In this document: one piece after another, positions 1-64,000 of the stretch
Position numbering within the stretch: the first letter of the stretch is position 1
Layout: the number at the start of each line of letters is the position of its first letter
Assembly: GCA_963782525.1 (NCBI GenBank)
Contig: CAWAKC010000003.1
Location: 384,001-448,000 of the forward strand
Reading direction: 5' to 3'
DNA: 64,000 nucleotides
Origin: Candidatus Bathyarchaeota archaeon
GTDB taxonomy: Archaea; Thermoproteota; Bathyarchaeia; Bathyarchaeales; Bathycorpusculaceae
The notes under the pieces: model-generated
Seen by the model: the letters and a program-made list of their open reading frames with translations, nothing else
Databases searched by the model: none
Told to the model about the DNA's origin: nothing
Translations under genes and position numbers: made by a program

Positions 1-195
1 ATGTAGTTCACCGTTGACTAAATATCTTTGCTTCGCAGAGCTTCAACGGCGGAAGCGTCTGATTCAAGATAAGTGATTATATGAATATTAGATAATAAAA
101 ATTCTTAAATGAATCTTTTGCGCTAATCTATAGCAGAAGAAAAGGAGATTTTTGAAAGATGAATACCTTATCGCAAATCAAGGGGTTGCATTATT

Positions 196-1665
196 TTGAA
201 TGATATAACCATGAAAAAAGACGAACGTAAACCCACAACAACAGATGCTGGGATCCCGGTAGCCAGCGAGGAGTTTTCTCTTACCGTGGGACCTGATGGC
301 CCAATTCTGCTGCAGGATCACTACCTGATGGAGCAGATGGCTGATTTTAACCGGGAGATGATTCCAGACCGTCAGCCCCATGCAAAGGGTTCGGGGGCCT
401 TCGGATATTTTGATGTGACCAAAGACGTTAGCGCTTATACAAAAGCGGCCGTGTTCCAACCGGGCACGAAGACCGAGGTGCTGGCCAGATTCTCTCAGGT
501 GGCAGGCGAGAGCGGCAGCCCCGATACCTGGCGGGATGTGCGCGGCTTTGCGCTCAAATTTTACACCACAGAGGGCAATTATGACATGGTGGGAAACAAC
601 ACCCCTGTTTTTTTCGTACGCGATCCTATGAAGTTCCAGCACTTCATCCACTCCCAGAAACGACGTGCGAACAACGGCCTGCGCGATAACGACATGCAGT
701 GGGACTTCTGGACGCTTTCGCCTGAGTCGGCCCATCAGGTCACCATTTTGATGAGTGAACGTGGAGTCCCCAAGAGCTATCGACACATGAACGGCTACTC
801 GAGCCACACCTATATGTGGATCAATGCCAAAGGCGAGCGCTACTGGGTGAAGTATCACTTCAAGACAAACCAAGGCATCGACTTCCTAACCCAAGAAGAG
901 GCCGACCGGATTGCCGGTGTTGACGCCGATTGCCACCGCCGCGATCTGTTCGAGGCAATTAAGCGGGGGGATTACCCTAGTTGGAATCTACAAGTCCAGA
1001 TCATGCCCTTCAAAGAGGCCGAGACTTACCGATTCAACCCCTTCGACCTGACTAAGGTCTGGCCCCACGAAGACTACTCAGTGCACGAAGTGGGCAAACT
1101 GACGCTGAACCGCAATCCAAGTGATTTTCAGGCTGAGATTGAGCAGGCTGCATTCGAACCAAACAACCTCGTTCCCGGAATCGGACCAAGCCCCGACAAG
1201 ATGCTGCTAGCCCGCCTAGTTTCCTACTCCGACGCCCATCGAGCTCGCCTGGGGGTCAACTATAAGCAGATTCCAGTCAACCGACCCAAAGTACCAATCC
1301 ACAGCTACAGCAAAGGCGGGGCAATGCGGATGGATAAAGTCTCCGATCCAGTCTATGCGCCCAACTCAAAGGGCGGCCCAAAGGCCGACTCCGAGCGTTA
1401 TCCAGAGGTGGCCATCTGGAGTGCCAGCGGCGAGTTCATCCGTGCCGCCTACACTAAGCGCAAGGACGACGACGATTTCGGCCAGCCCGGCACCCTGGTG
1501 CGCAAGGTTATGGACGATGCGCAGCGCGACCGGCTGGTGTCCAATGTGGTGGGTCATTTGAAAAACGGCGTGTCCGAACCCGTGCTGCAAAGAGCCTTCG
1601 AATACTGGCGCAACATCGATGAGGAAATCGGTGACCGCATCGCCAAAGGCGTGAAAGACGAGTAG
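196..1665 (+). CDS. katA: monofunctional heme catalase, small subunit (clade 3)
   Basis: Motifs [17 protein letters not shown] (distal His), [22 protein letters not shown] (proximal Tyr); more GC-rich than the flanks. Confidence 0.95.
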
Positions 1666-1752
1666 GACTCCCAAGAGAAGTTCCTGCACGACTTCGTAGC
1701 GGCGTGGAATAATATAATAAACCTTGACCGCTTTGAACTCGCCTGGTTATAG
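1666..1752 (+). pseudogene. katG: C-terminal remnant of catalase-peroxidase
   Basis: In frame after the catalase TAG: DSQEKFLHDFVAAWNNIINLDRFELA, matching the KatG C-terminal consensus (EKFVxDFVAAWxKVMNLDRFD). Confidence 0.8.
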
Positions 1753-1860
1753 CTAGAGGTAGCTAGCGGCTCGCACCTTCCTTTTTTTGCAATTTCCTTT
1801 TACGCACTTATGGAGCAGATTTCATCTCAAGCTGGCAAAAAACGCCTGAATTGAGGGTTA

Positions 1861-1879
1861 GTGGGACCGCTGGGATTCG
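1861..1879 (-). other. tRNA 3'-end fragment (att-like scar)
   Basis: Reverse complement CGAATCCCAGCGGTCCCAC = T-loop, T-stem and acceptor strand. Confidence 0.5.
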
Positions 1880-2616
1880 TATCTAAGCTATATGTTAATT
1901 CTTATAAGGTATTGCCATCGATAGGGCTATTTTGTGTAGGCAGCTCTGGGGAAAGCGGTAAGCTTTAACCTCTCCCAGGGGCTGCGGGCTTGCCTTTTCC
2001 CCATGGGGTGACCGAGATTTCGGGTCTGTTGCTGATTGAGTGAAGGTTTGGGCTGTGGGAAATGCAAGCGAGTCAGGATACTTAATATCAAGTTTTAAGT
2101 AGCTGAAAGTTGAGCGCTAAATTATTTTTGTTTTGAAGCATCTCGCCTACTTGCATTAGCACCCTTAGGGCTAAGAATGAAGCGGCCAAAGCATTCTTTG
2201 CAGAAGCCTGTTTTGTTTTGGTAGGAAAGTTTGAGGCCGCATTTGCCTTTGCAGTATTTTGGTACTATGAACCTCCAGATTTCAGTTTAGGTATGTACTC
2301 TAGGGTTACGCTTAGGCGTCGTTTGCTGTTGCTCTTGGTTAGTTCTGAGTTGATTCTAGTGTCTTCGCTTCCAGCTGTGCCGTGCCCGACACTCTTTACG
2401 CGCCAGTTACCCAAGTTGCCTCGGACAAGCTGAGGATTCGAAGTAACCAGATAGAATGGTGGGTGATTTGGGAAGCGTAGATGTTAATGGGTAGAAGAAG
2501 ATTGCTGAATTGTCACTTTCTTCTTCTTTTGGCCCAGTAACCATGCAGTCTTCTAAGTTGGGTTTGAGGGTTTGATGTTGATTTATAAGGCTTTAGTAAT
2601 AGTTTACCATTGACGT

Positions 2617-2805
2617 ATGTTTGGTGGGTTCATGAAATTCGGTGTTGTTGTCGAAAAAGATGAATATGGTTACTATGTTGCTTCAGTTCCAGAGTTACCT
2701 GGATGTCACACTCAAGCTAAAACCCTCGATGAAGTTATGAAAAGAATCAAGGAAGACATTGAGGCATGTTTAGAGGTTGAGGGACTAAAAAGTCAGTCAA
2801 ATTAA
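2617..2805 (+). CDS. hicB: HicB-family antitoxin
   Basis: YYVASVPELPGCHTQAKTLDE motif. Confidence 0.9.
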   Translation: MFGGFMKFGVVVEKDEYGYYVASVPELPGCHTQAKTLDEVMKRIKEDIEACLEVEGLKSQSN

Positions 2806-2915
2806 CTGTCGTTTCGGTGCATCCGGAGAAGAAATTGGAATAGGACTGCGCACCAAAAATAATCAAAGACATAAGATTATCCAAAGAGGAATTTTTAGCA
2901 ATACTTCTTCGCTAA
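2805..2915 (+). pseudogene. hicA: HicA toxin C-terminal remnant
   Basis: With frameshifts reads TVVSVHP-GEEIGIGL..KIIKDIRLSKEEFLAIL; N-terminus (GSH) missing. Confidence 0.7.
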
Positions 2916-2951
2916 ACACTCCTTCCGGCTAAATTGCATGCGTGAATAAGA

Positions 2952-3482
2952 TCATTGCATTTTTTCGATTTCTTGAATAATTTTTGCCAGAAACTTTGGT
3001 TCAATCCTGAACCCTTTACGCACCAAATTTAGCACTGCCTCCTTTGCCTCAGTCTTATCTAATAACTTCTTCCGTATGGCTGTGATTATAACGTAGAGTA
3101 CTCCTTTGACTTTTATGCCCCACGTTTCAGCAAAGGCTCGACCACTAGAGTCATCCATCAACAAAAGAGTATCCTTGCCAATTTCGAGAGCCAAAACTAT
3201 TGCTTGCACTTCACCATGGTGAAGTTCAAAACTGTGGTGCATTATTTTCTGGCAAATTGCCGCCTGTTTTTCGTTAAGCTGCATAGTTTTAAGCCATCCT
3301 TGGTCACATGCATCCTTGATTACGAGTGCGTCACTGTAGCCTTCTTGCAGGCCTATTTCGACTGCTTCTTTGTAACTTTCTTCTGAAATCAGGACTTCAC
3401 CAAACAAGTCTTTGAGTAAGTTGAGTTTGCCAATTTTTGCAAGCCAAATAAGTGGGCTAGTGTTTGAGACTGTTGGTGACAT
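2952..3482 (-). CDS. PIN-domain protein (DUF3368 family) toxin
   Basis: VSNTSPLI...LHHGEVQAIVLA...LLMDD. Confidence 0.85.
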   Translation of the reverse strand: MSPTVSNTSPLIWLAKIGKLNLLKDLFGEVLISEESYKEAVEIGLQEGYSDALVIKDACDQGWLKTMQLNEKQAAICQKIMHHSFELHHGEVQAIVLALEIGKDTLLLMDDSSGRAFAETWGIKVKGVLYVIITAIRKKLLDKTEAKEAVLNLVRKGFRIEPKFLAKIIQEIEKMQ

Positions 3483-3498
3483 GGCGTTGGTGTGTTCC

Positions 3499-3801
3499 TT
3501 AAACTTTCATGTCTTGTTCTAAATCGTGCTCAGAATATTGGATAATGATTCCTTTTTCTTCTAGCATTTTGTAGAGAGCCCACAATGAGACTCCCGCTAA
3601 CTGTGCTGCTTTCCAAGCTGTAACCTGACCCGTTCGGTAAAGTTCAACGGCTTGCTCTATGCTTTTTTCTTTAACGCCGTTTTCGAGAAGTTCACGGATG
3701 AGGGTTGAGCGATCTTTGCCTTCTTTTTTGGCAATTTCTTGGAGTTTCTTTGCTGTTTGGGGCGGTAATCTTAAGGTAATTGTTCCAGACATGTAATTCA
3801 C
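3499..3801 (-). CDS. RHH/UPF0175 family antitoxin
   Basis: ITLRLP..DRSTLIRELL (RHH), AVELYRTGQVTAWKAAQLAGVS (UPF0175); upstream of PIN gene. Confidence 0.85.
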   Translation of the reverse strand: MNYMSGTITLRLPPQTAKKLQEIAKKEGKDRSTLIRELLENGVKEKSIEQAVELYRTGQVTAWKAAQLAGVSLWALYKMLEEKGIIIQYSEHDLEQDMKV

Positions 3802-3859
3802 TGTAATACAATAGATATCAAACGTAACCTATTAAACTTCCCATAAAAACTAAACAATA

Positions 3860-3888
3860 TGGCACCCGGGAAAGGATTCGAACCCCCT
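3860..3888 (-). other. tRNA 3'-end fragment (att-like scar)
   Basis: Reverse complement GGGGGTTCGAATCCTTTCCCGGGTGCCA: T-loop, acceptor strand, CCA. Confidence 0.55.
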
Positions 3889-3938
3889 TGCCCTAATAGC
3901 AATTTTTTCTTCTTTCAACATAACGCCTGCACTAACAA

Positions 3939-4046
3939 AAGAACAACAAACAAAATTTTGGCGTGTTGTTGTTCTTCCGATTAAGTCAGAATTAAGAAGT
4001 TAACTGAAAAGAAGAAGACACAAAAAAATTTCACTCTTCTTCTTCT
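3939..4046. repeat. pair of trinucleotide-arm inverted repeats
   Basis: AAGAACAACAA-N16-TTGTTGTTCTT (3939-3976); AGAAGAAGA-N16-TCTTCTTCT (4010-4043). Confidence 0.8.
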
Positions 4047-4072
4047 ACCGATAAGACCGCACCTATCGGGGG

Positions 4073-5878
4073 TTAGTTGTTGGATAGTTTTTGGGATAGT
4101 TTGAAGCCGCAGGGTCCACAGAGAAACGCCCAGGTATCGTTAAAGTTTGAGATTTGCCACTCTACATGGCTCTGTTTTTGACAGAAAAGGCATCGGTCTT
4201 CTCCGAAATCCATCTGCAACCTTGTCAGAGATTTAGTGTGAAGTGCAAGTTCTTCTATGGTTTGGTTTGTTCCCGAGTTCTCGAGTTTATCGACTTTGGA
4301 GGGTGTTGGGCTGGTTGGTTGGCTTAGGTTTGGGCTTAGTTGGGTTGGTTGTTGATTGTCATTTGTCTCTAATTTACTACTTTGTTCTGTGCTGACTGGA
4401 GTTTGTGGGGGGTTAGGAGGGGTTATTGTCGTTTCGCTTAGAACCTTGGGTAAGGATGGTACTGCGTATTTTTTGCCTATGCGCGTTAGTTTTTCAGCGT
4501 TAAACTCGTAGAAGACCGCTGGGCCCTCATGATCTCGTACCTTGACTTTTTTGCCGCCCAGCACTTCTCTGAGTCGGTAGCCTATTTTTTGTTTGGTAAT
4601 TTCTGCGAATTCAGCGGTATCCATCTTGTTAGGTTTTTTCTCGTCAAGCTTCCCCTCCAAATCCAAAACTAATGTATCCCAGATTTCGGAGAAAGCAAGG
4701 GGTTTATCTTGACGGTAGAGTTTGCAGACTACTTTGACTATGTGGCCTTCTATGGTGTTGGTTTTTTCGTTGAGGCGTTCTTTTTGCAGCATGTCCAGGT
4801 GTTTGCGGAGGTCTTCTTCGATGGTTAATCCATTGATGATTTGAAGTATGGGTTTCCAGAGTTCTTTTAGGCGTCCTTTGACTGAGAGGTTGATTTCGGG
4901 GAGTTCTTGGTCTTTGGTTGCCAGGCGCCATTTTAGCAACATGTTTCTTAGGTTAGTTAGGCGTGTTTGGTCTTCTTTGTTAAAGTCTGCCCAGTCTTTG
5001 GTTGGGTAGCCTTCGACCATGGGTATGATGACTAAGCGTTCGAGGAGTCCTTTTACTCGTGGGAGTTCTTCGGCGGCGAAGATTTTGAGGCAGAAAACTC
5101 GGAAGTATTTGATGGAGCGTTTGTTCTGCGTAATGATTGTTCTTGGGACTACGGCGCCGTGTTTGTAGCCTGCCTTTAGGATCTTTGATTTTTCTATGTC
5201 CTTGTATATGCCTTGCACTTCATCCTCAATTATAACTCCCGGCGAATCGCTGTCATCTAAGAATCCATATACGTCTGCTACTGGGATTGAGACTCCACTT
5301 AGCGGTCGGTAACACAGCCAGCCCAGTATGCTTTGCGCTACGGTTTTGCCGCTTTCGTTATCTCCCAAAAAGAAAGGATAAGGAACCGTACGTATCTTTT
5401 CCTGCTGATAACTAAGCAGCACACACGCAGCTAGGTAATCTTTCCAGATTGAGTCTAAGTCTAAGAAAAGGTTGAATTCGTCGCGAACCTTCCAAAACAG
5501 CGCCTCACGGCTCGGCACTTCGCCCTCGTAGCAGTCGTATGGTTGATAGGGGTACTCGTTGTTTTCTTTGGGCAAAAACGATGTGCCTTCTAAGGAGACT
5601 TCGGGCAAGATTTTGTATGTTTCTTTGTTTGCGGTTAGAAAAGTTGGTTGGCCTTTGTGGTATATGGCTTCGAAGTGTCCTTGCTCACTGTACCCGCTTG
5701 TTTTGTGTGCTTTGGCCTTTTCTTTTTCTTTAGGAAAGAAGTCCTCGCATGCAGCATCAGCCTTACTCAAGATGCCCTTAACGATATCATCATAGTAGGT
5801 ACATGGGCTATCTTTGACTTTCCAGTTGGCGCAGTCAGCGCATCTCTTTCCCCTTCCCCGCTCAACCAAAACAAACAC
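4073..5878 (-). CDS. mobile-element replication protein, P-loop NTPase/helicase (DUF3631-associated type) with terminal Cys-rich Zn motifs
   Basis: Walker A GDNESGKT, Walker B IIIEDE, LKAGYKHG, LERLVII; N-terminal CADC..C..C and C-terminal CLFC..CGPC. Confidence 0.65.
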   Translation of the reverse strand: MFVLVERGRGKRCADCANWKVKDSPCTYYDDIVKGILSKADAACEDFFPKEKEKAKAHKTSGYSEQGHFEAIYHKGQPTFLTANKETYKILPEVSLEGTSFLPKENNEYPYQPYDCYEGEVPSREALFWKVRDEFNLFLDLDSIWKDYLAACVLLSYQQEKIRTVPYPFFLGDNESGKTVAQSILGWLCYRPLSGVSIPVADVYGFLDDSDSPGVIIEDEVQGIYKDIEKSKILKAGYKHGAVVPRTIITQNKRSIKYFRVFCLKIFAAEELPRVKGLLERLVIIPMVEGYPTKDWADFNKEDQTRLTNLRNMLLKWRLATKDQELPEINLSVKGRLKELWKPILQIINGLTIEEDLRKHLDMLQKERLNEKTNTIEGHIVKVVCKLYRQDKPLAFSEIWDTLVLDLEGKLDEKKPNKMDTAEFAEITKQKIGYRLREVLGGKKVKVRDHEGPAVFYEFNAEKLTRIGKKYAVPSLPKVLSETTITPPNPPQTPVSTEQSSKLETNDNQQPTQLSPNLSQPTSPTPSKVDKLENSGTNQTIEELALHTKSLTRLQMDFGEDRCLFCQKQSHVEWQISNFNDTWAFLCGPCGFKLSQKLSNN

Positions 5879-5883
5879 TTCCG

Positions 5884-6255
5884 TTATTTCTGAGGTTTAG
5901 CTTTGAGCGGTTGTCGGTAGATCTTGTTTCCTTCAAAGAGCCAGTAGCTGTGTTGGTAGCCTTCTTTGTGGTAGCGTTCGTTGATGGTGGCTTTGGAAGT
6001 CTTTAGAATGTTGTATGCTTGGGTCCATTTGTCTTCTGGGTTGTCTGCTTTGTAGGCAGCTTCAAAGGCTCCGAGCTTTGGCCCTTCTTCGCGATCGAAG
6101 TTCAGTTCCGTGAAGATTGTCTCGTCATCGTTTACTTTTTTTGTTTCTTCTTTGACTTCGGGTGGGGTTAGAAGTTCTATGCGTTGCTTAGCTATGTCAA
6201 CTAGTGCCTGACCTGTGTCTCGGAGTTTCACGAAGAATTCGACTTCTGCATTCAC
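5884..6255 (-). CDS. hypothetical mobile-element protein
   Basis: 123-aa ORF translationally coupled in the rep operon. Confidence 0.7.
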   Translation of the reverse strand: MNAEVEFFVKLRDTGQALVDIAKQRIELLTPPEVKEETKKVNDDETIFTELNFDREEGPKLGAFEAAYKADNPEDKWTQAYNILKTSKATINERYHKEGYQHSYWLFEGNKIYRQPLKAKPQK

Positions 6256-6474
6256 GCGGATACCTCCGTTTGGGGTGAATGCTTAGTGATCCAAAAGGTC
6301 CAGCCGTTGCTAGTTCTTTGACCTTCAATTTGTTTTGAGGATAAAAGCTCTAAGCAATGTTTTAGTGCGGCGTTCCAGTTGTTCAACTCCGCAGCCGACC
6401 CCTATGTCTTCGACTCGTGAGGGCACCTTGGCAGCACTGAGGTATTCAATTATTCTTTTGTCAATTTCTTTCAT
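6252..6474 (-). pseudogene. small winged-helix regulator (Cro-like), one frameshift
   Basis: MKEIDKRIIEYLSAAKVPSRVEDIGVGCGV / NWNAALKHCLELLSSKQIEGQRTSNGWTFW; stop overlaps GTG start of next gene. Confidence 0.6.
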
Positions 6475-6546
6475 TTTTTATTCCTTGAGCTTTTTATAGA
6501 CAAAGTTTAACTTAACCAGTAGCTGACAGATTGTGCTCTGTTTAGC

Positions 6547-6623
6547 TGTCAGTTACTGACAAAATGCTCTGTTTCACTGTCAGTCACTGACAAAAAAGAG
6601 GATTAACATGTCAGTTAGTGACA
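6547..6623. promoter_or_regulatory. three palindromic operators at 31-bp period
   Basis: TGTCAGTTACTGACA 6547, TGTCAGTCACTGACA 6578, TGTCAGTTAGTGACA 6609; partial copy 6514-6528. Confidence 0.8.
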
Positions 6624-7648
6624 ATTCGGACTTTGAGATGAATAGTTGCGATATTGAGGAGTCTATAGTGAAAGCTTTGTCTTCAGGTCCAAAGACCCCC
6701 GGCGAGCTTTTGAACTGGGTCTTGAAAGAGACGAAAGTGAATGAGCGGACCTATTATCGGCATCTGGATAAGCTACTGAAAAGTAACGCCATTGAGGAGT
6801 CAATAGAGCATAATAGAGATTCAAGGTCTGAATCAAAGTACTATCTAAAGAGTTCCCCATTGCTGGCGAAGCCTGAGCCTTTGGTTGAGGAGGTTTTGCC
6901 TTCAAGGCGATATTTAGAGATAGCTGCTTGGTTGAAAAAGGAACCAGATAATTGGCCCCAACTTGACGCCATAAGAAAGGCAAGGATCGTTTTGAATAAT
7001 TTTGGCTATATTGTTCCAACCATTGAAGATTCATATAAAGACCCCGATAGATACACTTTTGTATGGTCAGACGAAGCTTGCCGCGGACAACGATATGGCG
7101 AATTTGTTCAACCACGATTTTTCAAATTAAAAGACATTTATCGAGCAATCGTTGCTGACTATTCTGCTTCCTCGTCTGGTGAGGCTGTGTTTGTTGGGGC
7201 TTTTGAATCTGATGTTATGGCAGAGCAAGTTGTCTTGTACGAAGATATATACAGACAAATAGAATTTGAACACAAGCCTGTGCAGTTAAAAATCGTTGAG
7301 GAGCCATTTTCGGTTTGTGTTGCAGTTTGCAAAGAAGTAGATGGTGGATTGCGTGTTGTTTATGTAGAAGGGAAAAGCGGAAAGATAGATAAAGAGTGGG
7401 TCAAGGGAGTTTCTAAACAACTAACTGCAAAATATAGAGTTATTTCAACTTGTAAGGACCTGAAAGAGGATACTAAACGTAAAGTTCTGCTAAAGTTCCG
7501 AATTGCCCTTGAGAAGCAGACATTAAAAATTCCCAGTAGATACGTCAAACTTGTTGAGGAACTTTTAGATTACGATTACCACAGTCCATCGAGCGGCTAC
7601 GTCCACGCTATAGCCTTAGCGGTTGATATAGCTGATCGAAAAAGTTAG
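6608..7648 (+). CDS. N-terminal winged-HTH transcriptional regulator with uncharacterised C-terminal domain
   Basis: IVKALSSGPKTPGELL..NERTYYRHLDKLLKSNAIE; divergent from rep operon. Confidence 0.7.
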   Translation: MSVSDNSDFEMNSCDIEESIVKALSSGPKTPGELLNWVLKETKVNERTYYRHLDKLLKSNAIEESIEHNRDSRSESKYYLKSSPLLAKPEPLVEEVLPSRRYLEIAAWLKKEPDNWPQLDAIRKARIVLNNFGYIVPTIEDSYKDPDRYTFVWSDEACRGQRYGEFVQPRFFKLKDIYRAIVADYSASSSGEAVFVGAFESDVMAEQVVLYEDIYRQIEFEHKPVQLKIVEEPFSVCVAVCKEVDGGLRVVYVEGKSGKIDKEWVKGVSKQLTAKYRVISTCKDLKEDTKRKVLLKFRIALEKQTLKIPSRYVKLVEELLDYDYHSPSSGYVHAIALAVDIADRKS

Positions 7649-7843
7649 GGTCATTTTGCTTTGCAAAAACAAAAAAATGAAACAGTAGGGATTTCTACGC
7701 GGGTGTTTAAGTTAAACCTATAACTTTCTAGGCTAAACCGTGTATAACCGTCCTCTCGCCGACTATGAACTTAGGTTTCAAAATATTTTCTATTTCTATT
7801 TTTTTCCTGTGTTAATCAAACTTACCGGAGGCTGACATCATAG

Positions 7844-7876
7844 AAAGTCGGTTCACTCGAGAACTCGGGAACAAAC
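7844..7876 (+). repeat. inverted copy of 4265-4298 (22-bp perfect core)
   Basis: ACTCGAGAACTCGGGAACAAAC at 7855-7876 is the reverse complement of 4265-4286. Confidence 0.8.
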
Positions 7877-7918
7877 ATCGACCGCAAGCTGATTGTACCA
7901 AGCTATCAGTTAACTGGG

Positions 7919-8458
7919 AGAAGAAGAAGACGTGCAATTTTTTTTAATCTTCTTCTTCTTCTTTTGACCAGGGCTTCTTTTGGCCGAAGTCAAGGCAAAG
8001 ATGTTCACCCCAAAATTTCTACGTGGACAATTCAATTTGGAAGAGGTTATTTACGAGTCTTTTTTTCTTTTGACTCAGCGGCCTTATTACAAACCCCAAA
8101 GAAGAACAACAATCAAAAAACACGTGTTGTTGTTCTATCAACAATACCGTGAGCTTTGGAAGTAGTAGTCGATAGCGCAAATTTCACTTCGACTACTACT
8201 TCTCACACTAAAGAGCTGAGTTTTCAAACGATACCCCTGCAACATGTTTCAAAGGGAAACGCTAATACCGCCTCTTAGTCCTCTTTTCCTCGATGAAAGA
8301 ACAACAACACTGCACTGCCATCTGTTGTTGTTCTCCCAATCAAGGGAAGCAACCAGCTAACTAAAAGAAGAAGAAGCGCCCTGCAGCAACCTTCTTCTTC
8401 TTTTAAAATGTGTTATAGGCGAAAGAACAACAACAAACCAATTTGCAACTGTTATTCT
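7919..8458. repeat. cluster of six trinucleotide-arm inverted repeats
   Basis: (GAA)n, (CAA)n and (TAG)n arms with 13-17 nt spacers at 7919, 8103, 8159, 8298, 8363, 8424. Confidence 0.85.
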
Positions 8459-8527
8459 ACCATCTAATAATGCTGGGAAAATTGTGTGGCAAATCTTAAG
8501 AAGAGAGCCAACCTTTAATGTTATCCC

Positions 8528-9523
8528 ATGTTGATTGTAGAGGGCGTCAGGTACAATCCTTGGACTCCTAAAGATGAAGAGAAAGAGTTCCATCCACTTG
8601 TAAAGGCACAGTCTAAGGAAATCTTTGGTAAAGATTCGATTTACTTTGATGTTAAAACAACTCTTAAGTCAGCTTCAGGTATAGGGTCAATTCCAGATGC
8701 TTATGTCGTAGATTTAGCTGAACCCTATCAATGGTATGTCATAGAAAATGAGTTAGCGACTCACCCAGTTTACGACCACATTGTAAAGCAATTAACCAAA
8801 TTCATTAACGGAATTGACAACCAAAATAGCAGAGCTCAAATTTTGGAACTATTGTACAACGAAATTAACTTGGACAACAATTTGAGAACTACTGTTTTGG
8901 CTAAAACCAAATCTGTTGATGTTTACCACTTCTTATCGAGGCTATTCTCTAAGAGCCCTAAAATAGTTGTTATCATTGACGAGAAAACTGCAGATGTGGA
9001 AGAAGCTTGCCAAGCACTAAAATATGCACCAGAAATAATAGAGTTTAAAACTTTTAGACAAGAGGACGATTTTAGCAAGTATGCTCACCTTTTTGAGCCT
9101 CTTTATAAAACTAGCACAGAAGCCAAAAAAGAAGACCCCACAATAATTGTAAAGGACAGCCCCATACAAAATAATCATCCAAATGAAGTCACTGAAATTA
9201 TTATGGATACCTTTCAGAGAATCAAAACAGCAATGTACCAACTTGACCCTAAGATAACTGTAAATCAAACAAGGGCTTACACATCTTTAAAACTGAATCG
9301 CATCTTTGCTTACATCCATTTTAGGAAAACGAAGATGCATATCATAATAATGCTTCCTTCTGAGGTTGCAAATAGTTTTATTCATAAACATCAGATTCGG
9401 CAAATTCCTCAAAGAAGCCAACAGTATTGGGGTGGTCCGTCTTTCCAGGTGACAATTGATAATGATAATAATTTAGAAGAAATAATCAATGCATTAGAAG
9501 AAGCATACAAACGACGAATCTGA
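8528..9523 (+). CDS. PD-(D/E)xK-like nuclease with C-terminal DUF5655
   Basis: IPDAYVVD..WYVIENEL..HIVKQLTKF; C-terminal TRAYTSLK..FAYIHFRK..IINALEEAY. Confidence 0.6.
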   Translation: MLIVEGVRYNPWTPKDEEKEFHPLVKAQSKEIFGKDSIYFDVKTTLKSASGIGSIPDAYVVDLAEPYQWYVIENELATHPVYDHIVKQLTKFINGIDNQNSRAQILELLYNEINLDNNLRTTVLAKTKSVDVYHFLSRLFSKSPKIVVIIDEKTADVEEACQALKYAPEIIEFKTFRQEDDFSKYAHLFEPLYKTSTEAKKEDPTIIVKDSPIQNNHPNEVTEIIMDTFQRIKTAMYQLDPKITVNQTRAYTSLKLNRIFAYIHFRKTKMHIIIMLPSEVANSFIHKHQIRQIPQRSQQYWGGPSFQVTIDNDNNLEEIINALEEAYKRRI

Positions 9524-9766
9524 TGATCTCGAAAATCGAACTAATCTTAGAATGAAATGGAACCCATAAAAAACAACTGAATCACTTTCGCCGTTGTTAC
9601 TGAGTAATTCCTGAAATGTCAACTCTTTAAATAGATTAACCGGAAGACAATCACAAACAGAAAAAATTCTAAGTGAATTGACCATTTTTTTATTTCAGCA
9701 TTAGACCTAGAAACTTGATAAATTTTATTAACACACAGAGATTACAAAAGACATAAGGGAATAAAA

Positions 9767-10030
9767 TTGTCCAAGCCTATGAAAAGGAAAAGACCGTGGA
9801 AAAACAGGCATCTGTTGAAAGAAGTTCTAATGAGTGATGGCTTCAAACTAACTTTTTGGATGTACGAATGGGAAGATGATGTTGCGTTGAAACTTGATCA
9901 TAAGTTTTGTGTAAGAATGCTGAAGAAGAATCCTGCAGGCAGAGTCCTTCTTACTGAACAAATTGGTGTTAGGGTCGATAACTGGAGCAGGTTTATCAGT
10001 GAAATCAACAGTCTTAGCATCAATGTATAG
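9767..10030 (+). CDS. hypothetical protein
   Basis: 87-aa ORF with upstream purine-rich RBS-like sequence. Confidence 0.5.
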   Translation: MSKPMKRKRPWKNRHLLKEVLMSDGFKLTFWMYEWEDDVALKLDHKFCVRMLKKNPAGRVLLTEQIGVRVDNWSRFISEINSLSINV

Positions 10031-10433
10031 CGCATTTTTCTTTTAATTCACACTCTATTTTCTTAACAATTTCATCGACATCGACTAATTCGTGTTCCCA
10101 GAATCGGAGGACTTTCCAACCTTCAGCTTCAAGCCGTTCTTTCTTTGCAAGGTCTCGCTCGACATTCTTCTTGAGTTTGGGACCCCAATACGCCTTATTA
10201 CTTTTGGGTAAGTGCGAATGAATTGGACAAAGATGCCAAAAACAACCATCTACAAAAATGGCAATTTTTTTAGATGGAAAAGCAATATCTATTTTTTCTG
10301 TTCCGTATTGAACTCTAAATCTTAAATCCTTTTTCCAAAGAGCTTTTCTTAGTGCAAGCTCAGGTTTAGTATTTTTAGAACGTATGGAAGACATTATTTG
10401 TGAGCGTTTTTCTTTGGTAATTTTATCGACCAT
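10020..10433 (-). CDS. vsr: very short patch repair endonuclease
   Basis: RSQIMSSIRSKNTKPE, FVDGCFWH, LRFWEHE. Confidence 0.95.
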   Translation of the reverse strand: MVDKITKEKRSQIMSSIRSKNTKPELALRKALWKKDLRFRVQYGTEKIDIAFPSKKIAIFVDGCFWHLCPIHSHLPKSNKAYWGPKLKKNVERDLAKKERLEAEGWKVLRFWEHELVDVDEIVKKIECELKEKCAIH

Positions 10434-10476
10434 GCGTCCTCAAACCTTAATATTATAAACAACCAAATATTAGCGC

Positions 10477-11333
10477 ATGTCCCCGAGTGTCCTAACTGCA
10501 ATAAAAAACATAGCCAATTTTGGGAAAAGCGACTTGAAGGCATACTCGTCAAATTATCTTATACGCATTAATGCCGTGGGGGAGCCATTGGAGTTCTTTG
10601 TCAAAGATGCATTCTGCAACTCTTTCACCTCAGTTTCACAAGAGAAAGAAGAAAAACATCGGTGCACATTCTCATGGCTAGGCAACCAGAATTTTCCACC
10701 TGATCTGATGATTCGTAATGGTGATGCATTCGAGATAAAGAAAATCGAATCGATAAAGCCTTCAATAGCCCTCAATAGTTCTCCGCCAAAAGATATGCTC
10801 TACTATGATGACCCAAGGATTATTGATGCAGTAAGAAAATGCGATAATGGATTTGGAAGGCAAAAGACCTTTTTTACTCAATAGGTTGTGTCCAAGGAGG
10901 CAAGATAAGATACCTCTTTTTTGTTCAAGGAACTTGTTACGCTGCCGGAAGGGAAGTTTACGAAAAAATTGAAAACAAATTAAAACAAGGCGTCGAAGAG
11001 TGCATAAAACTAAATGGAATAGAAGGGGGCAGCGAAACAGCCGAGTTAGGGCGAATCAACAGAGTTGACCCACTTGGCATAACAAACCTTAGAGTAAGAG
11101 GAATGTGGATGATTGAAAATCCCATCCGCGTATTTGATTACCTTTATCATTTTGATAACAAGAAAAACTTCTCTTTGATCGCTCTAATGTTGAAAAGCAA
11201 GTTTGATTCATATCCACAAGAAGACATTGAAGCATTAAATCAGAGTAACATTAAAATTCAGGCTGTAAGAACAAAAAATCCCAATAACCCTGCCGAAATG
11301 ATGGACACACAATTAATTACGTCGGGATGGTAA
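10477..11333 (+). pseudogene. NgoPII-family type II restriction endonuclease (GGCC-type), frameshift near 10850
   Basis: GNQNFPPDLMIRNGDAFEIKKIES..IALNSS; second frame RVDPLGITNLRVRGMWMIENP. Confidence 0.8.
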
Positions 11334-12362
11334 ATGCTCAAAATCGTTTCATTATTCTCTGGGTGCGGCGGACTTGACCTTGGCTTTGCAAAAGCAGGGT
11401 TCTAGTAGTTTATGCTAATGATAACGACCCAGTTGTCTGGGAAACATTTGAAAAAAACCACAACATCTCAATTGAAAAAAAGTCACTATTTGAAATTAAG
11501 TCTATTGAAATCCCCCAATCGGATGGAATAATAGGTGGGCCCCCATGCCAAAGCTGGAGCCTTGCTGGTGAGATGCGGGGGGCAAACGATGAACGAGGTC
11601 AACTATTTTATGAGTACATTAGGGTGCTTAAGTTAAGAACTGAACTTTTTTCTTGCAGAAAATGTACCTGGGATAATTTCTAGAACCCACATTGAAGAGT
11701 TTAACAAGATTTTGAGTAAACTTTCTACATTAGGCTATACAGTAAATTATCAGCTTGTAAACGCAACAGATTACGGTATTCCGCAAGAGAGGAAGCGGGT
11801 GATAGTTGTAGGGATAAAAAAATCGTTGGGGATCCGGTTCATATTCCCTCAGCCAACTCATTCAGAACAAGGAAACAAGACACTTGATGGGCAAAAAACC
11901 CAGAAATGGCTGACGCTAAAGGATGCAATTGGCGATCTTCCTGAGCCTACTCGTGCCCAAGAAAAAAACAAAGCGAATGAGAATTTAACAATACCTAACC
12001 ATGAATACATGAATGGAAGTTTTTCTTCAATCTATATGTCAAGAAATAGGCGGAGGAACTGGAATGAGCCTTCTTTCACAATTCAAGCTGGCGGAAGGCA
12101 TGCCCCTCTTCATCCATCATCCTGCGAAATGACAAAAGTCGAAAAAGATTTATGGAAATTCAAGGGAAAAAACCCTGTCTTCAGAAGATTATCCGTAAGA
12201 GAGGCTGCAAGAATACAAACTTTCCCAGACGACTTTATCTTTTATTACAAAAATATTGCAGATGGTTACAAAATGATAGGAAATGCCGTGCCTATTAAGC
12301 TCGCACAAGTTATAGCACAAAAGATTAAAAATGATCTGAGCAACAATTCAAATGTTAAATGA
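11334..12362 (+). pseudogene. C5 DNA-cytosine methyltransferase, M.HaeIII/M.NgoPII-like, frameshifted near 11401 and 11630
   Basis: SLFSGCGG, GGPPCQSWS, ENV, QERKRV, YMSRNR..FTIQAGGRHAPLHP (HaeIII-like TRD), IGNAV. Confidence 0.85.
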
Positions 12363-12364
12363 GT

Positions 12365-12442
12365 GGCCCGGTAGCTCAGCTTGGCTGGAGCGTTCGACCG
12401 ATAATCGAAAGGTCGGCAGTTCAAATCCGCCTCGGCCCACCA
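12365..12442 (+). tRNA. tRNA-Ile(GAT), degenerate
   Basis: Full cloverleaf with encoded CCA and anticodon GAT, but C at position 33, a C-C acceptor mismatch and an A-C T-stem mismatch. Confidence 0.75.
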
Positions 12443-12579
12443 ATTTCTTCTTTCCAAAAAAAGCCCATAATCCTATTTATGTCATTTCTGAGCCCATAAT
12501 TGATTCAAATTAGCTAACAATAGCGAAAGTGCAGAAACGTTATATCCAATTTGGTAGGATAACATATCTGGTTGATTAA

Positions 12580-15556
12580 GTGCCAGAAAGTGTTCCAATC
12601 AAATACTCACTAATTAGGATTAAGAATCAAACAGGCACATATTTCGTTACCAATATTATTGAAAGTCTAACTCAAAAAGAAGCTGAGTTAAGACGGGTCG
12701 GTTTAGAATCGAAAGAATTCGTCTATAAGCCTATTGAATCATTAGAACAGTTGCCTTTTCCATTTCGTGAACCTTTGGACTATTTCACACAGTTGATAGT
12801 GCAAGGCTTAAAGTCTAATTCTGAAAAATTCCAAACCGCATTTCAGTGCAATACAATATTCAAGCATTACCAGCTAAGACCTTTGCTAAAATTTGCATCT
12901 AACCCTGAACGACGATTACTAATTGCAGACGAAACAGGATTGGGCAAAACCATAGAAACCGGTTACATCCTTCTAAATGAAATAGTCAGTCGAAACATAA
13001 AGAGAATTGTCGTCTTATGCCCTGCAAGCCTTCAAAACAAATGGCAGGGTGAATTATGGCAAAAATTTGGTTTGCGTTTTGAAATAGTCACCGGAAAGAT
13101 ATTGCTAGATTCAATCCTAAACACGAAGAAATCATTTCAGTTTATAGCGTCAATTGATTGCATACGTTCCTTCGACGAAAATGATTTACTCAAAATCAAA
13201 GACAATGAAATAGATCTGCTAGTAATTGACGAAATTCATCATATGATAGGTAGAAGTGGTGACATCCTTAGAAGAAAATTCGGAATAGGATTATCGCTAA
13301 TTGCTGACGGCGTTATTGGATTAACTGCCACACCCGTGCAACTGGAGATGATGGATTTAAAGCGAATATTAGATGTCATAAAGCCTGGAGCCTTGACAGA
13401 TAATGAATTCAATATCGCTGTCTGGATAAACTCTCACTTAAACAGGCTTTATAAGCTACTTGGTCAATCGCCTTGGACAAAAGAAGCAGAAAAAATTTTT
13501 ATTCAAGAACTAATCTCTTCATAGAAGAAACCAGACAGCGTGGAAAAGATTATCCTCAAGCTATAGAACCATTTCTAACTAATTTTGCATCCAAAATAAC
13601 TCGAGCTTTAGAAAGCAGTACAGAACAATATAGCATAAGAAGCGAGATTAGAGAGAAAAACAGTTTTTCAACTTTCATCACTCGAGCAAGACGAATAGAA
13701 GTAGGAGAAAACAGAATTCGCTTTATTGAAAATAAAAGAATTAACCTCAATACCCTTTGCCTTGAAGCTTTTCAAGCAGGGAATCTGGTAAGCGTTTCAG
13801 AAAAGAGCTTATTTCAAGAAATTGACGATTTTATCGTCTCATCTTTTTCTCATGCGCACCGCAGACAACTATACTCCTGCTTACCCGCAATGGTAGAACT
13901 CATGCGATACGGGATGAAAGGATTAAACGTCTGGGCAGATGACCAATGGGAAAACGTTGAAGCTGTTCTGTCCAAAGATGAAATAAAAAAATCTGAAATT
14001 CTCGCAAACAAATTTGCCCTTAACCGCAAAGATACAAAATGGGAAGAGCTCAAAAAAACAATCAACAAGCTTCATGAAAAGCGGTCAGCAAGAAAAGTTA
14101 TAGTTTTTACCCAGTGGATCCTTACGATCGAATATTTCCGAACCAAAAAACAAGAAATAGGTCTTCCAAGCTTCATCATTTCAGGGCAAGATAACGAGCA
14201 AACGAGGGATAGAGTAATTGACGACTTCATTAATTACGGTGATTTCTGTATCTTATTTTCAACAGACGTCATGTCCGAAGGTTTGGATCTTCAGAGTGCA
14301 GACTGCATAATCAACTATGACTTACCTAGCAATCCCCAAAGAATAGAACAAAGAATAGGTAGAATTGACAGAATAGGGCAAAAATCTGAGACAATAACTG
14401 TAATCAACTTTTTCCTCGAGGAGCCTCTTGATCAAAGAATACGTGAATTGCTAATAGACCGAATCAAGGTTTTTGAAACTGGATTGGGAGACCTGCCCAA
14501 AACAATAATCGAAAAAATTGAAGCTGGACGCTCTTTAGATGAAGATGAAATAATTAGAACTGCATTTGAAATTGAAACCAGAAAAAAACTTTTGGAAAGC
14601 GAAGTATTTATCGGATTAGATGAGGAATTAGACCAAGAAATCAACATAATTCAGAACGGAAACAAAGAATTTTACCGCCTGCGGTGGCTGGCTCTCTAAA
14701 GACTCCTTTATTTAATTCTGGGAGAAGAACAAACCCGAAAAATACAAGTTGACAAGGACTCATTGATTCTGTCTAATCTTGAGGAAATTGACATTGCAAC
14801 CCTTGGAAAAACAGTCAGCCTAAAAGATCGAGTAGAAGTTCAAGAGCAACTTCAAAGTATTCTAAGCGAAAAAGGAACCCCACGAATTATCTTCAAAAAA
14901 GACGGAATAGGCCTATTTCTGCCCTATTTCCATCCACTTATGCGAAGTGCATTGGACATTTCTTACTCATCGTTAATTATTGGTAAGGATCAAAAAGAAT
15001 TTGAGACCACATACCTTTTGATCCGAGGAAATATAAAGAAGCTGAATTTGGAATCAACGGTACTCATTTTGACAGAATTCACTTACAAAGGGTTTAGTTT
15101 AGGGTATTGCAAATGGACATGGTTTTCTATCTTAGATGATCACAGAATTAAAGAAATGAATAATCCCATTCTAGAAGGATAATAGAATTATTCAGAGAAA
15201 ACAAGATTTCCATTGAAATTTCGCCAAAAACTAACTTCATTGAGCATGTAAAGGAACAAATTGAAAAAACCCTTGTTATATGGGTGGAAAAACAATGCAA
15301 AAAAGATTTAGTCTATTCGCGATTCAAAATCAAAGCTGACCTCCAACGATTCAAAGAACAAATCAGTTTTATTGAACGAATAGCTTTTGAGGGCCATCTT
15401 AATTTTAAAAAGCAAATTGATGCCACAAACAGTCAAAAACGGATTTTAGAACTCCAGAAGACTCTCAACGCCGTAGAGACTTGGAATAAAGCTTATAATG
15501 AAAACGCTACGAGTATGAGGTTATTGACGGTTATCGAATTTGAGCAAAAACTTTAA
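12580..15556 (+). pseudogene. SNF2-family helicase (RapA/DrmD/DpdE-like), split into 4 ORFs
   Basis: HYQ, LIADETGLGKT, DEIHH, LTATP, SEGLDLQ, NYDLP..QRIGRIDRIGQ; frame breaks near 13520, 14695, 15180. Confidence 0.85.
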
Positions 15557-15622
15557 CTCCACAAATCTTCGATGCACTAAATGTGAGGCTCAAAAGCCTA
15601 AATCTGAGATAGAAGAATCTCA

Positions 15623-18600
15623 ATGGAAGAATTGGATTCCTGCCAAAATTGTTCAGATAAAGTAATTGGATTGAAGTTAATTGATTTTATCAAAACCAGA
15701 ATTCAAGTAACAGAGCCTGAAGATAACCGGAGCCGGTTTATATTTCGAGAACTAATCCAGAATGCAGACGATAAGCAAGCAGAAATTCTAGTCCTAAGAT
15801 TTGAAGAGGACGCATTATATGTAACTAACGACGGTAAAGCATTTACAACGCATTCGAATGGAGATTTTGATAAAATCTCCAGAATTCTGGGTAGACACCA
15901 ATCCGAGGATAAAGAAGCTACAGGTCATTTTGGAAGTGGCTTCCAAACAGTATATGCTATCACAAATAGCCCAGAAGTACATTCAAGTGGTCATAGTCGT
16001 AGAATGAACCCCTACACCAATGAATGGGACCAAAATTTTGAGGGTCTTTTTTTTGAGCGTAAATCTCCATACATTATTAAACCCGATAAAAAAGGTGTTC
16101 TTTTCAGATTTCCGTGGAGAGATAACAAAGCAGCTCAAGAAACAATACGCGGCGAAAATGTTTGGGAGGATAGCACCTACTGGCCAAGATGGCAGAAAAA
16201 AGAAAGAAAAGAATTGTTTGAAGATTTAAAAAGCTACATACTGCATGCAATAATTTGTTGCCGATTTCTAAAAACGATTCGACTAATTTGGCATCAACAA
16301 AACCTAAGTTGTCAAGATTTCTATCTTGGTTTTCAAGTTGTGCGAAATTTTCAATTAAACGGAAATGAAGCTACAAACCGCACAAGGTACAACATCGGGA
16401 CAATAGATCGAGGAGAAATCGACCCTTACGAGTGGACTAAAGAAAATAGTTGGAACGATAGCTTCCAGCTCGAAAAGTGGCGTTGGAAAGAACCAATTCA
16501 AGTATTTAAGTACCTAATAGGCGAAAATACGGTTAGTGAAAACGGCAAAAAGATATTCTTAGTTAAGAAACCAGACCACATAATCACTGTTACACCAACT
16601 TATTATCCTGAAGACAAAATCCTCAAGAGAGGAGATATTTTTGTTCTATTTCCTCTATTTGAGCACAACCTTGAATCAGTTACTGACAAGGGGGCTTTTT
16701 TGTATAGTGTGATCCCCCTGCCAACACGAGGAAAAAACAAATTCATTTTCTCAGGACACTTTCAACCATCTGAAGATAGAAAAGATGTTGATGTCGATGG
16801 ACAAAATGGAGTCTATGGAATTTGGTATCAACATGTTATGAATAGCATTCTAAGATTATATGCAGATCTATTCACAATACTATTAGAACAAATACAGTCA
16901 GGTAAAATAAAACTTGAAAATAGTCAACAAATAATCTTTAACGCTGTCCCTGGCGATAGCCTTTCAGAGTGGATGCGCCCTGGAAAGGAAAACCGCAATG
17001 AATGGACTCTTAAAAGTAAAGCACTATTCAATGAGCTCTTGACTTCTATAGTTGAAAAGCCTATACTTTATTCAAACGGAAAATGGATCAAACCTTCAGA
17101 TGCGTATTGGGCAAATGACGATTTAGAAAAGAAAGTATTTGAAATCATGGGTCATGAAGTTTATACAAAACAATTTACCGAGCATCCTAACTTCAAAAAC
17201 ATATTAGCAGAACGCTTAGAAAAGCAAAAAATAGATAACGCAAAATTTAATTTCATATGGGGGCAATTTTTTGAACATAATAAGAATCAAAGCGGCTTTC
17301 TTTGCTATGGACAAAGGCTCCAAAATAGAAAATTGCTTGACAGAGAAACAATAGAAATACTTATCAAGTTTTGTCTTTACGAACAAAAACCAATAGAAAT
17401 ACAAAATAAAATGATTATTCCAGGAAGAGATGGTGTTCTAAGACGGATTAGAGATTACCCTTTGTTAAAACCGAACTTTCAATTCCTTTTCGAAATTTTA
17501 CCTGATTCAGATTCAATACATGATGACTTTAGGACTTCCCAACTAATTGAAAAGCATAAGGAACTACTCGTTGATTACCGAAACGAAGATCAGGTAATTT
17601 ATCTGTTGGATAGCTTGTTCAGGGCTTCAAAAGCTGACATTCAAAATATTTCTGCAACTCAGCATAAGGCTTTATCAAAATTTTTAAGAACTTTAGTGGA
17701 CTCGCCTGAATGGGGACCCAAAGAAAGCCTAAAAGACCGTAGATTCATACCCTACAAGCAAGGAGATAATGTTAATGTTGGAACTCTCAATGTTGAAGAG
17801 ACGGTTTCAGGATCGCATTGGATTTCTGGTGAAAAAATTGAGCGAAATTATGAAAGATCTTCAATCTATGGAATGCAATTAAACCCAGTGCCAGCGCCCT
17901 CACATCTGAGGTAGAGTCAAAAATAAAATTTCTTTGGTTAGTTGAATGCGGGAAAGAAGAGGTTGCAAAAATCGAAAATAAACTGAGTTTTATTAAACTA
18001 ATGGCGGTAAAGGATAATCCATCAAACTTTGTTAGACACTTTTTATCAACTCAGCATGGATCTTTATTTGAAGATCAAATCCTCAGCAATTTTACTGGGC
18101 TGAAAGACTCTGTTCAACTCAATCTACAAAAAAAGCAGTTTCTAAAAGCTTTGAGAATTTATTATAAATCTGAAAAAGAAGGAGAACGTTATTTGACAAG
18201 GGAAGACATGTCTAAAGTCCCTTGTTTTTATGATGAAACTGAAAAATGGCATCCCGCGGGAAAATTCGTTTTACATCTAAAGCCTGAACTAGGTATTTTT
18301 GGAATCAAATCTCTGCACGCTGATTTCAATGATTGGCCGGAAAAGACGCTTTTGGCAATCGGAGTTGAGGAATCACTCAAATGCTCCATAATAATTGAAA
18401 CAATTAAGGCATTTGCAAAAGAAAAAGAACTGCACAGAAAAGAATTGCAGGAGATACTTTCGTGGCTAATAACGTCAAATGTCGGTATCGGAACTGAATT
18501 CAGAGGAGATATTGAATTTTCTGAACAGTTGTGGGTACCTACAACTGATGGAGAATTCAAAAATCCTAAAGCAGTTTTAATACCGACAACTGAAAATAAA

Positions 18601-20712
18601 TTAATACTAGGCGAAGACTTTGAAGGTTTTTTGGATCTATCCTTAAGCAAAACCATTATAGAAAACAAAGAATATTTTGACGAAAAAGCTAAAAAGCAAA
18701 TAGATTCACTAACAATAAGATCAACGCCCTCTTTAGAAATCATGCTAACAGTCTTAAAGAAAAAGCGAGAACAGAATAAAACTCCTCCCCCGAACCTTTT
18801 TGAAGCTCTTGATAAAGAAATAAGAGCCGATGCAGAAAAGAGCAAAAGAATAATGATGAATGATAGGTATGGCTATTTTTATGATAGTGAATGGATTGAT
18901 TCATGGAATATCAAAATTATGGATCCAGCAAGCATCCCGAAAGAGCTGCAGGGAATAATAAAGATAATACCTCCAAGTAGTCCGCATGAAGAATATTTAC
19001 TTGCAGATGGTGCTAGGACACAACTCTCTCCAAATGATATTATGAAACCAATGGCATCAAAAAAAATTGAAGCTTCATTAAAGCTTTGGGACCTATTGCG
19101 GGAGTTAGAAAGTCAAATTGATTTAGATGACATCGAAAACTTTGGAAAACTAAGCATCTACCCAATTAATGACGAACTGTTTTCCCCATCGAAAATAGTT
19201 TATGAAGAAAAATCAGGATTTATTGGGGAAGGACCCATAGGCAATTGGTACATACTTGGACCTGATTTAGCATCAAGACACAAAAGTATTCTTGGAAAAT
19301 TAGGTGCAAAGAGTGCTGTAAATCTTACTTTTTTAGACATTTTTGAGTTACTTAAAAGCCAGAAAAAAATGAAAACTAAACTTGACCCAGTTACCGTTTC
19401 TAAGGTTTTGCGATTAATAAAAAAGTTAAGTGAAATTAACTTCGGGAACTTTCCTAGTGAACTGCTCTGGCCAGCAGAGTGTAATGGAGAATTTGTTTGG
19501 AAAACACCACAAGAATGCTATTTCAGAGATGCAATTTCAATTCCAGAGGAATTCAAACACAAACTTAATTTCATTACACTTAAAATTGATCAAAAAGTTG
19601 ACGGTCAATTAAAGAACTACGCTGTTAAAAGTGGGACAAAATCTTTCAAAGAATCACTAACTAAGCTTGGGAAGATTGAGTATTTTGGCGATGGTGCGGA
19701 TGAAACTAGCCCTCGATTTTACAACATTTTATCAAAGGCTTTAAGCCAACATTTCAATTCAGTAAAATATGCTAATAAATTCAATTGGCTTACTGATGCT
19801 GAAGCTCGAATTTCAGAGACAATAAAGGTGTCTTACACAATCGACGGCATTAGCGCCAATATTAATAAGGCTGCTTTAGTTGAATTTCGAAACTCGTACT
19901 GGACCGTATCTATTGCAAGTCTGGAACCAAAAGGGTTCGTTTTAGAACAATTATCTGAAGAAATAGCTGATACTTGCTTAATGCAAGGATTCCCGGAATC
20001 AAACTTGGAAGAATTGCGGAATATTCTATACAAATTGCTAACCAACGAGATAAACGAGTGGAAATACTCTATTCCTGATTTTGAACCGACAGCTGAAGAG
20101 GAAATAATGGTTAATCCTGTTGTAAATTCGTCCAAAAGAAAAGGAATAATCATTGGTTCAGGTTTCAATCAACCCGAAGACATTGTTGAATTAACCGAAG
20201 TATTCCGAGAAAACAATTACGAAACGAATGCAGCAGGATATATTCCGACAAAGGGTCAGCTCACTAACTGGTATAATTGTTGTCAAATTTGTGGTAATCA
20301 AACTCCAGGCGATGAGTCTGGATATAACACTTATGAAACATTAAAACGAGTTATTACCAACAGAGGCGGCAGATATCAAGGTGAGAATCAAGGTTATGAT
20401 GTCAATAACAGCTTACTTTTATGCCCCACCCATCAAGTATTATGGATAAGAACATTAGTTAGGTTCCCTGAAATAGACAACCCACCGTCTGATCTTAAAG
20501 AAAAAATAATGCAAAAAATTAAAGAGGAAATAGAAGATACAGAATCAATATCATATCCGTGCGAGGTATTTGAAGGAGAGAGAGACCCAAAAACAGGAAA
20601 ATCCCGTAGCAAATGGGTTAGAAGGGATATTACTTTCAAACCTGAACATTATAGAGGTTTCTTAAAAACCCTGCTTGATTATTTAGAAACAAGAGAAACC
20701 TATAGGACTTGA
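15623..20712 (+). CDS. sacsin/NOV-type GHKL ATPase, about 1690 aa, with C-terminal HNH-like Zn domain (one frameshift near 17900)
   Basis: RELIQNADD, NDGKAFT, GHFGSGFQTVY; frame of 18001 ORF is open back to about 17896; tail CQIC...NSLLLCPTH. Confidence 0.75.
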
Positions 20713-23700
20713 TGCTATTGTTAGACAAAAGATCTAATTGGGCAGCCATAAAATGTCTGTATGAATACGAATCATCTAAACTCTCAAAACCAGGATCCTA
20801 CAGACGGGACATAAACGAAGTTCTCTGGACCAAAGGTGATATATTCTCAACTTTGCCAGAAATTACCGAGAAAGAACTTGATAAGATAATTTCTGAGATG
20901 ATAGAAAAGAAAGAATTAATGAAGATACAAATTCCTGGTAATGAAGACAAATATGTTTCTCGAGTAGCAGAAACGGTTCGACTATTAGGTCACAATTATG
21001 AGTATTGGGCGCGAGGTAGACAAGGAATCGATTCTATTCGGTGGCTGATCGAAGAGAAAAAAATTCCCGACAGGAAAATCCCTGCCCAAGAATTCATCAA
21101 TCAACTTACCTCAGCAGTATTTTCAGAAATTCAACTAAATAATTCAACCATTAATTTGCGTAACGCCATAAAAATAGTGGTTCAGGGCATCGCAGAATAC
21201 TTTGTTTCTTCCGATTGGACTAAAGCTAAATTTTCTGACTTCCAATTGCAAGCTGCTACAGAAATGATCTTAGCACAATTCAGCCAAAAATTCAAGCCAA
21301 AATCTCAAGTACTAATTGCAGGAGTCGGCTCAGGCAAAACCGTAGCATTTAGCATTGCTATGTTGGTTTCTGCAGTTGAAGGGATTCTGACAGGAGAAAA
21401 GGCAAGAAGAAGCCATTTGTTCCTTTATCCTCGAACAGCATTAGCGAAAGATCAATACAAAACACTCAGTAAAATTGTAGAAAAAATAGGTCTTCAAGAG
21501 CTGTCAGTCCATTTTGAACATCACAGTTACTATGATTCGATAAATAAGTCAGCAAAGGATGGAATAGCTTACGTTTATGATAAACCTGGTTGCTCTCCGT
21601 CAATCATTATAACTACATTTGAAACGCTGAACAGGAGATTACGGAACCCCCTTGTAATACGAAAATTAAGCGAATATCTTCACCGAGTGATAGTTGATGA
21701 AATACACTTAGTGGAAGGCATTCCAGGTTGCCAAATCATAAAGATGATGGACCGATTGCAAAATTGTTGCAATCAACAAATTCTTTGGACCGGATCATCA
21801 GCTACAGTGGCTAGCCCAGATGTACAAGCAGCCACCATTTTTAACATCCCCCGAGATAACTTGAAAATAATAGAGCCAACATTAGATCAGCTCAAAACAG
21901 TTGGGCTGGTTCACCACGTGTTCATGAGACCAACTGGAACATTGTCAAGTTTAGGTACACTAGTAAACTCAACAAGCATACTGGTTCACAATCGCCGAGA
22001 TAGTCTTCACGAGAGACAGGAGAATTATCCTAAAACGATAGGATTTGCTGATAATTTAGATATTTTAGGTAGATGGAATTCCGATCTAAGGGAAAACGAA
22101 AGAACTGAACAAGATAGAAACAGAAAGCACCCTGAAAATTCTGATCCTGAAAATTGGTCTTACGATCGACAAAGAGACGTTCCTTACGCACTTCGGTTTT
22201 ATAATCCCCTTCAAAGACGAATTTTTGCAGGAAAAAAATCGAGTGACTTCGAGGAAGTATCAAGTTTATTGACAGAAGAAAATAAGGAAATTTGTGAAAA
22301 ATGCAAAAATGGACAAAGAATAAACTTAGGTACTGTAACTCAAGAAGACCTCAAGAAACTTGCCAAGGTAATTTACCGAGAACCATTGAAAGCAAAAGAC
22401 AAAGCAAAACTATTACTAGATAACAAGAAGATTTTTGAAGCTGAGTCTTTGGAGATTGGAACCCTCGACCTTTGCCCCTACCTTCGAGCTGGTGCATGCT
22501 TCTGGTTCGCTAAAGATGATCTTCTAACTCAAAAAATCTCTCAAGATGGTCCGCTCGTATATGAATGGAGGTCAGTCGCTCGATCAAGGATTCAATCATC
22601 AAAAACAAACAAGGATACCCAGTTTGAAGAGGATCTGAGTGAAATTGTATTTACTTCAACATTAACGGAAGTCTACGATCTATATAGCGATAAAAACAAG
22701 AAAAATACTGACAAAAAGATTCCAATCGACATAGTGCTCGCATCTCCAAGTTTGGAGGTTGGAGTGGACCTTCAAAATGTAACTGAGAGCATTATGTACA
22801 AAGCCATAAGAAATGTAGCTTCATACAGGCAAAAAGTAGGACGAATCGGTCGAGAAGAAGGCTCAAATGCCTTGAATGCAACGCTAATATCATTCAGACC
22901 CATAGATCTTCATTATTACCGTCAACCTAGAAAAATAATCAGTCAAGCTCATCTAGATCCGATTCCTCTAAAGGAGCACAATAGTTCGATACTAAGTTGT
23001 GCTTTGTATCTAGGAACTTGGGATTATCTCGCCCTAAAAACAGACCTCCCTGAAGTAGTTCCAAAACAAATTTCAAATGGAACTACAATTTTTACAGAGA
23101 GAATTAAAGCTTCTTATGAATATCTGACTGCGCAGAAACAAGAAATAGCTGTACATTTATCTCGTGTGTCTAGGCATAAAATAACTCCAAGCGACAAGAT
23201 CATAACTGAGATCATAGGACAAGTCAAAGATGAACTAGGCATTTTCTTAACAAAAACCTCTGGAACTATTGAAGACAATAGATTATCTTGCATTTCAGAT
23301 ATGATTGTACATTTCTTAAACCCTTACTCATCAAGAGTGAACCCACCAAAACCTTCAGATATGAAATGGGTAAAGATTGGCGCTCAGAGCTACGAAGATT
23401 TAAGACCTCACGTTAATTCAATACCAATAGGGCTTTCAGAAGAATTCGAAAGATTAGACCTTTTTGCTTCTTGTGGCTGGGTCCTTCTCGAAGAAATAAA
23501 AAACATTAGAGAAAAGATAGAAAACAAGATCAAAGAACTCGATTTAAATGGACAATTTAGAGACGAGAGCCGAATTCTTTCAAAGGTCAGTTTAGCTTTG
23601 AAAGATATAGAAGCCGGTCTTGAAGATATGAGAAAAACTGGCGCTGACCCAATTGTCGTTTATTTCTATGAGCAATTTGATAAATTTAAGAAAGATCATC

Positions 23701-25796
23701 CCGCCTCGCCGTATTATCTTTCATATACACTTCAAGATATGCCTATTTTTAAATTGAATAAGAAAAACCCAGCTTATACTACCCCTCAGACTTTATTTAT
23801 CAACCCTTATGAACCTGAAGTAGCACTTTTCAGACAAAAAGAGTTACTCGAAACGGTTTCAGTCCATGAAGCTCTCTTCAGTCTTGTCCCTGAAACTTGG
23901 ACATTTAGACGTGGAAGAAAACCAAATAAAACTCTTGTAGGAAGGCTAGATTCGCATGACGGCGTACTTTATGCTAAAATGAAAGAAATTAAAGCACAAG
24001 GCAATGAATTCAAAAAGATTAGAGAAAATGTTCCGGCTCCACCAGGATTTCCAGCTGATAACCTTGTACTCTATATGCCTAAAAAACTCACACTTTCACA
24101 ACCATCTGGAAAACATGTTTTCATGAACCTTAGTAAGCAAACCGTCATCGACAGCGATGAAGATGTCTCATACGGAAAAGGTGATGCCCAGTTTGAGGAC
24201 ACCAACAATGAAGAGAACTACAGCGAAGAATCGGTTATAGGTCAGAATAGATCAAAAATACCTGTTAGCTCCCTCGAGCGTTGGGTGCATGTTGTATCAG
24301 ATACAGGGATCCCAATAAACATTAACAACACAAACGAGCAATGCATGGTAATTGAGACATTAGAACCAAAAAGAGGAATAGCTGCAATTGAGTCGATTCG
24401 ACACCCCATCCTAGAAGGAATTCTTAATTGCGTTAAATGGCATGAAAAACTGGACGTTTTTGACTACGTTTGTTCAGTTTCAAGATCCTACAATAACAAA
24501 GTTGCAGGAAACGTCACACTACTATATTTAGACGATGACGGGCGAAACGTAGCCTTTGGTCGATGTTTTCGGACAGAAGGCGTTTCTATCGAGCTAAACT
24601 CAAAATCAGTGGAACAAATCACCCAAAAAGTTAAAAATGAAATACTAAATTTCGACAACAAATGGGCACCGACAATTATAAAAATTTTTCAAGGAATGTT
24701 GAGCTCCATTAAACTTCAAAATGGTCAAGCTATCAGTCCATTCATGATAAAAGACCTAATAGCCGTAATGATATCATCCTCAACCTCTATTGATACGCGG
24801 ACAATTATTAAATTTCCCCAAACTCTCAGAACTCTTATTGATGAAGAACGTTTCAAGGAAGCGGCTCAAGCATATTATCAAAATGCATATTTAATTGGTT
24901 CTGATGATAAAGAAAAAACAAAAAAAGCCCTATCAGAGCGAGACCAACGAGATATTAGTGGGCTGGTCACTAAACTCTTTGATTTCGCAGTTTCTATAGT
25001 GGATTTGATACCCAACATAGAAGAACCTCTAGTGAACTTGATAACTGCCACGCTACTAAACACCTTCGGCATATCCTGCTTATCGGCGCTTCAACAACTT
25101 TGTGGAAGCGAAGAACAAGATATAGGCTACTCAATAGATATGGAAGGCATCCAAAAAGGGCAATACCGTGTTTTTCTCTACGACCGAACAGAACACGGAA
25201 ACGGAAGCAGCGAAACAATACGCAAGTATCTTCACATTCTTAATATCCAAAGACATAATCTTAACAATGAATCAAAACTCTTGCCAACAGAAGATTTCTT
25301 TACACTATTAGAACAGGAATTGCTGCAATGCCCTCAATTTCATGCTGACATAGATGCTTTGGAAAAATTTGAACAAGTACAAAACCATAAAATAGCAACA
25401 GGTATTCCCGAATTAGCCTACATTAGTGAACACTCAGATGAAATTTTACAAGTATGCAAAGAAACATGGAAAAAACTTGGAATAAGAGGAAGAGAAGATG
25501 CATGGATGCTACCTCTGGTGGCGATGGCGCCTGCAAGTTTTGCGGTTGCAAAAGGAATAGAAATTGATGATATTGTTCGGGCAACATCAATTTGTTGGGG
25601 TGGTTGCCCAGAATGCGTAATAAATACTAGTGCAATCATCGGGTTTTTGGGCACGGCATTTGTTGATAAAACTCTTCTCGATGAATGGTTTAAACTAGTT
25701 GAACAAATATTGAAGAGTATAAAACCCTATCAGCAAAAGATATTGCCAACGGAACAAAACGCATTGACATTGGACGACAAACAAGAGTCTGCATAG
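20709..25796 (+). CDS. giant DEAH-box SF2 helicase with C-terminal DUF1998/MrfA-type Zn domain (DpdJ/DrmA-B-like)
   Basis: FSDFQ, AGVGSGKT, DEIH, SAT, SLEVGVD, QKVGRIGR; LYD..GNG and CWGGCPEC. Confidence 0.85.
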   Translation: MMLLLDKRSNWAAIKCLYEYESSKLSKPGSYRRDINEVLWTKGDIFSTLPEITEKELDKIISEMIEKKELMKIQIPGNEDKYVSRVAETVRLLGHNYEYWARGRQGIDSIRWLIEEKKIPDRKIPAQEFINQLTSAVFSEIQLNNSTINLRNAIKIVVQGIAEYFVSSDWTKAKFSDFQLQAATEMILAQFSQKFKPKSQVLIAGVGSGKTVAFSIAMLVSAVEGILTGEKARRSHLFLYPRTALAKDQYKTLSKIVEKIGLQELSVHFEHHSYYDSINKSAKDGIAYVYDKPGCSPSIIITTFETLNRRLRNPLVIRKLSEYLHRVIVDEIHLVEGIPGCQIIKMMDRLQNCCNQQILWTGSSATVASPDVQAATIFNIPRDNLKIIEPTLDQLKTVGLVHHVFMRPTGTLSSLGTLVNSTSILVHNRRDSLHERQENYPKTIGFADNLDILGRWNSDLRENERTEQDRNRKHPENSDPENWSYDRQRDVPYALRFYNPLQRRIFAGKKSSDFEEVSSLLTEENKEICEKCKNGQRINLGTVTQEDLKKLAKVIYREPLKAKDKAKLLLDNKKIFEAESLEIGTLDLCPYLRAGACFWFAKDDLLTQKISQDGPLVYEWRSVARSRIQSSKTNKDTQFEEDLSEIVFTSTLTEVYDLYSDKNKKNTDKKIPIDIVLASPSLEVGVDLQNVTESIMYKAIRNVASYRQKVGRIGREEGSNALNATLISFRPIDLHYYRQPRKIISQAHLDPIPLKEHNSSILSCALYLGTWDYLALKTDLPEVVPKQISNGTTIFTERIKASYEYLTAQKQEIAVHLSRVSRHKITPSDKIITEIIGQVKDELGIFLTKTSGTIEDNRLSCISDMIVHFLNPYSSRVNPPKPSDMKWVKIGAQSYEDLRPHVNSIPIGLSEEFERLDLFASCGWVLLEEIKNIREKIENKIKELDLNGQFRDESRILSKVSLALKDIEAGLEDMRKTGADPIVVYFYEQFDKFKKDHPASPYYLSYTLQDMPIFKLNKKNPAYTTPQTLFINPYEPEVALFRQKELLETVSVHEALFSLVPETWTFRRGRKPNKTLVGRLDSHDGVLYAKMKEIKAQGNEFKKIRENVPAPPGFPADNLVLYMPKKLTLSQPSGKHVFMNLSKQTVIDSDEDVSYGKGDAQFEDTNNEENYSEESVIGQNRSKIPVSSLERWVHVVSDTGIPININNTNEQCMVIETLEPKRGIAAIESIRHPILEGILNCVKWHEKLDVFDYVCSVSRSYNNKVAGNVTLLYLDDDGRNVAFGRCFRTEGVSIELNSKSVEQITQKVKNEILNFDNKWAPTIIKIFQGMLSSIKLQNGQAISPFMIKDLIAVMISSSTSIDTRTIIKFPQTLRTLIDEERFKEAAQAYYQNAYLIGSDDKEKTKKALSERDQRDISGLVTKLFDFAVSIVDLIPNIEEPLVNLITATLLNTFGISCLSALQQLCGSEEQDIGYSIDMEGIQKGQYRVFLYDRTEHGNGSSETIRKYLHILNIQRHNLNNESKLLPTEDFFTLLEQELLQCPQFHADIDALEKFEQVQNHKIATGIPELAYISEHSDEILQVCKETWKKLGIRGREDAWMLPLVAMAPASFAVAKGIEIDDIVRATSICWGGCPECVINTSAIIGFLGTAFVDKTLLDEWFKLVEQILKSIKPYQQKILPTEQNALTLDDKQESA

Positions 25797-26537
25797 AATT
25801 ACCCACAAGAAAAATACGGTCAAGCTCACTTCCATTCACAATAGGCTTCGAAGTAGACAGAGAAATAAAATCCGATCACGCTAACATTTTAGTCCGAGAT
25901 AGTGACATAGCGGGTTTGGCTGTTTTTGAAAAGAAATTTGATGGCTGCTCTCACGGCCTTGAGTTATTAGGATCCATAAGAATAATGTGGTATAACCTAA
26001 TCATGTCAGCTTATCTTGACATGCTCAATGTGCTAAAAAATGAACAAAAAGAAATCTTGCTGGTTTTTTACGATATTCGTGACGTTTCATTCGATGATGT
26101 CGGAATGTCGCCCATGATGCTTAGACGCTATAGATTATTATCATAAGAAATCAGGTTTGCCTGGTTTACTTCGAACACTATCAGACATCTTAACATGGTC
26201 TGCCCAACCAGGTTTTGCCATATCTCTGTGCGTAGATGAAAATCAAGCCAAAGACGAAAACATTGAAGCTTTTCTAGAAAAACTTGCTGCAAAGAAGCTA
26301 TCTAACATAAAGTTAGGACTTAAAGGCTTGCAAGGCACGATGCATAAAAAAGCTCTAGTTTGCCCTACAGGTGCAATTTACGGATCAGCAAACTTGACAT
26401 TTTCCGGAACACAGCATAGCGAAGAAATGCTAAGTTACGCATCCTCAGGAACAGACGAATACAATCAAATTAAACTTAATGTAAAAGACACGTTTCACGG
26501 GATCAAAGAATTTACCACAAAGAAAAAATCCCCATAG
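25705..26537 (+). CDS. PLD-family nuclease domain (DrmC/DpdK-like), probably the frameshifted C-terminus of the helicase
   Basis: HKKALV..GSANLT; alternative frames open continuously from about 25705 through 26146 into 26157-26537. Confidence 0.7.
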
Positions 26538-26759
26538 TTTTCATCTTGTCAAATTACTGATTGAAAGTATCGGAAAAAAGGAAACGGAGTTTACCCGCGG
26601 CAAGAAGTGATGCTGACAATTTACCGCGCACATGAGAGCCTCCGTTACAGTCAAACAACCAAAGATAATGTTTAGAGGTCCGAAGAATAGCAAATCATAC
26701 TAACAAACGCACATACAGTCCAAACACCCTGCACATAAAAAACAAATGAAAAAACCCAA

Positions 26760-27168
26760 TTAACTTTTAAAACCCGAATCTCGCAGGGCTTTCTGGAATT
26801 TGCTTACTACTGTTTCAATATCGGTTAATTCATGTTCCCAGAAACGCAAAACTGTCCAACCTTGAGCTTTGAGTTTTTCCGTCTTCTGTTTGTTCCTTTC
26901 CTTGTTTTTGCAAGTTTGGGGTTCCAGTAAGCTTCATTTGTGTTTATTTTGTGTGAATGTATTGGGCAGCCGTGCCAAAAGCAACCATCAACAAATACTC
27001 CTATTTTTTTGATCAGGAAAAGCAATGTCGATTTTACTCATACCATAGTTTGTTTCAAAATTTAGCCCTTTCGCCAGTAGCGCATCCCTAACAATAAGTT
27101 CAGGTTTGGTGTCTTTTGAGTGGATTGCAGCCATTACTTTGATGTTTTCTGCTTGAAAGATTATCCAT
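26760..27168 (-). pseudogene. vsr: second Vsr endonuclease, frameshifted
   Basis: VMAAIHSKDTKPE, FVDGCFWHGCP, LRFWEHE in differing frames. Confidence 0.85.
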
Positions 27169-27286
27169 ACAAATCTCGTAATAATAACATTATTCAGGGT
27201 ATTAGTTCTATCTCATAAGAAGTTGAATTTACGTCCAATCATTAGTTAGCAAATTATATCTACTACATAGACCCTTTAATTAGGGC

Positions 27287-28498
27287 ATGCAAGCTGCCAG
27301 CCAACCCCCTGTATATATTGATCTCTTTGCTGGTTGCGGAGGAATCTCGCTTGGCTTATGCAATGCAGGCTGGCGAGGACTTTTTGCAATAGAAAAAAGC
27401 CCTTTAGCTTTCACCACATTAAAGCACAACTTGATTGACAAAGAAAATCATTTCGATTCGGCCTTTCATGGCTTCCCGTGACACATCATGATATTACCAA
27501 GTTTTTAAGTACATATGAGAATGAGCTTGAGAATTTACGGGGTTCAGTAGACCTTGTGGTAGGTGGTCCACCGTGCCAAGGTTTTTCTTTCGCAGGAAGG
27601 AGAAATGAAAAAGATAAAAGAAACAAACTTGCAGCCTCATACGTGAAATTTGTTAAAATAGTAAAACCAAAAATAGTATTTTTTGAAAATGTTAAAGGTT
27701 TTACCGTTGGCTTCAAAAGAAGTAATGGGCGAGGGAAGGCATATTCTACCTATGTTGAAGAAAAGCTCCAAGAGTTAGGTTATCATGTCTCAGGCGATAT
27801 TGTTGATTTTTCCAAGTTCGGCATTCCCCAGAGAAGAAAGAGGTTTATACTCGTAGGAATGCTCGATAAAGAATCAAAGGTGTATTTTAGAAAAATTCAA
27901 GAAATTAAAAATGTTTTTCTTAAAAACAAAGGATTAAATGAGGAAGTAACACTTTATGAAGCGCTTTCTGACCTGAGAGCGCAAACATGGGGAAAGACCT
28001 TCAATTGAGAGTTCAAGATTCTGCGAAGGGAATTATGGCAACGCTGATTTTCCTTACCAGAGGTGGATGCGATACCGGATCAAGAAAAGAATTCCTGATA
28101 GTCACAGGTTTGCTAGGCACAACAAGAAAATTGTTGAAAGGTGGGTGGATGTTCTTAAGAATTGCCCCAAAGATGTCCCACTATCGCAAGAGTGGAAAGA
28201 TAAATTTAATCTAAAAAAGAAAAGTATCACTCCGCTTGAATGCAAATCAAATTGCCCTACTCTGACAACTCTACCTGATGACTACATTCACTATTCTGAG
28301 CCAAGAATCTTGACAGTCAGAGAATTTGCGAGAATTCAATCTTTTCCTGATTGGTATGAATTTAAGGGTAAATATACTACAGGTGGTAGTCGGAGGAAAA
28401 GTGGGGTCCCAGATACACCCAGTTTCGCGATGCAGTTCCTTTGTTCGCTGAGTTGTCAGGAGAATTCAGGGCGATCGTCTAATGGACGAGCAACTTAA
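27287..28498 (+). pseudogene. C5 DNA-cytosine methyltransferase, frameshifted
   Basis: DLFAGCGG, GGPPCQGFS, FENV, QRRKR, LTVREFARIQSFPD. Confidence 0.85.
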
Positions 28499-30782
28499 TT
28501 CAGAGTAAGGTCTGCCCTGAAAAACATGATCGGGAAAGAATTAATTACTGATGATTTATTGCCATGTTTGAATTAGTTAAGACGCTTATGACGCCAACTC
28601 AAAGAAAGTGGAAATAGTTTTTAAGGATATCAAAGACGAGCGAAGGAGAAGTAATGCTCGAATTTAAATTTAGGACGAAGGGATGGCATGTCCCTGAACG
28701 ACCTTAAAAACAAATGGTTACTTGTTCGGCTATCGGAAAAAAGAAGATTGAAGAGCTCCTAAAAGAAAAAGTTTACAGGCAAAAATTAGGTGAAAAGAGA
28801 ATTTTTGCAGGAGCGAAAGGTATAGGTCGCTTTTCATGTGACAGATTCGGAAAAAGTAGATTGTCTATTATGACAAACTACCAAGTCAGAGATTAACGTT
28901 TTAATAATCGATTGGACAAAATTAGAACAGAGTTCGATTGCTGAGTTTCAGGACATAGACGTTTCTCACTTCAAACAAAGTACAATTGATAGACGAATAG
29001 CTCCTAAGGGATTAAGCAAAGGAACGATAGTTGAAATTTCGGTCTAAACAGTGTTTGGGATTACAAGAAACTTGTAGGATTAAAACAACATTTACAGCGC
29101 CTAATCAATCCGTCACAAATGGGCGTACAATCAAGATTTCGTCATTTATATCGAAGCGAAGGAGTTCGTAAAGGAGGACGAAAAAAATGCTGAAAAACAT
29201 CCAGACCTCGAACCTGTTAACGGACCAGTTAAGAATTTTGTTTTTGAAAAATTAGGGATTCAAACGACTTGGATAGGCTGTGGTATTGATGACAATGGTG
29301 AAACGTTAACAACTGAACTTTTTGATAAAGATAAGTTCATATTTAGACTTAAAGAAAAAAACGAATATAGCCAGCTAAAGAACATAAACGTAAAACTTTT
29401 TTACTTGAACAAACCTGCAAAATCAACGTTCACAAGGATAATGGGTATCCGTCCAGTTCGTTATGGCTCAATTTTTCTTTACAAGAATGGATTCAGGATT
29501 AGTCCTTACGGCAATGAAAGGGACGATTGGTTGGGACTAAAAGAAGAAAGGGTCAGGGAACCCGTAGGTATCTATCCACAAGAGAGCTTATTGGACGAAT
29601 AGAACTCAACGGTTATCAACCGAGTTTCGTTGAAGTTTCCAGTAGGGATGGCGGCGTCGTTAAGAATCCCCAATTTGATGAGTTGACAAAAAGTTTTTTC
29701 ATGGAAAAAGTCTTGAGGCGTTTAGAACGATATGTGGTGGAAGGTCTTGAGTGGGATAACCCGAGCGCTATAAAAGGTCCAAAAGACCAGAGGCAATAAA
29801 AAGCGATAGCTTGATGATTATTGACCAGATAGTAGGTCAGGTAAAGGATGAAAACAAAGAATTAGAATTTAACAAAGATTTGCTGAAAATTTATGCTGAA
29901 AAGGAAATCGAAAAAGCACCAGAACTCATCAAAAGCATCCAATCCTTGAAGAAATTTGCAAAAACTGAAGAAGACAAAAATCTTATTGACCAACAAGTTA
30001 AGGTGGTAAGCGGGCTATTCAGAAATTTCCAGATTCAAAATCAAGAGCTCCAAGAAGCGTTAAAGCAAAGAGAGAAACAGGTGTTGTTTCTCCAGCGAGT
30101 TACGGATGAGGGCACAAAGGAAATTATAGGTTTACAGCATCACATCAACAATGCGACTAATATAATCAACACTCATCTGAAGAGAATGAGGGACCAAGCA
30201 GAAAACGAAAAGTCTGTTCCAAGCGATTTCATTCTTAATACTTTACAAAAGATAAGTATGCAAACGTTAACAATATCATCAGTCGCTTTATTCGTCACTC
30301 AGGCTAATTTTGATGTAATAGCTTCAAAAACTAAGCAAGATTTGATTATGTTCCTAAAGCAATACATTGAAAATGCCTACGTTATGTTCAACAAGAAAAG
30401 GTTGGATTATGAGGGCATAACTATCAATGTTCACGTTGAGAAATGGACTGAGTTCGTTTACAAATTTAATCCTTTAGATTTTATAATGGTTATCGACAAT
30501 TTGATTAGTAACTCGAGAAAGGCGAAAGCGCATGTTATTGATGTTTACATCATTAAGAAGAATGAAAACGAGTTAGAAATACGAGTCAAAGATGATGGAA
30601 TTGGAATACCATCACAAAACATAGACAAACTTTTCAGTTTTGGGTTTTCAACAACTGACGGAGGCACAGGAATCGGGCTATATCAGGTTAAAAAAATCAT
30701 TGACAAATATGGCGAAATGAAAATCAATAATTCTTTACTTAAAGGAGTGGAGTTCATAATCCAAGTGAGGCGGTCGCTTTGA
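28482..30782 (+). pseudogene. GHKL/MORC-like ATPase fused to histidine kinase, multiple frameshifts in 5' part
   Basis: IGKELITD..FELVK/AYDA, AGAKGIGRFSCDR, NGFRISPYG..DDWLG; C-terminal H-box GLQHHIN, IDNLISNS, DDGIG, GGTGIGL. Confidence 0.8.
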
Positions 30783-31708
30783 ATTACAACATTTTATGGT
30801 TTGATGACAAAGACGATTATATAGAGACTCATGAACCAACACTACGAAACTATTTAAAAGAACTCGGTTTTGATTTAGTAGTTGTTTCCAGAGCAGATGA
30901 CGGAAATCTTGAAGGCGTATTGAAATCCAGTCAACCCGACATAATTCTTATGGATTACTGTTTATCGAAAGGCGATGACGACGAGGATGAAACCAAACTA
31001 ACAGGTGACACAGTAATCAGTAGGATAAGAGACTGCAACCTCGACGTCGAAACCGTTCTTTATTCCAGAGACCCATTGTTTCCAACAAATGTTTCAGAAA
31101 AGCTTGAAGGCGTATGGTTCGCTACTCACACTGAGCTACCTGAAAAAGCAAAAAAAGTTATTTCATTAACTATCAAAAAACAGCAAGAAATTAGTAACAT
31201 TCGTGGGCTGTTTATTGCAGAAGCAATTGACATAGCAAGCGAAATGGAAGAATTAATAATAAAAATACTGAATCTTCAGGCACCTGCGAGAATAGATATT
31301 TTCCGGTCTTATATCATGTATTCCGAGTTTTTCAGTGATTTTGAAAAATACAATTTTATTCAGAATATTTTGAAAGAAAAACAGAAAATATTAAAGGAAA
31401 TTGCCAACGGAAAGTATAGCAAGGCAGAGAAGAAACAAGCTTCAGACCTTCTCCAAATTCTTGACCCATTAATAGCTAAGTACAATAAAATGGAGACCGA
31501 AGTTATCGTACAAAGAAATCAATTGGCACACTCAAAACCTGCACCAGATAACAGTGGACTTATTCACAAAGGCAAAATAATAAAACTCGACGCACCCAAA
31601 TGCAAGAAAATTAGGGATGATTTTCTAGCACACAGGGAAAATATCAAGAAGATTAGCGAAAATATTGAAAAAATATTAGATGTGAATTATCCAGAAACAG
31701 CAGACTAA
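30779..31708 (+). CDS. response-regulator receiver with C-terminal helical HEPN-like domain
   Basis: ILWFDD, IILMDY (phosphoacceptor Asp); C-terminal RNQLAH (RxxxxH). Confidence 0.75.
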   Translation: MNYNILWFDDKDDYIETHEPTLRNYLKELGFDLVVVSRADDGNLEGVLKSSQPDIILMDYCLSKGDDDEDETKLTGDTVISRIRDCNLDVETVLYSRDPLFPTNVSEKLEGVWFATHTELPEKAKKVISLTIKKQQEISNIRGLFIAEAIDIASEMEELIIKILNLQAPARIDIFRSYIMYSEFFSDFEKYNFIQNILKEKQKILKEIANGKYSKAEKKQASDLLQILDPLIAKYNKMETEVIVQRNQLAHSKPAPDNSGLIHKGKIIKLDAPKCKKIRDDFLAHRENIKKISENIEKILDVNYPETAD

Positions 31709-31910
31709 GAATAGTCTCTCGGGAATTACGACAATCTTAAAACATTTACTTCTTTTTGAAAACGTTGCAATAGAAAGAGAGCAAATGAGCTGTTAAAACC
31801 TACTACAGACTGACCTAGATTCACATTCACACATAATTCTATTTAGAGTTGACCGCGAAAACATATACCACAATTTAATTGGATGTAAAACTACAAATTT
31901 AGCTCGTGAA

Positions 31911-32123
31911 ATGGGCTTGAATATTTCAAAGACCTATGAAAACGCTTTAAAATTAGCAATTAGTCGGCTGAGAGGAACAAATGGTGAAACAACGAATGCC
32001 TTACCGCAATTCGGAGCTAATTTTAGTGTGGTGGACCGGACGGGATTTGAACCCACGACTTCCGCGTTGCGAACGCAGTGCTCAAGCTTTTTTACTGGTT
32101 TTCAGTTTGCAATTGTTTTTTGA
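31911..32123 (+). pseudogene. CcdA/RHH-like ORF reading into a tRNA att site (possible N-terminal piece of a split SSV-type integrase)
   Basis: GLNISK..ENALK..I..L motif then VVDRTGFEPTTS from antisense tRNA. Confidence 0.45.
32029..32083 (-). other. 3' two-thirds of tRNA-Ala(CGC), att site
   Basis: Reverse complement GAGCACTGCG-TTCGCAA-CGCGGAAGTCGTGGGTTCAAATCCCGTCCGGTCCACCA; 5' part absent. Confidence 0.8.
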
Positions 32124-32395
32124 GGTTGATTTAGATAAACTTGTGCATAGTTAACCTGATTTGTTATGCCATAAGCCTATACTTCGATTGGTTGAACATA
32201 TTTCGGGAAAGCAACTCTTTTTCCAAATATGTCTTCAAATTGGTTGGGGTTGGTGGTGTGGATTGGATCTATTTTTGCTGGGTTGATTCTCTGTATTAGT
32301 TCTTTGAGTTCGAGTTTTGAGCTCGTCTCGAAACGTATCAGCGTTTGAACGGTCGATGAACTAACAAATCTTAAATTCATTTCTTTACCAATAAC

Positions 32396-35300
32396 ATGTA
32401 TGACAATCTACCGGTCCTTGGGCGTTACTGGATGACTAACCTTTTTGATAATTTAAATTCCCAGCAGCAAGAGGCAGTTAAAGAAATTGAAAGACCTCTT
32501 CTCATTATTGCTGGGGCTGGTTCAGGTAAGACTCTTACAGTGGCGAGCAAAGTTGCTTATCTGATCGATCAGGGTGTTAGGCCTGAGAATATTTTGGCGT
32601 TAGCGTTTAACCAGAAGGCAGCCGAGGAGCTAAAAGAAAGAGTCATCGGTATGTTGGATATTTCAGAGGATTTGAGTATATCGACTTTTCACTCTTTTTG
32701 TAACCAAGTTATTCAGGATAATATTCTCAACACTAAACTTAATGCTAACTTTAAGGTAATTACGGATACCGCTCAACTAGTTTTTTTAACTAAGAACATC
32801 AACAGCTTTGGAATTGAACATCTTGAGTTCAATCATGAGCCTTATACGTTAGCTGAAGAAATGGCAAAGTTCATTTCAAGGTGTAAAGACGAATCAATCT
32901 CACCAGATGACATCCAACAATATATTGAAAAACAAGAAAAGAAAACTCTTGATGATGAAGATCTTGAGGACTTATACTGCCTAAAAGATATTTTGAAGAT
33001 TTTTCGGGCTTACGAGGATTACAAGTTAGAAAATAACATGCTTGATTTCGGAGACATGCTCTGCACCGTCCATAACCTACTGAAAAACAAACCGTTAATC
33101 TTAAAAAAATATCGGGGAAAATTCCAATATGTCATAGTTGATGAATTCCAAGACACTAACTACATCCAACTGCAGATAGTCTATTTGATAGCTAGCCAAC
33201 ACGGCCACATCACCGTGGTAGGAGATGACGACCAAAGCATCTACCGGTTCCGAGGCGCATACCTTACCAACATAGCTGAATTCAAAAAAATGTTCCTTAA
33301 CTACGTTGAAAAAACCTTAGAACATAACTACAGAAGCACCAAAAAAATCGTAGCAACCGCCAACAAACTAATCGAAAACAGCCCTGAAAGAACAATTAAG
33401 AAACTTTTCACAACCAACCCTGACGGAGAAAACGTAGCGGTTGTAGAAACTCCAAGCGACACATCGCAAGCAAACTATATTCTTGAAACAGTCAAAGAAC
33501 TCCTAAAAAAATATCCTTTGCAAGACATAGCGATATTGTGCAGGCGAAGAGCATCTGCGGAACCAATAATCAAAGCCTTGAGAAAACAAGCCATACGCTT
33601 CAACTTTGTTGGTGAGGCAGGCTTCTTCCAAGAACCCATAATAAAAGACGTTACAGCTTACCTCAAAGTCATAAGTAACCCACTGGAAAACAATGTTGAA
33701 ATAGTTAGGATTTTAAACCGAAACAACTATGGCATTAAGCAAATTGAGATATGCAAATTCAACTGCTACGCAGATCAAAATGACCTTTCATTATTCGAGG
33801 TATTTAACCACCTGGGCGAGTTAGATGTGGATAAATTCAAGTTTCTCCAAGTCAAACAGACACTCTCCGACTTAATTAGCGCCAAAAAGAGGCTTCGAAC
33901 ACTGGACCTCATTCACAGCTTGCTTTTTGAACGTGAATTCTACAAATACGAAATCGCACTCCAAAACAACCGAAACATAGCGCTCCTAAACCAGTTCTAC
34001 GAATTCGCAGAGGAATTCAACAACATCTACCCCCATAATGACATAGAAGACTTGACAGAGTATCTGTCCTTTGCCTCTAACTTTGAAATTGAAGAAAAAA
34101 ACCTTGAAGAACAAGCTGTAGTCATCTCAACAATTCATGGCGTTAAAGGTATGCAGTATCCTGTGGTTATAATTCCTGATCTTGTCGAGCGAAAAATGCC
34201 TACAAATTATCAGAAAGACAAGTTTGCCATACCGCTGGAATTACTTAAGGGTGTGCAATCAAAATTTGATGAAAAGGAACTTCATCTGCAAGAGGAAAGA
34301 AGACTATTTTATGTAGCATTAACCAGGGCAAAAGACAAACTAATTATTACTTACGCTAAAAGATACGGCGAAAATAAAACTGATTCTAAACCCTCAAAAT
34401 TCTTAAAAGAACTAAACTACCAACAAAACGAAAACATAGATTTCCAACAAGCCAACGCTCAAGATCTCTCTGCTGAATCTGCAACAGAAGAAAATCAAAC
34501 GCAAACACGCCTCATGAAACAAGTAATATCCAATCTGGCAACTGGAAAATTCAACCAAGCCCTCGAAAACGTGCTCTTATACGCTAAATCAACAAACAAA
34601 AACCTGGATATCCAAGCTGAATTAATAGGTAAACTAAAAGAACCCGACTACTCAACGCTGGAACAAGCTCACGAAGAACCTGTTACAGTATCCGAAAACC
34701 ATGTGTTTAGTGTCTCGCAATTTGTCGGCTACAAGAAATGCCCCAGACTCTACCAGTATCGCCATGTTATGAAAATTCCAGAGAAACCAAGATACTACTT
34801 TGACTTCGGCTCCTCACTACACAGCATCGCAGAACAATTAACAAGGATGCAGAAAGACGGCAAAGCCATCAACGAAACTGTTGCAGAGGAGCTTCTTGCG
34901 AAGTTCTGGGATCCAAAAGGCTACAAATCAAAAATTGATGAAAAAAGAGATTATGATGAAGCCAAGGCGATTTTGAAAGTTTTCCTAGATGAGCAGGCCA
35001 AGAGCAAAACCGAGATTTTGGATATAGAACGATGGTTTGAAACATCTATTGGCGACATCAAACTGCGAGGACGAATCGACCGCATCGACAAAGATGAATC
35101 CGGCTTCACAGTTGTGGACTACAAGACAAGCAAGAAAGCATCATCTCTTAACGAACTCAAAAAAGACATGCAAATGCTGGTCTATGCACTTGCTGTTAAA
35201 GAGATCTACCCTGGCAACAATCCGTTGAAGGTGGGAAACTGGTTCTTACGATCTAACGAGAAAGTGTTCTTTGAACCCGAAAACCAAGCCATCGAAGCCA

Positions 35301-35413
35301 TGCAAACAGAGATCGCAGAGATGGCAGCAAAAATCAAGGCAGCAGCATTTGAACCCAAAAAAGGAAGCTGGGAATGCAACTACTGCGACTACAGCTGCCT
35401 CTGCGACCAATAA
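32396..35413 (+). CDS. UvrD/PcrA SF1A helicase fused to RecB/AddB-type PD-(D/E)xK nuclease with Cys cluster
   Basis: AGAGSGKT, DEFQD, GDDDQSIYRFRG, EERRLFYVALTRA; CPR..GRIDRID..VDYKT..QMLVY..CNYC..C. Confidence 0.9.
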   Translation: MYDNLPVLGRYWMTNLFDNLNSQQQEAVKEIERPLLIIAGAGSGKTLTVASKVAYLIDQGVRPENILALAFNQKAAEELKERVIGMLDISEDLSISTFHSFCNQVIQDNILNTKLNANFKVITDTAQLVFLTKNINSFGIEHLEFNHEPYTLAEEMAKFISRCKDESISPDDIQQYIEKQEKKTLDDEDLEDLYCLKDILKIFRAYEDYKLENNMLDFGDMLCTVHNLLKNKPLILKKYRGKFQYVIVDEFQDTNYIQLQIVYLIASQHGHITVVGDDDQSIYRFRGAYLTNIAEFKKMFLNYVEKTLEHNYRSTKKIVATANKLIENSPERTIKKLFTTNPDGENVAVVETPSDTSQANYILETVKELLKKYPLQDIAILCRRRASAEPIIKALRKQAIRFNFVGEAGFFQEPIIKDVTAYLKVISNPLENNVEIVRILNRNNYGIKQIEICKFNCYADQNDLSLFEVFNHLGELDVDKFKFLQVKQTLSDLISAKKRLRTLDLIHSLLFEREFYKYEIALQNNRNIALLNQFYEFAEEFNNIYPHNDIEDLTEYLSFASNFEIEEKNLEEQAVVISTIHGVKGMQYPVVIIPDLVERKMPTNYQKDKFAIPLELLKGVQSKFDEKELHLQEERRLFYVALTRAKDKLIITYAKRYGENKTDSKPSKFLKELNYQQNENIDFQQANAQDLSAESATEENQTQTRLMKQVISNLATGKFNQALENVLLYAKSTNKNLDIQAELIGKLKEPDYSTLEQAHEEPVTVSENHVFSVSQFVGYKKCPRLYQYRHVMKIPEKPRYYFDFGSSLHSIAEQLTRMQKDGKAINETVAEELLAKFWDPKGYKSKIDEKRDYDEAKAILKVFLDEQAKSKTEILDIERWFETSIGDIKLRGRIDRIDKDESGFTVVDYKTSKKASSLNELKKDMQMLVYALAVKEIYPGNNPLKVGNWFLRSNEKVFFEPENQAIEAMQTEIAEMAAKIKAAAFEPKKGSWECNYCDYSCLCDQ

Positions 35414-35440
35414 TCGGGAACTATCCTCAGGTATTGCCTC

Positions 35441-35575
35441 TTACGTTAGGTCGTCAAACATGCTGTCGGATTTCTCAGTTAACTGGTCGTCCCAGCATTC
35501 CCAACACATTCCCTCATAGTTATCGGTAGTCTTCTTTGGATATTTCTCGACAACAAACCTGACAACATATTTTTT
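35441..35575 (-). pseudogene. small CxxC..CWECWD Zn-finger protein, copy 1 (frameshift)
   Basis: CQVCCREISKEDY / DNYEGMCWECWDDQLTEKSDSMFDDLT. Confidence 0.7.
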
Positions 35576-35661
35576 ACCAGCCGGGTGTCAACCTACTGCA
35601 CTAATATCTTCGTTCCATAAGATTGAAAAACTTATATAGAATTTCAGTATAATGGAACAAC

Positions 35662-36601
35662 ATGAAAACTCCCACAGGCGAGTACTCCTTCAGCAAGGTA
35701 GAATTACAAATACTCAAAGAAATAGCAAAAGGAAACTATGAGTTGTCCTCAATCCAAACAAGGCTCTCTATGAAGCCCTCGCTTTTAACATACACGCTAA
35801 AAAAACTGCAAAATAAAGGTATAGTAAAATTTACTCACAAAGGAACCAAAAAGCAGGCATACTTTAGCGAATATAAAACATGCCACACTACTAAAAGACC
35901 TACTGTCAATCTATGATTATGTAGACTGGGAAAACGTGATAAACGGTAAATCCATCGAAATACTCTTCCAAACCTTAAGCGCATTTAAAGAGTCCTTGAG
36001 CATTCCGAGGAACACTCGTTGGCGTCACATGAAAAATTTTAAATCCCGAGGAATATTTACACAAGAAGGCAAAATTAATCCTCAGTTCAGAGGTCTTTCG
36101 GAATTTTTAAAGGAGTATCAAAGCTTTTTTGCTAAAAAGATTGCAAGCACACTTTCCGAGAACGCTTTAATACTTTGGCAAGAGGGCATGGACTTTCTAG
36201 TAAGGACACCAAAAAATACACGGCAAGCAACTGAAAACTTCCATAAAACAGCAACCTCTAAATTCAGCGAATATGGGCTACCGCTTTTCTCTGAATTTGA
36301 CATCTACTTTTACTCAACTAACAAGAAAACAATTAGACCAGAAGATGTTATATTGCATACGTTACTCATTGAACCAAACAATGTGCGCTACACAACTTAC
36401 GCCCTATTATTACTAAGGAAAGTCCACAAACAAATTGATGTAACCTACCTACAAAAAGAATCCGAAAGATATGGGTTGAAAAACCAAATAGGTGCAATGC
36501 TCCAATTTTTAGAAACCCACATACGCCCAGAAGGTCAATCGCTGCCTGCATGGGACGAATTTATAATCAAAGCAGAGGACTACGGAGTTATGGTTGAATG
36601 A
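35662..36601 (+). pseudogene. wHTH regulator/antitoxin partner of nucleotidyltransferase, frameshift near 35880
   Basis: MarR-like HTH in first ORF; continues into 35936-36601, which overlaps the NTase start. Confidence 0.6.
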
Positions 36602-37578
36602 CACAAAGACGCTCATTTGACAAAAATTACCTCCAACAAGAATTCGATAAAATAAATGCAACAGTAAAACAGCCCATGACACTGTACCTCATAGGCGGAG
36701 GCGCCATGGCATTCTACGGTCTAAAAGATGCCACAAAAGACATAGACATAATCCTCACCAGCCAAGACAACCTAAACAACCTGCAAACAACCCTCAAAGC
36801 CACAGAGTACAAAGAGCCAAACCCAATTCTCATCACCAGAGCATACAATAAAATGCAAACCAACGCCATACTGGAAAACCAGGACGGTTTCAGATGGGAC
36901 CTATTTCTAAGTAAAGTTTGCAACGCCCTAACATTATCTGGCGAAATGCAGAAGAGAGCAACCCCACTCTACCAAGGCACCCACCTAAAAGTCCGCATAG
37001 CTTCAAAAGAAGACCTCTTCCTCTTCAAAGGAATCACTGAACGAGAAGCAGATTTAGACGACATGAGAATACTTGCCCAATCGGGTCTCAACTGGCAAAT
37101 CATAACCCAAGAATGCAAGAGTCAATCTGAGGTTTCGGGTGTTTGTTGGGAAGATGCACTCTACCAAAACCTAGTGGACCTTAAAACAAAATACGGCATA
37201 GAATCTCCCATCGAAAAAACCCTCCGAAAAGTTGCAGAACGAAAGATAATTGAAACAACACTGATTAGGCAAATCCAAAAGGGAAACCACACCGTCCAAA
37301 GCATAGCCAAAGAAATCAAGGAGCCGCAAAACTTCATCCGAGAAGAACTCAAGCAATTAGCAGACAAGGGACAAATTAAAATTGATAGATCAAACAAACC
37401 CCATAAATTCTTGCTTAATGAAAAACCAACTAAAAACATACCTCTTCCGAATGCTCCGCAAAAAGAAGGAGAAAAATGGCTTCCAACAAGCAAGGGAAAT
37501 AAAGACTTAAAAAGCCTCGCTGAAAACGCCGCAACAGAAGACGCCGTGAGTAGAGCCAAAAGGCGAAATCAACTTTGA
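36598..37578 (+). CDS. DUF6036/AbiEii-like nucleotidyltransferase with C-terminal HTH
   Basis: YLIGGGAM..TKDIDII, DLFLFK..READLDD. Confidence 0.8.
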   Translation: MTQRRSFDKNYLQQEFDKINATVKQPMTLYLIGGGAMAFYGLKDATKDIDIILTSQDNLNNLQTTLKATEYKEPNPILITRAYNKMQTNAILENQDGFRWDLFLSKVCNALTLSGEMQKRATPLYQGTHLKVRIASKEDLFLFKGITEREADLDDMRILAQSGLNWQIITQECKSQSEVSGVCWEDALYQNLVDLKTKYGIESPIEKTLRKVAERKIIETTLIRQIQKGNHTVQSIAKEIKEPQNFIREELKQLADKGQIKIDRSNKPHKFLLNEKPTKNIPLPNAPQKEGEKWLPTSKGNKDLKSLAENAATEDAVSRAKRRNQL

Positions 37579-37827
37579 TGATCGAAACTGACAGGGTATA
37601 TGCCTAAGTCCCTAAAAGCAATAGACAATTTGACTTTTCTTGATACAACCTTTGAAATCGATCTACTTGCGTTGGCGTTGATAAGGCAATATGGCTTCAC
37701 ATCTCTCTTTGATACCTACTACGCGGCAACAGCACTCAATCAAGTGGACGATAACACAATAATCTCGACAGACACAGTGTTCGACTGCATACCCGGCATA
37801 AAAAGAATCGATCCACGAAAAATCTAA
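37577..37827 (+). pseudogene. vapC: truncated PIN/VapC toxin
   Basis: SLFDTYYAATAL..IISTDTVFD..GIKRIDP; internal deletion after MIETD. Confidence 0.7.
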
Positions 37828-37913
37828 ACCTACTTTCAACGTTTCTTTAGATACGATGTTTTGTTGGTTTGACCCGGAATAAAGTTTTATAGGTAGCTGT
37901 ATACAATAATTAA

Positions 37914-38144
37914 ATGGTGTATACGGTGACTGAGGTTTTATCTGTAAGGGTTAAAAAAACCTTGAAAGACGAAGCTGAGAAGCTTGGAGTTGACTTAAGA
38001 GTGGCCGTAGAGCAGCTTCTTGAGGAACTTGTATCTGAGAAAAAAGCCAAAGCACAAAATGTCGCCAAAGAACTCAGCAGCCTTATGGATGTTAAAGCTG
38101 AGGAGTGGGTAAATGACGTTAAAGCCACAAGGCACGAAATGTAA
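37914..38144 (+). CDS. vapB: VapB-type RHH antitoxin
   Basis: VLSVRVKKTLKDEAEKLGVD; upstream of PIN gene. Confidence 0.75.
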   Translation: MVYTVTEVLSVRVKKTLKDEAEKLGVDLRVAVEQLLEELVSEKKAKAQNVAKELSSLMDVKAEEWVNDVKATRHEM

Positions 38145-38513
38145 GTACCTCATTGACACATCTGCACTCTACCCACTACTAATTTCCGGGGTAGCCTTCA
38201 ACGTTGAGGAATGCGCAGTGAGTTCCTTAACCGAATATGAGGTTGGCAACGTTCTGTGGAAGGAGAACAAACAAAAAAACTAAAAGATCCCAGAAGAATA
38301 GCTGCGATTTTTTCTGAAGCACTTGGTCCTCTAAGAAAAATAGCGATAGATTCGCTATCCAATGTTTTAGCCTTAGCAATAGAGAGAAATCTCACTTTCT
38401 ATGACGCATCATATGCTTACCTGGCGGAGAAAGAAAACCTAAGATTAGTCACCCAGGACATAGATTTGCTAAAAAAATGCAAGACAGCAATCACAATAAA
38501 AGAAATGAAGTAA
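38113..38513 (+). pseudogene. vapC: VapC PIN toxin, frameshift in A-run near 38275
   Basis: YLIDTSALYP..YEVGNVLWKE / LTFYDASY..LVTQD. Confidence 0.8.
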
Positions 38514-38548
38514 CTTGGGCTTTTGGATTAAAAAGGAGCAAGCTTGAA

Positions 38549-38698
38549 GTGACTCAAGAAAGAAATGTCAAAAAATGCAAGGTTTGTAGAAAAGAAATCA
38601 GCAAGCAGGACAGCGAAAGCTACGAGGGCATGTGTTGGGAATGCTGGGATAACCAGTTAACAGAGGAATCTGACAGCATGTTCGACGAACTAATGTAA
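38549..38698 (+). CDS. small CxxC..CWECWD Zn-finger protein, copy 2 (intact)
   Basis: CKVCRKEISKQDSESYEGMCWECWDNQLTEESDSMFDELM; paralogs at 35441 and 44824. Confidence 0.75.
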   Translation: MTQERNVKKCKVCRKEISKQDSESYEGMCWECWDNQLTEESDSMFDELM

Positions 38699-38714
38699 GG
38701 AGAGAGGTATTATT

Positions 38715-38861
38715 TTGTGGCTTTGTCAATATTGTGGACACGAAAACGACGAAACCTCAACAATCTGCGACAACTGTGGCGCACTGCGAGATGATGACAC
38801 TGGTGATTCTGGGGACAACAAGGATTCAGAGGACCTCTTTTTTGATGATGAAGGCATATAG
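38715..38861 (+). CDS. 48-aa RanBP2-type zinc-finger protein with acidic tail
   Basis: WLCQYCGHENDETSTICDNC = W-x-C-x2-C-x3-N-x6-C-x2-C; GAGG upstream of TTG. Confidence 0.7.
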   Translation: MWLCQYCGHENDETSTICDNCGALRDDDTGDSGDNKDSEDLFFDDEGI

Positions 38862-38906
38862 GAACTAGAAAGTGTTAAAATTCCAGCCTTCTTACCAAGT
38901 GTAAGT

Positions 38907-39599
38907 ATGCGTAAGATACGAGCAATCCTGTTTGACCTTGACAATACATTGATAGACTTCATTCAGATGAAGGAGGAATCATGTAGAGCAGCGGTTAAGG
39001 CGATGGTAGCGTCAGGATTGCAGATGGATGAGGATCAAGCGTTTAAACTTCTATTGATAAAGTATTTTGATGTAGGAATAGAATCTGACAGAGCATTCTC
39101 AGAGTTTCTAAAAAGTATCAATCAGTTTGATCACAAAATACTCGCATCAGGCATCAATACCTACCTAAAAACAAAAAACAAATTCTTAAAACCCTACCCA
39201 AATGTCAAACCAGTCCTTGGAAAGCTAAAAAGAAAAGGCATTTTTCTCTCAATTGTTACAGATGCACCAAAAACCAAGGCTTACCAACGATTATTAGGTA
39301 TGGGGATCGAACCTTACTTCAAATTTGTCGTAGGTTATGAGGATACAAACAAAAGCAAACATACTGGGTTGCCACTTCTGCGGGCTTTGGAAATGCTCAG
39401 AAAAGAATGCCCGGACATAGCAAACTCGGAGATTCTTATGGTTGGCGATTCAATAGAAAAAGACATAGTGCCAGCCAAAGAACTTGGACTAAGAACAGCC
39501 CTCGCAAAATATGGACAAAAAACCCCAGAGGTTGGATCCGCAGATTACATGCTTTTAGATTTCAAAGAAATAATCGATATTGTCGAATCATTTCAGTGA
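38907..39599 (+). CDS. HAD-superfamily hydrolase (IA)
   Basis: FDLDNTL, IVTD, K, MVGDS..KD. Confidence 0.9.
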   Translation: MRKIRAILFDLDNTLIDFIQMKEESCRAAVKAMVASGLQMDEDQAFKLLLIKYFDVGIESDRAFSEFLKSINQFDHKILASGINTYLKTKNKFLKPYPNVKPVLGKLKRKGIFLSIVTDAPKTKAYQRLLGMGIEPYFKFVVGYEDTNKSKHTGLPLLRALEMLRKECPDIANSEILMVGDSIEKDIVPAKELGLRTALAKYGQKTPEVGSADYMLLDFKEIIDIVESFQ

Positions 39600-39609
39600 G
39601 CCAATCTCA

Positions 39610-42171
39610 TTAAATATGGTTATTCCTGATGTGCTTTTCTAATTGTGCTTCCTTCACTCTCAGATCGCAATAGGGACAAGTAGCTATGTTAACATTCTCT
39701 TTTCCTTCAGTAACAGTGTTCTTTTGATCTCTCTCTAAATCCCCAATCGCGCCTTCACTGAGTACTTTTAGTCGAATTTGTTTTACTTCCTCAAGGGTAA
39801 ATCCTGTTTCAGCTGCCACTTGAAGATCAGTAGCAGTTTTGTAGGTGAGAATGAAACATTTTGCATGATTTAGTCTGGTTTGGTCATTCCTACTGCGAAG
39901 TTTGGTCGGATCTACTACATTGTTAACCGATCGAACTTCAGCTTTCTCAGCGCCTCTAACACTCTTAGAAATTAGTCTTTTTGAATCTACTTTTAAGTAA
40001 TTTAGTCTAGTTTCTTCGATCCTGTTGAGCTGTTTGGTTCGATATGGTGAATTGTTAACCGATCGCACTTCAGCTGCTTCAGGGACTCTTATTCTGTTAG
40101 AATTTGGTCTTTTTGTACCCTGTAATTTATTCTTTAATTCCTCAACCCGGTCTATTGAAATTCCTTTCTGATTAGCAATTTCACGTACACCCCACCCTCG
40201 GCCCAAATAATACCTAACTACACTTAATTCAATGTCAACATTCCTTGTTTTAACAGTGTCCTCAGTTTTTCTTTTAAGCGGCTTTTTCTGTGAGAGTCTC
40301 TCTTCAAGGATTTCTTCTGCCTGTAATCTTCTCCGATCCCTAAAGCAATCATTAACCAACTTGAGAAACTTGTTATCCTTCTCAATCTTTGGACACATAA
40401 GGGTGAGCGCACTTTTGTGGCAGTACTGTGCCAAAGCTGTATAAGGAAACTCCCTCAAAGTTGAGATAGAGCCTATCAATATCAATTTCTTGCTTGCTCT
40501 AGTTAACGCAACATTCAACTCACGAAAATCACTTAAAGCGATATGCAATCTCTCGCCATCATATGTTGGAGACCATGTAAAGCAATAGATGACCACTTCC
40601 TTTTCTTTTCCTTGAAATTTATGCACGGTTGACACCGCCAAGTGCCAATCGGTAACGTCATGATCTTTTCCCAACTCTTTCGCAACTTTTTTTATTGCCC
40701 CCCTCAAGATTTGAGCTTGAAGCTTGAAGGGAGTTATAATACAAATATTATTGGGGTTGACTCCAGAACTAAGAAAATCTGACCAAACACTCACAGCAAC
40801 AGCGGCTTCATACTCATTAAAATAAGATGCAGACTTGTTAGGATCAGCAGATTGAACTCTGCCCATTGGCGCAACAATACTTGCTGAGCCTGTATCGACA
40901 CAAATCAACGGCTGATTATTGATAACTTCAACAATAGACTGTCTAGCACCAGAGTTTAAACCTAGATTTTTACTCTCACAACCAGGAGCACTAAGAATCG
41001 CACCACCATAAAAACACGCAGATGAGAAACCCATTATCACCGGATTACTACGATACTGAACATTCAACAGAGTATGCTTCTGAGGATATTTATCATACAG
41101 AATTCTAAAAAGACTCTCCCACCCCTCCTTAACATACTTGGCCGCAACACGAGAGGTTATAGGCGGTAACTGCTTGTGATCCCCAACCAAAACAAATCGT
41201 TTACCGCACAAGACACCAATTAATGTTAAGGGTATAGTCGCCATAGAACTTTCGTCAACTATAACATAATCAAAAAAAGGCTCATCCCACGACAATTTCT
41301 TTGACTTAACTAACATTGAAACCTTAGAAAGCGTAGCTCCCACAATTTGTGAACTCTTCAGAGCTAAGGCTTCATCCTTTCCTACAGAGATTAGGTGTTT
41401 CAACTCCTCAGAAACATTAGTTTTATTACCCAGCCTCGTGATGCCATGTTGCTTTTGCAAAACCAATTTTTCTAAAACATTATCAACTGCAACGTTTGTA
41501 TGAGATGTTACAAGAACCCTTTGTCCTTTCTTAACGAGAATTCGAACTAACTCAGTTATTACAGTAGTTTTACCAGTACCAGGTGGGCCATGTACTAGAT
41601 GAAACAAACCATCAAGCGATAGATCACAACAAATTCCAACGGCTTCTCTCTGATTATTATTCAGTTGTTTATTGAAAAAGTCCTGAGGAGAATACTGCCC
41701 CTTAACAAAATCTTCCGTCTCAGCAATAACACTATTTAGCATGCCGCCAAGTTCGCTCTTAGATTCAATTACATAATTCAAGGCGCACTCTTGCATCAGA
41801 ATTAACTGGGATTCATCTGCTTCTCGGATTTCCACCTGCTCAGTCAGAAGCTCCTGCTCGGTAATAACATAAAAGGAATCTTTATTCTCCGAAAACCCAA
41901 GAGTACCAAAAACTGTTTGTTCACCATAAACAACTTCTACCCACAAACCCTCTTCTATTCCAAAATCGTTTGCTTTAAAGTAAGAGAAGAAAAGGGTATC
42001 TACATTTTGACGTTCTATAATTGTCGCCAAAAACGTACGGCGACTGCTTATTTTCTTCTTAATTTCTTCTTTTTCTACCTCTAGAAATAATTTTACTTCG
42101 GACAAGACATTATCGGAGGCAACACACAAAGCAAACTCTAACTCTAAGTTTAGAAATAGAGGTAAAATCAA
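39610..42171 (-). CDS. Upf1/DNA2-like SF1B helicase with C-terminal HTH-like segments and C2H2 finger
   Basis: GPPGTGKT, DESSM, GDHKQLPP, QYRS, TVHKFQGKE, NVALTRA; CPYC..H..H. Confidence 0.9.
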   Translation of the reverse strand: MILPLFLNLELEFALCVASDNVLSEVKLFLEVEKEEIKKKISSRRTFLATIIERQNVDTLFFSYFKANDFGIEEGLWVEVVYGEQTVFGTLGFSENKDSFYVITEQELLTEQVEIREADESQLILMQECALNYVIESKSELGGMLNSVIAETEDFVKGQYSPQDFFNKQLNNNQREAVGICCDLSLDGLFHLVHGPPGTGKTTVITELVRILVKKGQRVLVTSHTNVAVDNVLEKLVLQKQHGITRLGNKTNVSEELKHLISVGKDEALALKSSQIVGATLSKVSMLVKSKKLSWDEPFFDYVIVDESSMATIPLTLIGVLCGKRFVLVGDHKQLPPITSRVAAKYVKEGWESLFRILYDKYPQKHTLLNVQYRSNPVIMGFSSACFYGGAILSAPGCESKNLGLNSGARQSIVEVINNQPLICVDTGSASIVAPMGRVQSADPNKSASYFNEYEAAVAVSVWSDFLSSGVNPNNICIITPFKLQAQILRGAIKKVAKELGKDHDVTDWHLAVSTVHKFQGKEKEVVIYCFTWSPTYDGERLHIALSDFRELNVALTRASKKLILIGSISTLREFPYTALAQYCHKSALTLMCPKIEKDNKFLKLVNDCFRDRRRLQAEEILEERLSQKKPLKRKTEDTVKTRNVDIELSVVRYYLGRGWGVREIANQKGISIDRVEELKNKLQGTKRPNSNRIRVPEAAEVRSVNNSPYRTKQLNRIEETRLNYLKVDSKRLISKSVRGAEKAEVRSVNNVVDPTKLRSRNDQTRLNHAKCFILTYKTATDLQVAAETGFTLEEVKQIRLKVLSEGAIGDLERDQKNTVTEGKENVNIATCPYCDLRVKEAQLEKHIRNNHI

Positions 42172-42563
42172 TTTAACCTTTACGAAAAAAACTTGTAATT
42201 CAGACTACATATTACTCATATGTCTCACAAGAGACAAGCTCTTGAATACAAACCATATTAGCCCTTATCACCTAATAATAACTAGTAAAAAATGATCTTT
42301 AGAGAAGAATATATAATTAGTACCACAACAGAGCATGCTCAAAACTCACAACTGCCCGCGTTCTTTCTCACAGATGCTGATTTTTCGTTGATTTACCCAT
42401 CGTTATCTCCAGATACTTCAAATGTCAAATACTAATGAAGTTATCCAGCGAGATTTTTCCATAGCCAATTGGATTTATGGTGAGTTTCACCCGACAAAGA
42501 AAAAAAACGTGAGGTTTCGATTTTTTGTGGAAAAAGATATTACCTCTTAAATCAACCTAAGAT

Positions 42564-42821
42564 TTGTTATTTGATGGTGAATTTATGTCTGGAACGTCTC
42601 AACCTAAAGCAAGCATGCGAACCAAGCTGCCAAACGGGGATTTCTTAACCTTAACGGTGTGGGCTGGAAAAACTGACCCAACCGCAGAAGTAATCACTGT
42701 CCAGATCCGCCACCCTGAAGGCGACCAATGGGAAACCATTGGCAGAATGGCTGCTTACCGAACCAGCGACGGAACCTACTCGCAGCTACCCGAACGCACA
42801 CCAGCACCAAAACCAACATAG
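42564..42821 (+). CDS. hypothetical protein
   Basis: GGTGA upstream of ATG at 42585; host-like composition. Confidence 0.65.
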   Translation: MLFDGEFMSGTSQPKASMRTKLPNGDFLTLTVWAGKTDPTAEVITVQIRHPEGDQWETIGRMAAYRTSDGTYSQLPERTPAPKPT

Positions 42822-43272
42822 AAGTCATCTGCCATTGTCTATAGTTATTTGACTAACTCCGGACAGCAATGCACATGTTTATCCAGATGGGCGGAATGCC
42901 GTTTTTGAATAAAACAATGCCGATCCAAAACAAACAAACTACGCTTTAAAAGCCTAAAGTCAGTCAAACAACTAATACTTTGTCGAATCTTCCGATGTTC
43001 TCTGCCACCTCTCTGTTCAGAACCAAGCACAGTATACTATACAACGCGAAGCAGGCAACGTTTCCTAAGCCTCTAACCTTATTCATGACCATGCTGTATT
43101 GAGTTTTCAGGAAACTGTAAACCGCCTCTATATGAAGCTATATCCATGTTACAGAAACCACAGAACTCCCTCGACTAGTTGCACTTGCAAGAGACTCTTA
43201 CAACAGGGAAAATAGATGATAGGCAACAAAAAGTTCATTTGTGTCAACCACCTAGCTTGAATTGAAGTTGGT

Positions 43273-44058
43273 TTGCAGCTTATGAACGTCGAAATCACAA
43301 TGCTAAAAGAGTTTACGCCCAGCCAATTAATACTCGTATGCGGATTGCCTGGAACAGCCTACATTGGAAAACTTTCAGTTGACTACCTCACCAAGGAACT
43401 CAAAGCTGAACTGGTCGGGGAAGTATACTCAAAATATTTTCCACCCTTTGCCGTTATTAGGGAAGACGGACTTGTTGAGCTTCTTCGAAACGAACTCCAC
43501 CAATTCAAAGACGAATCGGGACGAACCATAGTTTTTCTCACCGGAAACTCACAGGCTTATTCACCAGAGGGCCAATACGAGATAGCGGATGCAGTTTTGG
43601 ACTGGGCAATCACCAATGGCGTACAAAGAGTATACTCCATTGCAGCCTACATAACGGAGAGATCCTTTGAGGCGCCAAACGTCTACTGCACTACGACAAC
43701 GTTAGCTTTGCTTGAAGAAGCTAAGGCACATGGCGCCCAACTTCTAAATAATGGCATCATCGGTGGCGAAAATGGTGTAATAATGGGTCTCGCCAAAAAG
43801 AAAAACGTGGAAGGCGCGTGTTTGCTTGCGGAAACTCGCGGGTATCAGACTACAACTGGAGAAGATGTTATAGATCCCCGGGCAGCAAAGGCAGCTCTGA
43901 AAGTTTTGACTTCAATGTTGAATTTGAAAGTAGACATGGAACCCATGGAAAAGCAGGTGGTGCAGATGGATGAGGCAATTGCGAAAATGGTCGAAATTGA
44001 GCGTCGAATACGAGAAGAAATCACCCGTTCAGGTAAGAAACCCGCCTACGTCACTTAA
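43273..44058 (+). CDS. PAC2-family proteasome assembly chaperone
   Basis: GLPGTAYIGKL, GIIGGENG, DPRAAK. Confidence 0.9.
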   Translation: MQLMNVEITMLKEFTPSQLILVCGLPGTAYIGKLSVDYLTKELKAELVGEVYSKYFPPFAVIREDGLVELLRNELHQFKDESGRTIVFLTGNSQAYSPEGQYEIADAVLDWAITNGVQRVYSIAAYITERSFEAPNVYCTTTTLALLEEAKAHGAQLLNNGIIGGENGVIMGLAKKKNVEGACLLAETRGYQTTTGEDVIDPRAAKAALKVLTSMLNLKVDMEPMEKQVVQMDEAIAKMVEIERRIREEITRSGKKPAYVT

Positions 44059-44070
44059 ACTGAGGCTGCA

Positions 44071-44748
44071 TTGATGGAAAAGGAAACGTGGATAGAACGC
44101 CGCGGCGACGCTGAACTCATCGAACCCATAGCTGTAGTTGGCTCGCCAGGGTTAAGGTCTATAGGCAAACTCGTTATGGAAAGTCTCATAGCTAAAACCC
44201 AAGCAACGCTAATTGCAGACTTGTATTCTACGCATATGCCGTCTATCTACCAAACCAAACCCTCCTACGCTGCCCATCCAATGTTGCCTGGCACGGGAGG
44301 AATCATCGTTGAATCAGGCGAAGCAGACTTTCCTAAAGTCCAATTCTACGCTTGTTCCACTCCTTCTTTAATCATTACAAAAGGATATCACGCAAATTTT
44401 GAAGGCCAATATGAAGTTGCAGTAAAAGTGCTCAATTTTTTAGCTGAAAACCACGTCAAACGAATAATAGTCGTTGCAGGTTATGGTTCAAAAGACAAAA
44501 AAATATGTGGAGCAGCTACCAGTAAAGAATTAGTTGCTGAGCTGAAAGAAAAATATGGTATCGACATAGGATACACAGGACCCTTCATGGGCTTCTCAGG
44601 GCTGGTGTTTGGTTTGTCAAAGCGGATAGACATGGAGGCGCTATGCCTTTTTGCAGGCACCGAACCAAAAGAAGACATAGAGTTTCCAGATAAAGAAGCA
44701 TCAGAAAGAGCTTTGGACAAACTCAGCAAGATTCTTGGTTTTCATTAA
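44071..44748 (+). CDS. PAC2-family protein
   Basis: GSPGLRSIGKL, FMGFSGL, PDKEAS. Confidence 0.85.
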   Translation: MMEKETWIERRGDAELIEPIAVVGSPGLRSIGKLVMESLIAKTQATLIADLYSTHMPSIYQTKPSYAAHPMLPGTGGIIVESGEADFPKVQFYACSTPSLIITKGYHANFEGQYEVAVKVLNFLAENHVKRIIVVAGYGSKDKKICGAATSKELVAELKEKYGIDIGYTGPFMGFSGLVFGLSKRIDMEALCLFAGTEPKEDIEFPDKEASERALDKLSKILGFH

Positions 44749-44823
44749 TAGCCTAAATATCTTAGATTTCGTAAGCTGGCTATGCGTTGTCGTGTTACAA
44801 ACACTTCTTAATTTTCTACATTG

Positions 44824-44977
44824 CTATTTAAAACGATAGTTAGTCTTTCCCCAATATGAGAATTTGGATTCTTCTGTTAGTTGGTCGTCTCTGCAGTCCC
44901 AACACATGCCATGATACTGTTCGATTTCTTCTTTTGGTAATGACTTCACAGCAAATGCTACACTTATTTGCATCCAT
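44824..44977 (-). pseudogene. small CxxC..CWDC Zn-finger protein, copy 3 (frameshift)
   Basis: MDANKCSICCEVITK / EEIEQYHGMCWDCRDDQLTEESKF. Confidence 0.7.
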
Positions 44978-44988
44978 CTTGCAAGTCC

Positions 44989-45492
44989 TTAATTTGGGAG
45001 GTCAAAGCCAGTAGCATTGTTGAATTTCTTTCTGAAAATCCAATCTAAGTTTTCCAAGTTTTGCGGATAAATGGAAACTAGTCGTTTGTTTCTTTTGTGA
45101 TAAATAGCCATTTTTCGTCTCATATTTCTCTCGTAATTCTCTCTAGTCCAAGAGTCGTCTGCATTCAACAATCCCCAGAACTCAACATAGACATCATAAT
45201 CTGGTAGATAAAAATCTGGATTCCTTATTACGTAGTCAGGGCTTTGCTCATAAACGTACCTTATGTTATTCTTTTTGAAATAATCGGCAATTCGCTTTTC
45301 AGAAAAACTTCTGACTAATTCACCATCAGTAAACGATTGAATACCATACGAGGGTGTATTTAGTGGTTGAAATTTGTTCTTGTTTGTCCGGAATATTTTT
45401 GCTAAAATATAGATTACAATAATCCAGAATAACGGATTAAGTAAGAATATGTAAACAAATACTGAGTTGTCCATCGCATAGTTGGTACACAA
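44989..45492 (-). CDS. membrane-anchored PD-(D/E)xK-like nuclease
   Basis: N-terminal TM; GELVRSFSEKRIAD..YVYE..PDFYLPDYDVYVEFWG. Confidence 0.7.
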   Translation of the reverse strand: MCTNYAMDNSVFVYIFLLNPLFWIIVIYILAKIFRTNKNKFQPLNTPSYGIQSFTDGELVRSFSEKRIADYFKKNNIRYVYEQSPDYVIRNPDFYLPDYDVYVEFWGLLNADDSWTRENYERNMRRKMAIYHKRNKRLVSIYPQNLENLDWIFRKKFNNATGFDLPN

Positions 45493-45947
45493 GGGAAGCT
45501 AATTAAAATCTTATGAAACTGAAAGTCATATCAAATTAAATTTCAAAAAAAACTAGGGTTTCTTCATGAAGCATGCTTTATTTTCATCGACTAAGCGAAC
45601 TCGTTATTTTCTTTGAATCTCTTAGTTGACTTGTGGATAGTTCACCTAGATTTGTTATGTCATATGCTTGTACACTGATAATAAAAGCAAATAACCTAAC
45701 CTTTATTCAGAATGACGAGAAATCATATTTAGAGATTGTCTCTTCCTTTGCCTGACTTTTTTCCTGGGTTTTTGCTGGGTAATCCGGCTTTGCCTTGGGC
45801 AATTTTTCGCCTCCAAATCCACGGGGTGGGGTTTCTAAACAGTTTCTTTTAAGATTTTATGTAGTAATTCGTAATACACAAAGCTTTAAAGCAAAAACAC
45901 TGCATAAACTATTAGGGATAACGCTTTTGCCTTAAGAAGATTATTTA

Positions 45948-46421
45948 ATGCCGAACGAGAACATCCGGTACCAAAGCGATTTTGACGTTTCATATGCCGG
46001 TAAACTCTATACCGTCGTTCTTACTGATATTCGATTAATTTTGTATGCGCGTAAAGGTTTGATTTTCAAGAGTGATGATGTTGTAACCGAAGCTATCAGA
46101 GACGTTCAGGGAATCAAGTATAAGGAAACAGGTATGTTTATCAAAAGTTCATACCTTGAAATTTCAAGTGCATCAAAGATGGTTTTGACAGGCAATCAGG
46201 CTTCAATCAAAACTCTATATCAAAGATTATTACCTTTCCTGTCTCCAGAACTGCGGCAACCTGCACAACAAGTACACAGCATGTATATGCCTCCACCGCC
46301 TCCTGCATACGCAGCTACTGCATCCCAAACATCATACGCCTCTTCCAAGTTCTGTCCAGCTTGTGGAATCGAACAACCAACCAACAGCAAATTCTGCAAC
46401 AATTGCGGCAAACCTGTGTGA
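45948..46421 (+). CDS. PH-like domain + Pro-rich linker + zinc ribbon
   Basis: VLTDIRLILY; CPACG..FCNNCG. Confidence 0.75.
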   Translation: MPNENIRYQSDFDVSYAGKLYTVVLTDIRLILYARKGLIFKSDDVVTEAIRDVQGIKYKETGMFIKSSYLEISSASKMVLTGNQASIKTLYQRLLPFLSPELRQPAQQVHSMYMPPPPPAYAATASQTSYASSKFCPACGIEQPTNSKFCNNCGKPV

Positions 46422-46432
46422 GCTAACTCAAC

Positions 46433-46948
46433 ATGGAAAGGCAAACTTTTCAAACGTACAATTGTGACCTGACAACGTTACACAAAAGTATGGAAACATA
46501 CTTTGTTGGAAAATGCTATAGGGTAAATAATTTCTTTAAAGAAAATCTTTACTTAACTCAGGCTTACAAGAAACAATTAGGAAATAATGTAATTGTTTCT
46601 CAAATCCAAGGAACACCGGAAAATTTTGATATCTCAATAGGATACTCTCAAAAAATAAACAACATTAACGCAATACAACCATTTGAAAAAATTCCCTTCA
46701 ACACGAAAATCATTTTAGGGGAGCCTTTGCTGGAAAAAAACTTTATGAACTATATTACTACGCAAGCTGAACTAAAAAGAAATACCTTTGGAATGGGAAT
46801 ATCCAATTCTACACAGCCATTTTTGGCACCTGTTTGGAAAGAAAGAGAAATAATTAGAGAAATTGAGGTAGTCTACTGCAGATATTGTGGTACAAAAAAC
46901 AATGCCAGACAAACAAATTGTATAAAATGCAACGCTTCACTTCACTAG
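46433..46948 (+). CDS. zinc-ribbon protein
   Basis: C-terminal CRYCG..N..CIKC. Confidence 0.7.
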   Translation: MERQTFQTYNCDLTTLHKSMETYFVGKCYRVNNFFKENLYLTQAYKKQLGNNVIVSQIQGTPENFDISIGYSQKINNINAIQPFEKIPFNTKIILGEPLLEKNFMNYITTQAELKRNTFGMGISNSTQPFLAPVWKEREIIREIEVVYCRYCGTKNNARQTNCIKCNASLH

Positions 46949-47244
46949 TTTCTTTCAGGCTTGTGTGGTTACGCCTCGTTACTGTTTATCGTCGTTTAGA
47001 CATTTACCTGTTGAAACAACTTTTATTTCAAAAGCCAGTAAATGCGATTATTACGAAAAATCTGGAGATGTGCGTGATTTGGCAGAACAACGTAATAATC
47101 AATCAGAGTTTAGTTTTGAATTGGAAGAATTAAGCGCAAAGTTTGCGGGGATAAAAGAGCCTTCAAAGAAAGTTAAACTCAATTAATGAGCGTTGCAATT
47201 TTCCGTTTGTTGGACAGTTGCTTTTGGTGATTCATAAATCACTA

Positions 47245-47346
47245 CTACAGTCGCCAGCAAGGTTGCTTATCTAATCGATCAGGGTGCTGGGCCTGAGCAC
47301 ATTTTGGCGTTAGCGTTTAACCAGAAAGCTGCTGAAGAACAAAAAG
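47245..47346 (+). pseudogene. diverged fragment of the UvrD gene (copy of 32536-32636)
   Basis: TVASKVAYLIDQGAGPEHILALAFNQKAAEE. Confidence 0.8.
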
Positions 47347-47419
47347 GCTAAATTTACACATTACAACAAACGGTTTGAGTGATAACTGATAAACGCTTAT
47401 TCTTGGTCGATGACATGAT

Positions 47420-49084
47420 TTATAGTTTGGATTTTTTTCTTTTTAACAAAACAATAAGGAGGCTTACAGCTGCAAGTGCTATGATGAGGAATAATGCTAT
47501 TGGCAGGATGTTGAATTCTTCAGCAGCAGAAATTGGCGTTGAGGTTGGCGTCTGTGTGGGTTGGCTTTGGTTTACTCCATCAGTGATGGTTACTCTGTGA
47601 GTGCTATGAGTATAGGAGAAGCCTAAGTTCCATGAATCGCCATTATCGGCAAGGGCATAACTAAGTTGTTTGTCGTCCATGGTGACTTTGAGAGAGCCGC
47701 CGTTTGGCATAACAGATTTGGCTATGGTGACATTGGTGGAGCCTGAGGTGCCACTGGGTCCGCTGACAGTGAAGCTGAGGGTTGCATTTTCGGGGTTGAA
47801 GACTACGTCGGTTACGGTGCTGTTGGTTCCAATGTGAAAAGGGTTACTCTCTGAACCGCCGCTGTTTGGCATGTTAATGCTTGGGAAAGTCATGGAGTTA
47901 GGTTGTGCTTCGGGGTTTGGCGAGGTAAGAATTGGATTAATAGTTACCGTGCCGTCGTAAGATGAAAAAGTGCTATCCCAAATGCTGTTTTCGATGGTTT
48001 GGGTGTCGGTTGTTCCCCACCAGTTACTGGTTGCATCAACATTATTGCCTGTATAGAGGTAAAAGCTGTAATTGCCATTGTTTTCCAGGTTGTTGTTTTT
48101 CACCGTCAGGGTCGGCGCGTTACTTACTACTATACCTTCTTGGTTGTTTCTGATCGTGTTATCGCTGATGATGGCGTCGGACGCTACGTGAAGTGCATTT
48201 CTCGTAGTGTTAACAATTATGTTTCTCTGTATGGTCGTGGTGCCGCCTTGCAAAACAGAAATCCCATCTAAGCAACCTGTGATGACATTGTCAGTTATCA
48301 CTGCACCTGCACCATGCAAACTATTTTCGTAGTCCGCTGTAATGCCAATACCGCTACCAAGCCAACTATCGTAAATCAAGCTATATAGACTGTCCACGTC
48401 GCCATCAAAGTTAACATACTTGAAACCAGTGACTAGATTGTTTGTAACGGTTGCGCCGCTTTGCGCCAACGAGATGCCTCCCTCAATGGTGTTATGAGAA
48501 ATTACCAGGGCACCAACGTTGTCGCCTTCGCTAATTATCATACCCATAATGCCGTTTGAGCTAATCGTTGGAGACCCGCCGGTTATGCCTATTCCGCGTT
48601 GGCTGTCAGCTCCATAAATAAGATTGTTTGAAATGCTGGGCGCCCCACCGGTTACTAATACTGCTTCGAAGCTGTTTGCTGAGCCTCGCCCAATGATGGT
48701 GTTGCTGTCAATTGTGGCTGAACTGCCAAGGATAAGATTAGTGGGATTTAAGATTGCATTTTCAATCACACTGCCAGAGCCGCTACCACTAAGGGAAACG
48801 TCTCCGCCTGTAAAACTGATTTTTTCAGAAATGGTGCCTTCGGCAACCAAAATGCCGTTTACCTGCAATGTGCAGTCGCTGGGAATTTGTATGGTGACGC
48901 CAGGTTCAATTGTTAAAGTTGCGCCAGAGGCCACGGTTACGTTTCCAGTTAACGTGTAGGGGCTGTTAGCTTTGGTCCAAGTTGTATTGGAACTAATCGT
49001 TGTGGCTCCATAAACGGTTGCAATTACAAAGAACATCGCGCAAAGTAACAACGCGATTAATCCAGCGTTTAATAGGCGTTTCAT
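47420..49084 (-). CDS. secreted right-handed beta-helix (NosD/pectin-lyase-like) surface protein with C-terminal TM anchor
   Basis: Signal peptide, WTKANSPY..TLTIEPGV, PbH1 repeats, NWWG, TM + basic tail. Confidence 0.85.
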   Translation of the reverse strand: MKRLLNAGLIALLLCAMFFVIATVYGATTISSNTTWTKANSPYTLTGNVTVASGATLTIEPGVTIQIPSDCTLQVNGILVAEGTISEKISFTGGDVSLSGSGSGSVIENAILNPTNLILGSSATIDSNTIIGRGSANSFEAVLVTGGAPSISNNLIYGADSQRGIGITGGSPTISSNGIMGMIISEGDNVGALVISHNTIEGGISLAQSGATVTNNLVTGFKYVNFDGDVDSLYSLIYDSWLGSGIGITADYENSLHGAGAVITDNVITGCLDGISVLQGGTTTIQRNIIVNTTRNALHVASDAIISDNTIRNNQEGIVVSNAPTLTVKNNNLENNGNYSFYLYTGNNVDATSNWWGTTDTQTIENSIWDSTFSSYDGTVTINPILTSPNPEAQPNSMTFPSINMPNSGGSESNPFHIGTNSTVTDVVFNPENATLSFTVSGPSGTSGSTNVTIAKSVMPNGGSLKVTMDDKQLSYALADNGDSWNLGFSYTHSTHRVTITDGVNQSQPTQTPTSTPISAAEEFNILPIALFLIIALAAVSLLIVLLKRKKSKL

Positions 49085-49717
49085 CTATATGCCCCTTTAC
49101 AACTTTACTTACATACGTCAGTATATATTTGCCCTATCTCTTGGCAGAAACAAGGAGTCTTCTTTGGATATTTCTCGACCGCAAACCGGGCAATGGATTC
49201 GAACCCCAGTGAAAGAGGCGACGTCGCCAACAAACTCAGTTTCTCCGCAGCTTTCCCTTTTTTTATTGCAATTTGCTTGAAGGGAAACAGGTTTTTTTTA
49301 TGGCTTCTATAAAGCTAAAGTGGCGAAATCTCCCGCATATTTCCTTTTTTCTTTCTTCAGTCTAAATTGTTTTGAAACTAAGTACTTACTGTTCTGTGGA
49401 AAGTTAGGTTAGTGGCGATGTCTCAGCATTTCCTTTTTTATAGTGAAAAAACATATTCTCTTCAATATCAGCTTTAAAATTCTCGAAGGAATAATATGAA
49501 AGGACAAAAAGGGGATTGTTGATGGAAATTGGATGGAAATAGTTGGGGCAGTTATTGAAGTCGTAGTAAGTATGATCTTCATTGTACTTGGAGGCATTAT
49601 GTTTTAATGCTATATTCAATAAATCCATTGATGGCTGTTGTTTGGGTAATATTTCTGCTAATTTGGCAAAATAGATAATGTTAGGATTTGTATCTTTCAG
49701 TAAAAAGTTTAGGACGA

Positions 49718-50368
49718 CTAGCCTGTAAACCAGTAGGTAGTCGTTCCAGTAAAGAGACTGTCGCCATCTAAGCCATGATTCATAGCATTTGTTATGATTG
49801 CTACGCCCGAGAATGTGACTCTCATCTCCATGTGTTTGCCGTTAATTATGCCATGTCCACACCACTGTCCTGTAAGGCCGATTCCTAAGAATTTTGTTCC
49901 GTCAACTACCAAAAATGTTCCACCTGTATTAGTGGTTGCTGTGAAGGACAGCCCATGATAAGTGTACATCGCGATTCCGGTGAACTCCCACGTACCTGCG
50001 CCACTGTATGATCCCACTGCACAAGTGTAGGTTCCATGGGTTACGCCGCTTCCGGTATAGGTACTTAGATAGAGCTCGCTATTACCTATGTTTTTACCTG
50101 TGATAATTCCCCACGGTGATCCGAAAACCTGTTGAATTTCTCCTGCGTCTCTGGTATGCATTATGTTGTCTTTTGTGAATCGTGTGCCTGGGTGATTGGG
50201 ATCATCATAGCCAATGTTTGTGTTTTGAAAAGTTAGTTTTGGTAGACACGCAAAAGTAGGCGCAACCGAGGCAAACAGCATCAATAATACGATAGAAACA
50301 ACAATTAAACCCTTTAGATTCTTCATTATCATTTCACCTCCTTCCTTATTTTTTTCTTTAATTTGCAC
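49718..50368 (-). CDS. secreted hypothetical protein
   Basis: Signal peptide; Gly/Thr-rich beta-type sequence. Confidence 0.7.
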   Translation of the reverse strand: MQIKEKNKEGGEMIMKNLKGLIVVSIVLLMLFASVAPTFACLPKLTFQNTNIGYDDPNHPGTRFTKDNIMHTRDAGEIQQVFGSPWGIITGKNIGNSELYLSTYTGSGVTHGTYTCAVGSYSGAGTWEFTGIAMYTYHGLSFTATTNTGGTFLVVDGTKFLGIGLTGQWCGHGIINGKHMEMRVTFSGVAIITNAMNHGLDGDSLFTGTTTYWFTG

Positions 50369-50594
50369 TCAGGTATTTTTTTTGATTCTTGGTTGAATAA
50401 TTTCGTTCCTACAGTGTCATATGAGAGGAAAAATATGTAACTTTTTTTCACTAGATAAAACTTTCAAAAACAACTCAAACGTTGGAACAAACCATCAATT
50501 CATAGCAAATGAACGAAAAAGTCAAAAAAGTAGCTCAAAAACACCATAAAACCGTGAAAATTCCACAATCAAGCTATTCAAGAACAGAATCAGC

Positions 50595-53500
50595 TTATTT
50601 ATTTTTCATTATCCTCTGCTCAACCAGGAGTCTAATAGGCTCCTTCTCATAGCATATTCGTGCCTTAGTAATTTTTCCTCCGCGACCACGCTCCCCAGGA
50701 AAAACTCGCAATTCCACAAAGCCACGTCTCTCCAACTCGGAAAAGATCTGTCCTTTGTGATGGATATTACCATAGACACTGAACTTTGGAACTTTTCCCT
50801 GTTTAATTATTTCAGTAAAAGTTCTCCAACCAGATTTTTCCAAAGCCAATTTTCGATGCATGTAGTCCTCGATAAATGAATCAACTAAAAAATCAAACGC
50901 TCGCTGAGAGGCCTCACTCTTAAATTCGCACTTGACGAGAGAGCCACTGGTAGCAGACGAAGGCAAAACACAAATGGAAGATTCTTTAGCAACCTGTTGA
51001 GGCGGATCCAACTTTGAAACGTTGGATTCTCTATCAATTCTGACTGTTTTTAGCTTAACATTTACGCTTAATGGGTTAGGCTTTACTATTCTCTTTTCGT
51101 GTTGAGAATTGAGATAAATTACATGTGGGCTGAAGCTGAGAACTCCAGGTTTTTTGGCTTGCATACGAAGTTTGAACAAATCTACTTGAAAAGGACCAAA
51201 CGGTTTGGCGTTAAGCACCAAAGACCCTCTTTGCACTTTGCAATTAGGCGAAATTGAAACCGCTTCTGCCTCTAAAGGAATTAAACCTTCAACATTGATA
51301 AGCTCACCGAATCCCCTGCCAACATTGACCAAAGCAAGTCGAACTTCAAACGATTCGCTCACTTCAACTTCTTTTGTAGCGGTAAATGATGCCTGCAAAT
51401 TGGCGTTAGCAAAATGACGCCCGATTTCTTCATATGTGAGAGCCAACTTTCTCGCTTCCTCCTGTTGTACTTTTGCGTCTGCAAGGCGGTTCTGCTTATC
51501 TAGAACCAATGCATAGTCTGCCCTTGTCCAAGCCTCTAAGGGCACTTTTTCCAGAGTAGTCTTAAGCAAATTGAGACTAGTTTCATAACAGTCGTTTGCC
51601 TCTTTCCATTGATTCTTGGCGGCAAAGAAAACCGCCTTTGACCAAGTCGCCACAGCGATAGCCTGAGTATTGCCGGGGGTTATTTTGCTATCAGGGAAAT
51701 TGTTCAAGAGTTGCTCAAAACACCGCCCTGCTTGCTCCATATCGCCAAGTTTTGTGTATTGTCTTAAGAGATTGGCGCAATTCATCTGGCGCATGCCAAT
51801 CGAATTTTCTTTTTGAGCAGAGACTAACCCCCTTAAACTTGTTTCAATTGCCTCCTTGAATGAGCCTATAGATTCCAGTAAGGCTCCTTGGTAAAGTCCG
51901 ACCCAAGCCAGAGTGTTATAATCACCTATCTTTTCCGCAATCTTTATTGCCACTGCATATTTGTCGAGGGCTTCCTTAACAAAACCGCAATGGTGCCCAA
52001 AAACTATGGCTCCCCATAAGGACGCTTGCATCTGGCCTCTAATATCACTCAGTTCCTCATAGAGAAAGATCGACAGCTGCGTTGCGTTTACTGCTTTATC
52101 CATCTGAAGATCCAGTGCGTACATGTGAGCCAATCTAAAAAGTGCATCTGCAATGTCCAAAAAAGAGTTGTTTTCCTCAAAAACGCGTAATGAATCCTCA
52201 AGTTGTTGTACAGCGACACTGACCTTTCCTTCCCATCCATTACTTTTTCCTATAGACATTTGCAAACGTGCAGCCTCAAGTTTATCGAGTGTCAAGTATG
52301 GTATAATTTTGCTTTCTAATCCTCTAACATGAACTACTACATCTGCATCAGCTCGCCAGAATGCAGCTTGAAAAGCCTTTCTGTAAGCCCGCACACCTGC
52401 CACGCCAGTTTGTGTTGTGATTATTCTCTCATATGCTTCTATGGCGTCATCGAACGTCCCCAGTGCAGAGTATGCATCTCCAAGTCCTTCTTGTGCCAAA
52501 AGTCTTTCTTTGGCAAATTCCTCGGATTGCGGTGCAATTTGGAGGATATAAGTAAAATGTTTGACGGCTTCTAAGTTACTGTATCTTAAAAGGGCGTCTT
52601 CTCCTGCGGATAACGAATATTTGATGGATTTTTCTTTGTTTCCAGCTCTGGTATAATGGAATGCTAAGTCACCAAATGATTGAGATTGAAAACCTTTCAT
52701 ATTAGATTCGATTTTTTCGGCAATTCGAAGATGATACACCTGTCTTAATGGCGGAAGAATTTCCTCGTACAACACGTCCCTAGATTTAGCGTGGTCAAAC
52801 CTGAACGTGTTGTCTTCACAACAAACCAACGAATTGGAACGTGCAATTGCATTCAATGTTTCGAGTATGTGCAAACTATCTTGATCCAGAGCACTCTCAA
52901 GCAATTCAGGGTCAAATTTATCTCCAACGACAGAAGCGGCATCCAAAACTCTTCTTTGCTCAAACTTCAATGTACTCAATCGTCGAAGGATAATATCCTT
53001 AACCTTAGTAGGCGTCCCCAACTTGTCAACAGAAATAGACCACACACCGCCTGCATTAATGAAACTCCCTTGTTCATCCAGCAACCTTAAAGACTCAACT
53101 ACAAAAAGAGGGTTGCCTTGACTTCCCGCCGCAAGCTTCTCCGCCAACTCTTGATGAATCGTTCCAGACAACATACTTTCAGCAATTTTGGTAACCTCAG
53201 ACTGGCTAAGGTTCCCCAGCTTAATCTCATTGAAGAGGTTTTCTCTCCCCATGAGCCGCAAAGTCTCGGCAAGCGAGTTAGGCTGCCCTTCCACGGCAAA
53301 TCCTATTTCCTCGCTCCTGAAAGTAGCCAAAATAAGGATTCTCTCAGAAACTATCATACGCGAAAGATAGTGAAGAAGCGCCAGCGACGCTGAATCAGCC
53401 CAATGAACATCCTCGATGAACAGGATCAGCGGCTTATTGTTTGAAAGATTAAGAAGTTCCTCAGTTACAGCTATAAAAGTCTGATCTTTCCATGCCTGAG

Positions 53501-53885
53501 GCGAAGAGACTTCAAATCTTTGGTCACCCTCAATTTTTATTGTTCTCATCAGCCACGATTTTAAACCCAACTGCTGAGAAGACAACCCCAAACCATCTTC
53601 CTTACCCTCGGACAAGTAAGAGTCAAAAGCTTCTACAAACGGGAAGTAAGGAACAGCTGCGTTGCTAAGACACCACCCAGCCAAAATGGTAACTTCTTTT
53701 CTTCGGGAAACCTCGAGAAACTCGTTTGAAAGCCTTGTTTTCCCACTCCCTGCCTCTCCCGAAATAAAAACAGTTGTCCCATTTCCTAGAACCGCCGACT
53801 CCAAAAAACCCTGCAGTTCCTCGAGTTCACTTTCTCTTCCGACAAGAATTGGTTCATCCAAAATCCGAGTCTTTAACCTTTCCAA
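50595..53885 (-). CDS. STAND AAA ATPase with TPR repeats, Ig-like domain and C-terminal wHTH
   Basis: GEAGSGKT, EDVHWAD, GNPLFV, TPRs, ELERRGFVE..GERGRGG. Confidence 0.85.
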   Translation of the reverse strand: MERLKTRILDEPILVGRESELEELQGFLESAVLGNGTTVFISGEAGSGKTRLSNEFLEVSRRKEVTILAGWCLSNAAVPYFPFVEAFDSYLSEGKEDGLGLSSQQLGLKSWLMRTIKIEGDQRFEVSSPQAWKDQTFIAVTEELLNLSNNKPLILFIEDVHWADSASLALLHYLSRMIVSERILILATFRSEEIGFAVEGQPNSLAETLRLMGRENLFNEIKLGNLSQSEVTKIAESMLSGTIHQELAEKLAAGSQGNPLFVVESLRLLDEQGSFINAGGVWSISVDKLGTPTKVKDIILRRLSTLKFEQRRVLDAASVVGDKFDPELLESALDQDSLHILETLNAIARSNSLVCCEDNTFRFDHAKSRDVLYEEILPPLRQVYHLRIAEKIESNMKGFQSQSFGDLAFHYTRAGNKEKSIKYSLSAGEDALLRYSNLEAVKHFTYILQIAPQSEEFAKERLLAQEGLGDAYSALGTFDDAIEAYERIITTQTGVAGVRAYRKAFQAAFWRADADVVVHVRGLESKIIPYLTLDKLEAARLQMSIGKSNGWEGKVSVAVQQLEDSLRVFEENNSFLDIADALFRLAHMYALDLQMDKAVNATQLSIFLYEELSDIRGQMQASLWGAIVFGHHCGFVKEALDKYAVAIKIAEKIGDYNTLAWVGLYQGALLESIGSFKEAIETSLRGLVSAQKENSIGMRQMNCANLLRQYTKLGDMEQAGRCFEQLLNNFPDSKITPGNTQAIAVATWSKAVFFAAKNQWKEANDCYETSLNLLKTTLEKVPLEAWTRADYALVLDKQNRLADAKVQQEEARKLALTYEEIGRHFANANLQASFTATKEVEVSESFEVRLALVNVGRGFGELINVEGLIPLEAEAVSISPNCKVQRGSLVLNAKPFGPFQVDLFKLRMQAKKPGVLSFSPHVIYLNSQHEKRIVKPNPLSVNVKLKTVRIDRESNVSKLDPPQQVAKESSICVLPSSATSGSLVKCEFKSEASQRAFDFLVDSFIEDYMHRKLALEKSGWRTFTEIIKQGKVPKFSVYGNIHHKGQIFSELERRGFVELRVFPGERGRGGKITKARICYEKEPIRLLVEQRIMKNK

Positions 53886-54130
53886 ATCGAAGGAGACCCC
53901 TTATACCAATATCGTATAACCTCATATATTTCATTTACGTGCGCGCTCTTTTCAACATATGTTTTTTACCTTTGTAAATAATGGTTTTGTCAAAAATATT
54001 TTATAGTGCGATAGTATGGGAAGTGTTAAACGAGCTGGGCGCTCATGCCATTTTATGAGCGCGCGCTTAACAGTGAAATTCATTCATAGGCGTTAATAAA
54101 GTACAAAAAGGAAAAAAAGAGTTAGATGGA

Positions 54131-54472
54131 TTATTTTTGGAGGCTATTCATTATTACTTGAGCATCATTGATGAGCAATTGCGCCGCTTGAACTTCTATA
54201 TGCTTACCGGATTGGGCTTCCACATGTTGAATAAAGGCATTGAGTGCACTTATAGTTCCTTGAATATCCCCTTGGTTTAGAAGCGCCTGAGCATTGTCTA
54301 ATTGCGAATTCAATGAATGTGCGGTTCCCGCGTTATTTATTGCGCCACTTGCTAAGTCCACATCCACTATATCGGACGTTCCCCCAATCGAAGGAACATT
54401 GAATCTTTGAATACAGTGATTAGCACAATCGGCTACGCAGACGTTTCCTGATCCATCAACAGCCACACCAGT
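54131..54472 (-). pseudogene. truncated NHL-repeat/FIMAH-like protein
   Basis: GVAVDGSGNVCVADCANHCIQRF, LNAFIQHVEAQSGKHI; 5' end cut by MITE. Confidence 0.7.
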
Positions 54473-54637
54473 AGCGCGCATGGTTGTTCCGAAATTGGTT
54501 AAAAGTGGTCAATTCTCATTTTTGCTCTCACTCATGCTGAATAGTTCCATTCAAAGAACATGCTTTAGCATGAGACCTAAACGCCAAAAGCGGACTTTTA
54601 ACCATTTATAACCATTTTAGGAACACCCACGCGCGCT
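54473..54637. mobile_element. 165-bp MITE-like element
   Basis: 37-bp imperfect terminal inverted repeats (31/37 match), internal palindrome CTCATGCT..AGCATGAG, no ORF. Confidence 0.7.
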
Positions 54638-54910
54638 GGCTAAACCTTAAAGCAATTGTCATAGAGAGTTTGCATTTGCTCTTTTCTCTTAAATTGTTCA
54701 GAGCCTAAGCAAACCTCTTCTTTTTTTGCATAAACAAAACTGTATTAGAATTGATACGGAGCAATTTAGGAATTACAAGTCGAGACCATTTGGAAATGGC
54801 AGACCCACAACTTAGAACTTAGGAGTCTATCCTCTGTTTTCTTCCTTTCCTGGGGGTTGCAGGGGATGCCAGCCAAACCCTCGGTGCTTTTACAGTAGTG
54901 ATTGGAGTTT

Positions 54911-55086
54911 ATCATCGGTCAGGACATTATCCCTTCTGATGTGTATTCTATTATTCAGTTAAGGCATAAGATTTTTGGGAATAGAGTCTATAAGGATTTG
55001 ATATCGACGAATACATCTGCCAGGGCTGTCGAAATGAGGCCACTTACTCAAATGAGAAGTTGCTGCTGCTGATGCTGCTGCAAATC
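54911..55086 (+). repeat. direct repeat, copy 1
   Basis: 54954-55086 nearly identical to 63868-64000; ATCATCGGTCA also repeated at the same 8914-bp offset. Confidence 0.9.
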
Positions 55087-55209
55087 GATTTTGCACATTG
55101 ACTGTTGCATCTATCAAAACTAAACTCATATTACAGCATTTAATCTGAGCCCTTGGTCGGCAGCATGTTTTTATCTTACAAAAACAGTATACTTTTTTGG
55201 TAATACTAA

Positions 55210-55440
55210 ATGTGTGCACAAGCAACTGTTTGCGCAAAAGTTCCTGCCGAACTTAAAGAAAAATTAGCCAGCTTAGGGGTGAATGTAAGCGAGCTAATAC
55301 GTGAACATCTGCAAGCAGAAGTAGACCGCTTGGAAAAAGAGCGCCTACAAAAAACTGCCCACGAAGTATCAGCTATCCTAAAAAAGATTCCACCAGAAGA
55401 ATTCATTGAATCCGTTAGAGCCACCAGGGAAAGTAGATGA
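55210..55440 (+). CDS. vapB: VapB/CcdA-like RHH antitoxin
   Basis: TVCAKVPAELKEKL..LGVNVSELIR; overlaps PIN start. Confidence 0.8.
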   Translation: MCAQATVCAKVPAELKEKLASLGVNVSELIREHLQAEVDRLEKERLQKTAHEVSAILKKIPPEEFIESVRATRESR

Positions 55441-55865
55441 CGCAGCCCAAATTGCTATTTGACGCCAATGCCATCTATAACCTCATTAGAGAGGATCCAA
55501 ATGATGCCGTAGATATATTGACTGAAGGCGCAACAATCCAATTAGCATACTACGAGCTCGGCAACGCCTTGTGGCGAGAATGCCTTCTGCTTAAAAGAAT
55601 AAGCGTACAAGAGGCTGATAAGTCACTTTGTTTTATGTACGAAATTCTAAAACGAATGCAGATAGCATCACTGGATATTGACACGGGGCGCCAAGTGTTG
55701 GATGTAGCTTGTAAATTTAATTTGACGTTTTATGACTCAGCTTATCTTACTGAGGCAAAGAAATCTAACACGCCTTTGGTTACCGACGATAAGAAACTTG
55801 CCCGGGCAGCAGAAAACTTTGGCATAAAAACATTCTCCAGCATGGCTACTGTAAACAACCGATAG
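55437..55865 (+). CDS. vapC: VapC PIN toxin
   Basis: LFDANA, YELGNALW, LTFYDSAY, LVTDD. Confidence 0.9.
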   Translation: MTQPKLLFDANAIYNLIREDPNDAVDILTEGATIQLAYYELGNALWRECLLLKRISVQEADKSLCFMYEILKRMQIASLDIDTGRQVLDVACKFNLTFYDSAYLTEAKKSNTPLVTDDKKLARAAENFGIKTFSSMATVNNR

Positions 55866-55872
55866 CATGGAC

Positions 55873-56184
55873 TTATGCCAACTCAACGGTTAACCTGTAA
55901 ACTTCAAACAGAGGCTCGTAGATGATGCCTTCGTTTAGGCAATCTTTAATGAGCTGCTCAGTTTCTTGCGGTTTAGTTTTTGCTTCTATTATAATATCTG
56001 ACTTTTTCGCACCGTATTCTCCACTTGAGTGATATTTTCGGATTATTCTGATAATATCGCGGTATTTCACATTTAGCGATACCAAGTTTTCATTCCCTGA
56101 TATTGGACTGGCAAGCAAATCTGCCCACACGTCATAAACATATTCAAAATTCCACTTAAAGAACGCATCAAAGACTTTAGACAC
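55873..56184 (-). CDS. hypothetical, C-terminal winged helix (possibly truncated)
   Basis: LIKDCLNEGIIYEP resembles MCM/RPA-type wH tails. Confidence 0.5.
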   Translation of the reverse strand: MSKVFDAFFKWNFEYVYDVWADLLASPISGNENLVSLNVKYRDIIRIIRKYHSSGEYGAKKSDIIIEAKTKPQETEQLIKDCLNEGIIYEPLFEVYRLTVELA

Positions 56185-56682
56185 AACTTGAGGGTTAGCA
56201 ATTCTGATTATTTTCTCTTCATAATTTTGGTTTTTGATTGCTTGTTCTATGTTTTTTCTTTGTTTGTTCTTTTTAGGTGGATCAGATCAAGACAATCACA
56301 ACTTCCAGGTTTCGGCTAATAAGGAAATACTAGTAACTGCTAACCGGTTTGTATGCGAGCGCCGTCTTTGGAGAGGGTTCACTTTAAAGTTTCATAACAA
56401 CTTTTAATTGCATTAACAGAAAAAACGAAAGCAACCAATTTTATGTTAAAGGAGCGATATCTATTTGTGTCTAATGTCTAATTACTACAAGAACCAGTCC
56501 TAACCTTGAACCCAATCCAGACCAGACTTTGTGAAATAAAACGAAAAAACAATCGCTAACTAAACAGCTCTATTTTCAATTGAAATAGGGTTCTGTAAAA
56601 AATGTTCTCTCTCTTTTGATGCGTTTGAGGCATTCTGCATAAAATATTAATACTCAATCATACATATACTAATCCGCAAGAA

Positions 56683-57456
56683 TTGTCGATGTTCCAAAGT
56701 TTTCCCATTAAAAAAATTATTTTTGGGGGAAAAACGGTGATTGTTAGAGCCGGATTAATTAGAAACATCAAAGTTGTTACCAAAGACAATAAATCCCTTG
56801 GCACCCTCGTCAACATCATTTTCAGCACTAACCCGAAATTACTCGGACGGGCAAAAATTCTTATTTTTCCTGAATTGGTGAACTCGCTGAAAGAAGAATT
56901 GATTGATGCGGTTATTGAAGTAGCAGGCAATAGCATAGCAGATAACATAAATGTTAAGTCCGCTAAAAAAACTATAGAAAACACAACCAACAAAGTGAAC
57001 GAACTTGTCAAGCGGGGCTTTAGCAAAGAAGAAGCAGAAAGAATCGCCAAGTTCTACCTCGTTCCAATTACTAAAGTTTCGGCTATAAAAGAAAGACAGC
57101 AACTAGTCTTGAACGAAGCCTTCCAAGATATCGATTCGGACTTTTGCTTCACAGATAAGCAATCGGTCTCCGAAGAAGAGAAAGCCTTCTACTGCGGTGG
57201 TGCGCCAAATGACGGTCGGTTGTGGTCATGCTCCCTAAACCTCACTCATATGCAGAATTTGCCGGTGGAAGATCCAAGCGGAGAAGGCGGCGAAATCGAG
57301 AGCATTGAGATGGACACTTCCGCTGGTATAGTGAAAAATCTAATTGTTTCAACTGTAGGCGAATCTGCAGGAAGGTACCTTGTTAACTTAAAAGAATTTG
57401 ACTTCACGAAAATGGCAAGTTCAAAAGCCTTCAAAGACTGCGATTTGTGTTCCTAA
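56683..57456 (+). CDS. PRC-barrel-like protein
   Basis: VVTKDNKSLGTLVNIIF and VEDPSGEGGEIESIEMDTSAGIVKNLIV. Confidence 0.5.
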   Translation: MSMFQSFPIKKIIFGGKTVIVRAGLIRNIKVVTKDNKSLGTLVNIIFSTNPKLLGRAKILIFPELVNSLKEELIDAVIEVAGNSIADNINVKSAKKTIENTTNKVNELVKRGFSKEEAERIAKFYLVPITKVSAIKERQQLVLNEAFQDIDSDFCFTDKQSVSEEEKAFYCGGAPNDGRLWSCSLNLTHMQNLPVEDPSGEGGEIESIEMDTSAGIVKNLIVSTVGESAGRYLVNLKEFDFTKMASSKAFKDCDLCS

Positions 57457-57557
57457 CTAACTAAAGCCTTCGTCGGAGACTGAAACCGAACAGCTCACAG
57501 ATACCAAGAAGACGCAATCAAACTCGCATCTCATTTACCTCGAAAGGAGAATAGAAT

Positions 57558-60500
57558 ATGAGTAAAGAAAGAGGTAAACCAACGATAACCCCAATTGAAG
57601 CCCAAATAAGGGCGAATCTTGGGGCAGAAGCATCAGCAGCGAGCATACACCCAACAAGAACAACGAGATTTGCTCCTTACTCTACTCGAGTCTTCAAAAA
57701 AATATGCGCTTCTCCTTTGACTCTGCGAAAAAATAAAAGCGGGATGCACAGAAAAATCTTAGGATACGTTATTCTGTTTCTTATCTGCATATCTATTGCT
57801 CTAGTAATGACACCCTCGGTGGTTGAGGCTGCTAATTTTTCAACCAACGCATACATTTGGGTAGAGCCTTCAATTATCGGTGTTGGCCAAAAAGTCGAGA
57901 TTTCGATGTCGGTTTACCCATTCCCTCCAACCGGGAATGTTTTCCATAATTACAGAGTCATCATTACGAAACCTGATGGAGTTAATGAAACATTAGGGCC
58001 TTTCTCGTCTGACACTACAGGATTTGCAGCCACACAATATGTGGCACAACAAGTTGGCACCTTCCACGCGCAGTTTTTTTTTCAAAGAGAAGTTTTCAAT
58101 GGAGGAGATAGCTACAACGCCAGCGTTAGTAGCTCCACAACGTTCATTGTACAACAAAACCCTGTGAGTATGCATTTGACTATTGCTATTTCGGGTTCAG
58201 GTTCCACTAACCCCGTTCCAGGCGTTTATAGTTACAACCCCGGCGACAACGTTTCAGTTACTGCTCTGCCCGCTCCTGGCTGGATTTTTTCATACTGGGG
58301 AGATGAAAGCAACTCCAATCCGTACAACCTGACGATGTTTGCAGACAAGTATTTGGAAGCATATTTCACACAGATTCAATACAGTTTAAACAACACAGTC
58401 ACCGGTTCAGGCACCATCAATCCCTCTCCTGGAATCCATCAATATGCATCAGGTACAGTTGTGAATGTAAGTGCGACCCCCAATTCAGGATGGATTCTTA
58501 GTTCCTTGATGCTAAACGGTGTTAACGTTGGTTCTGCTAGTCCTTACTACTTATTGATGGATGCTAACAAGACCTTGACGGCTGTGTTCACACCGATCCC
58601 CTCCAGTTTGAACATCACAGTTACCGGTTCAGGAACCACTAATCCTGCTCTTGGAATACATCAATACACACCGGGTACGGTTGTGAGCGTCAATGCAATC
58701 CCTGGTTCGGGATGGAGTTTTGGCTACTGGATGCTAAACGGAGTGAATGTTAGTTCTTTTAGTCCTTACTCTGTAACGATGGATGCAAATAAGACCTTGA
58801 CAGCAGTTTTCACACAAAATCTCTACAGCTTGAACATCACAGTTACCGGTTCAGGAACCACTAATCCAACACCCGGAGTTCACCAATACCTATCAGGCAC
58901 AATCGTGAGTGCCAGCGCCACCCCAACATCAGGATGGACCCTTAGTTCCTGGACCTTAAACGGAGTCAATGTGGGGTCCGGCAATCCATACTCCGTAACG
59001 ATGGATGCCAACAAGACTTTAACAGCAGTGTTCGTTCCGATTCAGTACAGGTTGACCACATCAGTTAGCGGTTCGGGTACCATTAGTCCTGCTCCTGGAA
59101 GCTACCAATATCAATCAGGTGCAGTTGTGAATGTAACCGCAACCCCAAATTCAGGATGGATGCTTAGCTCCCTGGTGCTTAACGGTGTTAATGTTAGTTC
59201 TGTTAGTCCTTACTACCTGTCGATGGATTCTAACGATTCCTTGACAGCAGTGTTCACCCAAATCCCATACACTTTGAACATCTCGGTCACCGGCTCAGGA
59301 ACCACGAATCCTACACCTGCAGTTCGCCAATACCTATCAGGTACAGTAGTAGGCGTCAGTGCCATCCCGTCATCTGGATGGACACTAAGTAGCTGGATGC
59401 TAAACGGAGTAAACGAAGGCATCAATAGTCCTTACACCGTAACAATGGATGCCGACAAAACCCTCACAGCTGTATTCACACAACAACCTGCCTACACCTT
59501 AAGCACTGTAGTGTCTGGCTCAGGCAACATCAGCCCTGACCCTGGAGGTCACCAATATGCGGCAGGCACAGCTGTAAGCGTTAGTGCGGCTCCAGCTTCA
59601 GGTTGGACATTCAGTTACTGGCTGCTCAACGGGGTCAACGTTGGTAGCACTTCTACCTACACCGTTTCAATGAACGCTGACAATACATTAACAGCGGTAT
59701 TCAAGCAACAGCCCCCCTTAACAGCTCAACTGACTATTAGCGTCCAAGGATCTGGCAGCACCAGTCCAGCCGTCGGCAATCATACTTATGACTTGGGCAC
59801 CTCCCTGCAGGTTACAGCTCAACCCAATGCAAACTGGAGCTTTAACTGTTGGCTGCTCAACAACAATAACATCAGCCAAGCCCTCAACTACTTAGTGACG
59901 ATGAACGGTGATCAATCCTTAGTCGCTATATTCCAACAGAACAATTTACGTCCAAGCGCCGTGATCGATTCCATCGGACCCAGTTCAGCCACAGTTGGAC
60001 AACAAGTTACCCTCAGTGGCCACGGAAATGACACTGACGGCGTCATCACAGGATATCGCTGGATCTCAGACATCGATGGGTTGCTTAGCACTTTGCCCAG
60101 TTTCTCCATTAGTAATCTCTCAGTGGGGACCCACAGGATATCCTTCCAAGTGCAAGACAACAACGGAGACTGGTCAATCAAAAGCGAACAAGCCATAACG
60201 ATTGAAGAATCAACGTCTCTGAGTCTGGTGGCGATTTCAGTTGCTGCAGTGGCAGGATCCATAATCCTAACCGGTGGCCTGATTCTTTTCCGAGGCAAAC
60301 TGAGCAATTTTTTCAGATCCAAAGTTAGATTCAAAAAAAACACCGATACCGAAAACCAAAAAGAAAAAGAAGAAAAGAAGAAAAAGCAGAAAGAAAAAAA
60401 TTCCCTAGAATTGAATGCTACTCTACCCCCAAGAATAATGGAATCAAGACTATATGATGCCCAAATCAACGTAAAGAACACAGGCAACTCTAACGTAAAA

Positions 60501-61313
60501 GATATCGTGATTAGGGCTCAAGCTACACCCGGAATTTCAATAAGCAGAAACGAAAGAACAATACGCTCTCTTAAGGCGGGCAAAAATTCTAACCAAGTTT
60601 TTCAATTTCAAGGTGAAAAACACATAGACAGGGGACACTATGTTCTGAGATTTGACATGAAGAGTCAAGTAACTTCAGAACAGACCAAGAGCAGCTTCAC
60701 GAGGGCTGTTAAGATCGGTGTTCTATCCGACCAGAAAAACTCACAACAAGAAGTGTACAAGCGCTGGTTAAGCAAACATTCCTACGCTTGGGATGAACTA
60801 AATGATGCAGATGACCTGTGCAATTGCCTTTTGAACTATAATTTACTGATCCTTTCTCCTGAAGTAGAACTGAAAAAGCAGTGGGAAAACAACATCGTAA
60901 AATTCGTCAAAAGCGGTCAATCCCTGCTAATCCTCAGCAGCAATATGTTGGCTCGACCAGAATCCTTGGCGAATGCGTTAGGATACGCAGACATGAACTA
61001 TGAGGTTGTCAATTCCAGTCAACTGCCCATAAGAGTACTCAATCAACATCCCATTGTTTCAGAATTTAGCCCAGGAGAACAACTAAACCTGAAGAACTGC
61101 ACAGGCGATGTGTGCGTCTCCAAGAACAGCACAGGCATCGTCGTCGCAGAATATCCCAGCGTCAACGGGAAGCCCAACATACCAGCCATCATAGCTAAAG
61201 AGGATAAAGGAAAGGTAGTCTACTTCAACTTCCACGCCCCACCACAATTCGACACTCTGCTAAAAAACACCATAGAATGGCTTCTGGAAACGACAGAAAA
61301 TCCCCAACAATGA
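57558..61313 (+). CDS. large membrane-anchored surface protein: about 8 divergent InlB-B-type repeats, PKD, TM, CARDB-like and GATase-like domains
   Basis: Signal peptide (likely start 57743), repeats SGSGTxxP..A.P.SGW..W..NG..MDANKTL.AVF, TM near 60230-60290. Confidence 0.85.
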   Translation: MSKERGKPTITPIEAQIRANLGAEASAASIHPTRTTRFAPYSTRVFKKICASPLTLRKNKSGMHRKILGYVILFLICISIALVMTPSVVEAANFSTNAYIWVEPSIIGVGQKVEISMSVYPFPPTGNVFHNYRVIITKPDGVNETLGPFSSDTTGFAATQYVAQQVGTFHAQFFFQREVFNGGDSYNASVSSSTTFIVQQNPVSMHLTIAISGSGSTNPVPGVYSYNPGDNVSVTALPAPGWIFSYWGDESNSNPYNLTMFADKYLEAYFTQIQYSLNNTVTGSGTINPSPGIHQYASGTVVNVSATPNSGWILSSLMLNGVNVGSASPYYLLMDANKTLTAVFTPIPSSLNITVTGSGTTNPALGIHQYTPGTVVSVNAIPGSGWSFGYWMLNGVNVSSFSPYSVTMDANKTLTAVFTQNLYSLNITVTGSGTTNPTPGVHQYLSGTIVSASATPTSGWTLSSWTLNGVNVGSGNPYSVTMDANKTLTAVFVPIQYRLTTSVSGSGTISPAPGSYQYQSGAVVNVTATPNSGWMLSSLVLNGVNVSSVSPYYLSMDSNDSLTAVFTQIPYTLNISVTGSGTTNPTPAVRQYLSGTVVGVSAIPSSGWTLSSWMLNGVNEGINSPYTVTMDADKTLTAVFTQQPAYTLSTVVSGSGNISPDPGGHQYAAGTAVSVSAAPASGWTFSYWLLNGVNVGSTSTYTVSMNADNTLTAVFKQQPPLTAQLTISVQGSGSTSPAVGNHTYDLGTSLQVTAQPNANWSFNCWLLNNNNISQALNYLVTMNGDQSLVAIFQQNNLRPSAVIDSIGPSSATVGQQVTLSGHGNDTDGVITGYRWISDIDGLLSTLPSFSISNLSVGTHRISFQVQDNNGDWSIKSEQAITIEESTSLSLVAISVAAVAGSIILTGGLILFRGKLSNFFRSKVRFKKNTDTENQKEKEEKKKKQKEKNSLELNATLPPRIMESRLYDAQINVKNTGNSNVKDIVIRAQATPGISISRNERTIRSLKAGKNSNQVFQFQGEKHIDRGHYVLRFDMKSQVTSEQTKSSFTRAVKIGVLSDQKNSQQEVYKRWLSKHSYAWDELNDADDLCNCLLNYNLLILSPEVELKKQWENNIVKFVKSGQSLLILSSNMLARPESLANALGYADMNYEVVNSSQLPIRVLNQHPIVSEFSPGEQLNLKNCTGDVCVSKNSTGIVVAEYPSVNGKPNIPAIIAKEDKGKVVYFNFHAPPQFDTLLKNTIEWLLETTENPQQ
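58170..59937 (+). repeat. intragenic tandem repeats, about 222-bp period
   Basis: ACAGT(C/T)ACCGGTTCAGG at 58395, 58617, 58839. Confidence 0.85.
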
Positions 61314-61388
61314 CAGCTAAGAGCTCTGCAAGTTGATTAGAGATTCATAAAGCATAAGCCTTAAGAACCGAACTAAATCAGGAACGCA

Positions 61389-61655
61389 ATGACGACGCCT
61401 GATTCAATCCCTAACCATAGAAGTGACTTTATCTTCCACTTTTTAGGCCTTAGCTGCATAGGCGGCGCAATAATCCTCCAAGTTGTGATGTTTTCAAGCA
61501 TTCTTTTCCAAGGATACTTTCGGGGGGTGGAGAATAATCCAACTATTCTCGCGTTCGAAATTGTGCTTACAGCCTACGGGTTTCTTTATTTTATATACAT
61601 GTATCAGCGGTTGATCCGCTCGTTCAAACAAACGCTAACCAACAGAAAAAAATAG
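61389..61655 (+). CDS. small two-TM membrane protein
   Basis: Two hydrophobic segments. Confidence 0.7.
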   Translation: MTTPDSIPNHRSDFIFHFLGLSCIGGAIILQVVMFSSILFQGYFRGVENNPTILAFEIVLTAYGFLYFIYMYQRLIRSFKQTLTNRKK

Positions 61656-62716
61656 CATTTTCTTTTAATACCTAAAGAGAATTTCCTACGAGTTCTTAGG
61701 GTTAGCCACAATTCTTTCTAGCCAACCTCCAGACATATTTTCTGTCACCAACTCCTCAAAGTGAGCTAGAAAATATTTGATTTGAATTAAGATTTATTTT
61801 AATAAAAAGCGCTAAGGCGCTATTTAATTTGAGGCATCAGAGGCTGCAAGCTATAGTGAGGGTGTTTAGGGCGTGTTTTTCTGAATGTAATCTTCCACCT
61901 GTTGCCCAGTTGCTTTTTGGAGATTCATAGATCACTATTTGGCCGGCTTCTTTTGGCATAAAGCAAATTTAACAGTTCAATTTCTTGAGCAGTTAAAAAT
62001 TGTTTTTCATTGTAGGGCACAATCTTTTGCTTAGATCTTCTTTATGAATGCTTAGTATTTTCTCGGTTGTTTCGTCGAGAAAACATTCGTGTATCGACTG
62101 ATTCTTGGTCTCCATGAACCTTGTTCTTAACGAATTCTCGTTTTTCAAGTCCACACACACAACAAAAGAAACCGCCTTGTGCACCCCTAAGTATTGCACC
62201 ACCACACCGGGAACAACTGTCAGAATTACTGTTGCTATACGACATTAAGCTCTATAGACCAGATATTTTAGAAGACATATTTAATTTTTGGCATAACTCA
62301 AAATTGTAGTACCAAGGTGTTGGTTCTGTAACTGCTTCTCAGTCAACCTTGACCACTACATTTGAAAATCGAGCATAAATCATCATTATCGATTACTTGA
62401 TTTTTTCCAAACCAGGATTAAATACCATATCGATAGCTAATATGACTGTATATTTACCGCTTATTGCCTTTCTAAAGAACGACTGGTTTTGTGTATGCTG
62501 ATGTTTCGGTAAGGAATTGAGTTTCCGCCTTGTTGAGTGTAGATGTTAGGTACTCTTCGGCTCGGGTTGCCACAACTTGGAAAAGTCTTTAAAAAGGCTG
62601 CCTTAAAAATTGGTTCTCTCTTTTGATAACGTTAGACTGCATTTTCCTTCCTTAGTTCTAATATGGATTCAGAAGAAACAGATGTTATATCGCAATTGAA
62701 ATAATAGTAAGGTGAC

Positions 62717-63811
62717 ATGCAATATTATTGTAACGTTTGCAAGCAAGCGATAAGTCAAGCGGAATATATGTATTCCAAAAACAATTTTACAAAACCGCTC
62801 TGTCGTGATCACCAAGTCATAGCTCGAGAAAGAGGAAATTATTCAAAAGCTGATCCAAAAACTAAAAGTTTGGATGAAGTAATTTTTAATTCAAGAGTTT
62901 TGGACAACTCAAATTCAAGCTCAATGCAGAATGAATTGAAGTTAGAAATACTTTTGAAAGATTCAAGAGCAATTAGAATAGCAAAAGCCATTCCGATAGA
63001 AAATAGAAATGAAGTCATCGAAAAATACATAATTCTGGGAGAGATGGTCGCTTCTCATGCCTCTATAAGCACCAACAAAGAAACAGTCGCTGAATTTTTT
63101 TCACCATTGACAAATGATATTGACATGATAAGGGAACAGTTGAGAATGATTGTTCCAGTAATTGCTGCTCCAGCAGCCAAAGGAAAAATGACCGTGGACG
63201 TAGTTTTTGAGAGCTTAAAGGAACATTTTATGGATGATTCTTTTGAAGATGTTTCAAAAATAGGCAAGTGTGCTGATATTCTGGCTACAACTGCAGATTC
63301 AGGGATTCCAATTCTAATCGAACTCAAAGATTATAGTAATGTCGTGCCGGTTGTTGAAGTGGAGAAGTTTTGGCGAGATATCGAGCGACGAGGAACTAAG
63401 TATGGCATTTTCATTTCAATGCGGACTGGCATAGCTAAGTGTTCAAGCTGCATCAGCGTTAAAACTGAAATGAATAAGACAGCTGTTTTCATCAACAACA
63501 GCGAACTAAACTGGTCAGGCCATCTTTTCGCCTATTATGTTATCAAAAAGATAGCTGAATTGGAATCAGCTAAGAGAAAAGAATTGAACGGTCAAGAAAT
63601 CGGTCAGGTTCTTGCGAAAGTTAACAAACATATTCTTGACTTAAAAAGACATTTAGAATCAATCGATAAGATCGAAGATGTTGCTGATAGTCTAAGGACT
63701 ACATGCAAAAAGAAACTAGACGAATTGATAAACGTCTCTAATACTTTAAAGAGAAACATGAACGATGAAATAGACGCGACAATTTCCGATTTGACAACCA
63801 TTGAACCCTGA
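62717..63811 (+). CDS. Zn-ribbon + PD-(D/E)xK nuclease-like coiled-coil protein (RmuC/DUF2130-like)
   Basis: CNVC..C..H; ADI..ILIELKDY..EVEKFWRD; coiled-coil tail. Confidence 0.6.
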   Translation: MQYYCNVCKQAISQAEYMYSKNNFTKPLCRDHQVIARERGNYSKADPKTKSLDEVIFNSRVLDNSNSSSMQNELKLEILLKDSRAIRIAKAIPIENRNEVIEKYIILGEMVASHASISTNKETVAEFFSPLTNDIDMIREQLRMIVPVIAAPAAKGKMTVDVVFESLKEHFMDDSFEDVSKIGKCADILATTADSGIPILIELKDYSNVVPVVEVEKFWRDIERRGTKYGIFISMRTGIAKCSSCISVKTEMNKTAVFINNSELNWSGHLFAYYVIKKIAELESAKRKELNGQEIGQVLAKVNKHILDLKRHLESIDKIEDVADSLRTTCKKKLDELINVSNTLKRNMNDEIDATISDLTTIEP

Positions 63812-63824
63812 TTACTTCGGATCA

Positions 63825-64000
63825 ATCATCGGTCATCAGTAACTCCGAGCTACTCTATACCTAATTCTTCAGTCAAGGCATAAGAATTTTGGGAATAGAG
63901 TCTATAAGGATTTGATATCGACGAATACATCTGCCACGGCTGTCGAAATGAGGCCACTTACTCAAAAGAGATGTTGCTGCTGCTGATGCTGCTGCAAATC
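63825..64000 (+). repeat. direct repeat, copy 2 (runs off window end)
   Basis: Matches 54911-55086. Confidence 0.9.

Follow-up and report, generated by a model that had tools for sequence, protein, structure and literature searches.

A broken copy of a three-gene SNF2, sacsin-like and helicase–nuclease operon in a Bathyarchaeota genome, and its intact archaeal relatives

The operon and its surroundings

The window, the 64,000-nucleotide stretch of Candidatus Bathyarchaeota DNA analysed here, contains three co-directional genes on the + strand that fill positions 12580–26537 (Table 1). The second and third genes overlap by 4 bases at 20712/20709, and the window ORFs thus confirm, with exact coordinates, the arrangement of large co-directional genes recognized in the first-pass annotation. 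Pfam, NCBIfam and PADLOC profiles located SNF2, ResIII and Helicase_C matches within 12580–14699, Sacsin (PF25794 and NF047352) within 15623–17914, DEAD, Helicase_C and MZB (the DUF1998 zinc domain) within 20709–25796, and PLDc_2 within 26157–26537. The domains behind the SNF2, sacsin-type GHKL, DEAH plus DUF1998 and PLD motifs reported earlier were therefore recovered by profile search. For the helicase and PLD parts of the window the best models were DpdJ (5e-49) and DpdK (9e-11). The intact helicase-PLD fusion, present at full length in seven related loci, comprises 1929–1945 amino acids, with helicase, MZB/DUF1998 and PLD joined in a single ORF rather than carried by three genes.

Table 1. 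Features of the operon and its flanks, in window positions
Feature	Position	Strand	Remarks
Upstream decayed type II module	10020..12362		Vsr + NgoPII-like endonuclease + C5 MTase; Pfam, three-frame translations, tblastn
Upstream Vsr	10020–10433	-	open frame; Pfam Vsr
NgoPII-like endonuclease	from 10477		frameshifted; RE_NgoPII covers 122/262 profile positions
Upstream C5 MTase	about 11337–12362		at least 2 frame changes; DNA_methylase match
tRNA-Ile (GAU)	12365..12442	+	ARAGORN; directly upstream of operon
SNF2-family ATPase gene, DrmD/DpdE-like	12580..15556	+	pseudogene, 3 lesions; Pfam, NCBIfam, PADLOC; tblastn
Sacsin/Tiamat-like GHKL ATPase gene	15540..20712	+	pseudogene, 2 frameshifts; PF25794, NF047352; tblastn
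YprA-family DExH helicase + OB/MZB (DUF1998) zinc cluster fused to PLD nuclease	20709..26537	+	pseudogene, 2 frameshifts
Vsr-like mismatch endonuclease remnant	26778..27140	-	34% identity to L084 Vsr (tblastn); 2 in-frame stop codons
C5 cytosine DNA methyltransferase pseudogene	27320..28498	+	two PF00145 fragments, frames 2/1/2; at least 2 frameshifts

The operon belongs to an island of low GC content that carries further R-M and defence genes, and it lies, as had been noticed at first reading, between two Vsr/C5-MTase modules, both of which are present. Both methyltransferases of the window are pseudogenes with 23–39% identity to the methyltransferases beside intact operons, and they are not orthologues of these. 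The earlier suggestion that the neighbouring m5C methyltransferases are used for self-marking does not hold for the window, since both are broken and non-orthologous to those of the intact loci.

The tRNA-Ile gene is a possible boundary of the island. Contigs of four metagenome runs match the window up to 12442 and diverge thereafter, which may be mere tRNA conservation. A search for a repeat of the end of the tRNA-Ile gene as an att site gave no 13-mer match elsewhere in the window, and a tRNA scan of 12 related loci found none, so that these loci have no common tRNA insertion site.

Lesions in the window copy

All three genes are interrupted, by six frameshifts and one nonsense codon in total. 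The SNF2 gene has frameshifts near 13512 and 15177 (1 nt lost at each) and an in-frame TAA at 14697, and the tblastn alignment to the intact L084 and L087 SNF2 proteins passes through three frames. The sacsin-like gene is shifted near 15638 (2 extra nt) and 17895 (two 1-nt insertions, 17895/17898), its 89% identity to the intact protein P0004 being spread over three frames (tblastn). Frameshifts near 25698 and 26123 place the tblastn matches to the L084 and L087 fusions in frames 3/2/3, and the longest open helicase frame (1695 aa) consequently lacks the PLD domain.

A related peat-metagenome population (run X1) departs from the window's sequence precisely at the seven lesions, and always in a way that restores the frame. 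In the SNF2 gene it has an additional G behind 13512, G for T at 14697 and an additional T behind 15177; in the sacsin-like gene the extra bases at 15638 and 17895/17898 are absent; and in the helicase-PLD gene there is an additional C behind 25698 and one base fewer at 26123. No further indels relative to the window are listed for the X1 contigs, which are of low depth (2.4–5.6), belong to a different strain (mostly 95–99% identity) and leave the window parts at 21.3–21.8 kb and beyond 26.25 kb uncovered. X1 is a picture of an intact relative, not of what the organism of the window carries. Three further runs (X2–X4) contributed small shares (0.05–0.06) and short pieces only. Independently broken copies occur in an ENA relative (P0003+P0002) and in loci L092 and L095.

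The seven lesions could instead be consensus errors of the assembly, for example if a long-read MAG was thinly covered across an island that varies between strains, in which case the operon would be functional in the organism. The genome comprises only 12 contigs for 2.87 Mb, which suggests long reads, the catalytic motifs are still conserved in the window's reading, and the intact state of X1 at every lesion fits this explanation as well. However, the lesions sit outside long homopolymers, one being a nonsense substitution (T for G) and another an insertion of 2 nt, the neighbouring genes are also broken (NgoPII-like R and M, the second Vsr and the second methyltransferase), and copies have been broken independently in other assemblies. 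In addition, about 12 kb of long housekeeping frames in the same genome are without stops (IleRS of 1020 aa, SMC of 1186 aa and a further two long synthetase frames), and long ORFs totalling about 17.7 kb in other parts of the window are likewise open. The housekeeping genes were used in place of an ORF-coverage statistic, which was insensitive as a test of assembly quality, the broken operon itself scoring 0.87. Assembly error is on these grounds a rather unlikely explanation. Judged from its sequence, the operon in this genome is, like the surrounding R-M genes, inactivated and decaying. The window offers a clean case of in-place decay that affects an entire defence island, with the operon kept intact in close relatives from the environment.

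Intact copies, their GHKL protein and their methyltransferases

Thirteen archaeal loci of the intact type (L002 and L084–L095) were fetched with the sacsin-like gene as query. The YprA gene follows the sacsin-like gene in all 13, and an SNF2 gene precedes it in each of the 11 loci that reach far enough upstream. The order SNF2, sacsin-like, helicase-PLD is kept throughout, with short gaps or overlaps at the junctions that include overlapping stop and start codons, and the C-terminal identity of the sacsin-like homologues to the query ranges from 28 to 50%. All six intact helicases aligned share an invariant Walker A, DExH, motif VI, set of Cys clusters and PLD HxK...GSxN motif; the SNF2 motifs are likewise invariant in nine of nine aligned sequences, and the GHKL N-box and G-boxes in 32 of 32. 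The three-gene architecture proposed from the window alone is thus a conserved unit (13/13 fetched loci), and its homologues do co-occur in other genomes.

The family is very rare, with 78 representatives among 1.84 billion (1.84e9) proteins, and the gene was found in G000 only, both among 41 relatives and among 401 genomes of the class. A scan of the genome collection with the full-length alignment drew its patterns from generic GHKL motifs; only one of the 80 loci kept (L002) was a true member, the rest sharing the ATPase stretch only. Among viral contigs there were 13 pattern matches, none of them a relative, and a search of the ESM Atlas returned SACS-domain clusters only.

That the sacsin-like gene is interchangeable cargo in a variable slot between the SNF2 and YprA-PLD genes, and not a subunit, is most improbable. 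Tiamat itself is a working single gene according to the preprint text (10.64898/2026.09.30.754977), which gives this explanation some footing. The same two neighbours are nevertheless found in every locus, joined by short gaps or stop/start overlaps across a wide range of identity, although the loci were seeded by the sacsin-like gene and the frequency of an SNF2/YprA-PLD pair without it cannot be read from this sampling.

The intact sacsin-like protein of about 1720 amino acids consists of an N-terminal zinc ribbon, a GHKL ATPase, a helical or mixed middle of about 900 residues, and a C-terminal degenerate HNH fold followed by a beta-hairpin and helix. PF25794 and NF047352 score above their cut-offs, and the TmtA models match the ATPase only (about 130 aa; E 1e-12 to 5e-25). 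The last 260 residues were modelled at pLDDT 88. In VIA-align the model is closest to TagI (Z 8.6 with 107 residues aligned, rmsd 3.4), with EcoKMcrA second (Z 6.5). ZRANB3, IscB, Cap5, VcaM4I and Cas9 HNH come next, and apart from TagI and EcoKMcrA at least ten HNH domains match at Z 4–5.2; the Foldseek match is weak (E 0.14, probability 0.87). The invariant residues of this region read CxxC...TP...E...N...CPxH...R. An HH motif is absent, and the second zinc pair is not followed by a His, the zinc ligands being assigned from the motif. The HNH-like character attributed earlier to this tail accordingly applies to its fold, but not to the canonical catalytic histidines, which are absent.

Modelling supports homodimerization of these 260 residues. 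The homodimer model scores 0.56 compared with 0.00 for the best of three controls, a mark that in calibration was attained by 20 of 30 proteins with a solved one-chain pair and by 1 of 23 with a solved single chain; as the model used our own alignment, these counts apply to it only roughly. At least 40% of contacts are shared between runs, the partner pLDDT is at least 65, and the predicted interface uses the invariant TP, CPxH and R/L residues. The middle region (901 aa, pLDDT 88.8) gave nothing at E<=0.001 in Foldseek, where only low-probability helical-repeat rows appeared, and no VIA-align match at Z>=5. About ten VIA-align rows of zincin-type metallopeptidases (Z 3.3–4.4), over model residues ~790–901 with helical-repeat rows elsewhere, are a weak hint of a zincin-like resemblance; HExxH is found in 0 of 60 sequences of the family.

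A C5-MTase ORF (PF00145) accompanies the operon in nine of the 13 loci, which bears out the linkage to m5C methyltransferases suggested by the first-pass annotation. The remaining four loci end at a contig edge, and all seven loci with both flanks contain the gene. All methyltransferases found in the loci are of the C5 type; the DrmMII and DruM models match them, with higher scores for generic type II models. Position and strand vary between loci, and at least three types can be distinguished, so that the methyltransferase could often lie nearby without being a subunit. Five of the enzymes, however, share an orthologous C-terminal extension of about 270 residues, which in sequence terms suggests a dedicated partner. 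The methyltransferase has a Vsr gene beside it in L084, L085 and L093, and an HhH-GPD gene in L086 and L087.

These data also bear on another possibility, that of a helicase-nuclease machine which is modification-dependent (type IV-like) or serves DNA repair, with the m5C methyltransferases as independent R-M neighbours. TagI and EcoKMcrA, to which the C-terminal domain is structurally closest, are modification-dependent HNH enzymes and would fit type IV-like logic, one locus has GmrSD and another an McrB-like AAA_5 gene beside the operon, YprA/MrfA helicases also work in repair as described in Bell et al. 2025, and the methyltransferases differ in position and type. This explanation is nonetheless very unlikely given a methyltransferase next to the operon wherever both flanks are available, the extension common to five of these enzymes, the lack of catalytic histidines in the HNH-like domain, and a patchy, island-borne distribution that speaks against housekeeping repair.

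Relation to known systems and a proposed mechanism

System membership was assessed with curated bit-score cut-offs, using intact L084 as representative alongside the window sequences. DrmD is the best model for the SNF2 protein, with 236 bits compared with a cut-off of 610 (116 and 124 bits for the window fragments), and DpdE gives 163 bits compared with 500. DpdJ reaches 153–167 of 800 bits (153 for L084) and DpdK 40–42 of 100 (40 for L084). DrmA (NF038325/NF038326) scores 17 bits compared with 950–999 and is not among the models with E<=1e-5 for the intact L084 protein. The best HMM matches (DrmD, DpdJ and DpdK) thus agree with the relatedness to DISARM and Dpd proposed earlier. PADLOC returned partial matches only, no component reaching the DISARM or Dpd cut-offs, and there is no full match to an existing system model. 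Pfam searches of the window and the flanks of the loci, covering ORFs of at least 100–150 aa, revealed no dpdA, dpdB, dpdC, TGT, ParB-type or 7-deazaguanine genes.

DISARM class 1 consists of DrmD, DrmMI, DrmA, DrmB and DrmC, and class 2 of DrmE, DrmA, DrmB, DrmC and DrmMII. The operon resembles DISARM in its DrmD-like SNF2 protein, its YprA-type helicase with a DUF1998 zinc domain and its PLD nuclease, resembles class 2 in its C5 methyltransferase, and presumably shares a logic in which the host is marked by methylation and a helicase-nuclease acts on unmarked DNA. It differs in that helicase, DUF1998 module and PLD form one polypeptide rather than three genes, in the absence of DrmE, and in having a GHKL ATPase of about 1700 aa as a fixed extra member. 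The helicase and PLD parts match DpdJ and DpdK best, and the PLD is without an extra domain, as is the Dpd PLD according to Bell et al. 2025. The DUF1998 cysteine cluster, which is lost in canonical Dpd according to the same source, is retained in the operon, whose PLD is fused and which has a C5 methyltransferase instead of base hypermodification.

The sacsin-like protein resembles Tiamat in its N-terminal sacsin-clade GHKL ATPase, long middle and C-terminal nuclease-type domain predicted to dimerize, and its weak zincin-like middle matches echo the 'inactive metalloprotease-like fold' given for Tiamat in the preprint text (10.64898/2026.09.30.754977). Tiamat proper is described there as a single gene with a PD-(D/E)xK (NOV_C/DUF3883) nuclease, whereas the protein studied here has an HNH-fold tail, which the TmtA models do not reach, and is always flanked by SNF2 and YprA-PLD genes. 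In that text the Tiamat-like Type IV-A has a degenerate HNH fold and IV-B a helicase-nuclease neighbourhood, for which no methyltransferase is named. On comparison with the preprint text, the protein is likely to be Tiamat-like IV-A/IV-B.

According to Bell et al. 2025, ARMADA Type I/II and Druantia also combine a giant YprA helicase-nuclease, an SNF2 (BrxHII-like) ATPase and a methyltransferase. ARMADA, for which PADLOC 2.0 has no models and which was set apart by description, has a PglX-like adenine methyltransferase, Vsr/EEP-type nuclease domains and a helicase of another clade, in contrast to the C5 enzyme and PLD of the operon. The DruE models of Druantia match only the Helicase_C stretch (E 1e-10 to 3e-14), DpdJ being the best helicase model. 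Prokaryotic GHKL ATPases of the MORC/paraMORC type were reportedly described by Iyer, Abhiman and Aravind in 2008; their R-M-like operons also encode helicases, nucleases and methyltransferases, mostly of cytosine, and a role in restriction as an ATP-gated DNA clamp was predicted for them. The GHKL protein of the operon is of the sacsin/Tiamat clade, not MORC, and its partners differ.

We propose that the window probably carries, in broken form, an archaeal defence module that is rare and conserved. The module combines a DrmD-like SNF2 translocase, a sacsin/Tiamat-clade GHKL ATPase, a Dpd-like YprA helicase whose polypeptide also includes an OB/DUF1998 canopy and a fused PLD nuclease, and a C5 cytosine methyltransferase, which varies in position and is usually accompanied by a gene for T:G-mismatch repair (Vsr or HhH-GPD). 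In intact copies, for which the genomic context suggests a role against viruses, the methyltransferase would mark host DNA with m5C and so allow discrimination of self from non-self. The GHKL protein would be a constitutive dimer held by its C-terminal degenerate HNH domain, whose N-terminal ATP gate may close around DNA in the manner of MutL, MORC or Hsp90-type clamps, and on unmarked DNA the clamp would have a sensing or licensing role. Translocation on duplex DNA would be the task of the SNF2 motor and unwinding that of the YprA helicase, possibly within one complex, with the fused PLD, the only predicted active nuclease, degrading the invader.

More tentatively, the intact members may make up a separate and as yet unnamed class among the restriction systems linked to methylation, one in which the sacsin/Tiamat-clade GHKL ATPase, dimerized by a catalysis-less HNH fold turned dimerization or DNA-binding module, is an obligatory clamp that licenses the SNF2 motor and the YprA helicase-PLD. 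If true, the GHKL clade from which plant NO VEIN and human sacsin arose would for the first time have a defined setting in which it works with other subunits. YprA helicases are common to DISARM, Dpd, Druantia and ARMADA, and how these systems sense foreign DNA is still unclear. The operon, in which a Tiamat-like GHKL protein is tied to an SNF2 motor, an m5C methylase and a fusion of YprA helicase and PLD nuclease, links two poorly understood groups, these systems and the Tiamat-type ATPases. With four genes and one predicted active nuclease, the intact operon is a compact archaeal test case.

Literature searches for a sacsin-like gene combined with SNF2, YprA-PLD and cytosine methyltransferase genes turned up only Bell et al. 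2025 and the Tiamat preprint. The main text of the former contains no mention of sacsin, GHKL, HSP90, HATPase, MORC or Tiamat, and a HEPN paper (PMC3710099) names sacsin only as an animal protein. The first-pass description of the system as undescribed goes too far, because Tiamat-like proteins with a degenerate HNH fold and a helicase-nuclease neighbourhood are named in the preprint and adjacent helicases are labelled in Table S1 of Bell et al. 2025. In that table JRN59_03830 and JRM95_01055, which adjoin the sacsin-like genes JRN59_03835 and JRM95_01060, are each given as 'Dpd-like helicase', as is the helicase of Methanonatronarchaeum sp. AMET6-2.

Gene structure and probable decay of the operon

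The forward strand between 12580 and 26537 carries a series of co-directional open frames, and the three co-directional genes with a 20712/20709 overlap reported in the first-pass annotation are indeed present. Mapping of stop codons, together with tblastn searches of intact homologues, resolves these frames into three genes rather than eight, in which the 763-aa and 903-aa frames are two halves of a single protein of ∼1,720 aa, with 89% and 80% identity to the intact sacsin-like homologue P0004. The Tiamat TmtA models of PADLOC cover just ∼130 residues of the ATPase in the 15623–17914 frame. The operon contains six frameshifts and one nonsense codon in total. The first-pass annotation had missed that this copy is dead.

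Genes, open frames and lesion sites of the operon and the adjacent type II module (X1, metagenome run from a related strain)
Feature	Position	Strand	Remarks
Type II module: Vsr, NgoPII-like (GGCC-type family) endonuclease, C5 MTase	10020–12362
SNF2 gene	12580–15556	+	Spans frames 1, 3, 2; in-frame TAA at 14697
SNF2/ResIII/Helicase_C frame	12580–14699	+	Pfam, NCBIfam, PADLOC; top match DrmD, then DpdE
Lesion	13512		X1 has +G behind
Lesion	14697		X1 T>G, TAA to GAA
Lesion	15177		X1 has +T behind
Sacsin-like gene	15540–20712	+	Spans frames 3, 2, 1
Sacsin-type GHKL ATPase frame	15623–17914	+	PF25794, NF047352
Lesion	15638		X1 −2
Lesion	17895 and 17898		X1 −1 at each
903-aa frame	18001–20712	+	No family assigned by Pfam, NCBIfam or PADLOC
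Helicase-PLD gene	20709–26537	+	Spans frames 3, 2, 3, reaching PLD domain; compare 1929–1945-aa fusions elsewhere
DEAD, Helicase_C, MZB (DUF1998 zinc domain) frame	20709–25796	+	Top match DpdJ, 5e-49
Lesion	25698		X1 has +C behind
Lesion	26123		X1 −1
PLD fragment	26157–26537	+	Top match DpdK

Contigs of four public metagenome runs (X1–X4) were compared with the window over 12400–29000. X1 represents a related strain, with 30 of 36 pieces 95–99% alike to the window and transitions as the main kind of difference. The X1 differences fall at exactly the seven lesion sites and, when each is compared with the tblastn frame change, every one restores the frame; no further X1 indels are listed. X2 also has an extra base, placed behind 13511, and X3 shows the same 2-nt difference as X1 at 15638. 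Since the X1 differences all restore the frame, an intact version of the operon exists in a close relative; taken by itself, this says nothing about whether the bases of the window are real.

The seven lesions could be errors of assembly, but we favour real decay, which we consider likely, for four reasons. The lesions are of mixed kinds, including a 2-nt insertion, and none falls in a long homopolymer. All neighbouring restriction genes are likewise broken: in the upstream type II module the endonuclease is frameshifted, the MTase has at least two frame changes and Vsr alone is an open frame, while, downstream of the operon, two stops interrupt a second Vsr gene and another C5 MTase gene is spread over three frames. 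Long genes outside this region are intact, including those for IleRS (1,020 aa) and SMC (1,186 aa) and two more long synthetase frames, together with about 17.7 kb of open ORFs in the window, of 489–1,251 aa each. Finally, other assemblies carry independently broken copies. The copy of the ENA relative (P0003 plus P0002) is split ∼120 residues further on than that of the window. Three assemblies of one lineage (L091, L092 and L095), whose proteins are 99–100% identical, differ in the state of the operon: it is intact in L091, L092 combines a stop in the SNF2 gene with a shorter sacsin-like gene, and L095 carries frameshifts in the latter gene. The system seems to have been lost repeatedly.

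The operon region is low in GC (35–39% versus 40–43% further right), and a tRNA-Ile gene ends 137 bases before its start. Contigs of all four metagenome runs match the window through the last tRNA-Ile base and then continue with unlike sequence (12442/12443); this break is either the insertion point of an island or merely reflects the conserved tRNA of other organisms.

Conservation of the module and its relation to known systems

The family is rare. Queried against 1.84 billion proteins, the 903-aa part retrieved just 78 cluster representatives, and searching for longer proteins yielded 86 matches, of which about 80 are 1,584–2,281 aa with a SACS domain. Named sources are Nitrososphaeria/Nitrososphaerota and Thermoplasmata MAGs and Methanonatronarchaeum; in the lineage of the window the gene was found in a single genome (G000), out of 41 relatives and out of 401 genomes of the class. 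Thirteen archaeal loci were compared, one from the genome collection (L002) and twelve from metagenomes (L084–L095). The co-occurrence of the three genes in other genomes is borne out by these loci, as the YprA gene lies directly 3′ of the sacsin-like gene in 13 of 13 and the SNF2 gene directly 5′ in all 11 that reach upstream, with short gaps or overlaps at the junctions. The helicase-PLD fusion is complete in seven loci.

A C5 MTase ORF is present in nine of the 13 loci, eight assigned by Pfam (L002, L084–L087, L090, L091 and L093) and one (L094) on the strength of an identical layout; each of the four loci that lack one stops at a contig edge. Its placement varies (upstream-divergent, upstream-codirectional, downstream-codirectional or downstream-convergent). 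Five of the MTases (539–642 aa; L002, L086, L087, L091 and L093) have an orthologous, conserved C-terminal extension of ∼270 aa that matches no Pfam family, and the others include two of another type (677–678 aa) and one plain enzyme of 347 aa. Vsr lies beside the MTase in L084, L085 and L093, and an HhH-GPD glycosylase in L086 and L087. These are usual partners of m5C methylases, which they accompany because they repair T:G mismatches. In L002, a Thaumarchaeota MAG, the operon is followed by a gene (19594–21591) for a 665-aa McrB-like AAA_5 ATPase with PDC-S02 matches, and a GmrSD-type gene lies upstream of the operon in L088; hence type IV restriction genes also accompany the module.

The module shares SNF2, YprA/DUF1998, PLD and C5 MTase components with DISARM, and its best HMM matches (DpdJ, DpdK and DpdE) with Dpd. 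No dpdA-C genes appear among its scanned ORFs, and it differs from both systems in that helicase, DUF1998 and PLD form one protein and a GHKL gene is added. No existing system model is matched in full, since an intact representative falls below every curated cut-off tested: 236 bits for DrmD (cut-off 610), 163 for DpdE (500), 153 for DpdJ (800) and 40 for DpdK (100). The DrmA score is 17 bits (cut-off 950 or more). ARMADA is described, in the available text, as having PglX-like adenine methylases, unlike the C5 MTase of the module, and a helicase of a different clade (Bell et al. 2025, bioRxiv 10.1101/2025.09.15.676423, PMC12458937). Table S1 of that study, as available, already lists as "Dpd-like helicase" JRN59_03830 and JRM95_01055, which adjoin the sacsin-like JRN59_03835 and JRM95_01060, as well as a helicase of Methanonatronarchaeum sp. 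AMET6-2; the available main text contains no word of a GHKL partner. The initial assignment to a DISARM/Dpd-related restriction module was right in kind but overstated its novelty. Going by the text description in the available part of the Tiamat preprint (10.64898/2026.09.30.754977), the basis of our comparison with Tiamat IV-A and IV-B, the IV-B neighbourhood contains a helicase-nuclease fusion and no MTase is listed for it; IV-A/IV-B may be the family described here. Among the methylation-linked defence systems based on YprA, the family forms a variant distinguished by a fixed GHKL subunit of the Tiamat/sacsin clade.

Conserved motifs, predicted folds and proposed mechanism

The six aligned helicase-PLD sequences share without exception Walker A, DExH, motifs III and VI, the HxK...GSxN motif of PLD and a pair of cysteine clusters, one of them that of DUF1998. 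Equally invariant are the seven helicase motifs in nine of nine SNF2 proteins and the N-box and glycine boxes in 32 of 32 GHKL proteins. The C-terminal 260 residues of the GHKL protein were modelled with a pLDDT of 88. Foldseek by itself gave a weak result (E 0.14), and the top solved matches are HNH domains, namely TagI (Z 8.6) and EcoKMcrA (6.5), followed by ZRANB3, IscB, Cap5, VcaM4I and Cas9 at Z 4–5.2. The invariant residues of this domain (CxxC, TP, E, N, CPxH and R) include neither an HH dyad nor a metal-binding His past the second zinc pair, and because of this the predicted domain is probably a zinc-stabilised, non-catalytic HNH fold. The HNH-like tail of the first-pass annotation stands as a fold in the model, while catalysis is improbable.

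Two-copy prediction of the same 260 residues scored 0.56 versus 0.00 for the best of three controls, a score reached by 20 of 30 solved one-chain pairs versus 1 of 23 solved single chains, which is only a rough calibration for a homodimer since a custom alignment was used. Contacts agreed between runs by at least 40% with a partner pLDDT of at least 65, and the predicted interface is made of the invariant residues. The modelling supports homodimerization of the domain. GHKL clamps usually combine a constitutive C-terminal dimer with an ATP-gated N-terminal dimer, a plan that the predicted homodimer fits. The middle region was also modelled well (pLDDT 88.8), and structure comparison found no clear solved relative; its last ∼110 residues gave a weak series of zincin-type matches, and none of 60 sequences contains HExxH.

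We propose that the MTase would mark host DNA with m5C and that the GHKL dimer may sense or clamp unmarked DNA, licensing the motors. SNF2 would then translocate along duplex DNA, and the YprA helicase would unwind it for degradation by the fused PLD domain, the sole predicted active nuclease of the module.

Other genes of the window

Downstream of the broken MTase, pieces in several frames (28600–29800) contain a GHKL-type glycine motif (GIGRFS..DRFG) and look, from their sequence, like the remnant of another ATPase gene. They are followed by two intact genes with a 4-base overlap (29811–31708), encoding a 323-aa protein that carries HATPase_c at its C-terminus and one of 309 aa that matches HEPN/AbiU2 faintly; the pair has no PADLOC matches and could be a candidate uncatalogued two-gene defence pair. 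Further right are an intact UvrD-type helicase-PD-(D/E)xK nuclease fusion (32396–35413; GajB-like matches reaching 7e-85) and, at 39610–42171, an SF1 helicase of 853 aa, also intact (MkoA-like matches, 3e-72), so that the island mixes live defence-type genes with dead ones. To the left, a 331-aa DUF5655 protein (8528–9523) has weak matches to PADLOC candidate systems (PDC-S18, 4e-10), and a catalase gene (196–1665) lies inside 2 kb of DNA whose GC content, 51.6%, greatly exceeds that of the remaining window.
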